A DNA stretch of 63,935 bases, filler included, from Klebsormidium nitens (Eukaryota; Plantae; Klebsormidiophyceae): NCBI GenBank assembly GCA_000708835.1. It is 7 parts of 7 records of this genome, joined end to end, with 100 filler letters (N's around TTAATTAATTAA, not from the genome) between each part and the next. Parts side by side here need not be neighbours in the genome. Positions count along the whole stretch, not along the records: positions 1 to 25,793 come from DF237131.1; positions 25,894 to 35,987 come from DF238090.1; 5 more parts are not named here. One strand, written 5' to 3'. Both the position numbers and the translations under genes were made by a program. The notes beneath the pieces are model-generated. The model did no database searches. It saw nothing but the letters and a program-made list of their open reading frames with translations, and had not been told where the DNA came from. Shown here in pieces: positions 1-63,935 of the stretch. Within the stretch, counting starts at the first letter, position 1; every line of letters starts with the position of its first letter.

Positions 1-66
1 ATCATTTTTGTCCGGACCCCCGGCTTTCCCCCCGGGATAACCTTCATCAATTTCAAATTCATCAAA
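1..66 (-). repeat. One unit of the ~70-bp subterminal repeat, inverted relative to 13085-13410
   Basis: Reverse complement TTTGATGAATTTGAAATTGATGAAGGTTATCCCGGGGGGAAAGCC resembles GATGAAATTGAAAATGAAGAAGGTCTTCCCGGGAGGGAGACC at ~13160. Confidence 0.7.
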
Positions 67-94
67 GTTTCCGACCACGCATTTCTTGCACCCA

Positions 95-204
95 ACGCCT
101 ATACTTGAAGGTAGGGTCAATATATATATATATATATAAAGTCTAAGCGGCAACTCTTTGCTCTAGACGCCTATACTTGAAGGTAGGGTCAATATATATA
201 TATA
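95..204 (+). repeat. Direct repeat ending in (TA)n, upstream of the transposase
   Basis: ACGCCTATACTTGAAGGTAGGGTCAATATATATATA at 95 and 167. Confidence 0.85.
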
Positions 205-304
205 CATTTATATGTAAGGCCATTCTCATATACACTGGACGCCTTGAACAGTATATATATTTTTGAGACACTTTCTTTAGTAGAGGGTAGCACTGGCGCT
301 GCAC

Positions 305-380
305 TGGCCCGACTGGCCAGTGATTTCTAAAACCTTGCCAGAGCCCTTTTGGCGTCGTGGGTTCGATTCTCCGATCACCA
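305..380 (+). promoter_or_regulatory. tRNA-like A-box/B-box pair (possible Pol III type-2 promoter)
   Basis: TGGCCCGACTGGCC at 305, GGGTTCGATTC at 359, ending in CCA at 380. No full cloverleaf established. Confidence 0.3.
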
Positions 381-502
381 ACATCTTTTCCCCATTCCTC
401 TTTTCTTTTGCTCCAGACGCATGCACCTGAAACCCATGGCTCTCTAAATGCATTGTACTTTTCGGCATTGAGATATGCAGCACCTGGGCGGCGCTGGGAA
501 CC

Positions 503-3500
503 ATGGCTGCTCATGGGGAACGGACAGGAGAGGAGCAGAGGGCAGCGAGCAGCAGCATGAATGCATTGGCCTACCCGCTTTCGCTCCCAGCATTTGAGGT
601 ACTGCTGGAGTGCTTGAAGAGATACAAGCAGCCTTTTCCGGCGCGAGCGGAGGTGATCACGGACATTATCAATGCAATGCTGCCAGCAGAACAGCAGGTG
701 ACCAAGGTACAGGTTTTCAACGTGCTCGACAAGCTTAAGACACAAGAGCCCGTGTTCGCAGTCAGGCAGCATCTTGTGCAGCAGCGTACTGCAAGTGTGG
801 CCAGGGAGCAGGGCACTCTTTTCGTTGCCATGCCACAGCCCATCAAGTGTGTCCTGTGTACCGCAGATCTGAAGTGGGCGCCAGCGGTGACAAAGTCTTT
901 CTTTTACCCGCATGACGGCGCGCCGTCAAAAGGCCTTGTGTACAGCAAAGTCTGCTCCGCATGCAACACACTGTACTGGACATCTCACGTACTACTGCCC
1001 GCGTGGGAGCGATGTGAGACGGCCCTACACAAAGAGCGCAGACAATGCCAGCTGGCTCCAGCTCTTCGGGGACACCATCCTCAGCCGGGAGCTTCTCAAG
1101 AGGCACGACTACAACCTGTGAGTGCCTTTCTTTTTTGTATCTGATACTCCATCTACATTTCAGCCTTACCCGCGAGATCAACACTCGCCAAACATCCATC
1201 ACAAGCAGCATTTGAGGGCGGGTACAAGGATAGTGCAGGCTCTTAGATTCCTGGAGATGCTATTTTCAAACTCTGGGCGCATGCGGGGCAGGACCAAACA
1301 AACGCACGTCACAGGGCCTTTCTGTTTCCGCTGTGAAGAAAGACAGTTGGCACTCCCTGTACTGCTTTTCTAGCAGGTGCTGCGAACGTAAGTTTAACAA
1401 ACCCTAAACTCCTTCTCCAGGTACTACGCTCAGACCAGCTTCTCCGCTGCGGTCAACGTGCACAACGTGCTTTACGGTCTCCAGCGGTTCACGGAGGCAC
1501 CGGAACTGGGCCTCCAGCACAATCAACACCTGCGCACGCACAGGGGTGCGCTGTACGTGAAGCGCTTTGAAGAGGGCTACTTGCTCTCATGGGTGCTGCG
1601 ATTCTGCCAGGAGCTTTGCGAGAGCCAGCTGAGCGAGATTGATCTCCGGTGGCCGCTGGATGTCCTGATACACCGGGTGAGACCTCTTCCAGGCGTCACA
1701 CTGACACCTTTTGCTGACCCATCTTTCCTCTTCTTTCCAAGAAACAGCATTTGCCGCTTCCAGCAGTAACAGACAGACAGCCATCTCTTGGCCACCGTGT
1801 GTTCTTGTCAATACACCGGCCAACAGTGCCAATACTCAGCTCCAGTTCGCCCACGTAGTTTATTCGTTTTCGTTTTGGAAATGAGTTCGTGCAGAAGACA
1901 ATTCCACTCTCCTTGGCCAACTTTGCGACAGGCTCTGTGTTAGGTCGGGTTGAGCAGTCGCATTCTCTTCAGAACTCTGCTTTTGGGTTGTGTACACGTT
2001 TCAGCAGGTATGCCGAGCGCACTTCTTGTTCCTGCGAGAGGCCTCTGGCGCCAAAGGAAGATTGTACATCAGCAACGCATGGGGCTTCTCTCGTGAGCGG
2101 TCTCTTTATTCTGCCCCATCGTTTCATCTGCAGATAATCGACCCCTTCTGGTGCCAACTCAGAGATGAAGCCCTGGAGCACCCGAAGGTCTGCCGGAACG
2201 AGTTCTGCGGGCGGTACGCCCATGTGGACGGTAACTGCAAGGTTATCCGGAGCTGTTGCGCCCGCCGGGACGTGGAGATGTTCGAGACGGCAATCGGGCG
2301 AGTCGTGAAAGGCTGCCCCAAGACGCCGGCGCGAGGCAAACGCTTCTGCAAGGAGCATCTGCAAGAGGCAATACAGAAAGGGCAAGACGGGGATGCACTG
2401 CCACCCGAGGCCGGGGAGCCGGGTGATTCGGACGTTGATGACGGCGACAACGCCGCCGAGAGCGACGACGAGATAGTTTTTCTGGGGGAGGGCGATCAGG
2501 GGCGGGAGCAGGGGGGCGCCACCGGGGACGTGGCAGCCGCAGACGGAAAGACGGCGGGCCGGGCACGTGACAAGGGGAAGGGCAAGGCGCCCGAACCGGA
2601 CGGGCCGCAGCAACAAGAGTGGGAGGTCAACGAAGACGCACCGGTGGCGCTCCGCACCCGTGGGCGGGCACAGCTTGCAAGTTCCGGGGGGATCTGGGAA
2701 GCGGAGCGGATCGTGAAGAGCATGGTCAAAGGAGGGGTAAGCAGAGATCGCGTTTCCATGAGCAAATCAGCTTCTGAAGACACCCGATTTCAAGCTATGT
2801 CGGCCTCTACATCGATAGGAATTTTGAGACTTTATCTTTCTGCATCTGCATATGGAATCAGCCTCCGTCGGGGTTCTTTTCTCGTTGCACCGAGTTGAGT
2901 GGCGTCTCTCCGAGAAGCTGTCTGCGATGACGATGCTGACGAGAGGCATGCACTCCCTTGAGATTCTTTCTGCCTTCGTTTGGGGTTAGCACGCTAACGA
3001 GATCGGAAGCCTGGCGTACGAGGAACTCTGCACCCGAATCGGTCGAGACCGCCTACGTTTTGTGATTCTCCTTCTTGTCGCAAGCTCTATTTACTTGACT
3101 ACTGGACGGTTGTCCGAAGCCACAGCCATAGTACTTTGTCGAATGTGCACGCAAGGTTTTCTTTTATAAGGACTCTGAATTGTATCGCCCGGCTGCCACT
3201 TGATCGTAGGTAACGATCTACCTCGTCAAGTGGAAGGGATTCCCATCATCGGAGAACACGTGGGAGACCTATGCCGACGTCACCATCGGCGGCATGGGTC
3301 TCATGAACGAGTTCAAACGCCGCCAGCTCCCAGGTGCGCAAAGAAAGCATCATTCGAAAGTCCTCTGAGACCGCTTCTCGCACGTTCTGCTCCGTTTACT
3401 CGTGTCGCTTGCAAGGTACGGATCTGTTCTCCGCTGCCCGTCCAATCTCATGTCAGTTCGAAGGACATGCCATCAATCCGCAGACTCTTTCCGAGAAATG

Positions 3501-5210
3501 ATTGTTCTCTCCAACTTCTACAGACGACTTCTACACCCGCGACCGGCAGGACAAAGAAGAGGACCCAGCGGACGAGACGTCGCAGCCGCAGCAGAAGAAG
3601 AGGAGGATCACATCCTGCACGCCCCGGGTATCGGCTGACGGCAAGGGCCACACGGCGGGAACGGTCGTCATGTTCTGGTGTTGCGGTCACATGTTTCCCC
3701 CGCTGGAGATGATCCTGTCGGAGAGCACAACGTTGGTAAGTCGAGAAGAAGCACGTCCATCCACGGAAAGCATTCTGAAAAGAAGTGCCCACGGAATGAA
3801 CAAAGGAACGACCAGATTCATCTGAGAGAAGAAAAGAAAGCGCGTTTCTTTTCTGCCGCGTCGAGGCCGCCCGCGATGCCCAGAATACTTCGCTGAACTC
3901 CAAGTCGCACTGATCTTTCTCCCTTTGGGCGGCCGCGGGCGCGCAGCCGCGGCGCGCGGCGTCTTTTTCCGATTTATGAGGTCGCCTGGTTCCCAGCTTA
4001 CGGTAGCAGCAGACATGCAGCCACGGAAAGAGAAAGTAACCGCCGATGCCAAGTGAGGACCTTCGCAGCCGTATAACGCTCCGTTACAAGCCAAACTCAT
4101 CGACAAAACGGTCACCCATTTCACAAACCCGAAACTAAACCCGTACAGCATCCTTACAGGTTCATCACTACTTCATGGAGTGTTTCGACCGCGTGGAGGA
4201 CCTGCCCGAGTACGCGGGCATGGACGACATGTGCCATTGGGCACGCTTTGCCGCGAGCGGCGGCCGCCCGGACATGTGCGCCAAGACGAAGGCCTTCGTG
4301 GAGAAGGTGAAAAAGCTCGGTAGGTTATGTTTACTACAGCGCGAGACGATGTAGTACGTGTCGAGTCAAATTCTGATGGCCCTTTTTACCAAGTAACTAC
4401 ATATTCTGCCCGGCAAAACAGAATTTGGTCAGTCAGGGTTTCAGGGAGCGAGACTTCTGGAATCCGGTGACAGAGTGTGCATTCGAGAGCGGAAAGATAG
4501 GATGAATCTGATGTCAGCCAGCTAGGCGCTGACGTCAGCAGGGTCTGATGGTACTTTTTTACCGAGTAAATACATCTTCTGCCCGGCAAAACAGGATTTG
4601 GTCAGTCAGGGTTACATGGAGCGAGACTTCTGGAATCCGGTGACAGAGTGTGCGTTCGAGAGCGGAAAGATAGGATGAATCTGATGTCAGCCAGCTAGGC
4701 GCTGACGTCAGCAGGGTTTGAGCTATTTGAAAAGAGACACGTGGCAGGCTGCGGATACCGTAGTTTGCAAGGGGCTACGGATGCTCGACGTCCATGCATC
4801 GCGAGGCATACTAGTCAGTCAATATCTTTGCGGTTGAGTATTGTCTCATATCTCATCGTTCCGACATGTTTGTAGTCGACAAATTCCACTACTCGAAGAA
4901 CCACGTGGGGAAGTGGTGCAAGGAGAACGTGAGCCCGTTCCTGTATCCGGAGCTGGAGGGAGCTAACATGAGCGTCTGCGAGCAACGGTTTAAGTGGTTC
5001 GGCAAATACCGATGGCTAGCGAGGTACGTACAAATGAGAGCAGTGCGGGCGGCTGACGAGACATAATAAAAGCACTCGGTGCGCAGGTCGACGGACGCTT
5101 TTGTCATGATGCAGCGGCACGCATTGCGAGACAGAAATCATTTGCTTGTCAGGCGTGCAGCAATCTTTGCTCGCAATGACAGACATGAAACGAAATCTTT
5201 CCGGCCTTAA
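503..5210 (+). CDS. Spliced KDZ-type transposase: CxC5, CxC6, chromodomain, catalytic domain
   Basis: CxC5-like KCVLC...VCSACNTLY; CxC6-like HPKVCRNEFC..VDGNCK..CCA..GCPKTP..FCKEH; catalytic GHTAGTVVMFWCCGH..SESTTLV, GMDDMCH, VDKFH..H..C, NMSVCEQ. Phase-consistent exons 1421-1676, ..-2736, 3210-3333, 3524-3735, 4160-4319, 4876-5023, 5087-5210. One frame change near 990; splicing between 1677 and 2134 unresolved. Confidence 0.8.
4372..4717 (+). repeat. ~173-bp tandem duplication inside a transposase intron
   Basis: GCCCGGCAAAACAG..GAGCGAGACTTCTGGAATCCGGTGACAGAGTGTG..CTGACGTCAGCAGGGT occurs twice, back to back. Confidence 0.9.
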
Positions 5211-5419
5211 AAGTGACGTGCACAATTGTTTGCAGAAACATGAACCAGCGGCGCTTCCAGTTCCTGCTCCTGATACTGACCAAGCTGGATCACCTACAAC
5301 GGGACGCAGCAACCAATCGCCATCTCCAAGCTCTGCAAGCCGCGCACCCGGGGGGGAGGCAGCCAACCCTGGCCGGGTCAACGAAACGACAGGTGACTAT
5401 CCAAAGCTAACACACGCAA

Positions 5420-8233
5420 TCACTCCATGTCATTCTCCTCTCCTTCGTTATCGTCTTCGTCGTCTTCCATCTCGGCGTCCTCTATCACGTCGGTCAGCCT
5501 GCATCGAAAGGGGCAAAACGGTTCGATTCTTTGCCGCAGAAATAAGACAGGAACTTATCTGGAATGAAACTTCGCATGAGCTGTCGGACCGAATATTTAG
5601 AAGAGGTTTTCGTTGAACGAGCACGCTGAGCACACTCACCTTTCTACGACTTGCGATTCCCGGTTGTAGAAGTCCTTGAATTTAAGGCCCAGCTTGGTTA
5701 GCTTGTTCACGATCTCCACGTACGACTGGCTTCCTTCCTCTGGAATCTCCTTGAAGAACACTGGCTGCTTCTTCTTGAATGGGTATTTCTTGGCGCGTTT
5801 GCATGATCCGAAGCAGTGGGAGCCGCCGTCGTCCTCCGAGCTCAGAAAGCTGAAGAGCTCGTCAATCTGCTGGATCGAACCGTACTTCCTCTTTCTGCTC
5901 GCTTCTCCTCGGGCGATGGTCTTGGCGTCCTTGAAGTCGTCGAAGAGCTTCACAGCGCGCTTCTCCAGCACGCTCTGCACAGAAAATAGTGATCGAATTA
6001 ACTCGAGAGCGACGGTCCATCAATCAAAAGAAGTCCAGGTCGGACGAAGAACGCACAGTCCAAAGAGTCACTAGAGCAAAACAAAGGAGGAAAAGTCAGG
6101 CCATGTCACAATCTAGACTCACCAGGCTGAACTTGTCGTCGTCCTTTTGCTCCCAGCTCTTGTCGTCGCCATCTTCTTCGTAGGGATTTTGCCAGTCGAG
6201 AACCTTGCTGACGATCTTTGACACGACCGGGTCGTTCTCAAAGTGCACCCGTTGGCGGAGCAAAAGAAGGATGTAGCCCCAAGACGCAGCCACCGAGTTC
6301 TCTGAGATCTTGTACACGTTTCCGACGCTCAGGTTGCTGGGACAGTTTGGGTCGCAGATAGTCATGATTGCTTCGTACGCCCCCGCAATGGCGAGAGCGT
6401 CTCCTTTGGCTTTGGACAGGAACCCTGCAGGAAACATGGAGAAGTCGGTTATTCTCAAAATTGGCCTGCGTTTTTCTTTTTTCGATCTCCCTCTTTTGCA
6501 GACAGAATGCAACAGATCTAGTTTCTGGAACGACAGTTTTCTTCTTAATTATTGTTTTGGATACTCACCACCCTTCTCTCCCTGGTCCTGGTCGTACAGA
6601 GACTGCAGGACCGTTTGGATGCGGTCGTGTTCTTTTTCGAAGGCCAGCTCGGCGTCCCCGTCCAGAATCCAAGTCACCTTCCTGGCAGTGCCGTCTTCGT
6701 CGTGGGCGAGCTTGTATAGGCGGTAGAAGATCTTCAAACAATGAAAATGCATGCATCAGACTTCAATAAAGAGGATTACTACAGTCCGAAATTCTGCAGT
6801 TTGTCAGAACTCGACTCGTCAAATCGACTAGGCAGCAGGACACGACTACGCAGACCTACCTCTGTCAACCGGTTGTCGTCGTCCTTGATGGTGTTTTGCT
6901 CGTTCACAGGAATCCGCAGCGCGTCTGTACAAAGATCCAGACATACATTCAGGTCTTATTATTCTAATTTTTGATTTTAAAACAAAAATTTCCTCTCTTA
7001 AAAGCACGTGCCTTTTCTGTTCACAGAGCGAAGCGAGCGGAACCAGCAAGCAGAACAAGAAAATACTCATTTGAGTGCTTCGACCTCAAGAGCTTCCAGG
7101 GGTGAGTCTCGCAACCTTTTATTGTTAGTGTTCAAGTCACAGGAAGTTTGCTCGCTTTGTTTCGCATTTGGAATCTTAAAGGAACGCGTACTACCAGCAA
7201 ACTTACCAAATTTTGGATAGAGCTGCGGCAAGAAGCAGATGGTCCACCTGTTCATCAGGCCGTCGTTGGGAACTTTCTCGATTTCACGCGCGATCGGATC
7301 TGGCTGCGTGTATCCACAGACAACCAGATGCGTCAGTTCACAGCTCCTCTTGTCTTTTTCGCTGACCGTCTCTCGCGTCCACGCTCCTCCACCCCGAAGC
7401 TTTAGAGCCGTGATGCGGTCAGCGTTCCCCTTTTTGAAGCAGTCTAGTGATTCAAAGAACTGCATCCCTTCTTCCAGATTTAGAAGCCCCGAGTGGTCCT
7501 TGTTGCTCAGCAAGATGTTGAACAGCCTCTCAAACGTAACCTGCAGAATGAAAGATAAACGTTAATTGTGTGATCACATGAACGACTAAAAAGAATAAAG
7601 CCTTTGAAGTTCCATCTGCAGAGTATTTGATATTCTTTTTGTATCAGAATGACATCAACACGGAGTTCAGAATCTATTTTACAGAGCGACATGCTACTGT
7701 CCTGATCAGAGAGAATTTCGAAAACAGTCAAAGAGCACATGCGAGTTTCTTAGGCTTACCGCGCCATCAACTGCGACCTTTACGAATCCTGCATTGCGCA
7801 TCTCGTCTTCGTAGGCTTCAGTTCCTACTGGGACCTTGTTTTCTTCGAGGTAGCTGATCATCCTTTCCTTGACTTCGTCGTTAATCTGCTCTTCAAAAGA
7901 GGTCACCGCTTTCTGGACCTTGTTGTAGGCTTGTGTTTTGCCTCCACCGCTAGACGACACAGCAATGCTCCAGTTTAGAACTCTCGTCTTCCAGTCACAC
8001 GACGTGATCACCACCTCAGAAAGTGGCCCGAGGCAGTAGGTGGCCACAGACACCACCGGCAAACCCAAAGCCCAGGGGCTGACAGCAACCCTCCTCGCAC
8101 TTCTGCAGATAACGTCAGCGATGGACTCGGGAAACGAGGTCATGAAATTGTCCACTGTGAGGATCTCAGAAATAGCTCTGATGTTGCCAATAGCACAGGC
8201 AGGGTGTCCTCCATTGCTCCGTCTCTTTGCCAT
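5420..8233 (-). CDS. Spliced DUF3987/YfjI-like P-loop NTPase (putative helicase)
   Basis: Walker A region NWSIAVSSSGGGKTQAY; VTFERL..GLLNLEEG; LVVCGYTQPD..DGLMNRW; LSKAKGDALAIA. Exons include 8233-7760, 7540-7207 and 6924-6860 with GT-AG sites; acidic tail ends at TGA 5422-5420. Confidence 0.8.
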
Positions 8234-8961
8234 TTGGACGGCGATCTGATAGATTCAAGCCAATAGAACCTTTTGCTTTCTTTGATAATGTTCACGATCA
8301 GTCCAACAAAGCGCGAGTACACTTCTCCTGCTCGCAATCAAAATTGGCAGTCGTTCATCAAGAACTTTCAAAACCTACCGAAACGAAATGGCAGGCTGTT
8401 TTCCTGTGTGAGACTCTTTGCAAAGTATTGCTGCTGCGCACGAGTCAAGGTGCGCTCATATCTAAATGTTCGAAACTTGAGGAATGAGCTGACTATGTGA
8501 AGAATGAAATGTAAACTTGGATCGAGATCTAAATGATGCTTCAGATGCAAAAGTCTCACTACAGGAAAGCTATTATATAGGCCTCATGTGCATGACTTAA
8601 CATGAGTCTCAAGTCTTCACTCACTCAGTGTTCGTACATAGCATATGCTCAAGAACCGTTCGAGATCTAGTACATATTGTGACCAGCCTAGCTGGAAAAA
8701 TGCATGCAATCAATCTGCCACCGCATGGATCTCCGATCACGTCACAGTTTCTCACAGGAATATAAGCGATGATTTCTTGCTTCCTGATTGGTCGTCTGTC
8801 TATCTTGACAGCGACAGCCAATCAGATCGCACGGATCTAGAGCATGGAGTAGTTGATACAGATACCGTCCGATAAGGGCGGCGTCCTATCGGATGGTGCA
8901 CACGCTATACTGCGCGAATCCCTGGATGCAATTCAAAAAAAACGACAAAAAGTTGATCGAA

Positions 8962-9046
8962 AGTTGCCGTAACGAGGATTCGAACTCGGACCATGCAAAA
9001 GCCACTAGCTATGAAGGTGGCGCGTGAGTTTGACCAGTTTGGCCAA
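8962..9046 (-). promoter_or_regulatory. tRNA-like A-box/B-box pair pointing toward the DUF3987 gene
   Basis: On the minus strand TGGCCAAACTGGTCAA is followed by GAGTTCGAATCC. Confidence 0.35.
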
Positions 9047-9171
9047 CCCACGCGTCAACAGCGAACCGTGGCCTTCCAAATGTGCTCCTTCAAAAATTTA
9101 TATATTGATTTAAAAGCAGTGACCGATCGGCGGCCGGTAGCGCGACAAACCTTTTGCCGCGCGCGGCCGGC

Positions 9172-9246
9172 TGGCCAAGATGGCTAGTGTAGTCAGCCAA
9201 TGACGGACACAAAAGTTGGGGCTTTTGTTCGAGCCCCGCTATCCCC
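9172..9246 (+). promoter_or_regulatory. Weaker A-box/B-box pair pointing toward the PrimPol gene
   Basis: TGGCCAAGATGG at 9172, GTTCGAGCCCC at 9227. Confidence 0.25.
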
Positions 9247-9547
9247 ACCGCCAACCGGTCTCTCACGCATTTGCGTCTAAGGAATCATCATCTTTGTTTT
9301 TTTTTTCCACCCCTTTTCCAACTTCACACAATTCTCGTACCTAGGCTCCATTCGCAATCATGAGGATGAAAGCAGGCGTCACTATACCATAATATACATG
9401 TTCAACCTTACACTATACTTGTACTCCTAATTGGTCATACAGTGTTCAGTTTCCTAGACCTGACCGCATTCAATTGAAAAGACCAGGTCATTCAAAGTTC
9501 CCAGCCGATAGATACTTCTGCTCATCAATGCACATTCCAGTGTAACC

Positions 9548-12500
9548 ATGTTCGAAAGCCTCAAAAAGCGCCTCCGTCGGGAAACAGGTGCCTACGAACC
9601 ACCGTCATTTGAGTTGATTCCTGAACCCCAGGAGGTTTTGAGAGATTTTGTAAAACAGGATGAGGCGCTGGCATTTGCTAGATCGTGTTCTAGCTGCTAC
9701 GATAACCAGCTGTACATCTTCGCCAAGGAGAACCCCGAGACTGGCGGTCGTACATTCTTTGTCTCAACATTCAGCAATTTCTTCACTAGGTAGGATCAGC
9801 ACACGTCCGTTAAGAGCCTGTCCACTGTTTGAGCAAAAAAAATAGTGGATTCGCTTTCTGAACTCACGTGTCCTCAAGCCTACCATCCTACTAAGCGAAG
9901 CAGAGTCTTGCTAACAGCTCCCTGCTGCTTCCCTTCCGTGCAGGTGGAGCAGTCATAAACTCCCTGGAGAGCGTCACTTTTACGAGGTCATCTACGACGT
10001 AAGGAGCCAAATTCTCCACGACTAGGTTCTATAAGCTGAACTCTTCAGGACTATCGAGGTCCCTTGGAAAAAGTTGCATGGCCTGCACCGCCGTTTCTGC
10101 AAGGAGATGACATTTTTGAAACATTAATCAATCGAAACTGTTTGTCTTGCAGAAATGCAACCTGTTTGTAGACATCGACGGAGATAGATCAGCTCTACCA
10201 TCCCTGCTTGAAGTGGAGGAAGGGATTGAACAATCTATACAATTAGTAGACCAGCTCGCACATCACGTCTTCAGGGCCCACCTGGACTGGGGTCGAGTGG
10301 TAGAAATGGACGCGTCGAACTCCGGTGAGCAGCGTCTTTGGCGTCTTTGCTCAAGGAACTAGGACCTGGCCGGATGACAACTTGCAAGAAACGAAGAACT
10401 CGATCACAAGCTGTATCTGTATTCAACCCGAAAATCTTGCCCCACTCTGATTTTCAATTCCTCGTTTGCCTTGCAGTGAAGTTTTCGAGGCACTTGGTGC
10501 TTCCCTTCTTCAACCACCACTTCACAGACACTAAACAGGCCGGCAGGTTCATCTCGCAGGCAAGCGCAGCATCTGTAATGTGCGGCGCTCTCTGGAAAAA
10601 GATACATATCGATCAAAACGCGACATGCTCTTCTTTCTACTTTGACACCGATTGTCTAGACGAATGGTGCCCTGTCATTCGTTATTTTTTAACAGGAAGA
10701 TGGAAAGTGGAGCTCCTTTAGAGATTCCGTACGATCACACACCTCACTGACGCAGGTTTGCCAAGAGCTTACCAAACGAACGCAAAACGGTGACAAGAGA
10801 TACCTTCCGCTAGTCAAGACGTGGACGGAGCAAGGCGAGGCGCTGCTGCTGATCGATCAAGCCGTGTATACAAAAAACCGGCAATTCAGGACTTTCGGAT
10901 CGACAAAATTCAGAAGCACCAACGACCTCAAGCTCACGAACAGATACTACGAGACCAAGGTGGGTGAGGTCACAGATTATATGTCGGAAAAAGAACAAAT
11001 CTCTGTAATCAAACACATTCAATGGGCTCAGCTGACAGATCGAACAGATGAAGTCCAGTAATTCGCCTTGTAATTTTCTTACTTGAACGCGACGTTCTCA
11101 TCTCGCTCTCAGGGACCCAAAGAGGACCTGAGACACAGTCTCGTAGGAAACGTACCTAGGTCCAGCAAAGAACTGACGGCGCACACGCAGGTAAGCATTT
11201 GGCGACGTTACTTTTTCTTGTCATCGACTGCGCCAAAAGCAAAACCACGAGATGTATTGGAGTATTATGCTTCGGTTTGCTCATCAATCTGGTGGCACCA
11301 CTGCAAACGCTCCCCTATCTTCTGCAGATCCCACCGCCATCACGGAAGCTGAATGATACAAAACCTGAGACAGAAACGCAGAGTCTGTACATCCCGTTCA
11401 GAGATGAGGCCCTAGAACAATACCTGAAGAGCTGCACTCGTTCCCTCTGTACAGACGAAAACGGTGAGGACCGCGTGCACATCCGTGCATGTTTTCAACT
11501 GTGGACCTGCACAGTCGGACAGGTTGACGGAGAGCCGCAGGATAGAATAGTGATAAAAAATAGAAAACCCAACCGTTTCCTGGCGCCGATTCTGGCGTCC
11601 TTTTTCCGTCCACTATGCAGCGAGCATCCAGTCAGGCAAGCTGTACTCCCATAACTACGTCATCTACAACATCACAGATAGCACATTCTGCCCCGTCAAA
11701 AAGGGCGAGCACAAAAAGCACTCCGGTGAGATGTCATGAAAGCAATTTTGTTCTGTTTTTTTCTCTTTTCTTCGATTCTAATCTTAGCTTTTATCCTTCC
11801 CGCTAAACATGGACATAAGATTCAAGTTTAGGCGTATACAAATTCACGCGGAAGCAGGATGTCAGACGCCCGTTTTGAATTCTGTGCAGCGTACTGGGTG
11901 GTGGATACGGCAGACTCGTGTACATATTTGAAGTGCCACGATGTGGCGGATTGCGAAGGTGAGTTCCACGTTATCACATCCGTAGACAGCTAGAATGATC
12001 CGTCAAACGTCACGAGACTTTATATGAAGTTTCCTTAATGAAAGAAGGCGCGCTCGCATACAAAGTCGCGCTCACATACAAATCTGACTGCATACATACA
12101 AAATCAGATGACGCCTTTTTTCCTCTCCGTTTCGCAGGGAGAAAGTCTACAATCAAGCCTTTGCCCAAGCACCTAGCGCTCAAGCTCAAGACTACCGTGT
12201 CCGAAATTTTGCAGATACAGGAAATGCTGTCGCAGGTACGAATAATATTGTATGTCCAGTTTCTTTAGCCTTCGACCGTAAGGCCGCTGTGACTTTGCTT
12301 CTCTCGCTACTTCTGTAACCAAAAGTCTGTGTCCTGTACATTAGCACGACCAACAGGATATTAAGTACGACTCTTTGTAAGCTGACCATCCGCGTCCTCC
12401 ACGTGACAGGACGACACGATTGCACTCTTCGACAACGAGACGACCGTTCTTGGCGAATCAGCTTGCTCTCCACCCTTCCCCCACGAAACGACCCCGCCCC

Positions 12501-12952
12501 AGCCGCCCTCGAACGCGCCCTCCCCTGCAGCGAGCAGCGCGCGCGAGGCAGAGCCGGGCGCTAGCGGGAACGAGCAGCTGGACGCGCCGAGCGAGAGAGG
12601 CGCCGGTCTCGCTTCAGCATCCAGCCCATCGCCCCAGAAAACGAACCCGCCCCAGCCGCCCGTCCCGAAAGCGCCCTCCCCTGCAGCGAGCAGCGCGCGC
12701 GAGGAAGCGCCGGGCACTAGCGGGAACGAGCAGCTGGACGCGCCGAGCGAGAGCGCCACCGCCCCTGAACCTCCCTTGATTGCACCCCCTCCAGCAGCGA
12801 GCAAAGAGACAAGTACGCCCAAGTCTTTGCCCCCGAAAAAAAGACCGTTGACTGCAGACGCACAGCGCAGATACATCGAAGACGTAGTACAAGATACAAA
12901 AGACCAGACGCCAGATGAGGACATCAGTGGATACATCTTTTACTGGTTGTGA
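9548..12952 (+). CDS. PRIMPOL: Spliced eukaryotic-type primase-polymerase (PrimPol/CCDC111 family AEP with UL52-like Zn finger)
   Basis: Joined exons read HFYEVIYD|KCNLFVDID (motif I), VKFSRHLVLP (motif II) and LIDQAVYTKNRQFRTFGSTK (motif III), then FCPVKKGEHKKH..YWVVD..LKCHDVADC. Exons 9548-9789, 9944-9998, 10153-10324, 10477-10559, 10756-... The last-exon boundary is less certain. Confidence 0.88.
12480..12760 (+). repeat. Coding tandem duplication in the Pro/Ala-rich tail of PrimPol
   Basis: PPQPP..APSPAASSARE..PG.SGNEQLDAPSE encoded twice, ~156 bp apart. Confidence 0.8.
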
Positions 12953-13084
12953 AAGACAAACGTAGGCAATAAACTCATAGTACACGGACTATATGGAAGC
13001 ATGTGTTTAGTCTCTTCTTAACAACCAATAGTAATCGGATGTCCAAACATGTGTGCTTTGAAGATGCATCTTGCCAAGTCTTTT

Positions 13085-13410
13085 TTTGATGAATTTGAAT
13101 TTGAAGAAAGCTCTCACAGGGGAGAGATGCGCAGCCCCAAATTTTACAAGGCAAAAAATGATGAAATTGAAAATGAAGAAGGTCTTCCCGGGAGGGAGAC
13201 CTGTCTGCTGACGTGGCATGTTGAAAAATGATGAATTTGAATTTGAAGAATCCCTATCTAGGAGAGAGCCGGGGGGTGCTGACGTGGCATACCATTTTGA
13301 AGAATTTGAATTTGAAGAATGTAGTCGAAAGGAAAGGATAGGTTCGATGACGTCATCAAGATTGATGAAAAGTGAATTTGATGAAACATCGTCTCATGCT
13401 TCATTCAAAG
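13085..13410 (+). repeat. ~70-bp tandem array (4-5 units) at the right end of the element
   Basis: GATGAATTTGAATTTGAAGAA or a variant at 13088, 13160, 13230, 13299 and ~13365; CTGACGTGGCA in two units. Confidence 0.85.
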
Positions 13411-13835
13411 TATAAAATGAATGAATTGAATGCTGTCCTGGTCTTCACAACGATACATTCATTCTAAGAATCGGGTTAATAAAAAAGAAGGGTTAATAGG
13501 GAGTAACCGAACCCGGTTTTCAAATTGAAAAATCTAAATGAATGAAGGCTAAAATGAACCTTCAACTTGTAATCCTTCCCCCTTCATTGCCACCTTCTGC
13601 CCCATGTGCTTTGTGTGCACCTCTGCATCCATGTGTGCTGTCTCTAGCTGATTTCCAACACGCACTCATTCGCTGCGGCATTCCTTGCGCGTGGCACCGG
13701 GACATGAGGTGAATACTCCGACGTTGGGTTTGCCGGATCGTGTACATTTCCACATATGAGTGTACATCGCTCAATATTTCTAGTTGATTGGACGAGGATT
13801 CGTGTACACACACACACATCGAACACCACTAACAG

Positions 13836-14214
13836 GTGGCGAAAGCAGAAACCCTCCAACAATTCATTCAGCACTTCACGGGCTCTACTATGAGTGGCGG
13901 CATGGACCAAGAGCAAGCCTTGGAGTCACTATGCTACTGAGCTCTTTGCTCCTCTCAACGACCAACGCTTCAAGACCGGCATGGACGCTCGAAAGTCTGG
14001 TGGCATGGCGTGGAGGGCTTGGTTGGACGAAGAGTATGCACTCATTGACAAATACTTTGAATATCAATTGGAACTTGAAGAGTACAAAAGAGAATCCGAG
14101 CGTGTGAGCCGAGAGCTCGAGCAAGCACGAGTAAGATGGATTGATGTACATCTGGAACGTAGGTTCAAAAGCTCAAAGGCATTCAAGCGACACGTAGATC
14201 GGGATATCGATTAA
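13836..14214 (+). pseudogene. ORF-A, unknown function, frameshifted
   Basis: AETLQQFIQHFTG, then a frameshift, then YATELFAPLNDQRFK..GGMAWRAWL..RWIDVHLERRFKSS. Homologous to 27367-27754. Follows an AG acceptor at 13835. Confidence 0.7.
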
Positions 14215-14267
14215 AGAGTCTTGGTCATTGACTGGCAACTTTTATCAAACGTACTCTAGGCCTTGGA

Positions 14268-14810
14268 ATGGACGCGATTCTTGAATTTCGACCACAATCC
14301 TTGTTTGCTATCCAGCAGATGGACGGACAAGTTTTGGAAAGTGCTCGATCAGCCATTGTAAGATGCTATCGAGAGTTTGGTTTATTGGAGACCGTGCTGG
14401 ACGCGGCTGCCTTGGGTGGTATCCGAGCTCTGGTAGAACCGTTCAATCTTCGTCACATCACCAAATCACTGGTTAGATCGTTGGTTGCGGATGGCTTTAA
14501 TGCATTTTGGGACAAGACGGGCATAGACGGCCCATATGCAATAAAGGTTAGCTGGCGAACGGCCCTTCACAATGCTTCTCAAGCTCGGCACCGAACACGC
14601 AAGTCGCAGAAGCGGCAAGAAAGTAAATTGCACGGGACGGGGAAGACGTCTCCGACAAGTTGCAAGGATTTTGTGGCCGGAACTTCGGGATCCTCCCGTT
14701 ATGCTCCCAGCGTTGTTTGGAGTGATGCCCCAGTTATGGAACTCGAAGCTCTGGCTAACCCCGCAAAGATGCAGAAAAATGTTGGACCGCGAGATACTGC
14801 GGCAACTTGA
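14268..14810 (+). CDS. ORF-B, unknown function
   Basis: MDAIL..MD..VLES.R.AIVR.Y..PF.LRHI..SW..AL..AS.AR shared with 27796-28296. Confidence 0.8.
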   Translation: MDAILEFRPQSLFAIQQMDGQVLESARSAIVRCYREFGLLETVLDAAALGGIRALVEPFNLRHITKSLVRSLVADGFNAFWDKTGIDGPYAIKVSWRTALHNASQARHRTRKSQKRQESKLHGTGKTSPTSCKDFVAGTSGSSRYAPSVVWSDAPVMELEALANPAKMQKNVGPRDTAAT

Positions 14811-15091
14811 TACCGAAACTACCTCAAAAGTACCCGTTGACGAAAAATGGACGGCCATATTCACAGTATCTGGCTCAGTGTATTTTGCGCGCAAAATGGA
14901 GTAGCCATCTTGCTTTTCTGGCGGGTTCTACAGGCTCTCATAACCGTTTTCACCGTGAAAAGCTGCTACCCATCTTGAATTCGCGCGATCAATTTTGAAC
15001 GTGGTCCTTCATGGTATCTGGGATTGAGGACGTTCGGATGGTCAAAAAAATCTTAGCAGTATCCAGATAACGTGAAACATGCAAGGGCCTG

Positions 15092-16117
15092 TTGAAAGCA
15101 CGAGACCAAGGGGAAGGGCTACTGCGCTTGGTATTCGATGATGGCACTCGAAAGGATTTGACGATTCAACAATATATCAATCATGTCATGCGCTTGTTTC
15201 AAGGGTTCAAACGGCAACAAGACTTTATCAGCTTCGATTGGATCAAGGATGCCGATGGGATCATCAAGTATTTTCAAGAAGCGTATCCCACAAAGCTATC
15301 AATGCAGGCCACTGGAATTAACCCGCTCCTTGTGATAGCGCGCAAAGCATTCCCCGATGACAAACAGCTCTATGATGCCTATTACAAGCGGTACATGGAG
15401 GTTCGAAAGCTTATGGAAGATGCGAAACCTCCTCCTCAGCAGTTGACAGAGCGGGAAGCGGCCAATTGGAAGACCTTGGGCCAGATCAATGAACGCCGAA
15501 AGGAGCTGCAAAGGCACGTGAATCGCAAGATTCTACACAAGAAACCAAAAGATTTGACCGATGAGGACAAAATTGTGCTTTTTTGCCATCTCATACTGTG
15601 CCTTTATAGCTATCAACCAGCAATCCGAAATGACTACAGCGATTGTCCCGTTGTGCGCTTGAAGGACACCAAAACGGCCGAGGCTCGTGACATCATGTCT
15701 GGTTCCGGGAACTATCTCTTGGAGATTGCACAAGACCAATTTCGACTGGTTTTGAACAATTATAAGTCTGTCAAGCACCACGGACCCACTTCAATAGACA
15801 TGTCAACCCGATGCAACAATGTCATTGCCGAAAGCCTTCAGGTCTTTCCCCGAAAGTTTCTTTTGTCTCAGATTAAGTCGCCTGACAAGCCAATGAGTCG
15901 AAACTATCTGACCAAGTTCTGCAGCACGGGCCTTTTCAAGGACGCGAGTGTAGGTTCATGTCTCCTTCGCAAAATATGTGTAAGCAACCTCTTCAAAGAC
16001 GCTCCGAGCATTGCCGAGCGCGACGACCTTGCGCGGAGCATGTTGCACACGGCAGCTATGGCACAACGAACCTACGAGAAAAAGTTTAACCCGGATGGAA
16101 GCCGCATCCAATTTTGA
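15092..16117 (+). CDS. Tyrosine recombinase of the polinton-like virus/NCLDV type
   Basis: Catalytic set: PAIRNDY (R), YKSVKHHG (K), CLLRKI (R), MLHT (H), TYEK (Y). Start codon uncertain. Confidence 0.85.
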   Translation: MKARDQGEGLLRLVFDDGTRKDLTIQQYINHVMRLFQGFKRQQDFISFDWIKDADGIIKYFQEAYPTKLSMQATGINPLLVIARKAFPDDKQLYDAYYKRYMEVRKLMEDAKPPPQQLTEREAANWKTLGQINERRKELQRHVNRKILHKKPKDLTDEDKIVLFCHLILCLYSYQPAIRNDYSDCPVVRLKDTKTAEARDIMSGSGNYLLEIAQDQFRLVLNNYKSVKHHGPTSIDMSTRCNNVIAESLQVFPRKFLLSQIKSPDKPMSRNYLTKFCSTGLFKDASVGSCLLRKICVSNLFKDAPSIAERDDLARSMLHTAAMAQRTYEKKFNPDGSRIQF

Positions 16118-16141
16118 ACGATCCTGGACCTTCCTGTCCAT

Positions 16142-16543
16142 CTAAGATACTTTGATGCTCGTGAATGCATCCAGAGGAAGGGTGGGTGCTTTGATCTCAC
16201 TCTCCATATCAATAGAGCTAGTCATCTGGGGCACCTTAAATCCGGCATCCAACAGACGTCGTGCTGTAGATTTGTGGAGCTTTTTCGTTCGGCCATTTAT
16301 GAATCTTTGATATGCTTTTCGTAACAGAATCTCGTCATGATGTCTGTAATAGTATGCCCTCACACTTGCGTTGTGCTTTTCTGGGTGAATCTTGGCATAT
16401 TCTCTGTGTTTTTGACACGCTCGACACGGGCACGGGTTGTGCAATTGTGTTGCATCAGAGGCATCAAAGAAGCTTTCATTCATGTGGTGGACCATTGAGT
16501 CCTGATGATGTGTGAGATTATATTTGCGATGCTTCAACCGCAA
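16142..16543 (-). CDS. Small basic protein with C-x-C-x2-C motif
   Basis: CPCRACQKHREY..HPEKHN..V.AYY..ILL.KAY.RF..G.TKKLHK.T, homologous to 29796-30020. Confidence 0.75.
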   Translation of the reverse strand: MRLKHRKYNLTHHQDSMVHHMNESFFDASDATQLHNPCPCRACQKHREYAKIHPEKHNASVRAYYYRHHDEILLRKAYQRFINGRTKKLHKSTARRLLDAGFKVPQMTSSIDMESEIKAPTLPLDAFTSIKVS

Positions 16544-16605
16544 CCCAATTCAGGTGCGTTTCTCTGACGTGCTTTTATTTCCTTGTGTGACACAAGGACC
16601 TTGGC

Positions 16606-19528
16606 ATGTCTGCATCTGTGAGTGGCGCTCAACAAGCTGGCGGCTCTCGGGCCTCGGCCCCAGGATATTTCAAAGCTCTAGGCCCTCATGATGTCGATGA
16701 GCGGCTTGTGCTTGTTACCCAAGATGGCCGACTTCATGTGTCTGCAGAGAATGCTCCGATTCAGCCTCATAACAAGCAAAAATATTGGTTGGTAGATGCG
16801 ATGCGAGCTTTATACAAGCAAGGCATGTACACGGTCCCTCTACGGCTTCAGATGATCAGGGGCAAGAAGGATGCAAGCTTCAGCGGCGGCGCCTACACGC
16901 CCTTGATGGAGTCGTTGGATGGTTGGAAAGAGAATATCAATGCATACATTGCTCGGGCTTCAACAAAAGTGAATGCTTTGGCTGTACTATGCGGCATATC
17001 CGACATCTATGTCGTAGACGTAGACGCAAAGGGAGCTCCGGCCCAAGGGAATAAGCCTGCCAAAGAGGCTGGAACACAGCTCTGGGAGCGCTTGATAGAG
17101 CAGTATGGTGATGTTGAGACGTTGAAGGCTCGGACCGGATCAGGAGCGGGATTGCATGTGTATTTTAGCGCAAGTAAAATAGTTGGTCTGGTGAAGAATG
17201 CCAACTTCTCAGGTGTTGCATATGATAAGAAGACATGGGCCATCGATGGCCGTGGGCAAGACGGGATTGCTTTCATCTCTCCATCCAAGTACTACGATGA
17301 GAAAAGGACGGAGTACGGCTACCATTGGCTTGATGGTGACGAATCAGCACCTCGTGTTGGGATGCCGAGCTGGTTGGTTAGCTTTCTTAACGAGAGCGCA
17401 TTCACAGAAGAGCCACATGCTAAACTCCAATCGTCAAAGGCTTTGCCAACGCCTAGCATTGAAGCAAGCGCGCCCTCAAGCATTGTAGGGGGTCCTTCCG
17501 ACTCCGGATTGCCTGGATTGGACGCCGCGCTCAAGAGAATCAAGAAGCTCCTCCAAGCTAAAGCGCCAGGGGATCGGAGTCGATTCAGGGGAGTTGGGAA
17601 AAGAACCGCAACGGGCTGGCAAATTCTCAAGTTTAGAACGGTCGGCGTTCGTACATGTTTGAACGGTCACCAACACGACGCAAATCAGTTCAGCATCCTG
17701 AGCAACGGGTGCGTTCTCGTCTACCGCTGCTTGAGCCCTGGGTGCATTGATCGAACAAAGCCCCTGTTAGGCATACATTTTTGGCCCGAGTGTCTGCCGC
17801 TGAGGGTGGACGGGGGGCTTTTCAGAGATTACGAACGCTATGTGCTCCCTTTTGAGCCACCCAAAGAAGATGGCGACAAGACGAAGAAACAAAAGGAAGA
17901 TGACCGCACAAAAAAGACGAAATTGGACTTGCTGGATCTCGCAATGCACATCATGAACCACTACTTCGCTGTCATTCGCTCGACAAAGGCAATATACCTT
18001 GAGACAGTTTACTTGCAAAACTCAAACGGCCAGCTTCTGCCGGAGGAGATCATCGTTCGATCTATCTCGATCGATCTCGATCGATCTCGATCGCCGTGAC
18101 TTCCTCGAAGTATGCAAAAATCTCCAGCTTCAGTGTCTGCCGGGAAACTGCAAGGAGGTTGCCAGATTTTGGGAGAGCAGTTCAAAACGCCGGGAATACG
18201 ATCAGCTAGTGTTCGAGCCGGACCCGTCCAAAATGTCCTCACGGCACTTCAACCTGTTCAACGGGTTGAAGTTCCAACCAATTGAACGCAAATTGACGGA
18301 GTCAGAGTTCGTAGAGTGCGGGGAACACATGCCAAAGCTCATGTGGCACCTCCGCAACATCTTGTGCGATGGCTCAAGTGAGCGGTTTGACTACATCATC
18401 CGTTGGATGGCGCATGCCGTTCAAAAACCTTGGAAGAAGATAGGCGTTGCCCTAGTATTTCGAGGCGGGCAAGGGAGCGGAAAGTCGTCGTTGTGGAAAT
18501 TCTTTGGACGCATGATCCTCGGCGTCAAGTATTATCTTTACTGCAACCAGATTGAAACGGTGATTGGCAAATTCAATTCACTAGGAGCCAACAAACTTCT
18601 TATTGTCTTTGACGAGGCGGGCAATTGGGGTGGAGCATTTCGAATGAACGATCGAATGAAGTCGCTAATCACTGAGGACGAGACATGTTTAGAGCACAAA
18701 GGCCGCGATCCAATCACAATGCAGGACAAGAGCAACATTGTGTTCACTACAAACAACTATTGGCCTGTGAAACGGGATTCGGATGATCGCCGATATGCTT
18801 GCCAGCAGTGCTCGAATGCCAAGATGGGAGACAAGCCATACTTTGATGCACTCTTGGCAGAATTGGAGAAACCTGAGACTCCTTATCACCTCCATCGATA
18901 TTTGTCATCCATTGACATTTCCCACTGGGATCCCCAAAAAGTGCCGGTCACGGCTTGGGGAGAGGGTTTGAAGGAGCACTCAATCCCACCTCATGTCAAT
19001 ATGATGCAAGCGCTTCTTGAGAACGGCTGCTTCCATCCTTCTTTGGAGACGTGGGTTGCATCAACCGACATCAAGCGGACATTTGACACCTTCTTGCTTC
19101 AATTGGATATCAAGGAGGATCGACATACCGATGTCAACATCTTGATGCGCTCTCTCAACTCCATTTTCGATATGAGGCCACGGGCTCGCTCAATCCAGGG
19201 GGTGCGGACCCATAAGGGATGGTGGTTCCCCCCACAGGGCGCTATTTGCGAGGCCCTCCACAAAGGCAAGCTTCTGAGCACGACCGTGGAATGGGTGGAC
19301 ACCTGGCAACGGCACGAATACACTGAAGATGAAGAGGGGCCGTGGATGACCAATCCAGAAGCTTTCAAAAAGCTGATTGCCAGTGATCCAAAAGAGTTGC
19401 GGCAATCTGCTGCAGCACAAAAGTGCTCGTTCTGCTTAAACATTCATCAGTGGGAGGTGAGGAGAGACGCAAATGGGAATGTTGTGACTCGAGAAAGAAC
19501 AAGAGATGATTCTTCTGAAGGCAATTGA
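16606..19528 (+). pseudogene. Prim-Pol domain + Zn-binding domain + SF3 helicase (DUF5906-like), frameshifted by a 10-bp duplication
   Basis: LAVLCG..YVVDVD, RTGSGAGLHVYF, IDGRG; RTCLNGHQH..YRCLSPGC; WMAHAVQKPWKKIGVALVFRGGQGSGKS, LIVFDE, VFTTNN, DDRRY. Deleting one TCGATCTCGA unit at ~18071-18090 fuses the two ORFs into ~970 aa. Confidence 0.85.
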
Positions 19529-19539
19529 GTACGAATCAG

Positions 19540-20290
19540 CTTATTACTCTCTTATTACCCTTGCCGCATTATACACACACATGAAAGTGCCCATGAAAGA
19601 AGCCCCAACCGCATATGTCTATTACTCTATTACCCTATTACCCACCGGATTTGAATATACAGAATCTTCTGAGCGCCTTTATCACAACATGACAGATGAA
19701 AGTTAAGGCGATGGGTAATGAGTAATAGAGTAATACGAATGATCATGAACAACTCCGCATCACGATTGTACTCTTGTTCTAACGGNNNNNNNNNNNNNNN
19801 NNNNNNNNNNNNNNNNNNNNNNNNNNNNNNNNNNNNNNNNNNNNNNNNNNNNNNNNNNNNNNTATTACTCTATTACCCTATTACCCACTCAATTTGGATA
19901 TGTAGATCGAGTCTTCTCATTACCTATATCACCACATGACAAATAGAACTTGAGGCGATGGGTGATGAGTAACAGAGTAATACCAATAATCATTATTCTA
20001 ACAGTCATGTGTGAGTGTGTAGGATGGAAAAGAGCATCGAAGATGCAATGAAGGAAAGTCCTTGAAATGGTTCAAGAATGCTGAATGGCTTGTTACTCTT
20101 TTATTACCCTTACACAACATACACACACATGACAGTATCCATGAAAGAAGCCTTAACCACACATGATGTCTATTACTCTATTACCCTATTACCCACTCAT
20201 TTTGGATATACAGAGTCTTCTCAACACCCCCGTCACCACATGAAAGAATAGAACTTGAGGCGGTGGGTAATGAGTACTAGGGTAATGAGG
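19540..20290. repeat. Array of iteron-like units, each with an internal inverted repeat
   Basis: TATTACTCTATTACCCTATTACCCAC paired with TGGGTAATGAGTAA(T/C)AGAGTAAT or a close variant at ~19619-19740, 19862-19985 and 20170-20290; interrupted by an N gap. Confidence 0.85.
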
Positions 20291-20294
20291 CTAA

Positions 20295-23200
20295 TCAGCA
20301 GCCCCGTATCCTCTTTATCAGGTCTCTCAACGGACTGTTAGCCTCTCTCCAAAAGACCGCGTACTTTGATCGCTCGAACAATGTATCCAGGATCGTTGTG
20401 ACACGGCTCATCAACCTCTTGATGCTCGTGATCTGCTGGAGACTAGCTGCGCATCTCTTCAACCCCGAATTGATGCCCTCCGAGGCTGTCGTGATTGTCC
20501 GCTCATGTTGCGGGAAAGAGTCGATGAAGAGTGTCGGAGCACACATGTGCGTAGCGTAGCGCTTTGCCCCCAATGGCGCGCAGCTGATGGGCCCCGAATG
20601 GAAGCGGTCAACGACAAACAGGATGAACTTCGCCAATTGCGGTACCCGGTTCAACATCCACTCTTGCGCGTTGCACGAAGCGTCCTCCACGACGGTCATG
20701 CCTCGCAGCGTCTTGAAGGGAAACCGTGTCAGAAGAATCGTCCCGAGGTCCGAGACCGACTCGCCGCCCTTGAGCCAGTGGTACCCAAGGGGGGCCCGGT
20801 CTTGGCAGCACGCAATGAAGATTCCGGCTCGCCCCTTGGACGATCGTGGATTGGGGGCGCTGCAGTGTTGAGTTAGACGCTCCTCTGACCCCTTCTTCCC
20901 CCGGCCAGCCTCGTCCTCCCAGTCCACGAATCGCGGTCGTCCGTACAGCAAAGGATGGAACGCGTACGCCGAAACGGCGGCGGCCTGCTCCGCGTAGAGT
21001 GTTGACGGCGCTCGAAGAAACCCGCCATCCTCGTAGCACGGGGGCTCGCGGACCTCGAGCTTGAAAAGGACCAAGTTGGCGGCTCTCTTAAGAATTGCCC
21101 CCCTCTGTTCCGCACACTCCATCGCGGCCGCCTCTAGCTGACCCATGAGCCTCAGCCTCTCCCCTTCGATCGTCCATAGGTGTTCGGTGGCGTCATGGAG
21201 GGCCGCCAGAGGCGACCGCGAATTGTGCGAGCTGGGCCGGTTTGCGCTGGGCTCGAAGCACAGGAGGTTCATGGCGTAGATATCCTGCACGAGTGGCCGC
21301 AACGTCTTGGGGAATGCGTGTAACCCTTCTGCCGTGGGATGGAGGTGCAGAACGGCCGCCAGCATGGGGCCGTCGTTGGAGAGGTACGCCATGCCTCGCG
21401 CGTCAAGGGGCCCCTCTAGTAGCAAGTGGCGCAGCAACTTTAAGGTGACGACGCGTCCGAACACCCAGGAGTACCTCGGAATAAGCAGGGCGTGGAGAAG
21501 GGCCCCGTACGCTTGGAAATGGGTTGGGCACCAGCCGGTTGGCCCCACCGGCCCCTCCTTCAGGAACCCTTGCATCCAAGGCCGCCTCGGGACCGCCTGG
21601 CAAACGTCACACGTGGCGGGGTTGGCGCACGCTCCCGCCTCCGTCACGAAGTCGATCAGGGCAACGACGTTTGCCGGCAGCCCTTCTCGCATCATGACGA
21701 ACTCCTCCGACTTTAAAGGCGCGTTGCTCCCTTGGGCTGGAGCTTTTCGAAAGTTGCACCACCTTTGCGCGAGTGCTCGCACGGCCGGCCGCAACTCAGA
21801 AAGTCCGTTTCGGTACTTCCAAGGGCAGTCGATCCCCTCTGGCAACATGTCCGAAGGCGCTCGGTTCCCATCCTGTGAGGGCCGCACCCCGCCCACGCTC
21901 AAAGGAGTGAAGCCGCCAGCAACCCTGGGCGCCTCCGGATCCGGCTCGCATATGCTATGCAGCGACGCTTCCGTGGTCGAATCTCGCATGGCGCTCGAGT
22001 TGGCAAAGAAGGTGCCATCAAAGGTGATGACCTTGTCTCGCCCAAATGCAAATGTTGCCAACTCCGAGGTCAACCCCTCCGTTCGCTCCGCCTTCAGAGG
22101 GACGCCAGTCGCACGCGCCTCCGCCTCGGCTGCTTCAACCTCGCTCGTGTAGAGGTGCGCGCAATCGGATCGTGAACACACGTGCTGGATCTCTACGCGT
22201 GCTGCCAGGTCGTTGAAGGCCTGCATGGCGGAGTCGAACACCCGATCGTCTAGCCTCGAAACTCCGGGTCCCTCCAGGCACCTCGCGGCCATATCGCCGG
22301 CCTCAAAGTTGAGACTGTGGGCCGCCCCTAGGGCCGCCGCAAAGTGGTTGCGCAGCAGAAGGCCGTGGGAGAGAAGCGTCGTGCCGGAGAAGTTAAAGAT
22401 GCCGTCCTCCTGCAATCAAACAGCAGTCAAGAGGGTCAATCATCATTGCGTTTGAAATGGTCTTCTCCATTTAATGGCTATTGCAAATGTCGAATATTGG
22501 CATGAACTCAAATGTACAATTTGGGTCGGTGCTCAGCATCATTGCTGAAAATGGAATGCTCGATCTTGAAGACCTCTCAAACGCCGCATGTACGTGCAAG
22601 GACGCGCATGCTTACATTGGAACATCAATGCACCACTATCCACAATCAACAAAGATGCCTTTGCCAGGTCCGCATCCTTGCACAAAAGTGTATTCCATGC
22701 AAAAATGTATGTTATGTAAGCAGACCGATCTATGCTTTCGATGGCCTTTCCCTCCTCATTCTAATGCCGCGGTTTGCGATGATTGTATTGGAAGGCGATA
22801 CACTGTTCTTGGTTGTTTGACCACTATGGATGCTCGGCGCAAGTATCGGTTACGTGATCTCTCCAGCCTGCCATGGGTGTCAGATCCTAGACCGCCATAT
22901 CAAGCACGATACTATCTCAAAACGAACGTCGTTGTAAGAGCGCTCCAAGAGCATAACGGGCCACAAGGTTTAAAAAAGGTGCTTGAAGCTAGAAACAGAA
23001 GACGAATGGTCCTATCGGCTAATAGAGCTGATCGCGGGTGTACATGATTGTGGATGTTGACACTCACCTGGCCGTCGTAGACTACTGAGCAGCAAGCCGC
23101 CTCTCGCCCAGGAGTGATGCGGCAGACTCTCCGATAGGTGGTCACCTCGTAGCGCGCCCCCGCCATTGTCAGCGCCCCCCTTTTGCTCTCCACCTGCCAT

Positions 23201-24909
23201 GGGCGGCCGCACGGCGCGAGCACCTCGACGGGTCTTGGAGCACAAAAATGCTTTGCCTTGTCCCGCCGCCGCACGCCCTCCTCGCCCCACCGGTCGCAAA
23301 GGCTCGTAACACTTGCACCACCTCGGCTCATGATCGTATCGACCTTCTTGTGGCTGTGCCCCATGTCGAGCGCCGCCGCTGACAAGCACTCCCAGGGCTC
23401 AAGAGTTCCTCGGTGGGTGCAGACGACTTTCGAGTCTGGCCGACGGCAAATGGGGTCGTTGCACACCAAGAGCCTCCTTGCCCCTGCTTCCCGCTGCGCG
23501 ACCCTCTTGGCGCGTCTCTCAGCAACGATTCGCGTCGCCTTGCTCCTGCCTCCATCAATTGCGCGCTCGATCAAGGGCATGGTTTGCTTCAAAAGCACAC
23601 TCAAAAGGTGCCGGCACCGCTCAGGACCCGTGCAGTTGATACTGCTACAGTGCGCACCCTCTCCTCCAAGCACGCAAACCACGGGCTCCTCTCCAGGGTC
23701 GCTCACGACAAACACTCGGAGGTGCGGCCCTCCCTTCCACGCCTCTGCATCCAACCCAAACAGTGCACTCCCCAAGCAACCCCCTTGTTCCCAGGGCAAT
23801 ACCCAAGGCACGCCGCTCGTGACCTCTCGCGCAAACGGACGGCTGTCATCAAAGGCTGTGAAGATGGCCGCGCCTCCCTGCCACCAGCCGCTCATGAGTC
23901 GGGTCGCTTCCAGGAACCTCATGTCGTGGTCACGGCACGCCTTCTGACCACAGAGGCATCTGAAGCTGCCCATGTGGTCGACCTTGACGAGCCGTGGGAC
24001 ATTACTGAGGCTCCGTCCCGTTGCAGAGACTTCCAAAAGGCGCCCACTGGAGGCGTCAAGCTGTGGGAGGAGAAAAAGGCCGGGAGCAACAGCAATCGGA
24101 GGGATCTTGCTCCGATGGAGCTCCGAGAGGAGGGCCGCCGTGCCGAGCTCCCGTGGACTCGCCCCCTGCTCGAGCGCTCTCTTGACACCACGCCTCGAAA
24201 GGGCGGCCGCCTTGGGCTCGCGGCAGTGCAGACATGGGGCGAGGTCCCTCCTCTGGACAAAGAACTGGTAGCCGCCATCCCTTGCCTCCTCTCCTGACCG
24301 TATCTCCCAAAGCTCTTTCGTGCCATCAAAGGCTTCGTACTTGGTAAAGAGCTCTCGCTGGGGGACAGGGCCCCCGGTCGCGCTCGAAACAAAGGGGCGC
24401 CCAGCTTCGTACTCGGCTTCCACGCACCGCAAGCACAGGAGGTGCCCCCCTCCACCCCGGCAGATGAGGGCCCCGCCCCGGTTCCGTTTTCGCTCCCAGA
24501 CGAAGGGCTCGCTCCCTCGAGCGTAGACCGTCCCTTTTCCGCCGCACGTGCGCCCGATGCACGTCGAGCCGAATCCGCCGCGAGCAAAAGCTCCACCAGG
24601 CCGCAGGCTGAAGGCGAGCCCGTAGTCGAACATAAAGTCGGCGCCCCCTTGCTTGGCCGCGTAGGAGGGGCGGCCCCCTCGCACGCCTCCAGCATTTGGT
24701 AGGGGCGGAACTGCAGCCGGGACGCTCCTGATGTCGCCGAAGACTGGAGCCCGGGCCGGGCCCTTGAAGTGGACCGCCGCACAACTCCTAACGGCTTGAC
24801 CGGCCTTCAGGGTCTCGTGCAGGCTCGTCGAGGCCGATGGGGTGGTCGAGGTAATGAGCACGACGCTGGAGGGTCCTTTCTGGTCACGGGACGCCGTCAC
24901 GAGATTCAT
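20295..24909 (-). CDS. Two-exon KDZ-type transposase with SWIM-like and CxC3-like Cys motifs
   Basis: Exons 24909-23068 and 22409-20295 join as VVYDGQ|EDGIFNFSG. Catalytic GIFIACCQD..GGES, VVEDASC, VVDRFH, TTASEGINS. Confidence 0.82.
22481..23047 (+). CDS. Nested antisense gene: F-box-like N-terminus, Cys cluster, XPA-C-terminal-like helical domain
   Basis: LDLEDLSNAACTCK; CMLC..C..VCDDC; TTMDARRKYRLRDLSSLP..YYLKTNVVVRALQEHNGPQGL. Lies wholly inside intron 22410-23067. Confidence 0.6.
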   Translation: MQMSNIGMNSNVQFGSVLSIIAENGMLDLEDLSNAACTCKDAHAYIGTSMHHYPQSTKMPLPGPHPCTKVYSMQKCMLCKQTDLCFRWPFPPHSNAAVCDDCIGRRYTVLGCLTTMDARRKYRLRDLSSLPWVSDPRPPYQARYYLKTNVVVRALQEHNGPQGLKKVLEARNRRRMVLSANRADRGCT

Positions 24910-25147
24910 CCTGGGATAGGAGAGAAAGCTGTGACTTTTGAGCAGTTTTCGTTGGCCCTAAGTGCTGCGGCAACCCCGAAAATCGGGCTCATTGTGCCGT
25001 GACACAAAGTTGCACGTCATGTGGCCCAATGGCCGTTTGACGTTGGTCCACACCTTGCGAACGGTCACTTTTCAGCAGAAAGCCCAATTCCTAATAACCA
25101 TCAATTGGCAATGTGTGGTCCATCAGGACTGAAGCTGCTGCCCACCC

Positions 25148-25793
25148 CCCGCAACTTGAAGGTGTACCAGAAAAGCACCCATTATGTTCTAAAGAAGTAG
25201 TACTGCGTTTCCTGGTACAGGCTCATCGTGGACTGGATGGTTGGAAGCCGAGGCCGGCCATACCATGCAACTTGAAGGTGTACCAGAAAACACCCATTGG
25301 GTTCTAAAGAAGTCACACACTGTTTTTTGGTACACGTTCGCGACTCCCTCTGAGCTGACCCCTCAATGAAACGCTCCAACCGTTTGAGGGGCCGGCCATG
25401 CCTGTCAGGATGTATCAAAAAATGCCCATTAGTAGATTCCAATTGCGATGACAATCTGGACACTGGACTTTTGGTACACTCGATCATCCCCTGACTCGGA
25501 AAGAATTTGCATTGCATCACCAGGTGTCCCGCCGCAAAAAAGCCGCGGCGGCTTCAAACCTTCCGCAGGACCGGCCATGCCCCGCAGGATGTACCAGAAA
25601 CCGTCCATTAGATTCTTAAAAAGTAATTCACCGGTTCTTGGTACACTCTGATTGTGTGTTGGATGGCCGTACCATGCGCTTGAGGGGCGAGCCTGGCCAT
25701 GCCCCGCAAGTTGTACCAGAAATCGTCCATTAGATTCTTGCGAAGTAATACAGCGTTTCGTGGTACACTCTGATTGTGTGTTGGATTGCCGTA
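25148..25793. repeat. Degenerate array of ~115-180-bp units, each with an inverted GTACCA..TGGTAC pair
   Basis: TGTACCAGAAA..CCATT....TGGTACA recurs about 5 times. Confidence 0.8.
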
Positions 25794-25893
25794 NNNNNNN
25801 NNNNNNNNNNNNNNNNNNNNNNNNNNNNNNNNNNNNNTTAATTAATTAANNNNNNNNNNNNNNNNNNNNNNNNNNNNNNNNNNNNNNNNNNNN

Positions 25894-26430
25894 GTTGTGC
25901 CATTGTCACTTGGTATGCTTATATTTCGAGGCAGGTTTTGACTGGTTGGCCAGCGCTGTCACTTACAGGCTTTTTCAGGATAATGGGTGGAATGGCCGTC
26001 CCTTCTTGCGGGTCAAAACGTGTGGGCTATAAAAACCAATTATGCTTATACTGTGAGGCAGTTTTTGACTCCTTGGCGCTGTCAGCTATAGCGTTTCTAG
26101 AATAACGAATGGAATGGTCCTCAGCTTGCTTGCGAGTCAAAACCTGTGCCATTGTCACTTGATATCTTATATTTCGAGGCAGCTTTTGACTCCCTGGCGC
26201 TGTGAGAGCTGTAGCGTTTTAGGAAAACGAACGGAATGGACGTACCTGCTACGAGTCAAAAGTTGTGCCATTGTCAGTTGGTATGCTTATATTTCGAGGC
26301 AGGTTTTGACTGGTTGGCTAGCGCTGTCGCTTACAACGTTTTTCAGGATTATGGGTGGAATGGCCGCCCCCGCTTGCGAGTCAAAAGCTGTTCCATTGAA
26401 ACCGGTTATGCTTATAATAGAAGGTGACTT
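25894..26430. repeat. ~120-bp tandem array, each unit with an inverted TTTTGACT..AGTCAAAA pair
   Basis: GTGCCATTGTCA.TTG.TAT.CTTATATTTCGAGGCAG.TTTTGACT..GGAATGG..GAGTCAAAA about 4 times. Confidence 0.85.
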
Positions 26431-26580
26431 TTGACTTCACACCATGTGGGGTAATGGAAAGGCTGCGGCACGTGTGTCTCGAAGCTGAGACATAGGAGTT
26501 TGTCAAGGGCCGGGGGACTGTGCTTCTCGCGACATCGAAGGAGCAGCGGCAAACTTGGTACGTGATACGGGCTACGAGTC

Positions 26581-27754
26581 GTGCACGAAAGGCTTAGGAG
26601 AATAGAAAAGGTGCATCCTTTCCAACTTGCTCCAGTAATTGCCAGGTCCGACATGAGTTACGAGATGATGGAAGGCCCCAGCGCAAGGTCCGTACCGCCC
26701 CCCCTCGTGCCCGCAGAAGCCGTGCAGCATTGGGAGAGGCGAGAGGGCCGCTTCGTTTGTCTCGAGCGTCACCCGATCGAACCCGAAGCCATATGCGAAA
26801 AGACGTTTGCATCCAAGCAGGCCCTAGAGGCCCACCGTTCGAGGACGGGTTGCGAGCCTGCAAAGCTACCCAACGATCGGCGCATCTCGAGGTTCTTTCA
26901 ATTGACACCAGAGGCGGCTCGTCAAGTGAAGCATCAAGGCAATCAAACTGCGGTTTCGACATACAGAAAGACGTTCAAGGGAGAGAGAGCCACCTTTCGA
27001 GCCCGACATTTGGCAGAGTACACAGAACGGGCGTTGATTGCCGTTCCCGACCCTGAAAAGCCCAAGGTGCCCGAGTACGTGGCACCCCCGATCTCGTGGC
27101 TGCTCGCGGGCGCACAGTTGACGTCGCAGGAAGCGAGAACCATGCTCGATTCTGGCGAGCTGCACATGAACCACAGAACGTGGTCTCTACAGTACCATCC
27201 CGACAAGGTCGAGGTCAGTGATCCTCACGATTTTCGAGACCACTTAAAAAGTGAGCAACAAAAGTGTACATACAAAGGTAATCGTGTACATTCATTGACA
27301 ATCGTGTACATTGATCAATAATCATGAAAAAGGTACTAAATACTAACACGGCCTTCCTACTTTGCAGTGGAAAAGCCCAGAGACTCTGCAAGAATTCGAG
27401 CTACACTTCAAAGGGGTACAACCCGAGCTAAACGGAGCAGGCTGCATCGTATCACCTAATAGAGCCCTGTATGCGACGCACTTGTTCGGACCTCTCAATG
27501 AAGATCGATTCAAGCCGGGTCAGGTTGCACAGAAGACGGGCGGCATGCTATGGCGGGCCTGGCTGAACGTGGAGGCCGAACTGATCACTTCGTACGCTGT
27601 TTACCTGTTGAGGTTTGCAGACTACGAATCGAGGATCAAACGGATCGAGGAAGAGCTCCAGATGTCACGGGCGAGATGGATAGATGATCAGCTAGAGAGG
27701 AGGTTTAAGACGTCCATCGCGTTTCGACGGTTGATGCGCAACCAGGATCAGTAG
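26581..27754 (+). CDS. C2H2-like Zn finger + HPD-motif segment, probably spliced to ORF-A
   Basis: ICEKTFASKQALEAH; SLQYHPDK; candidate intron GTAATC at 27278 to TTGCAG at 27366; then WKSPETLQEFELHFKG..LWRAWL. Confidence 0.6.
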
Positions 27755-27795
27755 GTTGTGAAATTTTCCAGGCGAGTACCAATAAAGGAGAGTCC

Positions 27796-28296
27796 ATGGA
27801 CGCCATTCTTGGTTGGAAACCAAGAGAGAATATTGCAATTGTCGAGATGGACCAGCGTGTCCTTGAAAGTGTGCGGTGTGCAATCGTAAGGGCTTATACG
27901 GAGATGGGTATCTCACATACGGTGCTCGACATTGGGACTCTCGCTCCAGCAAGGGCGCTCTGCAGACCTTTTTCGTTAAGGCACATCTGCAGAACGACTG
28001 TCCGCTCTCTACAACGAGAGGGCTTTGAGGCGGACTGGTATAAAAACGGTTTCCTTGGTTCCCCTTATATGCTTCATATAAGCTGGAAGATGGCTTTGAA
28101 ACATGCAAGCCGTGCGCGAAAGGCCGCTCGAAGATCGCATACCCGACATAGAAGGAGAGACGACTTCGTTTCGTCGCATTGCACAGCATCCGAATCCGCT
28201 TCCGAGTCACCTGCCGACTCTTCTCATATCTGGGACGATCAAAGCGCCTATGGCTTGGATCTAGAGTGTCTCGCCAATCCATCAAAGGCTCGCTGA
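27796..28296 (+). CDS. ORF-B homolog, unknown function
   Basis: Aligns with 14268-14810. Confidence 0.8.
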   Translation: MDAILGWKPRENIAIVEMDQRVLESVRCAIVRAYTEMGISHTVLDIGTLAPARALCRPFSLRHICRTTVRSLQREGFEADWYKNGFLGSPYMLHISWKMALKHASRARKAARRSHTRHRRRDDFVSSHCTASESASESPADSSHIWDDQSAYGLDLECLANPSKAR

Positions 28297-28506
28297 GTCC
28301 AGATGGATACTATGAATAGCCCAAAGAGGACCCGTTTGCGAATTTCGACCAGCCATATTCACAGTATCTGATGATATTCACTTATCCCGGGAAAATCCAG
28401 ATTTTTATCTCCCGAATACCAGAGCTACGACCTCCTCTTTACCAGATAATATGCAAAGCTTGGATAGGATATCACTTTTGCAGGGAATTCTCGGACTGAG
28501 ATATTC

Positions 28507-29631
28507 ATGTATCCAGACCTTCGAGATGCGTCCGTTGGTCGAAATTTTCTCAGAGTATCTGAGATACCACGAATGGCAATCTTTAAGGCAAACGTAAGGA
28601 CCGTAACCTTACCAGAGACAGAAGAGCTCTTACAGAGGATCTTCGATGATGGTACTCGAAAGCCAGTTACAATCAAGCAGTACATCTCTCATGTCATCAG
28701 GCTGTACAGAGGCTTGTTTGGCTCTGAAGCAGAGATTAGTGGTTTTGACTGGCTTAATGATGCAGACAGAGTGATTATGTACTTTACCAAAACGTACTCG
28801 GACAAGTTGAGTATGCAAGCGACTGGATTGAACCCTTTACTGGTTATTGTAAAGAAGGAGTTCCCCAAGGATCAAGAGCTCTACCAAACGTACTACAAAC
28901 AATATCAAACCGTTCGTGATCTCATGGAAAAGGCCAAGCCCCCTCCTCAGATGCTGTCGGAGTCGGAGTATCGAAACTGGAAGACCCTAGATCAAATCAA
29001 CGAACTTCGAATCGAACTCCAAAGGAAGGTCAATCGAAATATCTTGCCAAAGTCGCCTGATCAGCTCAGTGTCGGCGACAAGGTGATCCTAATGCGCTAC
29101 TTGGTGCTTTCATTATATACAAATAGCCCAAGCCTCCGAAATGATTTCTCAAATCTGCCAATCATCCGTTTTGAGGATATAGATGGGCCATCAGCAAAAA
29201 TACTGATGGCCGGAACTGGCAACTACCTCCTTGAGTATGCTAGAGACCAGTATAGAGTGGTGTTGAAAGACTACAAAACGGTGAAAACCCACGGTGTTCA
29301 GAATCTCGATTTGCCGCAGCGCACCTGCAACGTCATTTCTGACACTTTGCGTGCTTATCCAAGGCGGTACCTCTTGAGCCGAATGCGCAACGGGAATGAA
29401 CCGATGAGCCGTAATTACCTGACGGTCTTTTGTAGCAAGATCTTCCCGGACGCTCATGTGGGCACATGTCTACTTCGAAAGATCTGTGTTTCAAATCAGA
29501 TGAAAGACGCCCCGAGCATTGCTGAACGGCAGGCTTTGGCAAAACAGATGCTGCATAGCCCTGCGATGCAAATGAACACATATGAGAAACACTATCTACC
29601 TGATGGATCAAAAATAAACTTCGGTGCTTAA
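28507..29631 (+). CDS. Tyrosine recombinase
   Basis: PSLRNDF, YKTVKTHG, CLLRKI, MLHS, NTYEK; clearly homologous to 15092-16117. Confidence 0.88.
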   Translation: MYPDLRDASVGRNFLRVSEIPRMAIFKANVRTVTLPETEELLQRIFDDGTRKPVTIKQYISHVIRLYRGLFGSEAEISGFDWLNDADRVIMYFTKTYSDKLSMQATGLNPLLVIVKKEFPKDQELYQTYYKQYQTVRDLMEKAKPPPQMLSESEYRNWKTLDQINELRIELQRKVNRNILPKSPDQLSVGDKVILMRYLVLSLYTNSPSLRNDFSNLPIIRFEDIDGPSAKILMAGTGNYLLEYARDQYRVVLKDYKTVKTHGVQNLDLPQRTCNVISDTLRAYPRRYLLSRMRNGNEPMSRNYLTVFCSKIFPDAHVGTCLLRKICVSNQMKDAPSIAERQALAKQMLHSPAMQMNTYEKHYLPDGSKINFGA

Positions 29632-29795
29632 GTCACAATGTACACGAAATGTTGTCATGATTGAGGTTTGAGCGATTCAGATGGCACAAGGCATTAGCAA
29701 AGTTCGGTCGCAAGCATGTTCGGCAGTTTCCCGTGGATGAGCGAACCCACATTGGACAGCTTGTAGGCCGTTTTAGCTGGGGTGTCAATTGAAAA

Positions 29796-30020
29796 TCATG
29801 CGTTTTGCAATCTTATAATGGTCCGTTTGTGGAGTTTCTTCGTTTGGCCCGCGAGGAAGCGCCCATATGCCTTCTGGAGTAGAATCTTCTCCTGATTCCG
29901 ATTGTAGTACGCTTTCACGTCCTTATTGTGCTTCTCGGGGTGCATTCGTTGATACCGTCTGTGATTTTCGCAAGCCCGACAGAGGCATCTGTGGATGTTG
30001 GCGGGTTCCTGATGGGGCAT
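29796..30020 (-). CDS. Small C-x-C-x2-C protein, truncated by a TGA where copy 1 has Gly
   Basis: CLCRACENH..HPEKHN..; NA*F here versus DAGF in copy 1. Confidence 0.7.
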   Translation of the reverse strand: MPHQEPANIHRCLCRACENHRRYQRMHPEKHNKDVKAYYNRNQEKILLQKAYGRFLAGQTKKLHKRTIIRLQNA

Positions 30021-30126
30021 GTTCTGTCGTGTACTCTAGCTACAAAAAAAACGACCCGTTCGATACACGTGGCCGTGCCGCGTTTGAAACGTCTGAATAT
30101 TTTCTTGAGGACTGACTATAGAAATC

Positions 30127-32061
30127 TTGATGGCTTCATCAGCAACCGAGCACAACGCTTTGGCCTGTGACGCCGTTGGCTCTAGGGCGTTGGCCCTTCA
30201 GAAGACCAAGGCTCTAGGGCCCCAAGGCATCAAGGCTGAGATCTTGCGCCTAGGCACGCTTGGCTTTTTTGGAATCCCGGTACGCATCTGGTTGAAACGA
30301 AACGGCAAGAAAGGCACTAAGTTTCCCAGCAAGTGGGATCACATTGTCACTTCACAGATCTGGAAAGAGAACATCAAAGACATACTTGAAGAGTTTGATA
30401 ACCCTAATGGTATTGCCATCCTGACGGGTCCAAGTCAGATGTATGTGATTGATGTCGATGTGGGTGGAGAAGGGACAAAACGGTGTGGTTTGAGCCTTTG
30501 GAAGAAGCTTATGACCCAACATACGGAGCCTAATACACTCAAAGCAATCACTGGAAATGGGGGTTTCCATCTCTACTTTCGAATGGATCAAAGCACTGGT
30601 TTAAAGCAATTGAACAACTTCGGAACCCTGAAAGTCGATGGCAAGACTTACCGAGTCGATGGAAGAGGGACCGGGGGTGTCATATTTGCCCCACCGTCAT
30701 CCTATGAAGGCCCAAATGGCAAGGTTCTTCAATACAGATGGAGTTCAGAGCCAACTTCGAAAGACGATTGTGTAGAAGAAATCCCAAAATGGCTCGCGGA
30801 CTGTGTGAATCTCGGACGTGCTTCTGCTGTACCGAATGTACAGTCTTTGCCACAGACAAGCTCAGAAGTCGACCACACAGACACTTTACAAGACTCTGAG
30901 GCGATCTCCGGAGATGAGTTGCCCATTCGAACCGTGGTTTCAAACGTGGATTCAAAAGCATACCGTGAAGTGCAAGACCTGCTACGAAAGAACGCTAACG
31001 ATTGCACAGCCGTATACGGTGGCTCAACTGTGCTCCCAAATGGCAATCGCTCTTTTCAGTTCCGTGTAAATGGCCCAAGAACGTGCTACCTTGGACGACA
31101 GCATAACGGCTCTAATAATTTCACTGCAATCCAGGGGTGCGCGGGTGACTTTCAAGAGGTATTCTATCGGTGTTTTGGCACGGCTTGCCAGGAAGACAAT
31201 ACAAAATTACTGGGACGAGTGAGCATTTCCGCCGCTCTAGAGCAAGTGGGGGTGGAAGCTTTCGGAATTCGAGACCGTACTGTGAGTTGCGAAAGCAATC
31301 TGAGAGCGCGGTTACAGCGGCCATTCATGGAAGCCACGATCTGCAGGAGCGATTGGGGAGCTGCATCGATCTTTGCCAAGCTTTTCGAGCATGACAGACG
31401 GGTCATATATGATGCCGGAAGGTTCTGGATATGGAACGGGACCACATGGGTATCATGCAACTCAGAAGCGGCGGAGCTCAAGAGCGCTTTCATGTACCAC
31501 ATGGGCAGAGTGAAGACGTTTTGGCTCAGATTCCTCGCAGAGATACAAAACAAACAGCTTGCTAAGGCAAAATGCACGAAGGAAGCCGACCTAGAGCAGC
31601 TTCGCGGTGCTCATAAGTCAATCGAATCTCCTTCACTGAAAGAGGACGTTCGCAAAGCAAAGGTCGCTGAGAGGGCTATCTTAAAATCATTCGAAGCATT
31701 CAAGAAAAAGACCACTCAGTCGGCCAACTGGCAAGGGCCGGATGTCGAGTCGGTGCCAATTGCAGGTCGATGCCTGGTTCCGCTGAAGGATCTGATCAAA
31801 GTCGAGAACTTTGCTAAAGAGCTCGATACTGCAAGGGATTACTTGAATACATCATCTGGCGCAATACATCTACCGACAGGCAATCTCATACCCCATCATC
31901 CAAGCAATATGCTGTCAAAGGAGTGTTCGACGGAGTACGAGGGGCATGCATATCCGTCCCCACTAGTAGACGATTTCATGCAACAGATACAACCGCCGGA
32001 GACGATGCCCGTTCTGCAGATGACTCTCGGCTATGGCATAACGGGGCATTCTAGAGAAAAA
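30127..32061 (+). CDS. Prim-Pol + Zn domain + D5_N-type SF3 helicase (cut by gap)
   Basis: IAILTG..YVIDVD, ITGNGGFHLYF, VDGRG; RTCYLGRQH..YRCFGTAC; YLNTSSGAIHLPTG..PHHP, LQMTLGYGITGH. Confidence 0.85.
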
Positions 32062-32081
32062 NNNNNNNNNNNNNNNNNNNN

Positions 32082-34340
32082 TTTTCCCCCCCAATTGCTC
32101 TATTCGAATCTACCTACCTCAACCTACCTACCCACCTACCTCCAACCCCCTTTGCTCTTTCAGGATCAAAGACACGGCAGAGCTTCTATCGGCTTCCGGT
32201 CCGGCACCTACCCTACCCTCTCAGCAACCCTGTTCGCATCCCGGTCGCCCAGCAGGTTGCTAGAATGGCTACGCAAAGCTTCGCGTCGTCGACGCGCTTG
32301 AGAGCCGCGTTGTAACCGCCCAGGACGGCGCCTTTCAATAGCCAGCTCATCAATGTGGCAGCCCCTTCGCAGCCATTGTTGCCATTGTTGCCAGCCATTG
32401 CCGATCATATTGAAGTAGCGCAGAGCCTGGCGTTTGATGCTCGCATCTTGGTACGCTGAGCTCTTCGCCATCTCCTGCCCACACGAGGGTGCTAGATCAA
32501 TCAGTCTAACTTGCTTTCCATCTGGCATCTCAAAAACGAGAGTTCCATTCTTTTCGAAATCGCGATTAGCGATGAGTGATTTCAAAGCATGGCCGGCTAT
32601 CTCATGCTCAGGGTTCTTTCTGAGGAAGCTGAGCACTAAAAGGTAGTCAAGGCGTTGCAGCTTTCGTTTGTGATTCCTTAAGCACCGGCATTTTAGGCAA
32701 TAACGAGCCCTGCAAAGCGGCACCGTTAAAGTTGTGTTCGACTCTGCCATCATTGATTTATCCTGATGTTGTATAAAGAGAAAAACGGTGAGCCCTCATT
32801 CTGTTGCGTCAGGAAGACCACAATGTCATCGGTGAGCTGGTCAAATCATGGAATTACCTAAGACGTGCAGCCGTAGTTTCTATTCTAGAGTAACATGGTA
32901 AAACACAATAGAGCAGCACGATATTCCATCAACATGTCCAGTAAACCTTTGCAAAATGGCACACGCAAATGCGGCGGGCTGTCTATGGAACGTGATATTC
33001 GCTGAATATGTATAACGATATGAATAGCGGCCTTTTATGAGAGATCAATAGACAACTCGAACCATTTGCTGTAGCTAAGAAGCTTGCCGCTCCCGAATCC
33101 CCCTACGAAGCCAGCCGTTTGCTGCATCAATGTTCTCGACGAACCTTGCAAGCTTTGACCTCTCAAAGTTGATGTCGAGAATGGTCGTCACTCTACTCTT
33201 GAAGTCATCTNNNNNNNNNNNNNNNNNNNNTTCCCCCCCCCAAATTGCTCTATTCGAATCTACCTATCTCACCTACCTACCCACCTACCTCCAACTCCCT
33301 TTGCTCTTTCAGGATCAAAGACACGGCATAGCTTCTATCGGCTTCCGGTCCGGCACCTACCCTACCCTCTTAGCAACCCTGTTCGCATCCCGGTCGCCCA
33401 GCAGGTTGCTAGAATGGCAAAGCTTCGCGTCGTCGACGCGCTCGAGAGCCGCGTTGTAACCGCCCAGGACGGCGCCTTTAGCCAGCCCAGCAATGTGGCA
33501 GCCCCTTCGCAGCCATTGTTGCCATTGCTGCCATTGCCGATCATATTGAAGTAGCGCAGAGCCTGGCGTTTGATGCTCGCATCTTGTACGCTGAGCTCTC
33601 CGCCATCTCCTGCCCACACGGGGGTGCTAGATCAATCAGTCTAAGTTGCTTTCCATCTGGCATCTCAAAAACGAGAGTTCCATACTTTTCGAAATCGCGA
33701 TTGGCGATGAGTGATTTCAAAGCATGGCCGGCTATCTCATGCTCAGGGTTCTTTCTGAGGAAGCTGAGCACTAAAAGGTAGTCAAGGCGTTGCAGCTTTC
33801 GTTTGTGATTCCTTAAGCACCGGCATTTCAGGCAATAACGAGCCCTGCAAAGCGGCACCGTTAAAGTTGTGTTCGACTCTGCCATCATTGATTTATTCCG
33901 ATGATGTATAAAGAAAGAAACGGTGAGCTCTCATTCTGTTGCGTTAGGAAGATCACAATGTCATTTGTGAGCTTGTCAAATCATGGAATTACCTAAGACG
34001 TGCAATCGTAGCTTGTATTATAGAGTAACATGGTAAAACACAATTGAGCAGCACGATATTCCATCAACATGTCCAGTAAACCTTTGCAAAATGGCACACA
34101 CAAACGCAGCGGGCTAACTATGGAACGTGATACTCGCTGAATAGGTATAATGATATGAATAGCGGCCTTTTATGAGAGGTCAATAGACAACTCGAACCAA
34201 TTGCGGTAGCTAAGAGGCTTGCCGCTCCCGAATCCTTCTACGAAGCCAGCCGTTCGCTGCATCAATGTTCTCGACGAACCTTGCAAGCTTCGACCTCTCA
34301 AAGTTGATGTCGAGAATGGTCGTCACCCTACTCTTAAAGT
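32082..34340. repeat. ~1.15-kb tandem duplication of the region at and downstream of the 3' end of a KDZ gene
   Basis: 32082-33210 matches 33231-34340 nearly throughout; both copies start at short N gaps. Confidence 0.85.
32208..32753 (-). CDS. Unknown Cys-containing protein; second copy at 33541-33888 is frameshifted
   Basis: MMAESNTTLTVPLCRARYCLKCRCL.. is present in both duplicated copies. Confidence 0.4.
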   Translation of the reverse strand: MMAESNTTLTVPLCRARYCLKCRCLRNHKRKLQRLDYLLVLSFLRKNPEHEIAGHALKSLIANRDFEKNGTLVFEMPDGKQVRLIDLAPSCGQEMAKSSAYQDASIKRQALRYFNMIGNGWQQWQQWLRRGCHIDELAIERRRPGRLQRGSQARRRREALRSHSSNLLGDRDANRVAERVG

Positions 34341-35976
34341 CATCTAGCCTAGTAATCTGCTGGAGGCTGCGCTTGCAATCCTTCAGCCCAGCATTCAAAC
34401 CCTCGCACGCCGTCATTGCAGTGTCTTTGTGGACCGGAAAGCTGTCTATGAAGAGCGTTGGAGGGCAGGTATGGACGCTGTAGCGCCTGGCCGCGTTTCC
34501 AACGGCGACCGAAACAGGCCCTGTTGCAATGGAATGAGCGTGTTAGATATTTGCAGAGCTGGGAAACTCACAAGAAAAGGCGGGAACAGTGCTCGAGCTT
34601 TGATGTGATATTGGACCTTGGAATTAGAGCAGCGTGCCAGCAAGGATTACAGAGCAAGGATGATAGAGGGGAGCAAACCATGGGGGCCGCTTCTCAATGA
34701 GCAGCCGACTTCAATTGAAGAAGGAAATTGCGTACCTGAGTGAAATCGGTCGACCAGAAACAACATGTGCTTGGCCAACCCCGGCAGTCGGTTTAGGAAC
34801 CATTCCTGGAGCTGACACGCGCAGTCCTCCACCACAGTGAGCCCCTTGAGAGCCTCCAGAGAGTTCCGCGTGGCGAGCACGGTTCCAAAGTCGCTGACGC
34901 TTTCAGCTCCTTTCATGTAGTGGTAGCCGAGCGGCGCGCGATGGGGGCATGCCAGAATGAAGAGGCCGACCTGCATGAATCAAGATGATATGTGTTAACC
35001 AACAGCGTTCAGTTGAACGAGTGTCACAAGACAGTTGAGCAGCGCAAAGGACCATGTTGACACGATACCGTAAATCAAGTGAAAAGGATCCAATCGTTTA
35101 TATGCTAGATAAAAGCGGCTGAGCTTCTAAGGCTCTTACCTGACCCTTCGTGTGGGGCTTCTGCGGAAGCGCGCAATGCCTTTCCAGCTTCTCCTTGCTG
35201 GAACGACCTTCAGCGTTCTCCCAGTCGATAAAGTGGGGCCGCTCGAACAGCAATGGATGGAACCCGTAGGCGCTCGGGCGCTCGACCTGATCTCTGTACT
35301 CGCTGGACGCGGGTCGCAGCGTGCCATCCCTGTAGTAGGAGGGGTCCCGCACCTCGAGCTCCTCGAGCAAGAGCTTGGCCCGTTCACAAAGCCGCGCCTC
35401 TTTGGCTGTGCACTCTTCTCCTGCATCGCCGTCGGTGTCAACTCCCTCGCCAGTGAGCCCCCACATGAAGTCCGTAGCCTCGACGAGGCATTGGAGTGGG
35501 GAGGGAGTGGTCGCTCGGCGCAAATTCGCAAAGGGCTCAAAGGCGAGCAAGTTGGTGCAGTAGATATCGCGCATGAGTGGAAGCAGAGCCGGGGGGAAGG
35601 CGTACTGCCTCATATTGCCACCCTGGCCGGCCACGTGGACAATTGGCAACTGCGGGGAGTGGAACTCCAAGACGGCAGCGATCATGGGCGCGTCGTTGCG
35701 GAGGTATGCCAGCTCGATGTTGTTCAGCGCCCGGCCTCCAAGGAGCAGCCGCCTCATGAGCTGGAGCCCTAGAATGCGGCAGTAGATCCACGAGTAGTCC
35801 TTGGTGAGCAGGCTATGCACCAATGCGCCTAGATCATGGAAGTGACCAGAGCACCAGCCCGTGAGAGGAACGACCCCGTCCTTGAGATAAGGCGTCATCC
35901 AGGGCCTTCTGGGTGCGCGCGCGCATGCGGCGCAGTTCGCTGGGCAGGGGGGCTGGGGGAAGGCTGCTAGATCCAC
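34210..35976 (-). CDS. 3' part of a third KDZ transposase, with two introns (5' part lost in gap)
   Basis: Paralog of 20295-22409. Joins KGQ|VGLFILACPH (intron 35139-34971) and DRFHSG|PVSV..HTCPPTLFIDSF (intron 34735-34521). Confidence 0.82.
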
Positions 35977-36087
35977 CAGCGCTCTGANNNNNNNNNNNNN
36001 NNNNNNNNNNNNNNNNNNNNNNNNNNNNNNNTTAATTAATTAANNNNNNNNNNNNNNNNNNNNNNNNNNNNNNNNNNNNNNNNNNNN

Positions 36088-38130
36088 AACATATGCCCAC
36101 CAGGTTCTTTTCTCCCCGAACGTGAACGCCACTCTCCCAAACATATCGAGAATCTCAAATAGGCTCTTGTTCCCGGTTAGATGCTGGAAGCTTCCCAAAT
36201 CGACGAGCCACTCGTCGGCAGCTACCCCCTCAACCACGCTAAAGGCCTTTTGAAACACGGCGTTGTTGGGAATGAAGTTGGATGTGGGAAACTATAGAAA
36301 GTGGAGTTCGAAGGTTAAGTTTCTTTTCGACCTCCAAGGATCTATGGAATGGAGGAGAACACCCATAACCTGTTGAAAGACGGCGTTGTTTGAAATGAAT
36401 AATTGAATAATCAGAATCGCACAAGACATATCGGGTGTTCGGAGTCCGGCGACGCTAAAGCTGTGTAGTCTCAGCGCTATGCTAGACTCACTCAAGTAGA
36501 GTCACACTCATAGTCTAGGTCTACATCAATAGTCTAGTAGGCTGAGTTGACTGCGGATAAGCAAGTCCGAAAGTTTCACGCATATCTACGGCTATTGTCA
36601 AACCTACTCATTACGGCGGTTATCTCAATAAGCCATTCGGGTGTAACGTTGTAACCCGCGCGCAACCGCTAATTACCGTCGACGTCACCCAAGAGATAGC
36701 GCACACTAAATGCGCGAACCTCAACAAGGCCATTCCCTTGGCAGGTTCCCCTCCTTTCTTTTGCTCCGGCTTGAGCTCCCACCTATCCGGCGGCTTGCTG
36801 CACTTCCGAGCAATGTGACCAAACTCACCGCAATTGTAGCACTTGGGCCCCTTGTTCCGGCTCTCATCCTTGCCGTGGCTCCTCTTTGCTCCTTTTCCGC
36901 TGAGCTACATAAGCTACCACAGAGTTCGACCCACCACCGCCCTCTTCTTTGTGCAGCTGAAATCCTTTGCTCATGCACCAGAGCTTCGGCAGCATCGTAT
37001 CCACCGAGCTCATGCCGCCCTCCGAAGCCCTTAGGATTGTTTTCAGGGTACTGAATGAGCTCGGCAATCCCGCAAGCACGCTCCAAGCTCCTCTGACTTT
37101 AGCTCAAAACCGGTGACTGTCAAGTTCCCAAACAAATTCTTTGCCCGAGCCACGTACAAGGTCTCAGGCTCACCCGACTTTCATCTTGAGGAAATGCAAC
37201 TCTTGCCTCTGCTGAACCGCACTGGATTTGCTCTTGTAGGTCGTCTCAAGGAGATCCCAAGCCTCCATTGCGGTCTTGCACGCTTCAATCGTCCCAATTT
37301 GATGGTCCTCAACGTTCAACCCTATATGGACACGCTTTCGTTAATTGAGTAGCGTGAGCTACGGGACCTTTACTCCGTCCCATAGATCCTTGGATGTCAA
37401 CAAGAACTTGATTTTGCGACTCCGATTGATATAGTTGTCTACACCAAGCTTGTCTATGTGGACTTTGAACCCGTCAGCCATTTTAGGGTTTGCGTACCCT
37501 TTCCCCTTTCTCAGCCTTCTCAGGACCAAAGGTGGAAATTTCCCTTTTTCTTTTCCTTTTCCCGCCACTTGATCCCCCTTACAGGGCTTTCAGTGTCACT
37601 TGGCTCAAAGAGCATCCGTGATATAGCAGACCGCCCCCACCGATGCCTTCATTGACCAACGAGACCCATAGGTTGATTTGCGTTTTGCCACTACTTCTCA
37701 GAACGGAACGTGATTTTCTTCCTGCGGATTTCAGGTGTTGCCTACTCAATGACTACATGAAGGCGACCGCTTCTTTCCAACGTCGTCGCGACACGGAGAG
37801 CACCATTGGCTGATCCTTCCTCCCTAGCGCCGCGGGCCATAAGCTGTTGAAACACAGCTTTGTTGCTATTCCATCAATCAGTTCGCATAGTGTATATGGG
37901 GTGTTCCAAGTCACGGCCTATCTCTAGATTTACACTCTAGCCTAGTAGGCTCGGTGGACCGTCACCTAGTAGGTCCGAAAGTTTCACTCTATACCGTTCA
38001 TTTACGGTTAGTATCGAACCCGAACAATATCGACGCTTATCGCCAAGTCATTTTGGTAGAACAATGTAACCTGCGCGCTTTAACATTAACTTTAACTTCA
38101 ACCGTGTAACCATAATTACTGGTTACCGTC
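36088..38130 (-). mobile_element. Rearranged, decayed Ty1/copia fragments (gag, protease, LTR pieces)
   Basis: MADGFKVHIDKLGVDNY..KFLLTSKDLWD; EWLVDLGSFQHL; LTR-end/PBS junctions at ~36370 and ~37845. Confidence 0.8.
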
Positions 38131-38489
38131 GAATTACGACCACGTCGTGATCCTAAACACATAGAATCAACCAGACGTTTGATCCTAAATGCCCGTATCC
38201 CAACACAGACTGCCCTGTCAACTTTAGTCTCTTCATTCACGTTGAACGCAGTTGCTTGCAATATCAAGCGCTTGATCCAATCTGGTGCCCTAGCAAACCT
38301 TTCCGACGAGCATTTTGATGCTAATCCTACATTACCAGTCTAAGGATTGTCCATGCACACACAAGCATAAGGCTAGAGAGTGCTTGCGGCTTCTACCTCA
38401 TTTCGTAATTTTCTCACTTGCATCCCTGCTCAGCAAGATTATTTTTTGTTGAGATTTGGGCATTGATAGTGCGCAATCTCTTGAGTGGC

Positions 38490-41200
38490 GTCGACGGGAG
38501 TTCGACGATAACCGGTGGTTAGCGGTTGGCGTTAGATGCGCGCGAGTTACAGCGTTACATCTGATTGACTTATTGAGATAATAGCTGTAAATATTCAGAT
38601 TGCGGGAAACTTTGAATTCGCTTATCCGCTGACAACTAAACCTACTAGGCTATCGCTAAATCCATACCAAGAGGCTAACTCAGTTTGAATGACTCTAGCA
38701 TAGCACACGGACTACATACCTTTAGCGCCGCTGGACGCCAAACACTCGATATGTATTGTGTGAACTTGACCATTCAATCATTCATTCCCAACACCGCCGT
38801 ATTTAACAGGTTGTGGGCCCACGACGCATCACGACGCAGCACGGCGCCTAGGTAGTGGGAGCGCAAGCATTCAAAAAGTAGGTCTCCAAGAGGGTGAAAA
38901 AGTTGCATTTGAAAGCCCGTGAGGGAGATCAAGAGACAGAGAAAGCCCGAACGGATTTTCCACCTTTGATCTTGAGATAGAGAAAGGGAACGCAATCCGT
39001 AGAATGACGGACGGATACAAGATCCACATCGATAAGTTGGACGTGGAGAACTATAGAGCGTGGAGTTTGAAGATTAAGTTTCTTCTGATTTCCAAGGATC
39101 TATGGGATGAAGTTAAAGATCCCGTAGCGCACCCAGCTTATTCAAAGAAAGCGTTGTCCTTCATCGGGTTGAACGTTGAGAATCACCATCAATTGAGGCG
39201 TGCAAAACCGCAAAGAAGGATTGGGACCTACAAGAGCAACCCAAAGCAAGGAAGATGCAGCTCAGGCGAGAGTTGCATTCTCTCAAGATGAAGTCGTGTG
39301 AGCCCGTGACCATGTACGTGGGTCGGGCAAAGGGATTGTATAGGGATTTGGTCGCCACCGGTTTTAAGATGAAGCCGGATGAGTTGGCGTAAGCGTGCTT
39401 GCGGGATTGCCGAAGACGTTTAGTACTCTAAAAAGAAAGGCTTTGGAGAGCGCCATCAGCTTGATGGATGCAATTTTGCCGAAGCTCATGGTGCATGTTT
39501 CAGCAGTCACTTAAGGAAAAAAGCAGCGGCGGGCGGACTCCGCTGTGGCCTAAGTGGCCGGGCGGAAAGGGAGCGTGGAGGGTCACGGCAAGGATGAGAG
39601 CCGGGGCAAGGGGCCTAAATGTTAAGATTGCGAGCTGTTTGGTCACATTGCCCGGAATTGCAGCAAGCCGGACAATTGGGAGCACAAGCAGGGGCAGAAA
39701 AAAGGGGAGAACCTCTCAAGGGTGTGGCCTTCAGCGTCATTGAGCGTTGTCTACCGACGAGTGCCTCGTCGATTTGGGTAGCTCCCAACATCTAATCGGA
39801 GACGAAAGCCTATTTGAGACCCTCGGAATCTTGCGGGGGAGTGGCCGAGATTCTCAATTGTGGACAAGGACCCTACTATGGGCTGAGGGGAGCGGCTCGG
39901 TGGAGCTGCAATGTGCGACACCGACCAGAAAAGATCTGGTCACTTTGCAAAACGTAATGTATGTTCCGGGGGTGGCGGCAATTCGATCTCCGTGAGCAAG
40001 GCCACCGAGGCTGCCTCAATATTCTTCAAGGAGAACAGCTACTGCGAGCTTAAGATTGACGGGAAGGTAGTCCGGCCTTATCGCCCAAAAAGTGAAGGGG
40101 ATCTACGTGGTCAATCTGGCGGAGAGGGACACGTGCTTGTCCTGCTAATGTAGAATTCGGAAACGCCGGAGTTGTGGCACCGACGCTTGCGACATGCCGG
40201 GTACGAAAATTCGGCAAAAGCGGTGCAAAGAGACCTCGTGGAAGGGGTCGGGGTAAAATCGAGTGCCTTTCGAGCGCTTAGAACCTCGGTTTGCAAGCCT
40301 TGCATATTGGGGAAGCAAACTAGGCTCACCTTCCCGGAATCCAACTCGGTGAGCACGGAGCCTCTTGAGTTAGTCCACATAGACGTCTGAGTCTGCGGGC
40401 CAATACCGGTAGCGTTGGTAGGCGGAAGCCGATACTTTGCCACGTAAGTTGGACGACTACGGCAGACTCTCGGTTGTAGTTTTACAAAGCACAAGAGCGA
40501 GGTGGCCAAAGTGACGGAGCGAACAATAAATCGGCTGGAGTTGGCAACAAGGAAAGAAGCTTAAATCGGTGCAAACGGATTGGGGGAAGGAGTACGTCAA
40601 CAAGGGCCTTGAGAACGTTTTCGGGGGCGCAAAGGGACGGTTCACGAGAAAACTGCCCCCTATTGTGCCAAGTAGAATGGGTCAACGGAACGGCTGAATC
40701 AGGATTTGGAAGAGAAGACTCGGGCGATGGTCGAGGGGTTGCCCTAAAAATTGCGGGCAGAAGCAATTTCACGTCGGCCAACTATACACGGAACCCGACG
40801 CTCGTGAGCGCCCATGGGAAAACTTCTCGAGAAACATTCTTCGTTGTGGCCCGAATGTGGGGCATACATGAGCCCTTTTTACGGCCCGAGCCTTCCGACA
40901 CGTCCCCAAGCAGCGGAGGCATTTAAGCTAGATTAGTTCAGCGAGCAACGTGTGTTCGTGGGGTACGAGCCGGACACAAATACGTACAGGTTGCTTCAGG
41001 ACAGTGACGGGAACTTAAATTATTCTCGCAATGTCATCATGACAAGGTATGATCGGAGGCACTGGGGTTGTCGAGCTTGGCTTCGATCCCACGGACGGTT
41101 CGCAAATAGCGGAGAGTCACGGCGCACAGGTTCACACGGATGTCCCGGAGGGACCCAGAATTGAGTAGCCTGATTTACCGATCTTCCGGCGCGACCGAGA
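38490..41200 (+). mobile_element. Decayed Ty1/copia: LTR, PBS, gag, protease, integrase; no RT seen
   Basis: AACA-GGTTGTGGGCCC at 38805-38820; gag MTDGYKIHIDKLDVENY; DECLVDLGSSQHL; WHRRLRH..CKPCILGKQ..LELVHIDV; MFVGYE. Many stops and frameshifts. Confidence 0.88.
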
Positions 41201-42043
41201 TACTATGGTGATTGGGGTTCTATCTGACTAGAATTTGAATTTGCGACCGCCAGCGGGAGTGCGTAATCATGTGGTAAACGGTTGAACCGTTAGGCGGTTT
41301 TTGAGGTAGTACTCGGCTGTCAAAGGATCCCACCAAGTTTAAGTCGTAGATGAGAATCTGAAGGTTTGAAAATCCGTTGAAAACTAATGTTTCCGTGAAA
41401 CAGGCTAATGAGCTTAGGAAAGTGTGACTTAGTCTGAGTGAGCCTAGTAGGTAGCAGTGGCTCTTGTGGAACGGACGAAAACTTTGAGACAATGCATGCG
41501 GCAAAGGTAGTACTATGATATCATCATGCTAAGTGAGAATTTTGTCTAGAGACCCTAGAACTTTAGCTGCTTGTGAGGTGCTTCGTGTGTTTTTCGTAAA
41601 ATGCATGGCTGCCAAAGTTGAGTAATGAGGATGGGTGCTTGGCCGCCAAGCACCGGGTCTCACCGTGTTGAACACGGCCCGAGACCCGGCAATCATTGTG
41701 CCAAATTTTTGCACCACGAGTCCCTTACTGCCGACATGCTATCTGCATTCTGCGAGTCTTGCAGAAACATGGGCCTTCTGTGGCATAAACGCTTTGCATG
41801 TATCACCGCAACCTGCTTTGAGCTAATTGAAGTCTAAAGAGTAAAGTACGGTTCGATGTTTGCTTGCATGGTTTGCTTACGGTTCGGCTGTATTTCAACA
41901 GTTTACATTGATTGTAACGCGGTGCTAGGCTTCCCAAGCCCATNNNNNNNNNNNNNNNNNNNNNNNNNNNNNNNNNNNNNNNNNNNNTTAATTAATTAAN
42001 NNNNNNNNNNNNNNNNNNNNNNNNNNNNNNNNNNNNNNNNNNN

Positions 42044-42274
42044 GGGGGATGGACAGTAGAAGACCTCAAACTTCTCGGCGTCCAGCCAGACGTGGCACAG
42101 CGTGCACTGGCTGAAATCCATGGCGATGGTCTTGAGGCCGCTGCTCGTCGCTATGATATTCACGTCGTTGAGGAGTTCCTTCAGCACCTCGAAGAGGCTC
42201 TTGAGGGAAGAGCCCTGAACGGACTTGAGGACGAGCACAAAGCGCCTGCCATCTTGGGCCTGGTCCGAGTCCAT
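42044..42274 (-). CDS. PCNA: PCNA sliding clamp, N-terminal part, NCLDV-like (cut by gap)
   Basis: LKSVQGSSLKSLFEVLKELLNDVNI..GLKTIAMD..LCHVWLDAEKFEVFYC; intronless. Confidence 0.82.
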
Positions 42275-42323
42275 GGTCGCCTGCTCTTCCGGGGTCCGCG
42301 TTGTTGCCTAAATGGACGACCCT

Positions 42324-42764
42324 CTAAAAGTCATCGTAGGCCGACTGGACCAGCATGCCGTCCGGTTCTTCGTCGTAGGGAGTGAAGGTCAGGCCGGGGG
42401 AGGGCGACGTGAAAGAGCTGGTGGTCATTGGAGCAAACATCTCGTCGATCGGAGCCTTCTTCTCGGTCGAGGGTCCCCCCCGCGTACTTCCCCCATGCCT
42501 CTTCTTCAGCCACTGGAAGGCCGCGCTCCCTCCGTAGATTTGATGATCGGACACGACGCTGGGCGTCTGACTGATCGGATGTACCGGCCTCTGCCTGTCG
42601 ATGTTGACGAGCACCGTCGAGGCGAGGTTCTTCGATTCGGCATTGAGTTTGTTGACGAATTCTACCGAATACGGACAGCGAGGGCTGTAGTACACGACAT
42701 CCCTTCGGTCCATCGATGCTGCTTTGCACATAGGGATCAAAAAGTCTGAAGCGCTTGGACGCAC
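42324..42764 (-). CDS. Thioredoxin-fold protein of the NCLDV type (start probably downstream, e.g. MDRRD)
   Basis: VYYSPRCPYS..LVNID..ISQTPSVV..YGGSAAFQWL. Confidence 0.6.
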   Translation of the reverse strand: MRPSASDFLIPMCKAASMDRRDVVYYSPRCPYSVEFVNKLNAESKNLASTVLVNIDRQRPVHPISQTPSVVSDHQIYGGSAAFQWLKKRHGGSTRGGPSTEKKAPIDEMFAPMTTSSFTSPSPGLTFTPYDEEPDGMLVQSAYDDF

Positions 42765-42820
42765 GTAGGGAAATTCTTTCTATCCCCATCTTAGAGGAGG
42801 CTAGGGACCACGGGCAGCTC

Positions 42821-45800
42821 ATGTCGAGGCGCAAGAGAACGGCCGAACACTTGGGTCTTACGAATGATACATTAGGTAATGATGCAACTTATGATGGTCC
42901 AGTAACGCGCTCGAGGGGTCACCATGACCAGACCCAACGTGTTTTAAGGCTCATCAAAAGGCAAAGAGGAGAAGGGCCGTCTGTGGTCGCCCCGATCCAA
43001 GGTGGTCTGGTCGAGGCACACGCACAGGCTACGGCCAACTATGAGAGCCAGATCGAAAAGTTGCAGGCACGTATCGACGGGTACGAGCGGATCCAGAATC
43101 AGACCGATAACGAACTCAGGAGGGAACGGGCATCTCGGGAGATTGTAAACAGCCAACTGACGGAGTCGAAGAGGCACATAAAGGATCTAGAGAAGGACAT
43201 CGAGAGAATAAGACGGGAGGGACGCAAGACCGAGGATAAGCTGCAAAATGAACTCGACTACGAGAAGCGGTCTCGTAAAGTCCAGATGGACAAACTGGAG
43301 AAAGAGAGATCCGCCGAGATGAAAAAGTCGTTGGCTGAACAAGCAGAGAAGCATAGGAAAAGGGAGGAAGAATTACGAAAACTCCGAGAAGAAGAGAAGA
43401 AGAGATACGAAGCCAAGGTCGACGAGCTCCGAAAAGAGAGAGACGAAGCATTGGCTCGACAGAAGGAGTTGTCGGAGGCAGCAGAGGCGAAGCGAGCTAT
43501 CGAGATCGAAGATCTGGAGGGGAGAAGAAGAAGAGCCGAAGAAGAGGTCAAGAAACTGAAGGAAGAGCTGCAGAAGAAGGAGCACGAGAGAGAGGAGGCG
43601 ATCGCGGGATGGAGTCACGTCAGAAAGGGACTGACGCTGGCGAATCAGCAGCTGAACAGAGAGAACGCAGACCTGCAGACGGCGAGAGAGGAGGCCATCG
43701 CGTTGATGGACAGGCTGAGAACCGTATACAAAAATCTGCCGCGGAGAGCTTTCGATCTGCCGAGGCGCGTCGAGACGCAAGAGGAGTTGACGGACGTGCT
43801 GGAGTCGCTCATCAAAGACCTCAACTCGGATCGTTCGAGGCAGTCGAACCAGCTGGATGACATCTTCCGACGGGTCACGAGGGCCGTGTCGAACTTTCGA
43901 GGGTTCTGCGAGAGAGCTGAGAACCGAGTCAATATAGCCGACTCGAACGATATCCAGACGATGATCGGCAATCTCGAAAATAGCCTCACGCACGCGCAGA
44001 ATATGCACGAAGGAGCACGAGAAACCATCCTCGGCCTCGAGAGGACGGCCGAGACCAGGAAGAGAGACCTAGAGAGGGCCTTGCGGGACTTGGACGACTT
44101 GCTGTCGGGCACCGTCCGAGCCGACGCGTCCGAACAGGTGAAGACCATCAAGGATCGACTCGACGCAGCTCGAGAGGAAGCTCGGGCATTCGGGAAGGCA
44201 GCGGCGCGAGCAGAGGAATTGAGGAGGGCGAAGGCAGCCGAAGCCGAGCGGACCGGCGCCCAGCTGGCGAGTTTGACGAAAGAGGTTCGGAGGTTGAACG
44301 CCGTAGTGGCCCACGGTAACGAGAGAGAAGAATCGATGAGGGAAAAAATCAGGGATTTCGAGAAGCTATGCAGGGACGTGCTGGTCTCTCAGGAACACAG
44401 GGAGCAGCTCCTAAACCATGCAGATCCGAAGCTCAGAGAGGTGGGATCCATCGTGAAGACGCTCCTCGACAGCAAGGAAACGCTCGAAAGAGCCCTCCAA
44501 GAGAGCAGAGAACGCGAAAGTGCCAGGATGGAACTAGACGACGAGATCGAGGAGCTGAAGACGAGCAAACGAGCTTTGGAACGGCAGAACGCAGAGCTTA
44601 TGGCCAAGGCGAGTGATCTGCGGGACGAAGTCCAGAGGTCCAACGCCGAGCACGAACATGAGAAATCGAGGATAACTGCAGATTACCAAGCGAGAGAAGC
44701 AGCATGGCAGCGTTCGGCCCAAAACGTATCGCGAGATCGGGAGACGTGGATGCAAGGAGCCAAGAGCGAGTTCGAGCAGATATATGCGGAGAGGGTAAGA
44801 GAGCTGGATGGGTTCAGAGCACAGGCAGCAGCGGAGGTGGACGCTCATCGAGCCGACAGAGTCGCTCTGGAAGGGCGAGTACGGATCGCAGAGCAAAAGG
44901 CGATAGAGGACGAGCAGAATGCGGAGCAGAGGATAGCAGAGATCGGCGCGCAAGTGCGGCAGATAGACAAGAATTACACGAGAGCCTCGGAGGAAAAACA
45001 GAGGGAGCTCGAGGAACTCAACGTTTAACTCCGAGCGAGGACTGAGGAGAAGGACGGACTGCTGAGATCAGAACAGGCGTTGCGAGATGAGTTGGCTGCG
45101 ATGACCGAGCGAGCCGACGAGTCGCAGAAGAGAGTGACGGAGCTGACCGAGGAGATAAACGACCTCAATTCGAGCGAGCAACAGCTGACGGACATAATCG
45201 CAAGATTACGCGCCCAGATCGAAGAGAATCGGATACAACGCGAGACGGCCCAATCGACACGGAACCTCCAGATCGAGGGCCTGAGAGAGACGGTGGATAG
45301 GTTGAAGAGGAAAAATCAGAGGATACAATTGGAGTTGGACGGAGCTCGCGAAGCGGCAGCGGCATCCGCTCTCAGAGAACATAAGAAAGACGAAGAAGTG
45401 ACCCGTCTGCAAGGGGTCATAGCCGAGAAAGAGTCGGAGATCGGTAGGAAGGAACAGGCCCACCGGAGAGCGATCGCAGACGTGGACCAGAAGATCGCAG
45501 GCTTGGAAGCGAATAAGAACGCACTTCGAGAGCGGATCGAGAAAGTCCAGGGACAAGCTTTCCGAAATGAAACAGTAGCGAGACAACGAGATGAAGATTT
45601 GAAGGAGTTGAGGAGCACGATCGCGCGGATGGAAATCGCACAGGCTAAAGAAGTCTCAAACTTGTCAGCAGAAAGGAATAGATTACGACAACAGGCTGCG
45701 GCGTCCGAGAGGCTGACTAGGGCACGAGTAGAAGAATTAGAGAAGCTCCGACGCAGGATCGCACAGATGGAAACCGAGCAATCAGCACGCGCGAAAGAGG

Positions 45801-47926
45801 TCTCAGCTTCGAGTGTGGAAATGAGCAGACTACGAGGCGAGGCGACCCAGTATAAGGATGCAGCGAGTAAAGGAGCCGAAGAAGTGAGAAGGTTGAGGAT
45901 CAGACTAAAGGAGCAAGAAGAAGCAAAGGCTGCTGCACTCGCCGAACGCAGTGCTCAGGTAACGAACTTGAGGAAAGAACTCGAGGATCTGACGTCCGAA
46001 CGTGAAGCTCTGAAGGCCAGTGAGAAGGAAAGTCGGGCGGCGGCCGCGGAAGCTTCCGGATCGGCCCTGCGACAAGAGCAGAGAGCCGAAACGATGGCCG
46101 CAGATGTCGAACGATTGCAGCGCTCGATGCACGAAGCGAACGAAGAGATCGACCGTGCTAGAGGAGGCATCAGGGAACGAGACGCTGAACTGAACGCAAT
46201 GACCGACGAGCTGAGAAAAGCTGACGAGGAGAGACGAGCCGTGCAAGAGAAGGAGAAACAGTCGAGGGAGGAGTTGAAGAGGATGATGGATGCCGTCGAC
46301 AGAGCGGAGAACGACAAGAGGCGTTACGCGCAAGAGGTGGACGCGCTGAAGGCGGCCGTGGCTCAGAAAATGAACACCGTAGACGAATTGAATGCCGAGA
46401 TCCAGAGAGTCGGTCGAGAGAACCAGACGATCATCGACGAACATCGGAGAGATCTCGCAGCTTTGAGGCGCCAACTGGACAAGGAACGAGAAGCCAAGGT
46501 GACGCTCGAGGGAGAGTTGAAGGGAGAGATCGAGAGGACGAAGAACTTGTTAGAAAGATCGCAACGAGAGACGCAAGAGCTGACCAGGGAACTCGGTAGA
46601 GCGAACGACACCGTGGTACGAATGACCGAGGCGACGACCGAAGTGAGGCGAGAGCACCTGGCCCACGTCAATCGGCTGGAAGAGACATTGAGAGCCCGGG
46701 AGACTGCACATCTCGAGCAGTTGCAGAGAGTGCAGCTGGATGAGGAGACCACCAGACAGAATCTAGAGAGAAGGCACGGGGAGGCTCTCCACCGAGCGAA
46801 CGAGCGACTCGATGGTGCCCAGGAAGAGGTCGAGAATTACAGGACGCGGCTCGAGGAGGTCGAACGCGACGCGAACCGGGCCGACGTCGCCAACCGAGAG
46901 GTAGTACGCAAGCTCGAGCAAAAACTCTCAGCTGCGAAGAGGGCGATCGACGAGCGAGTCTCGGAAGCCGTGAGAGCAGCGAGAGACGAGGCTTGGACTC
47001 AGGCGGCAGCACAGATGAACGAATCGGAGGTTCGCATGAGGAAGTTGGAAGAGGAGAATGCCGCACTCCGTAAGGACCTCGAAGATAGAGAGAACCAGTA
47101 CGAGACGCAGGCCAAGAGTACGAAGGATGAGTACGCTCAGGCCCTGCTGGACGCAGAGAGGAGGGCTCGAGAGGAGCTCCTCGCAAAGGAGCAGAGACTG
47201 CAGCAGATGGAATCCGACTTTCGGAACCAGAACGGAGACCTGCGCGCGAGACTCTCTGGGACGACGGTCCAGCTGAGGTCGGCCGAATTGGCTCTCATGG
47301 AAAGGAGACAGCAGGAGAGGGAGTTGAGGGAGAGGGTCCCACAGCCGGGTGCTGCGAGTCGACCGACAGAGGTTCGAGACCCGTTCGGACGAGGCGCTCC
47401 ATCCACCATAGGAGCTCCGACCCGACCGATCCCAGTCCCGCGATCGTACCCTTCCAGAGCAGGAGATCGAGGTGGACGTGGCCCCGCGTTCGGTGCAACC
47501 GGTGGTTCGCCCACGCGAGCAGCAGCCGTAGAACGTCAGCGAGTCCGCTTCGAAGAACCACATAAGCGTTCGGATCCAATAGAAGCGATTTCGAATAGAC
47601 TCGGGAGAATGAGATCCAAACTCGAGCAGCAGGAGGAGACAAAAAACTCATCCGAAGCACTCGCAAACAAACTCAGGCGAATGAAGTTGAAACTCGGTTT
47701 GCCTCCGTCTCGCGAAGAGCATGAAGAGTCGAGGAACCCATCCGAAGCACTCGCAAACAAACTCAGGCCAATGAAGTCAAAACTCGGTTTGCCTCCGTCT
47801 CGCGAAGAGCACGAAGAGTCGAGGAACCCATCCGAAGGCCTCGCAAACAAGCTCAGACGAATGAAGTCTAAACTCGGACTCCCACCGTCAGGCAGCCAAA
47901 CGGAACATTACAGAAGGTTGGCTTGA
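42821..47926 (+). pseudogene. ~1700-aa coiled-coil protein split by a single in-frame TAA
   Basis: The ORFs at 42755 and 45080 share a frame; the only stop is TAA 45026-45028 (NV*LRARTEEK). E/R/K/A-rich heptads. Confidence 0.8.
47645..47890 (+). repeat. 90-bp coding tandem repeat, about 2.7 units
   Basis: N(S/P)SE(A/G)LANKLR.MK.KLGLPPS(REEHEESR) starting at 47645, 47735 and 47825. Confidence 0.9.
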
Positions 47927-48013
47927 TAAGATTCAATGGCGAACGATATACAAATCCTCGTAAGAGGCGTACAGTGCTGAATAATATTTCCGTGTTCTTT
48001 TCTAGGTGTCACT

Positions 48014-48730
48014 ATGGTCACAATCTCTGACGTACTTAAGCAACCCAGTCTCCTTATCTCGATCGAGAATCGAGTGCAATTTATAGAAATCTTACAATCA
48101 TGTTTAGCACATATAAAAAGCGTCAGTCCAGGATCAGATGACATCACAGATTTAGAAGGGATACTCGAGGAACTGACGAGAACGGAAGATATGGCTATGT
48201 CCAAGGCCTCTGTTCTGGACCTCCAAGATATTCTTCGTGGAATAATCGAGAGAATCAGAAAAGCTGAAGGCACTGCAGAACACGACAAGAGAGTGAACGA
48301 AAGCAGGTTACCCGTGGAAAGAAACCAGAAGATATACGACGAAGCGAGGGGGGTCGCTACGACCGGTTCTGGCAGACGACAGTCCTTTCCGACGACTTAC
48401 GATGACTTCTGTAAAGAGATCGGCATAGAGAATCATCCGAGTACTAACGCTAAGATGCGCTTGGGAGTAGCATGGAAGAGAATCATGAATGACCCAGAAC
48501 TCAGAAAGAGGATCGACGACGGCATCATAACACCCGATTGGGACGAGATAGCCAGAAACAAGATGAAGAGCCTCGACATGTCTCCCGTCGAACTCCAAGC
48601 CGTTAGGGCTCGGATGCTCGATCTCCAAGATCCGACCAACTCCCTCGGGAATGCGGCGACGGTCTCCAGCAAAGCTCGAGGGAGCACGACGCCCGGAGGC
48701 CCCGAGTTTCGAGGCATAGGCTCCGGACCC
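48014..48730 (+). CDS. Unknown intronless helical protein (runs into gap)
   Basis: Open ~240 codons; same strand and composition as the upstream gene. Confidence 0.55.
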
Positions 48731-49744
48731 NNNNNNNNNNNNNNNNNNNNNNNNNNNNNNNNNNNNNNNNNNNNTTAATTAATTAANNNNNNNNNNNNNN
48801 NNNNNNNNNNNNNNNNNNNNNNNNNNNNNNGATGACGTTATCCTCCGCGCATCTCTCGCTCAAATTGTTCTAGGAACACCTTGTCCTTGCTGACAGCTTC
48901 CAGCGTTATCTTTGCTCCCTCCTTATCTTGCAGAACAGCTTGCATGGAGTGGAGCTGGCCAGAGGGCAGCGAACGAATGCCGGGCTTGTGCTCCTTGGTG
49001 GGACTGTCAAGCTCTACAATGCGACCGTGGATATGGAACATGTTCCAGATGGTCCACCGAGAACCGGAGCACATCCTTGACGGTGACTGTGGGAACCTCT
49101 CGTGCGAATCCGGGCCCAGCAAACGCCATTTTCCGCGGCGTTATCTTGAAGCGCAAAAGAGCAACCTTGCACAGGAGAGACGTCTGATGAAGTCAGAAGA
49201 CAGGTTTGCTCGTATGAAAGCGGAGAGAAGTGTGATGTGTTAGCGCAGCGTGTGTGTGAAGAAGACGGACGGAAGTGGTTCCGCTGGTTTTGCTGTGACG
49301 GAGGAAGTCGCCAGAAGCAGCTGAAGCTGTGCGTTCATGCACGACGCAGAATGCGCAGAAGAAGCCAGTAGAAGCGAGCGATGATTGGCGCGATGTGGTG
49401 ACTGGTAAAGAAATCAGATTTGAATCGGAGACCAAAAAAGAATGCTGGCGGTCTTAGAGTAATCGTAAGCTCTCGTGCTCGAAATACCAACTCGTCCGAC
49501 TCGTCCGTACGGTGCGAACCAGTGCACGTCATACTCGACGACGCGTGGATGGGATTGCTGATTCGCAGGCTGCCCCCACGCGCGGGCTGACTTATACGAT
49601 CGATGGCCCGACAGTGCAACAGAACAGACGCATGCAACTAGAGCAGAGCGCAATTGTTGACGGACTCGACACGTGCAGCGCATTAGACGTAGTAGTCAAA
49701 CAGTCGAAGCACCGAACAGCCAATCAGAGCAGTTTATCGCGAAA

Positions 49745-51003
49745 TCAAGGAGAGCACTCGTCTGCGGAGTGGAGGCGCAACTGAATATGTAGAGGACAGT
49801 GGTCGCTCCAGTACGCTTCTACATTCCTCGCTGTTCCCGCTTTTACGAGGCTTCGCGAAAGCCACACGTGATCAAGCAAAGAGCCTTGATTTGTTGTGGC
49901 AATCGTATTGGCCAAGTGACAATCAAGACTGCGCATTAGACTCACCAATTGAGAGGATGTGCTGTTGCTTGCCAGAAGATTGACGTTGAAGTCGCCGGCG
50001 ATCAGGAGGCGCGGGTCCGATTGGAGTGATCGTTGCCGGATATCCATGACTGCCTGACGTAAGTAGCTCAAGAATTCTCCCACACTAGTTTCTGAAGGCG
50101 ATCAATAGACAGCAATAGCATAGAAGTCCAGGCCTTGACTTCCGCGCACATGGAAAGACAGAAGTTGCGTTCTAGATTTGCAGACTGCTGACAGCAAGCA
50201 GACATTCAGATGAAAGACGTCCGTTTTAACGAAGATCAGAACATCGTCGAATCCTTCTCGCGATGAGCTTTCAGATTCCGCACGCACAACCTTAAAGTCA
50301 ACATTTTCTAGAGCGCTCAAGGGGGGAGGTCCGAGTTTCTGTGAGGATTAGAAGTTGCGCGCGACGGAAGTTAGGATCAGAAAACACGTCTGGTAGATGC
50401 AGGCGAAGCGAGCGGACATTGTGTAGCATGATGTGGAACCCGTTACGACAGTCAGACACTGCAGGCACGTAAGGCACAGTAAGGATAACCGGCGACGTAC
50501 AGCAAAGACGGGCCATCTCGTCGATAACTTTCGCACTCACCCGGATCTCGTCGAAGGCATCATCTAAAATGACTATGCCCTCCAGCGTCCTGAAACGACT
50601 CAGACCTACGTAGTGCCGGCCAGCATCAACATGCCGAGGATTTGCTCCACGAAAGTCGACCGCGCCCTTGTTCAGCGTTAAGCCCTGATTGTGATAGAAA
50701 GTTCCTGCTGTTGCGGGACGCAAAGGAAACTGTGAGCGTGATATGAGACTTTCCAGTCGGTGCGTGGCTTGGAAATGCCGCGAAAGCCTGAAAACAGGTG
50801 TCCAAGAGTCCTGAGTCAATAGAAGAATCAGCTTCGTACACATTGCAGTATCCGTCCCTTGTACGTTTCTCTATTCTTGGCTCCACAAAATGAACCCATA
50901 TGACCTGAGGATCGGGTCTGCCGACATCGTGAAAGCGGCGAATGTATCCTGTATGTGATGGTTGGCCAGCTATATGCAGGGAGCTGGCAGGATAACTACA
51001 CAC
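49745..51003 (-). mobile_element. Helitron/Helentron remnant: PIF1 helicase C-terminus fused to AP-endonuclease (EEP) domain
   Basis: QFPLRPA..NQGLTL..YVGLSR; HNVRSL..LTETR; LIAGDFNVN, LLDHVW, YWSDHCP. Frameshifted. Confidence 0.8.
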
Positions 51004-54000
51004 GATCAGCTAACATGTGCGGAAACCATGAAAGCAGGCGTTCTCAAGCGATGGCGCAGCTCAGAAAAATTGCTGTCTTTCTGCTCAAGACAACTTCTNN
51101 NNNNNNNNNNNNNNNNNNNNNNNNNNNNNNNNNNNNNNNNNNTTAATTAATTAANNNNNNNNNNNNNNNNNNNNNNNNNNNNNNNNNNNNNNNNNNNNGT
51201 GACTCGGAACACTCCATATACATTGTGTGAACTTGATTGATTGAATATCACTTCCAACAACGCTGTGTTTCAACACTTATAACCAAGATGCCGCATACTT
51301 GATGTCGAATCCACAAGTATTGTTCCCAAGTCATGCTATACATCATGCAGTGACATTCGTATGCATGCTACTCCAAAGCCCGAGGTTGCCCTAAGCTTAC
51401 CTATTGGGACTATTCGTCTGATTTGCAGTTCTCCTAGTAACTGGACATGAGGAGATTCTCGCCGCGGGCAAGGTTCCAAGTCCACAAACCGGAAGGAGTT
51501 TTGGACACAATCTGTAGCACCAATTTCTGGAAAAGGGGCGCCCCTGGTTTCATGGCTGCTGCATAAGCGACTAGCTTCCCGAAGTACTCTGATCGCATTA
51601 CCTTGCATATAGCTGCATATAGCGGGTGAGCGTCACACTGGTATCGGGGGTGAAACGCCTTTCACCTTTCTCTTCGTTTTGCTCAGGTCTTTATGTCATA
51701 GGGACGCAGCTCTAGCTCTACGCCAGGTGGCGCAAGAACGTTTATCCTGCTCAGATAACTCGCTTAGAAAGGACTCAACCCTTTGAGTAGAGATGTCACG
51801 GTTGATGGGCAGCAGTGCACAAACCCTTTATGATTCATTGCGGGCAGGAGCAACAAGGAGTTCCGCTCCTCTTGTGAGGTGGCCTTGAGGGAGGTAGTCA
51901 GGAGGGTGTCTGGTCGATGGTTAGACGGGCCATTGTGTTGGACCAGGTGGGATGCACGGATTGGGACATGTTCTGGGCGTCTAGGCATGGGGAGAAGCTC
52001 AAGGGCTTTCCTCTGTTGCCCCTCTAAAAAAGAGTACATTTACTGGCCGCCCGCGTGGATCTGGACGTCACCCGGCACTGGGTCTAGCTGGCTTGAAGCC
52101 TGCCAGTTTTTGGTACCCTCCGAGTTTTTGGTACCCTCCCCCCCCTCCCCGACAGGTGTCTGTGGGACTTTTCGTACCCTATCTGGTCTGGCCAGCCGCC
52201 TCCAACACTGCCCATTTCTCCTTTAGGATTGAAGTCCGCCTAGCTCAGAGTCTGAGTCATCTAGTTGAAACGTTCTTACTCTTTGTGAGCATGGGAGAGG
52301 CGCGAAGGCGCCTGGTGATAAAACTCTTGGAGAGAAAGGTGGTGGAAATCCCGACACTACATGTCTCATTCTTGCTCCCTCTTGGCAGTTGCATGCATAA
52401 TCTCACGTGTATGATACATGAGTCACGGACTTGCAGCCAACTTGCACATGCATATACTCAGTCAGAATGCCCGTTTCGAATTCAACCGGATCCGGCCATC
52501 CGATGGCGGAACTGGCTTGGGGTTTATCTCGCGGCCGCACTGCGCGTTAGTGACACAAGTCCGAGCGACCCGCGAGCACGTAGCTACCGGGAGATTCCCA
52601 CGATCGGCTTGGCAAGCTAGGGCCGTTACACTAGTGTACATTACGTACATGGATGAACAGCATGTCAAGGGGACAGGACTTTCTGAGCAACATTGGCTCG
52701 TTTGTGAACAGACTTAGAATGTTGGAACTGGTCACGTTTGGGGACGAGGAGTGTTCTAATAGTGATTAGTTCCATTGTATAGTCCGGTCACGTCTGCTTC
52801 GTCGGCCTTGGCTCCTCTATTTGCACTTGCATCTGATTTGCATCCACATCTGCATCTATATCGACACCAGCTTTGCAATTGACAACCGCAATTGTTGTTG
52901 AGGAATCTACTCCGCTAATCGCTTCGGTATCTAACTCTTTGCAGGTCTATATTATCCCAATGGCGAAAGGCCTTAGGCTTGGGGCCGCCCCTTAAGATCA
53001 GGCGGCGTGATTAACATCATCGAGACGTGCATCGAGACTGCCCCGCAGTTTCAGGGTATATGGGCTGACCTTGCTATTGACGCTGAGAGGCTTGATCTTG
53101 AGCGTGAGCATCTGAACAACTCTGAACAGGCTGGTGTAGTTACTGTGAACCGCAAAGGTCAAGAAAGGACAGCAGGCCTATTTGTTGGAGCGGTTGCATC
53201 AACATCCTGCAGGGTTCCAAGGCTGAAATTGCTGCAGCTCGGGCTGCTGCGGCCGTTGCCTTTGCTACACAAGCCAATGAGGTGAATTTGCACGCTGAGA
53301 ATGCTCTTGGCTCAAACCTTCCCCTTCGTTTGAGTACACGGAGAAGGATTTGGATATCCGCAAGTGGCTTCAGGTGCTTGGGAGCTACCTGGCTGACTGT
53401 GCTGATGAGAACTATCAACGGATTGCAAGCTTCTATTTTGGGGGCAAGCCTCGTTCTTTCTGCTTGAGCAAGTACGATCTGCGTCTAAATGATGAAGCTT
53501 TGTGAAATCCTTCTGGCTATGGTCTCAAGAATAAGATTCAGTTTTGTTGGGATGTCCACGTGGAATAAATTGAGGAAATTCACAGTGTGGACATCCCTAT
53601 ACAATGTTGCTTTTGAGCAGGCCATGGCTGATCTTGCGGATTGAATCCACGATGAGCAGGTTATGCTTGAAAAGGTACAGATTTGGTATTCAAATTGACA
53701 TTGGGGAGTTCGCAAGAGTTAGCCCATCTGATCAGCGTTGGACATCTCTATCTGATCTGGTCACTTCTTGCATCCTTCTGTGGCCTACCATTCAGGCACG
53801 GCTGGACAATCTAGTGTTGGGGGCTCTAACGAACCTCCGACTGTGAAGGTTGACGGCAAGCGCGAGGCTATGTCTCCTAACCATTCTGGCAGGTCCAAGG
53901 GACTAGCATCTGGGTCAGGCTCTAGAGAGGGGAACTCTGGCAAGTTTCCTAGGTTGTCGGCAGAACGAAAGGTTTAGTATGTTCGTAGAAATGGTTCGTT

Positions 54001-55288
54001 ACATTTGTCAAACCCCTAAGCACTTGAGCGTTACTTGCCCTCCGCGTCAGATAGCTGAAAGGATAAGAAGGATTGGAGCAAGAAGAAAGATTTCACCTAG
54101 CTTCCAGTGTAAGCATAACAGTATCTGAAGACGAACAACACTATGCTGAAGAAAGCGACAATGTCTTTGGGGACTTCAAACAAGTAATTGCTCTGTGTGG
54201 CAAAACAATTGATCTTGAAGTTCAATTTGCATCTCAGTTTATCTCCACGGAACGGGGTTCACAATCCCATTCGTTTAACATCGGGTTGGAAAGCACATCT
54301 AGCCTAATACAGTCGCGCAGTCTGATCTGCGAAACAAGTTGCTATATTTCTAGTCAAGATATGAATCTGCTCTGGAAAACACTTCTGCTTATTTGTTGCT
54401 CCCTTCTTATTCTGAGTTTTCCCCTGCCTTGCTGAAAGGTTGGACAGCATTCATGTTTATCACGGCGTCGTTCGCCGTCCCCACTTTGAGAGGACTTCGA
54501 AGACTGAACTCTCCAATGCTGCATCCCGTGTACCGTATCTTGCCCCTACAATAATGAGCTTCTGGCCATTCTGGTTGGTTCATTTGCTTTGTAATCCATA
54601 CTTGCTGTATTCAGTCAGATTCCCGACAAGCACTTGAAGATGTTGTTTTTAGGGAAGGCTACAAGTGTTGATGCCAACATTCTGTTCAACAGCCGAGCCT
54701 CCAAGAACTTTGTCTCTGAGTTCTATCCCAAGCAAACTGGAATGTCCGTGCTGCCATCAAATCGTTCTTTACGTATGGGGTTCGACCAGATGTAGAAGCT
54801 AAAGAAGAGGCAAATGTCTATCTCACGCTTGGGTCTTACCACCTCAGACTTTTCGATGTGTCGTCCTGCCTCTGCTTCATGTTGTTAACTTCATTCTAGA
54901 TCAGCAGTCGATGACTTTCCAGAAGTGGATTTTGGATTTCGACAGAACGATGGTTCTTATGAAGAAGGGGAGACGTAGGGTTACGGTTCTCAAGTTTGCT
55001 CGTAGAACTTAGGAATCAATACTCGATGCTAAACCTTTGTCTTTCTCACAGGCAATTTATATGCAGTTTTGAAGACCGGGGAGTCGACGGTATAGACCGC
55101 GGTTGCATCGCGGAGTGACCGGGAACACATCTCGGTTTTCACTGCTTGAGATCGCGGCAGCAGTCGATGTTGAGCTCAGACTCTTTTCGATGCGTCTGCT
55201 AGACGGGGTCATATATTCATCAAAATTAAGCCCTCGGCGGGTCGATGAAACATGCCGCTATGGTTTGAATACGCACGCGGCATATTAA

Positions 55289-55712
55289 AGTGGGCGTAGG
55301 GCTCACAAGCTCACTTTTGATCGAACGGTACTTCAGACCGAGTGAAATTTATCGAACGGCCCAGGATCTATTTGAAATCACCACGGTACGGGACCTTTGA
55401 AGGACCAGCCGAATGCGGTACCGACCGAGTTCGGGCTCCAGGCAGGGACCGGATGCCGTCCAAAGGTATCGTACCAACTGGTACCGCGGTCTCTAGATGT
55501 TGACGTCACTCTGCGTCAGCTGCGGAAGGGTCCCAAAAAGGAAGCGGCGAAAGAGAGCAAAATGTCAAAAGTTTGGGATTCGACCCGCGACCAGCCCGTG
55601 ACTTTGGATCACAAGGCGAGCGCGCTTGCCATTTTGTCAAGTAGTCAAAATTTGCAGTGCCGGACGTCAAAAATGGTCGCGAAAGAGGGGGTTTTATAAC
55701 CCGACGCCCACT
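55289..55712. mobile_element. 424-bp MITE with TTAA flanks, Kolobok-like
   Basis: TTAA|AGTGGGCGT...ACGCCCACT|TTAA. Confidence 0.85.
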
Positions 55713-57199
55713 TTAAATCGCGGGAGACCGGACCTTCGTTTCGACGTCCCAATCGAATGGAAAAGATGTCTAACTTTGGGTTCTTCTAACTTTACTTTGC
55801 ATCGATGAAAGATCGAGCTACTCGTTGAAGCTTGTTACACTCGATGAGGGGAGCCTCATCTCAGGTTACACCATGTTTCCATAGAACGAAACGAAACGGC
55901 GAACGATCGAACTTTGAGATTTTATTTCGCCCCATTTACCTGCCATCAAACGGCGGTTTCGGCCTCTCCAAACCGCGGTTTGGAGTCCGTAGACCGCGAT
56001 CTTGAACTTCAACATATCGGTCAATTGGCGGTGCATCCGCCAATGCATTGCGGTCTGGACCGACTAGTTCCGGAATCGTAAAATTGCATATAAATCGCAT
56101 GTGCTTGAGTGCAATGCAAGTGAAGCGTGCTTTACGAAAGAAGCAACGGGTGTTCCTCGCTGTCATCAAGCTGCTTAACGCACCTGACGAAGATTTTGTG
56201 TCAACGTCGTCAATGGTTGCATCTGCGACTACGAGGACGTCGTACTCCTTCTGTAAGGACCTCAACGATACTGTTCTAAAAGAGTTGTGGAAGTCCGATC
56301 TGATTCATGAGTTTTCTGATGTGTCCAAGATCCTTTGCCTCTGGGTCTTCCCCCTGAAAGGAAAGAATGTTATACGACCCCTACTGAACCTGGTCATGCA
56401 GCTCCGTTTAGACCGTGTATCGCTTTTCTCCTTTAGGCCGTGTATCGCTTGTCTCCTTTGGTCATAAAGAGGCCTTCAGCAATTCCGTCGTGTAGGGGAT
56501 TATCGTCGGGAAGGGCTTTGGATGGTTTTGTCGTTAGTGAACTCCACTTCGAACTTTTGCCCCTCTGAATTGCCATGGTGCTTAGATGGTAAATGCCAAA
56601 TGGACCAGATTGGCATGTTCAGTATCTCCTTGAAAAGCCCTTCACCGCCTCTCGTTGCTCCAACGGCCCAACAGCCCGAGCCAAATTTGCTCGTCACCCC
56701 ACTCGACCTGGTTGCTCCCTTCCCTTCGCCCGAACCGGCTTAACCCCTTACCGACTCTTCTTGCCGTTTGCGCCTGCGGCATCAGGTATCTCTCATCCTC
56801 CTTTGCAAAGGGCCGCACCCCTTCTGAACCGCTCCTCTCACCGCTCCCTCCTTTAGTACTGTTGCTGATCAGGTCGCACTCGCGGTGTCGCTCTTATGAA
56901 TTCTCTTTGTGGGATCCGTCCTTGCCCCTTTCTCAAATACCGCTCGTTCTTCGGACCGAGAAGCAAATCGCGCACCGAGACCTCCGGCTTCTCTCCCCAT
57001 CTCTCTAAATTTCATCGCTACGGCTAGGAACTAGTATTTCATTCTCGAAAAGTGTTGGGTGTTTGACCTATTACCATTTCAAGTTTCCCTCCGAGCTTTG
57101 CTTTGACGCTCAAGTGAAGATGGCAACGCGCCAATTAGGTTAAGTTGAAGCGTCCTCACATGAGGATCGTCCATCTGAACACCCTTGTTGCCTAAGTCA

Positions 57200-59860
57200 C
57201 AAACTACTAGGCTCACTAGCCTACCTAGCTCACAATCACACTCACATCGTAGCCTTCGATATCTCATCTACGGCTTACATTGCGACGGTCGCTCCTATTC
57301 GCCTAACCTCTAAACCGCCTAACGGGTTAATCGTCTAAGCGCCGGCACGCACGCTGGCGCTCACTATTTCAAACCCTAATTCGGATCGAACCTTAATCAC
57401 ATTGCAATTCGGCTGACTATCAGCGAAATTTAGCTAACACTCTCACTCAGACCACTTAGTCTAAGCCTCCAAGTCGTCATGCTCTTCTTGCGGGCTGTCT
57501 TTTTCGCCTTTGGCGTCATCCACACGCCTCCACCCTCGCCATCGTCGCTCTTCTCTAGCGACGTCTTTTCCACTCTGTGCTCCGGCTCTTCGGCATCCAC
57601 GGCTTTGGTTGCTGCTCCCACATTTGCCCGATATCACTCTGCGGGCTCCCGTCACACTCACGTGTGGGATACCTTTCCAACTCGTGGTACTCCACGTTAG
57701 GCTTCTCCGTTGTTCGTTCCAAACCGGCGGGCTTGCTCTTCTACCGCCGTCTGTGGGCTCTTCTTGCATTTTCCCATCTTCGTGGCCTCCTCCACGACTT
57801 CGCGCATCGTTTCTACAATCGGCCCATTTTGGCCTTTTCCTGAAATCGAGCGCGCGGCGCGACTGTGGTCCGTTGCGGGCGCAGGCGCGACGCTCTTGCA
57901 CATCACTTTAAACTCCGCCTATTATTCGACCATTTTTGAACCAGTGCGCGCTCCTCATCCGCCCCCAAAAGTTCCCCACTCTCGTTCGACGCTCTCATTG
58001 TCGTCGTCTGACTCGTCTAGGTCGATCTCCACGACCATCATCGTCTTGTCACCACGCCTTCCGCTCTTATCGGCCTCTTTGCCGTGGCGCACACCCGGTC
58101 CTTCTTGACCGATCCCCTTGCAAGTAATGCTTTCTGGTTCTCCACGGTCTCAATCTCTTACAGTCCTCCACGTTTGACTGCCTTCCTCAAAGTTACCGTA
58201 CTCACAGTGCTCAGGGTCTTATACATAAGTTCCACTTCTCACGGCCTACTGCAATCAGAGACTCACCACAGATCCCCACGATTTTCTCGTCACGCACGAG
58301 CTCTTTGTAGCTCGTGAATTGGCTCCGATCGGCCGTGACGTGCTGGGTGGCTGTCCGAGTCGACAATCCACACCCCTTTGCGCACATCCCCGTCGTCGTC
58401 TCACGCCGTAAACGCTACTCCGTTTGCATCCCCCGCAAACTCTTTATCCTCTGCGCGGCCACTTGCGCGCGCTCTCTACCTACACCCTGCCTATGTGTGG
58501 CCCCTCTTGCCGCACTTGCGACACTCCGCATCGCGCAACCTGAACTTTGCCTTCTTGTGGCCCACTTTGTCACAACAACAGAACATTGGCGGGTTTGAGC
58601 TTCCGCCGCCTCTCACCTCCGAGCTTCTTCCCAACTCGTTTGAGCATCCCCCGCCCTTCTCTGAGCTTGAGAAGCCCATATGCTTGGCGGCATACGCCAC
58701 CGGTCCATCTCTACCGAAGTCCCCGCTTCGGCCCTCAACTTTAGCTTCAGCTCTCTCTGCATTAGCTTTGGCTGGATCTCATCTAGGGTTAGCTCTTCCT
58801 CTCCGAGCTCCGAAACTTCCAGAAGAGTGGCATACTCCCCCGGCAAACCCTCCCAGGCGTGCACGGCCAGCTCACACTCTGAGACGATTTGTCCCGTTCC
58901 TCCAAATCTTGCTTGAGCTCCCAAGATTCCCCTAGGTACTATGCAATGGTCTTCCCTTTGATTAACCTGAAACCCGACAGCTTCCTCGTGAGCTGAATCA
59001 TGCGCGCATTGGTCCTCTTTTCAAAGTTCTCGACTTAATTATTCCACGCTTTTGCTGCCCCGGATTCACCCTCAATCAAGGGGGTTGATGCTGATTCAAT
59101 GCACACAGCCATCCCTTGTGCGCAAGAAGCCCACGGAACTTGGCCTTCCATGTTGACCGAATCTCACCACATTTGCGGAATCGACAACTTGTCTCCCGCC
59201 ATCTCAACTACACGATCCCTTCAAGACAAAGAAGCCAAATCCTCCGCTCCTTTTCCTCACAGGCTCACGGGCGCACACTTTCAAACATCGCCCTGTAGAC
59301 GATCAGAATTTGAAGACACGCGCACTCCTCACAACCAAGCATTTTGGGAACATAACTATTGAAGCTCATGGTGAGGGAGTCGTAGTGTACTTGAGATACT
59401 CGTCACCGAGTCTTATTGCGCTGCCCGGCACCCATGCTCATCACTCATTAATGGCAGCCATGCAGCCTAAGGGGGTCACACGAAGCGCCTCACAAGCGGC
59501 TTCCTTCTCGACAATTTTCCTTTAATATGATGTATCACAATGTGGTTTTCACCACCATAAGTCCTACGAATCTCTCCCGTTCCACTAGGCCCACTAGCCT
59601 ATTAGGCTCGCTAGCCAAAGTAACACACTACTAGGCTCACTAGCCTAGCTCATAACACACTCAATTTTAGCCTTCGATATCTCATCTAAGGCTTACACTG
59701 ACGGTCACGTACTCTCAACCGCCTAACTTCCAAACCACTGAACGAGTTAGCCTTCTAAACGCCATGCACGCACGGCGGCGCTCACTAGTTCAACCCCTAA
59801 CTCAGGTCGAACCCTAATCACACAGTAATTCGGTTGACTAATAATTACCAAATTCGAACA
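57200..59860 (-). mobile_element. Internally deleted copia-like element between ~230-bp direct repeats
   Basis: Repeats at ~57200-57439 and ~59625-59860; between them, remnants of gag (GLPGEYATL..LTLDEIQPKL), Zn knuckles (CRKCGKRGH) and protease (WIVDS). Confidence 0.65.
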
Positions 59861-59874
59861 GTACTTCTCATTAA

Positions 59875-60300
59875 AGTGGGCGTAGCAAGCGCGCTTGCAT
59901 TGTGATCAAACGGTAAATTCACCTGAGTGAAACTTATCGGACGGTCAGAATCTGTCTGAGGATCGACACGGTACGGGACCTTTCAAGGACCAGCCGAATG
60001 CGGTACCGACCGAAGCATGGCTCCCGGCAGGGACCGGAGGCTGTCCGCAGGTATCGTACCAGTAGGTACCGCGGTTCCCGCGCTTTGACATCAGCCTACG
60101 TCAGCCGCAAAACGTCGCAAAAAGGAAGGGGCAAAAGAGAGCAAAAATGCCAAATTCGTTGGATTCGAACCCGCATCGGGCCGCAGCTTCCGACCTCAAG
60201 GCGAGCGCGCTTGCCACTTTGGTCAAGTCGCGCCAAAATGTGCACAGCTGGAGATCAAAATCTGTTGCTCAAGTGCGGGTTTTATACCCCGACGCCCACT
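59875..60300. mobile_element. 426-bp MITE, second diverged copy
   Basis: Same TIRs and TTAA flanks; internal similarity (CACGGTACGGGACCTTT.AAGGACCAGCCGAATGCGGTACCGACCGA). Confidence 0.85.
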
Positions 60301-60899
60301 TTAAGGTTGATGATCCTTGCACGACTGATAAGAGCCCACAGTCGTGTACTTGTTGCTTCCACCAACTTCCAACGGTTGTTTCGGTCAAACTTGCGGTTGC
60401 TCTTGACCTCGGGATGTGTCCCATCATGCGCTCTCGTTCATTGACGATGTGATTTATCCCAATCGCAGTTTGCTGCGGTCATACCCCATGCCCGGATTTA
60501 GGCGATCGGGCTCTTGCAATTGAAAGGCAAACTACAAAACCGGGCGTGGCGACACAAGGGTGGGTCAAACTTGGATGGGCTCACCGGCACCGTTCATTAA
60601 AAAGTAGTCTCGAACCATTTGGTCACCCTTCAGCCACCAACTACATCGTGCTTAAGGACTTCAATACGTCCCTCTCCTCAACCTTGTTGGGAGAGAACGC
60701 CCGCAGTCCTACCCTTCATAACGGGCCCTAGTCAAGGGCCTCGGCGCTAAGTTAGTCCAAAAAGTGCGTCCTCTGTGGGCTGCGGAACCTAACGTTGCCG
60801 CATTAGTTGAGGACTCCCTACCCAAATTGACCCTTGCATGTTGCGTCCATTCGCTCAAAATCGGGCCGTGCCAGTGTAGACCCATGGGTGGTCGCTCTT

Positions 60900-61319
60900 G
60901 TCGGCCGGATCTCTGTTGAAACACAGCGTTGTTGGAAGTGATTGATTGAATAACACTTCCAACAAAGCTGTGTTTCAACAGGTTATGGGCCCACGGCGCT
61001 AGGGCGGAAGGATCAGCCACGGAAGCTCTCCGTATCGCGACGGACGTTGGTAAAGAAGCGGTCTCTTTCACTTAAAGCCATTGAGTAGGCAACACATAAA
61101 ACCGCAAAGAAAGAAACCACGTTCTTTCCTGAGGAGAAGCGGCAAAACGCGGTGCAAATCAGCCTATGGTTCTTTCTTGTCAATGAAGGCATCGGTGGGG
61201 GCGGGTTGCTTTATCACGGGTGCTCTTTGAGCCAAGTGACACTTAAAAGTCCCGTAAGGAGGATCAAGTGGTTTCGAAAGCCTAAAAGGAAATTTTCCAC
61301 CTTTGGTCCTTGTCAAGAG
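60900..61319 (+). mobile_element. Copia LTR 3' end, PBS and leader (cut by gap)
   Basis: TTTCAACA-GGTTATGGGCCC at 60973-60992; reverse-complement match to ~37750-37880. Confidence 0.75.
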
Positions 61320-61521
61320 NNNNNNNNNNNNNNNNNNNNNNNNNNNNNNNNNNNNNNNNNNNNTTAATTAATTAANNNNNNNNNNNNNNNNNNNNNNNNN
61401 NNNNNNNNNNNNNNNNNNNTCCGGGAGGCCGCTGCCGCGGGGGCTCAGGACAACCTTTCCCTCAAATCAATCTCTTTTGATATCTTTCTCACATCTCCAA
61501 CTTCTATCTCTCCTAGGCGTC

Positions 61522-63935
61522 ATGGCTTCCATTCCCCCCACCCCCATCCAGCCTGTCATCGTCAACATCTACACGCGCGAGGAGCTTTCCGCGGCCGGGC
61601 ATCTTGACATGTTCGCCAAACGGACCACAAAATCTGACGCCCTGAAGTTGACCACCACGGCGCACAAGATTCGCAAGAACCCCGGCATCCCCACCCTGGT
61701 GAAGGACCTGGCCTCCTTCGCGCGCACCATCTTCGGCATCACCACCACCCCCGTTGACATGCTGCGCGGCGGCGACCTGGTCTTTCAGCGCATCATCACG
61801 GCGGATGCAGCGGGGCCCTTCACTCTTCCTCCATCGGCGACAGACGTCCCCGATCCACGGGCGGGGTACAGCCTGGGGTTCATGCTGATTCAGGTGCTTC
61901 CCCGCCCCCCCCTCCGTGCAGTTAAGTTCTACCACCCGGCGACCGAGATCCTCGCCTTTCAGCTGGCAGCCGATGGCACAGCCGTTTACCTTTTGCTCCC
62001 GGCCTATTTCGTTCAGACGCTAGCTGGCGCACAGGCGGCCATGGATGAGTGGTTTACAGCTGAGCGTCTGGCGGTCATTCCTGGGGAGCTTGTCAGGCTG
62101 GAGGCTTCCTCGCTTAGTCATGCCCTCGTCCTTCGTGCCCCCCCGCCTGCCCCTGAGCCAGCAGCAGCTAGTGCCCCCCCCCGTCTTCAGACAGCAGAGC
62201 TTGCGCAGTCGCTCCTTCCCCTTGGGACGATCATTCTAGGCGACAGGACCCGCTCCGCTTCCGACCTGCTCGCTGCACTCCGTGGCGCTGGCGTCACCAC
62301 TGCCATGCTTCCTAGCGCTCCCACTCGTGAGGAGAGCACTACTGGCCCCCCGCAGTACGCTTTCCTTGCTGGCGCCATTTCCCATGTGCCCGCACTGCTC
62401 ATCCACCTTCAGGACGTTGCCTCTGCGGGCTGCGCGCCTGCTCTGACCAGCTACCTTCCGCCCAGCGCTGGGAAGGGCGTCCCTTACCAGCTTCAGCAGA
62501 GCTGCTTTATCGCCCAGAGCGTTCTTTCCCGCTTTTCGAGCACCCAGTCCGCAGCAGCTTCCATCCAGAGCGTTCTCCGCACGTTTGAGCGCTTCTCCTC
62601 GGTCGACGTCTTGATCATGCCTGATCAGGGCAGAGAGGACCCCGTCTTGGGCCGCTGCACCCTCGTCCGGATCTTTTCCTCCAGCATCACCACCTTCATC
62701 GCGTGGCTTGACGAGTTCCCCGACGGCGTCCCCATTTCGATCACACTCCCCGACGGCACTCAGGTAAATAATCTATCCTGTGAGCACCTATTAGCAATCC
62801 GACTGCACGCAGTGCTAGTTGTACGTCCGCCTCCACTGCTGTCAACAAAATTGTTTTTGCTGCGTTCCCTCCCACCTTTCCACACGCGTTTCATGTGCTG
62901 CAAGTCTTACCCAAATCTACTTTCGTTAGCTCGACTGTTTTTGGATCTCACCTCTGCGCCCCTAATTTGCTTCCATACAACCCCCCTTTTGCACTCTCAC
63001 CAAGTATTTGAACCCATTGCAACTCCTTGTTTCCCTCTGCTCTTCTCTTTTTCCCTCAATCTGTTCTTGAAGCATCCGTCTACACTCTATTCAAACATGC
63101 AAGGATGTAATCTACATTCAACCGCGCACAACGTCTCTTTTCCCCCTCAGGTGACCCCCTGCCTCAAGCTCCGCGCCCCCTCCTACGGCTACGTTAAGTA
63201 CAGCCCGGGGGACTCTCTCCTCACTGCCGCTGACACCCAGCTCCTCATGACCTGCGACGACCCCCAGGCCCTGCTGCTCGCGGGTCTTACCATGGCGCGC
63301 GTCCTTTATGGCCTGGACCCGCTCACCACGCAGGATGAGGACGACGTTGTCTTCACAGAGGAGGACGTGGCCGGCAACCCGACCCTCGGCTTCAGCACGG
63401 GGGCAGTGCTGGCTGTCATCCTCACCCAGACTGGGCTCTCTGTCTACCCGGAGGGCACGGCGCACCCCCAGAACAAAATCACGGTCTGCCCGTTCCTTCG
63501 CAGCGTGGCAAACTCTGTTAAGCACGTCAAGGGCCAGCGCACCCCACCTTTCGAACAGCTGACGTACAACCGGTTCCCCGCAGTCGCTCCTATTGTCACG
63601 AAGCTGATTGCCGCCAGCACTGAAGCCCCAGCACGCGACAGGGCGGTGGCGACGGCCCCATTGATTGTTGACATCACCGCGATCGGCCCAGGTGACACGT
63701 CTGACCCCCTCTTGTCTCGCTCAGCACGATTGCTTCTTCTCAATAGCCATTACCTCAAGACCATGCCGCAAATGATCGAAATCTTCAAGCTGCTTCATCA
63801 CTTTCTTCTAACCGCTCCAATTTCCTCTGCCCCAATGGTCATCCTCGTGCATTCAGACCAAGGGCCCCCCTTACGGATCCCCTTACCTCGCACAGTGCCG
63901 CGTTGTCCCCTACAGGTGCGGATGCGGACATGTCT
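61522..63935 (+). CDS. Long unknown protein, open to the window end and absent from the ORF track
   Basis: ATG at 61522 (MASIPPTPIQPVIVNIY..); my hand translation finds no stop through 63935. C-rich strand; probable intron 62764-63150. Confidence 0.7.
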   Translation, partial: MASIPPTPIQPVIVNIYTREELSAAGHLDMFAKRTTKSDALKLTTTAHKIRKNPGIPTLVKDLASFARTIFGITTTPVDMLRGGDLVFQRIITADAAGPFTLPPSATDVPDPRAGYSLGFMLIQVLPRPPLRAVKFYHPATEILAFQLAADGTAVYLLLPAYFVQTLAGAQAAMDEWFTAERLAVIPGELVRLEASSLSHALVLRAPPPAPEPAAASAPPRLQTAELAQSLLPLGTIILGDRTRSASDLLAALRGAGVTTAMLPSAPTREESTTGPPQYAFLAGAISHVPALLIHLQDVASAGCAPALTSYLPPSAGKGVPYQLQQSCFIAQSVLSRFSSTQSAAASIQSVLRTFERFSSVDVLIMPDQGREDPVLGRCTLVRIFSSSITTFIAWLDEFPDGVPISITLPDGTQVNNLSCEHLLAIRLHAVLVVRPPPLLSTKLFLLRSLPPFHTRFMCCKSYPNLLSLARLFLDLTSAPLICFHTTPLLHSHQVFEPIATPCFPLLFSFSLNLFLKHPSTLYSNMQGCNLHSTAHNVSFPPQVTPCLKLRAPSYGYVKYSPGDSLLTAADTQLLMTCDDPQALLLAGLTMARVLYGLDPLTTQDEDDVVFTEEDVAGNPTLGFSTGAVLAVILTQTGLSVYPEGTAHPQNKITVCPFLRSVANSVKHVKGQRTPPFEQLTYNRFPAVAPIVTKLIAASTEAPARDRAVATAPLIVDITAIGPGDTSDPLLSRSARLLLLNSHYLKTMPQMIEIFKLLHHFLLTAPISSAPMVILVHSDQGPPLRIPLPRTVPRCPLQVRMRTC

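Follow-up and report, generated by a model that had tools for sequence, protein, structure and literature searches.

Can a cut-and-paste DNA transposon of a eukaryote carry its own machinery for starting replication? The question is raised by the first 13,410 nucleotides of the window, a 63,935-nucleotide stretch from the green alga Klebsormidium nitens (assembly GCA_000708835.1; positions 1 to 25,793 come from DF237131.1), which hold three intron-containing genes: gene A on the + strand, gene B on the - strand and gene C on the + strand. The original prediction had read this segment as a self-synthesizing KDZ transposon that combines a transposase, a PrimPol and a DUF3987 helicase-like gene. 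We found that inverted subterminal repeat arrays surround three conserved genes in a fixed arrangement, and that these form a unit. This unit is real and is probably a new transposon variant carrying a replication module. We found no paper on the combination of transposase, PrimPol and DUF3987, in agreement with the suggestion that the architecture had not been described.

Organization and ends of the element

The main features of the segment are as follows.

1..66, no strand: left subterminal repeat array, partial, with one full unit and the tail of another
86..244, no strand: second-tier tandem repeat, 72 nt x 2.1, between the left array and gene A (TRF and repeat search)
~503..5410, + strand: gene A, Cys-rich DDE-like transposase candidate with embedded chromodomain (collinear with relatives by tblastx)
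5636..8233, - strand: gene B, DUF3987 P-loop ATPase, candidate replicative-type (SF6/MCM-like) helicase (Pfam and orthologues)
8234..9547, no strand: intergenic region between genes B and C, presumed from the gene positions only to be a shared promoter region
9548..12265, + strand: gene C, intron-containing PrimPol, AEP of eukaryotic PrimPol/UL52 type, 3' end uncertain
12407..12949, + strand: Pro/Ser-rich open frame, gene C tail or non-coding, including a 153-156-nt duplication (12479-12761)
13082..13320, no strand: right subterminal repeat array, 4 units at ~70 nt spacing, inverted relative to 1-66

Gene A converges on gene B, and genes B and C are divergent, as predicted for DUF3987 (-) and PrimPol (+). 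The Pro/Ser-rich frame has no Pfam match and no homology in relatives. A Pfam scan detected no polymerase domain in any ORF of 1-13410, the sole enzyme of this kind being the primase-polymerase. A second, unrelated phage-like primase-helicase lies about 3 kb from the element in the same stretch.

The 22-nt core motif TGATGAATTTGAATTTGAAGAA, counted with up to 3 mismatches, occurs four times on the + strand at 13087-13319 and once on the - strand at 43-64, with 0 occurrences expected by chance in 100 shuffles. The left and right arrays match each other in inverted orientation over 38 nt at 82% and over 22 nt at 91%. Of the predicted enclosure by repeat arrays, the inverted TGATGAATTTGAATTTGAAGAA arrays on both sides stand, but the left one is cut by the start of the stretch: it comprises about 1.3 units only, and the left end of the element lies outside. 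The right terminus is placed somewhere past 13320. We lean towards reading positions 1 to about 13400 as one copy of a large DNA transposon of a low-copy family, its extreme left end missing.

Part of this layout would also suit an integrated plasmid-like or virus-like replicon, in which the arrays would be origin repeats and gene A an integrase or chromatin tether. Direct repeats of ~70 to 120 nt in arrays recall those of replication origins, episomes typically encode a primase-helicase pair, and the phage-like primase-helicase nearby suggests that the region collects such elements. We nevertheless regard a replicon origin as quite improbable: virus genes, for capsid, packaging or other functions, are missing from the three-gene unit, introns of host type occur in all three genes, and gene A retains a hint of a KDZ-associated Cys cluster along with its three invariant acidic motifs. 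The inverted arrays at both ends, with the terminal inverted repeat of the related locus L002, are arranged as are the subterminal transposase-binding sites of transposons.

Gene A, a candidate transposase

Under the transposon reading, gene A would supply the recombinase. The following features were located in it.

~503-1124, + strand: N-terminal Cys-cluster exons
1679..2134, + strand: lineage-specific intron, GTGAGA...CAG, boundaries read
2221-2241, + strand: first acidic motif, H-DGN-K
3210-3365, + strand: chromodomain PF00385 (E 4e-9)
4220-4237, + strand: second acidic motif, MDDMCH
4372..4721, no strand: 173-nt tandem duplication in an intron (TRF and repeat search)
4869-5033, + strand: H(4)H..C..CEQRF exon; the last gene A exon ends at 5410

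By tblastx, the exon blocks of gene A are collinear with those of L002-L006, L009 and L010, which include chromodomain-containing K. nitens genes and metagenome contigs. All three acidic motifs, with H(4)H..C before the last one, are invariant across the intact copies. The exons that flank the intron at 1679..2134 form one continuous exon in K. nitens copies, and L006 is gapped at the same position. The intron holding the 173-nt duplication varies in length, the gap between its flanking exons ranging from ~170 to 935 nt in relatives.

The + strand given for the predicted KDZ transposase stands, but the KDZ label itself is weakly supported. The KDZ transposase model PF18758 matched no exon ORF in the stretch or in five relatives even at E <= 10, in a search of separate exons that could miss a weak full-length match. 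The CxC5 family (PF18718) was matched by 3 of 34 exon ORFs, all below the cut-off of 26.9 bits (best E 0.0087), and is the sole Pfam family matched repeatedly across gene A copies. Gene A matches no curated transposase model and no CACTA-type Pfam family, and the precomputed Pfam annotation of its K. nitens relatives lists Chromo alone, or none. A PDB search with a profile of the last catalytic exon returned no RAG1 or Transib chain, and the C(2)C motif was not recognised in the placeable gene A exons.

The DUF3987 ATPase and PrimPol genes

Exon 1 of gene B alone scores 22.7 bits (E 6.5e-5) against DUF3987 (PF13148), below the Pfam cut-off of 27; two K. nitens orthologues, P0005 (54.5 bits) and P0009 (72.3 bits), lie above it, and residues 1-553 of the 562 of P0005 align to gene B. 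No PriCT domain was detected. The Walker A motif of the ATPase was located as follows.

7934-7957, - strand: Walker A, SSSGGGKT

The GGGK[TS] of Walker A is conserved in the DUF3987 copies. The Walker B region has an invariant glutamate, preceded by E in gene B and P0001 and by D in most relatives. In a search with the AF2 model of P0009 (pLDDT 76.5), the 50 best PDB matches listed were all MCM subunits, with a best E of 4.9e-5 and TM-scores of 0.27-0.37 only. The DUF3987 protein models as an MCM-like fold, and its role as a helicase is predicted.

Gene B has introns at 7759..7541 (GTAAGC..CAG) and 6122..5973 (GTGAGT..AG). GT..AG boundaries were found at the gene junctions examined, except for two in gene B, one ambiguous and one without candidates given the anchors used. 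The prediction of three fully spliced genes holds for their presence, their strands and the introns at the junctions examined, these two gene B junctions apart.

For gene C, human PrimPol (5L2X, 7JK1) was the sole PDB match, at E 0.005 with a single exon and 9.5e-7 with a four-copy profile. Its main elements are these.

10120-10359, + strand: motif I exon, from the exon translation; motif I is DID, against DLE or DFE in relatives
10479-10499, + strand: motif II, KFSRHLV
10855-10890, + strand: motif III, DQAVYTKNRQFR
11557-11990, + strand: Cys/His-rich exons, conserved with L001

By its sequence, gene C is a PrimPol in which catalytic motifs I (DxD/E), II (SxH) and III are recognisable. It is collinear with the PrimPol genes of L001, L002, L004 and L010; motifs II and III were both located in the studied copy, L001 and L002, motif III in L004 and motif II in L010. 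For the L004 orthologue the precomputed annotation shows a weak Herpes_UL52 match, and the studied copy has no curated match for a C-terminal zinc finger.

Related loci

A search for further three-gene copies, which the prediction had called for, found the full trio in identical order and orientation in two K. nitens loci (L002, L004) and one algal metagenome contig (L010). Flanking genes differ by locus (zf-CDGSH; SNF2 and porphobilinogen deaminase; S28e and Rieske), and no DNA similarity between loci was seen beyond the conserved exons of the three genes. This supports the proposal that the three genes travel as one bounded unit. Partial or decayed forms keep a transposase-DUF3987 pair (L003, L005, L006/L007, L009) or a PrimPol-DUF3987 pair (L001/L008). 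The spacer between genes B and C is 1.3 kb in the studied copy, against ~7 kb in L001/L008, where other DNA intervenes. In L003 and L005 the transposase gene is broken and the PrimPol motifs are absent, which fits decaying transposon copies.

Inverted subterminal arrays, with copy-specific units, also occur in both L002 and L004. In L002, a 33-nt candidate terminal inverted repeat lies immediately outside the arrays, and the candidate termini begin AAGTACC. Upstream of its transposase gene, L006 has two-tier repeats (4 x 90 nt, then 3 x 95 nt) like those of the studied copy. On their PrimPol side, neither L008 nor L010 showed arrays. Neither single-copy, syntenic PrimPol and DUF3987 genes without the transposase nor terminal arrays independent of the three genes, both of which were looked for, were found.

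The copies are old, with 30-70% amino-acid identity, and their DNA similarity (~65-88%) is restricted to conserved exon segments; conservation covers the exons but not the introns, whose positions are in part common to the copies. Cut-and-paste mobility, which the prediction had assumed, was not supported. There is no target-site duplication at the sole candidate terminus pair, that of L002 (the right end of L004 falls in an assembly gap), and no near-identical, recent copies or empty sites were found among the loci compared.

Few and very divergent copies, with no target-site duplications or recent copies, are also what a non-mobile host gene cluster would give, as an old duplicated family of three linked genes with incidental repeats. 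This is very improbable in our view. Flanks are unrelated at the different loci, two copies are decayed, every complete copy is bounded by inverted arrays of its own, and almost no sequenced genome contains the family (24 proteins at E <= 0.001 among 1.84 billion cluster representatives). A conserved host function would not be expected to show such rarity, decay and unrelated flanks. These loci rather likely represent a rare family of large (13-17 kb) DNA transposons, known so far from Klebsormidium-type green algae.

Proposed mechanism and significance

We consider it fairly likely that this transposon has its own replication-initiating pair, working by the mechanism that we infer here. The transposase would recognise the repeated units near both ends and cut and join the element, and the embedded chromodomain probably directs it to chromatin of a particular kind. 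PrimPol and the DUF3987 SF6 helicase would constitute a primase-helicase pair, like the replication machinery of bacterial and archaeal mobile elements. This pair would open and prime the element DNA for copying by host polymerases, whether on an excised intermediate or in the course of gap repair, and a cut-and-paste element would gain copies in this way. The term "self-synthesizing" goes further than the data: a primase-polymerase and a helicase are present, without a processive polymerase or any sign of element replication.

More tentatively, and less probably than not, the family may be a separate class of eukaryotic self-replicating transposons, in which an extrachromosomal intermediate would be copied by the element's own PrimPol and SF6 helicase after KDZ-like excision, the arrays acting as both transposase sites and origins. 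Such a class would be a transposon-replicon hybrid that joins a eukaryotic repair primase to a helicase family otherwise from bacterial and phage elements.

The same transposon could instead carry PrimPol and DUF3987 as passengers that serve damage tolerance or the filling of donor and target gaps, and not replication, much as TET/JBP genes are carried by KDZ transposons of fungi, and by others, to the transposon's advantage. DNA transposons are well known to carry accessory enzymes (PMC12730594), the bacterial element-encoded PrimPol of PMC11724360 also acts in repair, the PrimPol described here is of the eukaryotic repair type, its only PDB match being the human enzyme, and the element lacks a processive polymerase. 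We judge this unlikely. Across copies only 30-70% identical, an SF6/MCM-like helicase of the replicative type stays strictly paired with the primase, the two genes being divergent; primase-helicase pairing is the signature of a prokaryotic replication-initiation module and so counts against the passenger role. Repair-only cargo would need no dedicated helicase.

To our knowledge, eukaryotic transposons with a DNA-synthesis enzyme of their own use protein-primed B-family polymerases, DDE transposons with accessory enzymes carry dioxygenases, nucleases or helicases, and DUF3987 helicases have so far been a bacterial and phage family. The joint retention of a primase-polymerase and a replicative-type helicase over deep divergence suggests that a replication-initiation module can be acquired by cut-and-paste elements. 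Such an acquisition, like that of many prokaryotic elements, would blur the line between transposon and episomal replicon in eukaryotes, add a mobile-element branch to the eukaryotic PrimPol family and put DUF3987 helicases into a eukaryotic nuclear genome. The chromodomain of the transposase is a lead on how DNA transposons might select their chromatin targets.

Comparison with known systems

Polintons/Mavericks, casposons and pipolins are, like the studied element, mobile and bring their own DNA-synthesis enzyme. Theirs is a family B DNA polymerase, accompanied by an rve integrase, Cas1 or a tyrosine recombinase, whereas the element has no polymerase B: it encodes a primase-polymerase together with an SF6 helicase, and its recombinase differs from theirs. 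AcademH, a eukaryotic DDE transposon, likewise encodes a helicase besides its transposase (Kojima 2020, cited in PMC10045372). Its transposase belongs to a different superfamily and its helicase is, so far as is known, of another kind. AcademH occurs in animals and fungi and is not known to carry a primase.

KDZ (Kyakuja-Dileera-Zisupton) elements, which carry TET/JBP genes in fungi (PMC12730594) and of which Kyakuja and Zisupton are reported in Chlamydomonas relatives (PMC8226300), are likewise large DNA transposons with a Cys-cluster transposase and an accessory enzyme gene; CxC5, a KDZ-associated domain, is matched by gene A below threshold. The studied element differs in a catalytic region without a KDZ model match, in an embedded chromodomain and in a cargo of primase and helicase, not dioxygenase. 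Target duplications are 7 bp for Kyakuja and 8 bp for Zisupton and Dileera (PMC12730594), and the 7-8 bp duplications of Kyakuja/Zisupton are not seen at the candidate ends of L002. With CACTA/EnSpm and the wider CMC(T) group (CACTA/EnSpm-Mirage-Chapaev-Transib), the element shares inverted subterminal arrays and the invariant H(4)H; the CMC signature includes such a motif, placed after the second acidic motif and before the final glutamate (PMC12730594). In contrast to that group, the candidate termini of L002, the single copy examined for this, are not CAC...GTG and have no short (2-5 bp) duplication.

Adjacent PrimPol and DUF3987 ATPase genes also occur in bacterial integrative elements such as that of AgaPP/AgaPH, in which the PriCT-DUF3987 protein is a 5'-3' helicase that binds the adjacent element-encoded PrimPol; DUF3987 has been assigned to helicase superfamily 6, and the authors proposed the pair as the replication machinery of the element (PMC11724360). 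That element is prokaryotic, integrase-based and intron-less, with a PrimPol of a bacterial AEP family, whereas the one studied here, with no PriCT detected, joins its DUF3987 ATPase to a PrimPol of the eukaryotic PrimPol/UL52 type and to a DDE-like recombinase.

Genes of the element

The three genes at window positions 1-13410 form a bounded unit of conserved gene content and order, which is dispersed at unrelated sites and is also represented by decaying copies. The piece that carries the element (positions 1 to 25,793, from DF237131.1) is eukaryotic DNA with intron-split genes, interrupted by a single assembly gap at 19786-19862. The exon-sized open frames within 1-13410 are accounted for by a DDE-like transposase (gene A), a DUF3987 ATPase (gene B) and a PrimPol (gene C), A and B being convergent and B and C divergent.

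Features of the element (window positions)
about 503-5410, + strand: gene A, with an N-terminal Cys-rich region, acidic motifs and a chromodomain
2221-2241, + strand: first acidic motif of gene A, H-DGN-K
3210-3365, + strand: chromodomain of gene A (PF00385, E 4e-9)
4220-4237, + strand: second acidic motif of gene A, MDDMCH
4869-5033, + strand: exon of gene A with H(4)H..C..CEQRF
5636-8233, - strand: gene B, its first exon giving a sub-threshold DUF3987 match (E 6.5e-5, 22.7 bits vs a cut-off of 27)
7934-7957, - strand: Walker A motif of gene B
from 9548, + strand: gene C, with AEP primase motifs

No break was seen in any of the conserved exon blocks of the window, and GT..AG introns were present at the junctions examined (gene A, 1679-2134; gene B, 7759..7541 and 6122..5973); among the gene B junctions, one was ambiguous and another had no candidates given the anchors used. 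Scans of the window for tRNAs and Rfam families returned no matches. The stretch at 290-375, which contains GGTTCGATTC, has a tRNA T-arm-like look, and neither ARAGORN nor Rfam matched it.

Copies at other loci

Only 24 of 1.84 billion cluster representatives matched a profile built from DUF3987 exon 2 at E <= 0.001, and 11 did so at E <= 1e-10. The named proteins among these are three, all from the charophyte alga Klebsormidium nitens, and a fourth K. nitens locus was reached with a transposase exon profile. All four loci (L002-L005) have a chromodomain gene convergent with a DUF3987 gene and are collinear at the protein level with window 548-8243; L002 and L004 additionally carry a divergent PrimPol that is far more diverged in sequence, the one in L004 with a weak match to Herpes_UL52. 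Further copies come from metagenome contigs of two JGI samples.

Copies on metagenome contigs
L010: full trio of genes
L006 and L007: transposase and DUF3987, nearest to the window
L001 and L008: PrimPol and DUF3987
L009: distant copy, truncated

Two of the K. nitens copies are decayed, and PrimPol motifs were found in neither: L003 has at least one in-frame stop in the transposase gene, and L005 shows one or more breaks in its last catalytic exon. At L001 2200-9300 (equivalent to L008 1300-8400), PrimPol and DUF3987 lie about 7 kb apart, vs 1.3 kb in the window, separated by ORFs of no relation to them plus a tandem repeat of 165 nt; this material is probably a nested insertion.

Neighbouring genes vary by locus (zf-CDGSH; SNF2 and porphobilinogen deaminase; ribosomal S28e and Rieske), and DNA similarity between loci, of about 65-88% identity, is confined to the conserved exon segments. 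Because the flanks differ and only exon segments are similar, the loci are neither segmental duplicates nor syntenic orthologues. As a reading of the conserved gene order at such differing sites, a static host gene cluster is highly improbable. The original prediction had named two observations that would speak against a transposon, namely single-copy PrimPol and DUF3987 genes syntenic in relatives without the transposase, and arrays occurring independently of the trio; we found neither, and on this point the prediction stands.

Subterminal repeat arrays

A 22-nt core occurs in four + strand copies at 13087-13319, spaced about 70 nt, and in one - strand copy at 43-64; none is expected by chance (100 shuffles). 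Since the piece starts within the left array, the left terminus of the element falls outside it. Inverted arrays also enclose copies at two other K. nitens loci.

Arrays and repeats at other loci (locus positions)
L004, 5311-5872 and 17781-18300: inverted arrays
L002, 3924-4802 and 19334-20330: inverted arrays
L002, 3694-3726 and 20376-20408: inverted repeat of 33 nt (85%), directly outside the arrays

L004 meets an assembly gap at its right end, and the candidate ends of L002 are not flanked by a target-site duplication. L003 has an array on the transposase side only, L006 resembles the window in carrying a two-tier array 5' of its transposase gene, and the PrimPol side of L008 and L010 showed no arrays. 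With inverted arrays at both ends, and an inverted repeat outside those of L002, an integrated episome instead of a transposon seems quite improbable to us. The repeat units of the arrays are not the same from copy to copy, which would be expected under co-evolution of the transposase of each lineage with its putative binding sites. We propose that the DDE-like enzyme would bind these subterminal units and move the element.

In metagenome contigs, the 22-nt motif gave 36 single matches; these contigs have nothing else in common with the window, and the matches were rejected as further copies and taken as chance. Adjoining a K. nitens copy, L005 7024-8098 holds two inverted blocks of 21-nt tandem units about 830 nt apart, an arrangement that resembles a small non-autonomous element bearing arrays near its ends.

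Identity of the transposase

Single exons of gene A retrieved no transposase family from Pfam, PHROGs or PDB. One Pfam family alone was matched more than once, the CxC5 cluster that is associated with KDZ (sub-threshold in 3 of 34 ORFs, best E 0.0087), and the KDZ transposase model was unmatched by any exon of any copy; no curated model confirmed the KDZ label of the original prediction. Basidiomycetes are the typical hosts of KDZ elements; a fungal origin was rejected, all named relatives coming from K. nitens. The H(4)H motif ahead of the last acidic residue also belongs to the CMC signature (PMC12730594). The only retrievable transposase protein, P0028, is a mis-spliced partial annotation whose AlphaFold model (mean pLDDT 47.7) is too poor for a fold search. 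No family assignment was reached for the DDE-like gene A.

An acidic linker follows the first acidic motif, and the chromodomain comes after it, ahead of the second acidic motif; the domain is conserved in the K. nitens copies, Chromo being listed for their gene products. Chromodomains are known in LTR-retrotransposon integrases, and we know of no case inside a DDE transposase core. In the element, this domain probably biases the choice of chromatin.

The PrimPol and DUF3987 pair

Human PrimPol was the only PDB match of the gene C motif III exon (E 0.005), and this match improved to 9.5e-7 with a four-copy profile. A word-based homologue search with a PrimPol exon and a metagenome scan with a DUF3987 exon profile returned no matches. 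The K. nitens orthologues of gene B exceed the Pfam DUF3987 cut-off (54.5 and 72.3 bits), and the alignment of one of them, P0005, to gene B spans residues 1-553 of 562. For another, P0009, the AlphaFold model (pLDDT 76.5, pTM 0.75) gave MCM helicase subunits as all 50 best PDB matches listed (best E 4.9e-5), with modest TM-scores of 0.27-0.37. DUF3987 has been assigned to helicase superfamily 6, and a bacterial protein of the PriCT-DUF3987 type acts as a 5'-3' helicase and binds its adjacently encoded PrimPol (PMC11724360); the MCM-like model fits this published role. The pair would most likely start copying of the element DNA by host polymerases. That PrimPol and DUF3987 are instead repair cargo of the transposon we consider rather unlikely.

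Neighbouring region

A second primase-helicase, in long intron-less frames unrelated to the element's pair, lies at window 16591-19525 (+ strand). In it a Prim-Pol (PF09250, E 1e-9) precedes a DUF5906/VapE-like SF3 helicase (E 6e-20), and its reading frame is split in two pieces, the cause being a single frame change or else an intron that escaped recognition. Both pieces match the phage 'DNA primase' phrog_1156, and PDB 6K9C/6K9E 'Primase' is matched at E 2e-10; IMG/VR yielded no relative. Paralogy with the PrimPol-DUF3987 pair was rejected, there being no tblastn match. Together with two upstream ORFs (14232-14807 and 15071-16114, both without matches), it may form a separate element at 13480-20300. 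At 19539-20297 there are arrays of TATTACCC-type 8-mers and longer repeats, spaced roughly 245-550 nt and interrupted by the assembly gap, with a weak inverted match at 13482-13501.

Open reading frames beyond these repeats
20298-22415, - strand: ORF of 706 aa, GC-rich, intron-less
22915-24957, - strand: ORF of 681 aa, GC-rich, intron-less

Both ORFs (GC 62-64%) are unmatched in Pfam, PHROGs and PDB. Units of about 120 nt, every one containing a palindrome (GTGTACCAG...CTGGTACAC), form an array at 25137-25793 that reaches the piece end.

Comparison with known systems

In the literature searched, whose coverage is incomplete and does not extend to Repbase, we found no account of any eukaryotic DDE transposon, whether KDZ, CACTA-like or other, that carries a primase or PrimPol, and no paper pairing either enzyme with Kyakuja or with a eukaryotic DNA transposon of this type. 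The near precedents are KDZ elements, which carry TET/JBP; AcademH elements, which carry a helicase; self-synthesizing transposons, which carry polymerase B; and bacterial elements with PrimPol-DUF3987 (PMC11724360).

Follow-up and report, generated by a model that had tools for sequence, protein, structure and literature searches.

Cryptons are recombinase-driven DNA transposons of eukaryotes that have no terminal inverted repeats (TIRs), presumably move through a circular intermediate and, to our knowledge, encode no primase–helicase. P4 and the PICIs combine an integrase, small regulators, a Prim-Pol/SF3 primase–helicase and an origin of direct and inverted repeats, and have no capsid. Transpovirons carry an SF1B helicase and TIRs and have no integrase. 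The eukaryotic tyrosine-recombinase elements that we know of are either recombinase-only transposons or full capsid-bearing viruses. For polinton-like viruses (PLVs), both helicase-domain swapping and a mobile end module of recombinase plus primase–helicase have been described (PMC11296320).

Here we analyse a 63,935-nucleotide stretch of the Klebsormidium nitens assembly (the window), in which a module of five genes occurs twice (Table 1). The module has the integrase and primase–helicase pairing of PLVs, and neither a capsid protein nor a packaging ATPase was detected in its five genes or elsewhere in the window (Pfam and six-frame searches), in agreement with a preliminary description of this DNA. 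Our preferred reading, to which we assign a probability of about 0.5, is that the module is a capsid-less, multi-copy element of about 6 kb built from a PLV-type integration–replication end module. Literature searches, with most subscription journals and the entries of Repbase and Dfam outside their coverage, found no paper describing the family.

The two places carry the same genes in one order (ORF-A, ORF-B, recombinase, antisense ORF-C and Prim-Pol), which confirms the arrangement first proposed, and the proposal that the module is old and diverged yet conserved also holds: protein identity is 34–60%, third-position identity is 0.30–0.40 and silent sites are saturated. In the codon-level comparison, protein identity was 54% for ORF-A (87 codons), 50% for ORF-B (155 codons), 57% for the recombinase (333 codons), 60% for ORF-C (63 codons) and 34% for Prim-Pol (300 codons). 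Given the low third-position identity and the saturation of silent sites, the five ORFs are genuine, long-standing genes maintained by purifying selection. The copies represent different subfamilies, falling into separate starred subclades of the recombinase tree (34 rows, 27 of them in the clade; OLV11 itself is absent from the tree), and thus do not stem from one duplication. Copy 1 is a damaged member: a 10-bp tandem repeat marks the point where its primase–helicase shifts frame and is broken; copy 2 looks intact as far as an assembly gap. The copies lie on separate assembly pieces of 25.8 kb (copy 1) and 10 kb (copy 2) joined by a 100-bp linker, one of six such linkers in the window, so their adjacency in the genome is not established.

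Table 1 Features of the two module copies and their surroundings (window coordinates).
Feature	Position	Strand	Remarks
Probable left border zone, copy 1	13630..13660		Inferred from contig breaks
GTGTACA[TC] repeats upstream of ORF-A, copy 1	13740..13809	+	Matches at 13740, 13760, 13802
ORF-A, copy 1	13894..14214	+	Main frame; 5′ part in another frame
ORF-B, copy 1	14268..14810	+	Small alpha/beta protein; weak likeness to giant-virus DUF5759
19-bp block, copy 1	14854..14872		First of three GTATCY motifs (14866, 15014, 15059)
Tyrosine recombinase, copy 1	15071..16117	+	Stop-to-stop frame; R 15626, K 15764, R 15968, H 16046, Y 16073
ORF-C, copy 1	16142..16495	-	CxCxxC motif and basic helix
Prim-Pol primase with Cys/His middle domain, copy 1	16606..18099	+	First frame of primase–helicase; PF09250 E 1e-9
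SF3 helicase, DUF5906 type, copy 1	17957..19528	+	Second frame; PF19263 E 6e-20; Walker A, B and motif C present
10-bp tandem repeat	18057..18093	+	At frame break of copy 1 primase–helicase
Post-helicase array, ~245–300-bp units	19539..20290		Direct and inverted ATTAC[CT]C repeats; contains 77-N gap
KDZ-like transposase after copy 1	20295..22415	-	Possibly part of unit; no Pfam match of its own
Assembly linker between copies	25794..25893		44 N, 12-bp all-frame stop, 44 N
ORF-Z, C2H2-like zinc-finger ORF	26653..27321	+	Weak zf-C2H2 matches under cut-off
Three GTGTACAT repeats, 20-bp period	27264..27311	+	Upstream of ORF-A copy 2
ORF-A, copy 2	27347..27754	+	Stop-to-stop frame; 4 homologues at about 80% identity
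ORF-B, copy 2	27796..28296	+	6 homologues, 13 family representatives
19-bp block, copy 2	28352..28370		GTATCY motifs at 28364, 28509, 28555
Tyrosine recombinase, copy 2	28552..29631	+	Likely start 28573; R 29137, K 29275, R 29476, H 29554, Y 29581
ORF-C, copy 2	29796..30035	-	Homologue of ORF-C copy 1
Prim-Pol fused to D5-type helicase, copy 2	30130..32061	+	PF09250 E 1e-16, PF08706 E 2e-12
KDZ-like transposase after copy 2	34213..35987	-	In pieces, cut by next linker; PF18758 E 0.003, below cut-off

Neither recombinase copy received a Pfam or PHROG family name, so the identification rests on fold and motifs; a predicted Cre/Xer-like fold and R-K-R-H-Y motifs support its assignment as a tyrosine recombinase. 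The structure model of the copy 2 protein (28 homologues; pLDDT 78.8) gave four PDB matches at E <= 0.001, all to Cre (Cre E 3e-4), with low TM-scores (about 0.3). Against viral recombinases the model reached E 1e-8, with giant-virus proteins and one virophage protein as best matches (including proteins of Aureococcus anophagefferens virus and Qinghai Lake virophage), and the enzyme is nearest to giant-virus, virophage and PLV-like recombinases. The R, K, R, H and Y residues are retained in 23, 25, 22, 22 and 22 of 26 rows, respectively; the HxxR histidine of the R-K-H-R-H/W-Y active site is replaced by leucine in 23 of the 26, so catalytic activity is not certain. Distant relatives (25–30% identity) were found on six viral contigs, with A32-like ATPases on those tested, and the sole named close relative is from Klebsormidium nitens. 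Plasmid and phage (tblastn) and GTDB (exact-pattern scan) collections held no detectable relative. Two loci from a metagenome scan were dropped (short and weak match; one locus plainly bacterial).

Both copies had been described as encoding a Prim-Pol/SF3 helicase. The primase half of that claim stands, as PF09250 scores above the Pfam cut-off and the DxD, H and D motifs are conserved in both copies, but the helicase halves have no detectable likeness (BLASTP best E 4.8, the copy 2 part stopping before Walker A): copy 1 is DUF5906/VapE-like (above the cut-off for DUF5906) and copy 2 is of the D5_N type. Given that the copy 2 reading frame ends at a 20-N gap (32062–32081) just ahead of Walker A, the AAA cores of the two helicases are not comparable; the unlikeness of the remaining parts suggests that the helicase domain was swapped. 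Related contigs go on past 32057–32060 with other sequence, continuing the D5 helicase where the window jumps. The copy 1 helicase is 28% identical (E 1e-22) to that of a PLV-like contig, L004, which also has a recombinase relative. A repeat array begins 11 bp past the copy 1 helicase stop and may be a replication origin or the right end of the element. One of its units folds with z -5.0 and a second with just z -1.7; for the other arrays and the conserved site described below, hairpin folding did not exceed that of shuffled sequence (6 of 7 stretches). Two contigs per run enter the array from helicase-like sequence (loose ends at 19525; likeness judged by eye).

Conserved non-coding sites accompany both copies. 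The first two GTGTACA[TC] repeats of copy 1 are 20 bp apart, and the same motif and period recur in copy 2, making them candidate binding sites. A 19-bp block between ORF-B and the recombinase gene is identical in the two copies (longest common word 19, compared with at most 12 in 200 shuffles), the spacing of the associated GTATCY motifs is preserved in copy 2 and contigs end near the copy 1 block (14869 in sample X6, 14905 in samples X1/X2). This block is a candidate recombination site or operator; its internal position, away from the element end, counts against our preferred reading.

Three small genes complete the module. ORF-A yielded no Pfam match and no family from an atlas search, and ORF-C no family match (Pfam, PHROG); ORF-C is likely to be a DNA-binding regulator, judging by its motifs. 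At 79–135 amino acids, ORF-A and ORF-C are too short for a double jelly-roll. The hidden capsid fold entertained in the preliminary description is not borne out for ORF-B, whose model (copy 2 orthologue, used for all ORF-B fold searches; mean pLDDT 70.6) is a small alpha/beta domain (H-E-H-E-E-H) and not a jelly-roll. A PDB-wide fold search gave no assignment (best Z 8.2, with a tail of R3H, SirA and winged-helix domains). The atlas lead to DUF5759 scored 0.81–0.84, below 0.9; DUF5759 was absent from Pfam scans of 8 and 14 ORF-B homologues, and a search for DUF5759 and ORF-B in one viral record gave no match. A SOCS-box match for the homologues was below cut-off and was disregarded. In seven further places, a homologue of ORF-B seems to lie on one contig with a recombinase homologue (judged by equal longest-contig size, an indirect sign of linkage; three are only 4.9–6.9 kb), and the two genes co-diverge over nine pairs (Spearman 0.41, 374/20000 permutations). 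ORF-B diverges faster (69% identity where the recombinase is 93%), for which reason we dropped the idea that a depth drop over ORF-A and ORF-B reflects most copies lacking them. ORF-Z lies upstream of copy 2 only; a counterpart near copy 1 was not found.

Virion genes were sought, with limited reach for capsids, using capsid-like ORFs from distant contigs (L003–L008; labels assigned in this analysis, the L004 candidate being without PDB match). The 950 six-frame segments of the window gave no capsid-like or ATPase match, while the recombinase control reached E 1e-24. A profile of five A32-like ATPases (L003, L005–L008) gave no believable match across the window (best E 0.78), with no Pfam match, and none of the five genes fits a double jelly-roll major capsid protein (MCP) or has a Pfam capsid match.

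The preliminary description had inferred a self-replicating integrative element or virus satellite of ~6 kb. Of this, the analysis supports a family that is real, old and has several members, with a recombinase of PLV/giant-virus type and a primase–helicase; no att sites or terminal repeats were found that would mark out ~6 kb as the whole unit, and a KDZ-like transposase follows both copies. On the left, contigs from X1/X2 break at 13629/13632, an X6 contig (another study) fits from 13660 (its first 931 letters unplaced among the matches listed) and homology between the copies begins at about 13736. Neither an att pair nor a target duplication was seen at the candidate ends of copy 1, which also showed no terminal repeats, TIRs included (longest shared word 10–11 bp, of CA repeat), and the right end of copy 2 is missing in an assembly gap. 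One X1/X2 contig on the copy 1 primase region has a depth of about 160, compared with 16–20 for exact-match contigs; depth is not copy number, and the value hints at copies that are nearly identical and either repeated or episomal. The contig matches listed include no circle, empty site or end-to-end joint; sample X7 matched with only 3 pieces. There was no CpG depletion worth noting.

If the preferred reading is correct, the recombinase would recognize sites within or close to the conserved block that precedes its own gene and release a circle, on which the SF3 helicase would open the direct-and-inverted repeat array as an origin; Prim-Pol would prime, host polymerases (or Prim-Pol itself) would copy the circle and the recombinase would return copies to the genome. 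ORF-C, ORF-A and ORF-B would be small DNA-binding proteins regulating excision, copying and re-insertion. The family could descend from a polinton-like or giant virus by way of that virus's integration–replication end module, and the family's helicase domain would have been swapped at least once. A bolder form, which we regard as possible but doubtful, is that a PLV end module here stands on its own and still moves, as a helicase-swapping element in the nucleus of a streptophyte alga that primes its own replication and integrates by its recombinase. It would be the equivalent in eukaryotes of an integrative plasmid or phage satellite, would have an episomal or recently amplified subfamily and might hitch to or target KDZ transposons.

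Unlikely, but the first rival to be weighed, is that a larger composite transposon, moved by the KDZ-like transposase that follows them, carries the five genes as cargo or as one of its halves. Insertion would then not be the task of the recombinase and primase–helicase, which would serve to resolve or amplify the unit. Such a transposon would be comparable to Teratorn and to the Plavaka-flanked, recombinase-rich giant repeats of Amoebidium, a precedent (PMC11244446). A KDZ-like gene of the same family and orientation lies on the minus strand after each copy, 0.8 kb away in copy 1 and, by scaffold distance, about 2 kb away in copy 2, but the latter link spans two 20-N gaps between helicase and KDZ-like gene and a 94%-identical tandem duplicate resembling scaffolding artefacts, and the related contigs continue the D5 helicase at that jump. 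The KDZ-like genes are 49–62% identical, a divergence like that of the module genes that counts against the preferred reading; the helicase–KDZ spacers, however, are unrelated between copies, and in two contigs that match the 3′ part of the KDZ gene, about 3 kb on the helicase side is unplaced among the matches listed. Although summed contig depth is raised throughout about 14500 to 25793, the depth patterns of module and KDZ differ, the KDZ positions being covered instead by 9–22 shallow contigs. In favour of a larger unit, the DNA to the left of copy 1 holds another CxC-type gene as well as a DUF3987 gene and one that is AEP-like, yet a comparison of 13000–13900 with 24950–25793 revealed no termini in common.

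We consider it quite improbable that what survives here is one end of an endogenous virus, polinton-like or giant, its capsid and ATPase genes lying in complete copies elsewhere or cut off by insertions and assembly breaks. Every identifiable gene has viral kin, Klebsormidium assemblies contain several inserts from giant viruses that carry MCP and ATPase genes (PMC5294986) and PgVV-group MCPs have been reported from Streptophyta (PMC10120064); however, two anciently diverged copies retain the same five genes with no detectable capsid gene on either assembly piece. The ends of neither copy are defined and copy 2 is gap-cut, which speaks for this reading, but TIRs were not found, and in seven of eight exact-pattern scans of low sensitivity, with ORF-B, ORF-C, the recombinase, an outgroup recombinase, the helicase, Prim-Pol and the 19-bp site as queries, IMG/VR contigs yielded no close relative. 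One old insertion copied by segmental duplication (an alternative of the preliminary description, refuted by the saturated silent sites and separate recombinase subclades) or a domesticated gene cluster is very improbable: purifying selection on all genes and the closeness of the copies in the window would fit, but non-coding flanks are unrelated, each copy has closer relatives elsewhere, the closeness is across an assembly linker and copy 1 is frame-broken.

A recombinase with its own primase–helicase and no capsid would, if our preferred reading is true, be an intermediate between recombinase-only transposons and full viruses. It would also give a tangible example of the mobile end module that viral mosaicism had led others to propose (PMC11296320). 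Surveys based on capsid genes (PMC10120064) would overlook such elements. The host is a culturable relative of land plants, some members look intact and there is a 19-bp candidate site, which together make excision, replication and helper dependence directly testable; green algae and plants could also gain a new site-specific tool in this recombinase.

Among known systems, PLVs with an OLV11-like recombinase and a primase–SF3 helicase (PgVV/Gezel-14T and the TsV group; PMC4642659, PMC10120064) share the enzyme pair and integrate into algal genomes, and PgVV has a reported recombination site adjoining the recombinase gene, where the candidate site is also placed here. PLVs measure 15–30 kb, however, whereas the element is about 6 kb with no MCP, minor capsid protein, packaging ATPase or TIRs detected, and its three small genes were not found in the PLV-like contigs examined. 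The PLV end module has the same two enzymes adjoining, a repeat array beside the helicase gene, a primase about 30% shared and a helicase domain differing between relatives, all as here, but has been seen only inside viruses (PMC11296320); here it is repeated in cell chromosomes without virion genes in sight. Giant repeats of Amoebidium (PMC11244446) are likewise intron-poor mobile clusters with tyrosine recombinases beside a KDZ-related transposase; they form tandem clusters of up to 50 kb, with no primase–helicase mentioned in the part of the account drawn on, in contrast to the single unit with primase–helicase here, and are Plavaka-associated, unlike the present transposase with its weak KDZ (PF18758) match and no Plavaka match. 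Cryptons are recombinase-driven and TIR-less like the element but are not known to encode a primase–helicase. Transpoviron features are absent, the helicases here being SF3-type and a recombinase being present. Integrative plasmids and satellites of the P4/PICI type follow the same logic in prokaryotic hosts, whereas the element has a eukaryotic host, no known helper and no recombinase relative in the plasmid, phage and GTDB collections.

Copies 1 and 2 of the module carry ORF-A, ORF-B, the tyrosine recombinase, antisense ORF-C and Prim-Pol in identical order and orientation, with protein identities of 54%, 50%, 57%, 60% and 34%, respectively. The window is eukaryotic, repeat-rich DNA of at least seven pieces linked by six identical 100-bp N-linkers; the copies lie on separate pieces, so their nearness here need not be genomic. 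DNA-level likeness between them is confined to one short stretch (69%), and third codon positions are 0.30–0.40 identical (second positions, 0.57–0.76), with silent sites saturated. Given this pattern, all five genes are, as judged from sequence, real, old and maintained by selection; the twofold syntenic module with diverged proteins and long conservation claimed in the preliminary description is borne out by gene order, the 34–60% identities and codon positions. Prim-Pol exceeded the Pfam cut-off in both copies (acidic and histidine motifs, common Cys/His domain). The helicase part is a DUF5906-type SF3 with Walker A, B and motif C in copy 1 and contains a D5_N domain in copy 2, and sequence comparison detected no similarity between the two. 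Two PLVs are likewise described, in an excerpt of Barth et al. (PMC11296320), as having a common primase but unrelated helicases. In copy 1 the primase–helicase gene is broken at a 10-bp tandem repeat, where the reading frame changes, and in copy 2 it is terminated by a 20-N gap. Contigs of sets X1 and X3 extend past this gap, and the loose contig end enters, as judged by eye, a Walker A motif; the copy 2 stop is therefore an assembly break.

The two ORF-B–recombinase spacers share an identical 19-bp block (≤12 in 200 shuffles) and three GTATCY motifs with spacing kept (0.12 expected per 300 bp), conservation that stands despite the saturated silent sites. Repeats of GTGTACAT with a 20-bp period lie upstream of ORF-A in both copies, and an ATTAC[CT]C array of direct and inverted repeats starts 11 bp past the copy 1 helicase stop. 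Contigs of X1 and X2 (one sample, possibly the window's source, and thus not independent) break at 13629/13632, and a contig from another study (X6) fits 13660 to 14869, with 931 further letters unmatched among the matches listed; the left end of copy 1 is therefore likely near 13640. No att pair or terminal inverted repeat (TIR) was found in the candidate ends searched. One primase-region contig in X1/X2 has a depth of about 160 (16–20 for exact-match contigs; depth does not equal copy number), which hints that some copies are young and near-identical, or episomal. Among the contig sets, close relatives were fewer for copy 2 than for copy 1, and in set X5 C>T and G>A changes outnumbered the reverse changes by about 3:1, as expected of decaying chromosomal copies.

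After each copy comes a transposase-like gene on the opposite strand; the two genes are homologous (49–62% identical), and one has a weak KDZ match. We judge a chance recurrence of this neighbour unlikely; it suggests a composite element or a target preference. A KDZ-borne composite that includes the module genes is a possible, if doubtful, explanation, with a precedent in the recombinase-rich giant repeats of Amoebidium, flanked by a Plavaka transposase according to an excerpt of PMC11244446. Several observations speak against a fixed composite: the link from copy 2 to KDZ spans two 20-N gaps and a duplicate of 94% identity, the helicase-to-KDZ spacers are unrelated between the copies, and 9–22 shallow contigs cover the KDZ positions versus 1–6 deeper ones over the module (among the matches listed). 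The duplicate is probably two paralogues stacked in scaffolding; each half holds an uncharacterised minus-strand ORF and the KDZ 3′ end. The 186-aa and 665-aa ORFs are possibly a 5′ exon of the KDZ-like gene and a passenger gene. Left of copy 1, the divergent DUF3987 and AEP PrimPol-like genes form a second primase/helicase-type pair, where contigs are about two times as deep as the exact ones of copy 1. The three further palindromic-unit arrays are unrelated in sequence.

Features of the window outside the module genes
Feature	Position	Strand	Remark
Copy 1 piece	1–25793		
Copy 2 piece	25894–35987		
CxC/KDZ-type transposase-like gene, in pieces	431–4000	+	Second, unrelated gene; putative label from motifs; no Pfam match
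173-bp tandem repeat	4372–4721		After 431–4000 gene
DUF3987 gene	5636–8254	-	E 6.5e-5; probably intron-containing
AEP PrimPol-like gene	10329–11654	+	E 0.005 to human PrimPol; probably intron-containing
Palindromic-unit array, about 70 bp	13080–13330		Beside mobile genes
Palindromic-unit array, 122 bp	25150–25793		Beside mobile genes
Palindromic-unit array, 122 bp	25894–26436		Beside mobile genes
Cysteine-rich 186-aa ORF	22487–23047	+	Upstream of KDZ-like gene; no family match
665-aa ORF, presumed SWIM-like motifs	22912–24957	-	Upstream of KDZ-like gene; no family match
94%-identical tandem pair	32082–33210 and 33231–34345		Between 20-N gaps
Intronless piece, two very long coiled-coil ORFs	42044–48730		Strong purine skew; presumably resembles a giant-virus insert; searches gave no assignment
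Thioredoxin-like CxxS ORF	42324–42779	-	
Decayed copia-type retroelement pieces (DUF4219, gag-like) and PIF1/helitron-like helicase fragment	36100–41000, 50298–50870, 58600–61300		

Pfam and PHROGs named no family for the recombinase. Four PDB entries matched its model (built on an alignment of 26 sequences; mean pLDDT 78.8) at E ≤ 0.001, every one of them Cre; Xer and integrases ranked next, with TM-scores near 0.3. Among the best matches in a viral structure library (E 1e-8 to 7e-4) are proteins of viruses of Heterosigma, Pyramimonas, Tetraselmis and Aureococcus and of Qinghai Lake virophage. Catalytic residues are kept across the 26 rows (R 23, K 25, R 22, H 22, Y 22; exceptions in the last three are mostly gaps), and leucine replaces the first histidine in 23. 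The sole named close homologue among 28 is a Klebsormidium nitens hypothetical protein, which makes Klebsormidium or a relative the likely host. Four further recombinases (P0027, P0028, P0041 and P0042; 25–28% identity, on short contigs) form a separate clade, also with leucine for histidine. Relatives at 25–30% identity are encoded on six AT-rich IMG/VR contigs, which we read as PLV-like, their capsid labels being putative; ATPase-like ORFs (two scanned) gave AAA or A32-like matches below cut-off, and a PDB fold search with a capsid-candidate ORF gave no match. Two of these contigs (L003/L004) show a recombinase, two DNA methyltransferase-like ORFs, an A32-like ATPase, a WW-domain protein and a DUF5906 helicase, that of L004 being 28% identical to the copy 1 helicase; L004 is binned in a giant-virus MAG.

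As the preliminary description had claimed, no capsid or packaging ATPase was detected in the window, either by Pfam in 24 + 21 ORFs or with profiles from the viral contigs (capsid labels putative) against 950 six-frame segments, a search in which the recombinase positive control scored E 1e-24. ORF-A and ORF-C lack the length needed for a double jelly-roll. Nor did the hidden capsid fold it had considered for ORF-B appear: the model is an alpha/beta domain of ~100 residues that has a long helix and a disordered tail. In the viral library it best matches uncharacterised proteins of giant viruses and phages, and its best PDB match (Z 8.2) has no clear family. An atlas lead to giant-virus DUF5759 was weak (0.81–0.84), and Pfam scans gave no confirmation. 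Of the PLV features sought, a capsid inside the module, the ATPase and TIRs were not found. A truncated endogenous virus is rather unlikely, if plausible given giant-virus inserts in Klebsormidium assemblies and PgVV-group capsid genes reported for Streptophyta (excerpts of PMC5294986 and PMC10120064, respectively).

In the recombinase tree (34 rows; hits ≥230 aa; 3 of 28 hits and 3 of 6 viral loci omitted), 27 rows form one clade (99/99) of three subclades, distant from the viral rows. The copies sit in different subclades, each with near relatives, which rules out the single segmental duplication that the preliminary description had named as refuting. Duplication or domestication is very improbable. 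ORF-B has 13 representatives among 1.84 billion proteins, none falling, by name, outside this element family. ORF-B and recombinase homologues match in longest-contig size in seven cases (41375, 38027, 17226, 16283, 6906, 5217 and 4872; at 41375 an ORF-A homologue also matches), indirectly indicating co-location on contigs. Across nine pairs (these seven plus the two window copies), ORF-B and recombinase co-diverge (Spearman 0.41; 374/20000 permutations), with identical nearest neighbours in six.

We favour, at a probability of about one half, an element that excises, replicates itself and re-inserts, its parts being observed. The recombinase would release the element as a circle, the primase–helicase and host polymerases would copy it from the repeat array, and the recombinase would re-insert the copy. 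We infer these steps from tyrosine-recombinase and SF3/Prim-Pol biochemistry and from PLV precedent. For PLVs, circular donors and a recombination hotspot adjoining the PgVV recombinase appear in an excerpt of PMC4642659. That the module is free-standing and mobile is a tentative proposal. In the literature searched, no description of this family was found. The element differs from PLVs in having no detected capsid within the module, ATPase or TIRs, and in mode of working would resemble a PLV end module or a prokaryotic integrative satellite.
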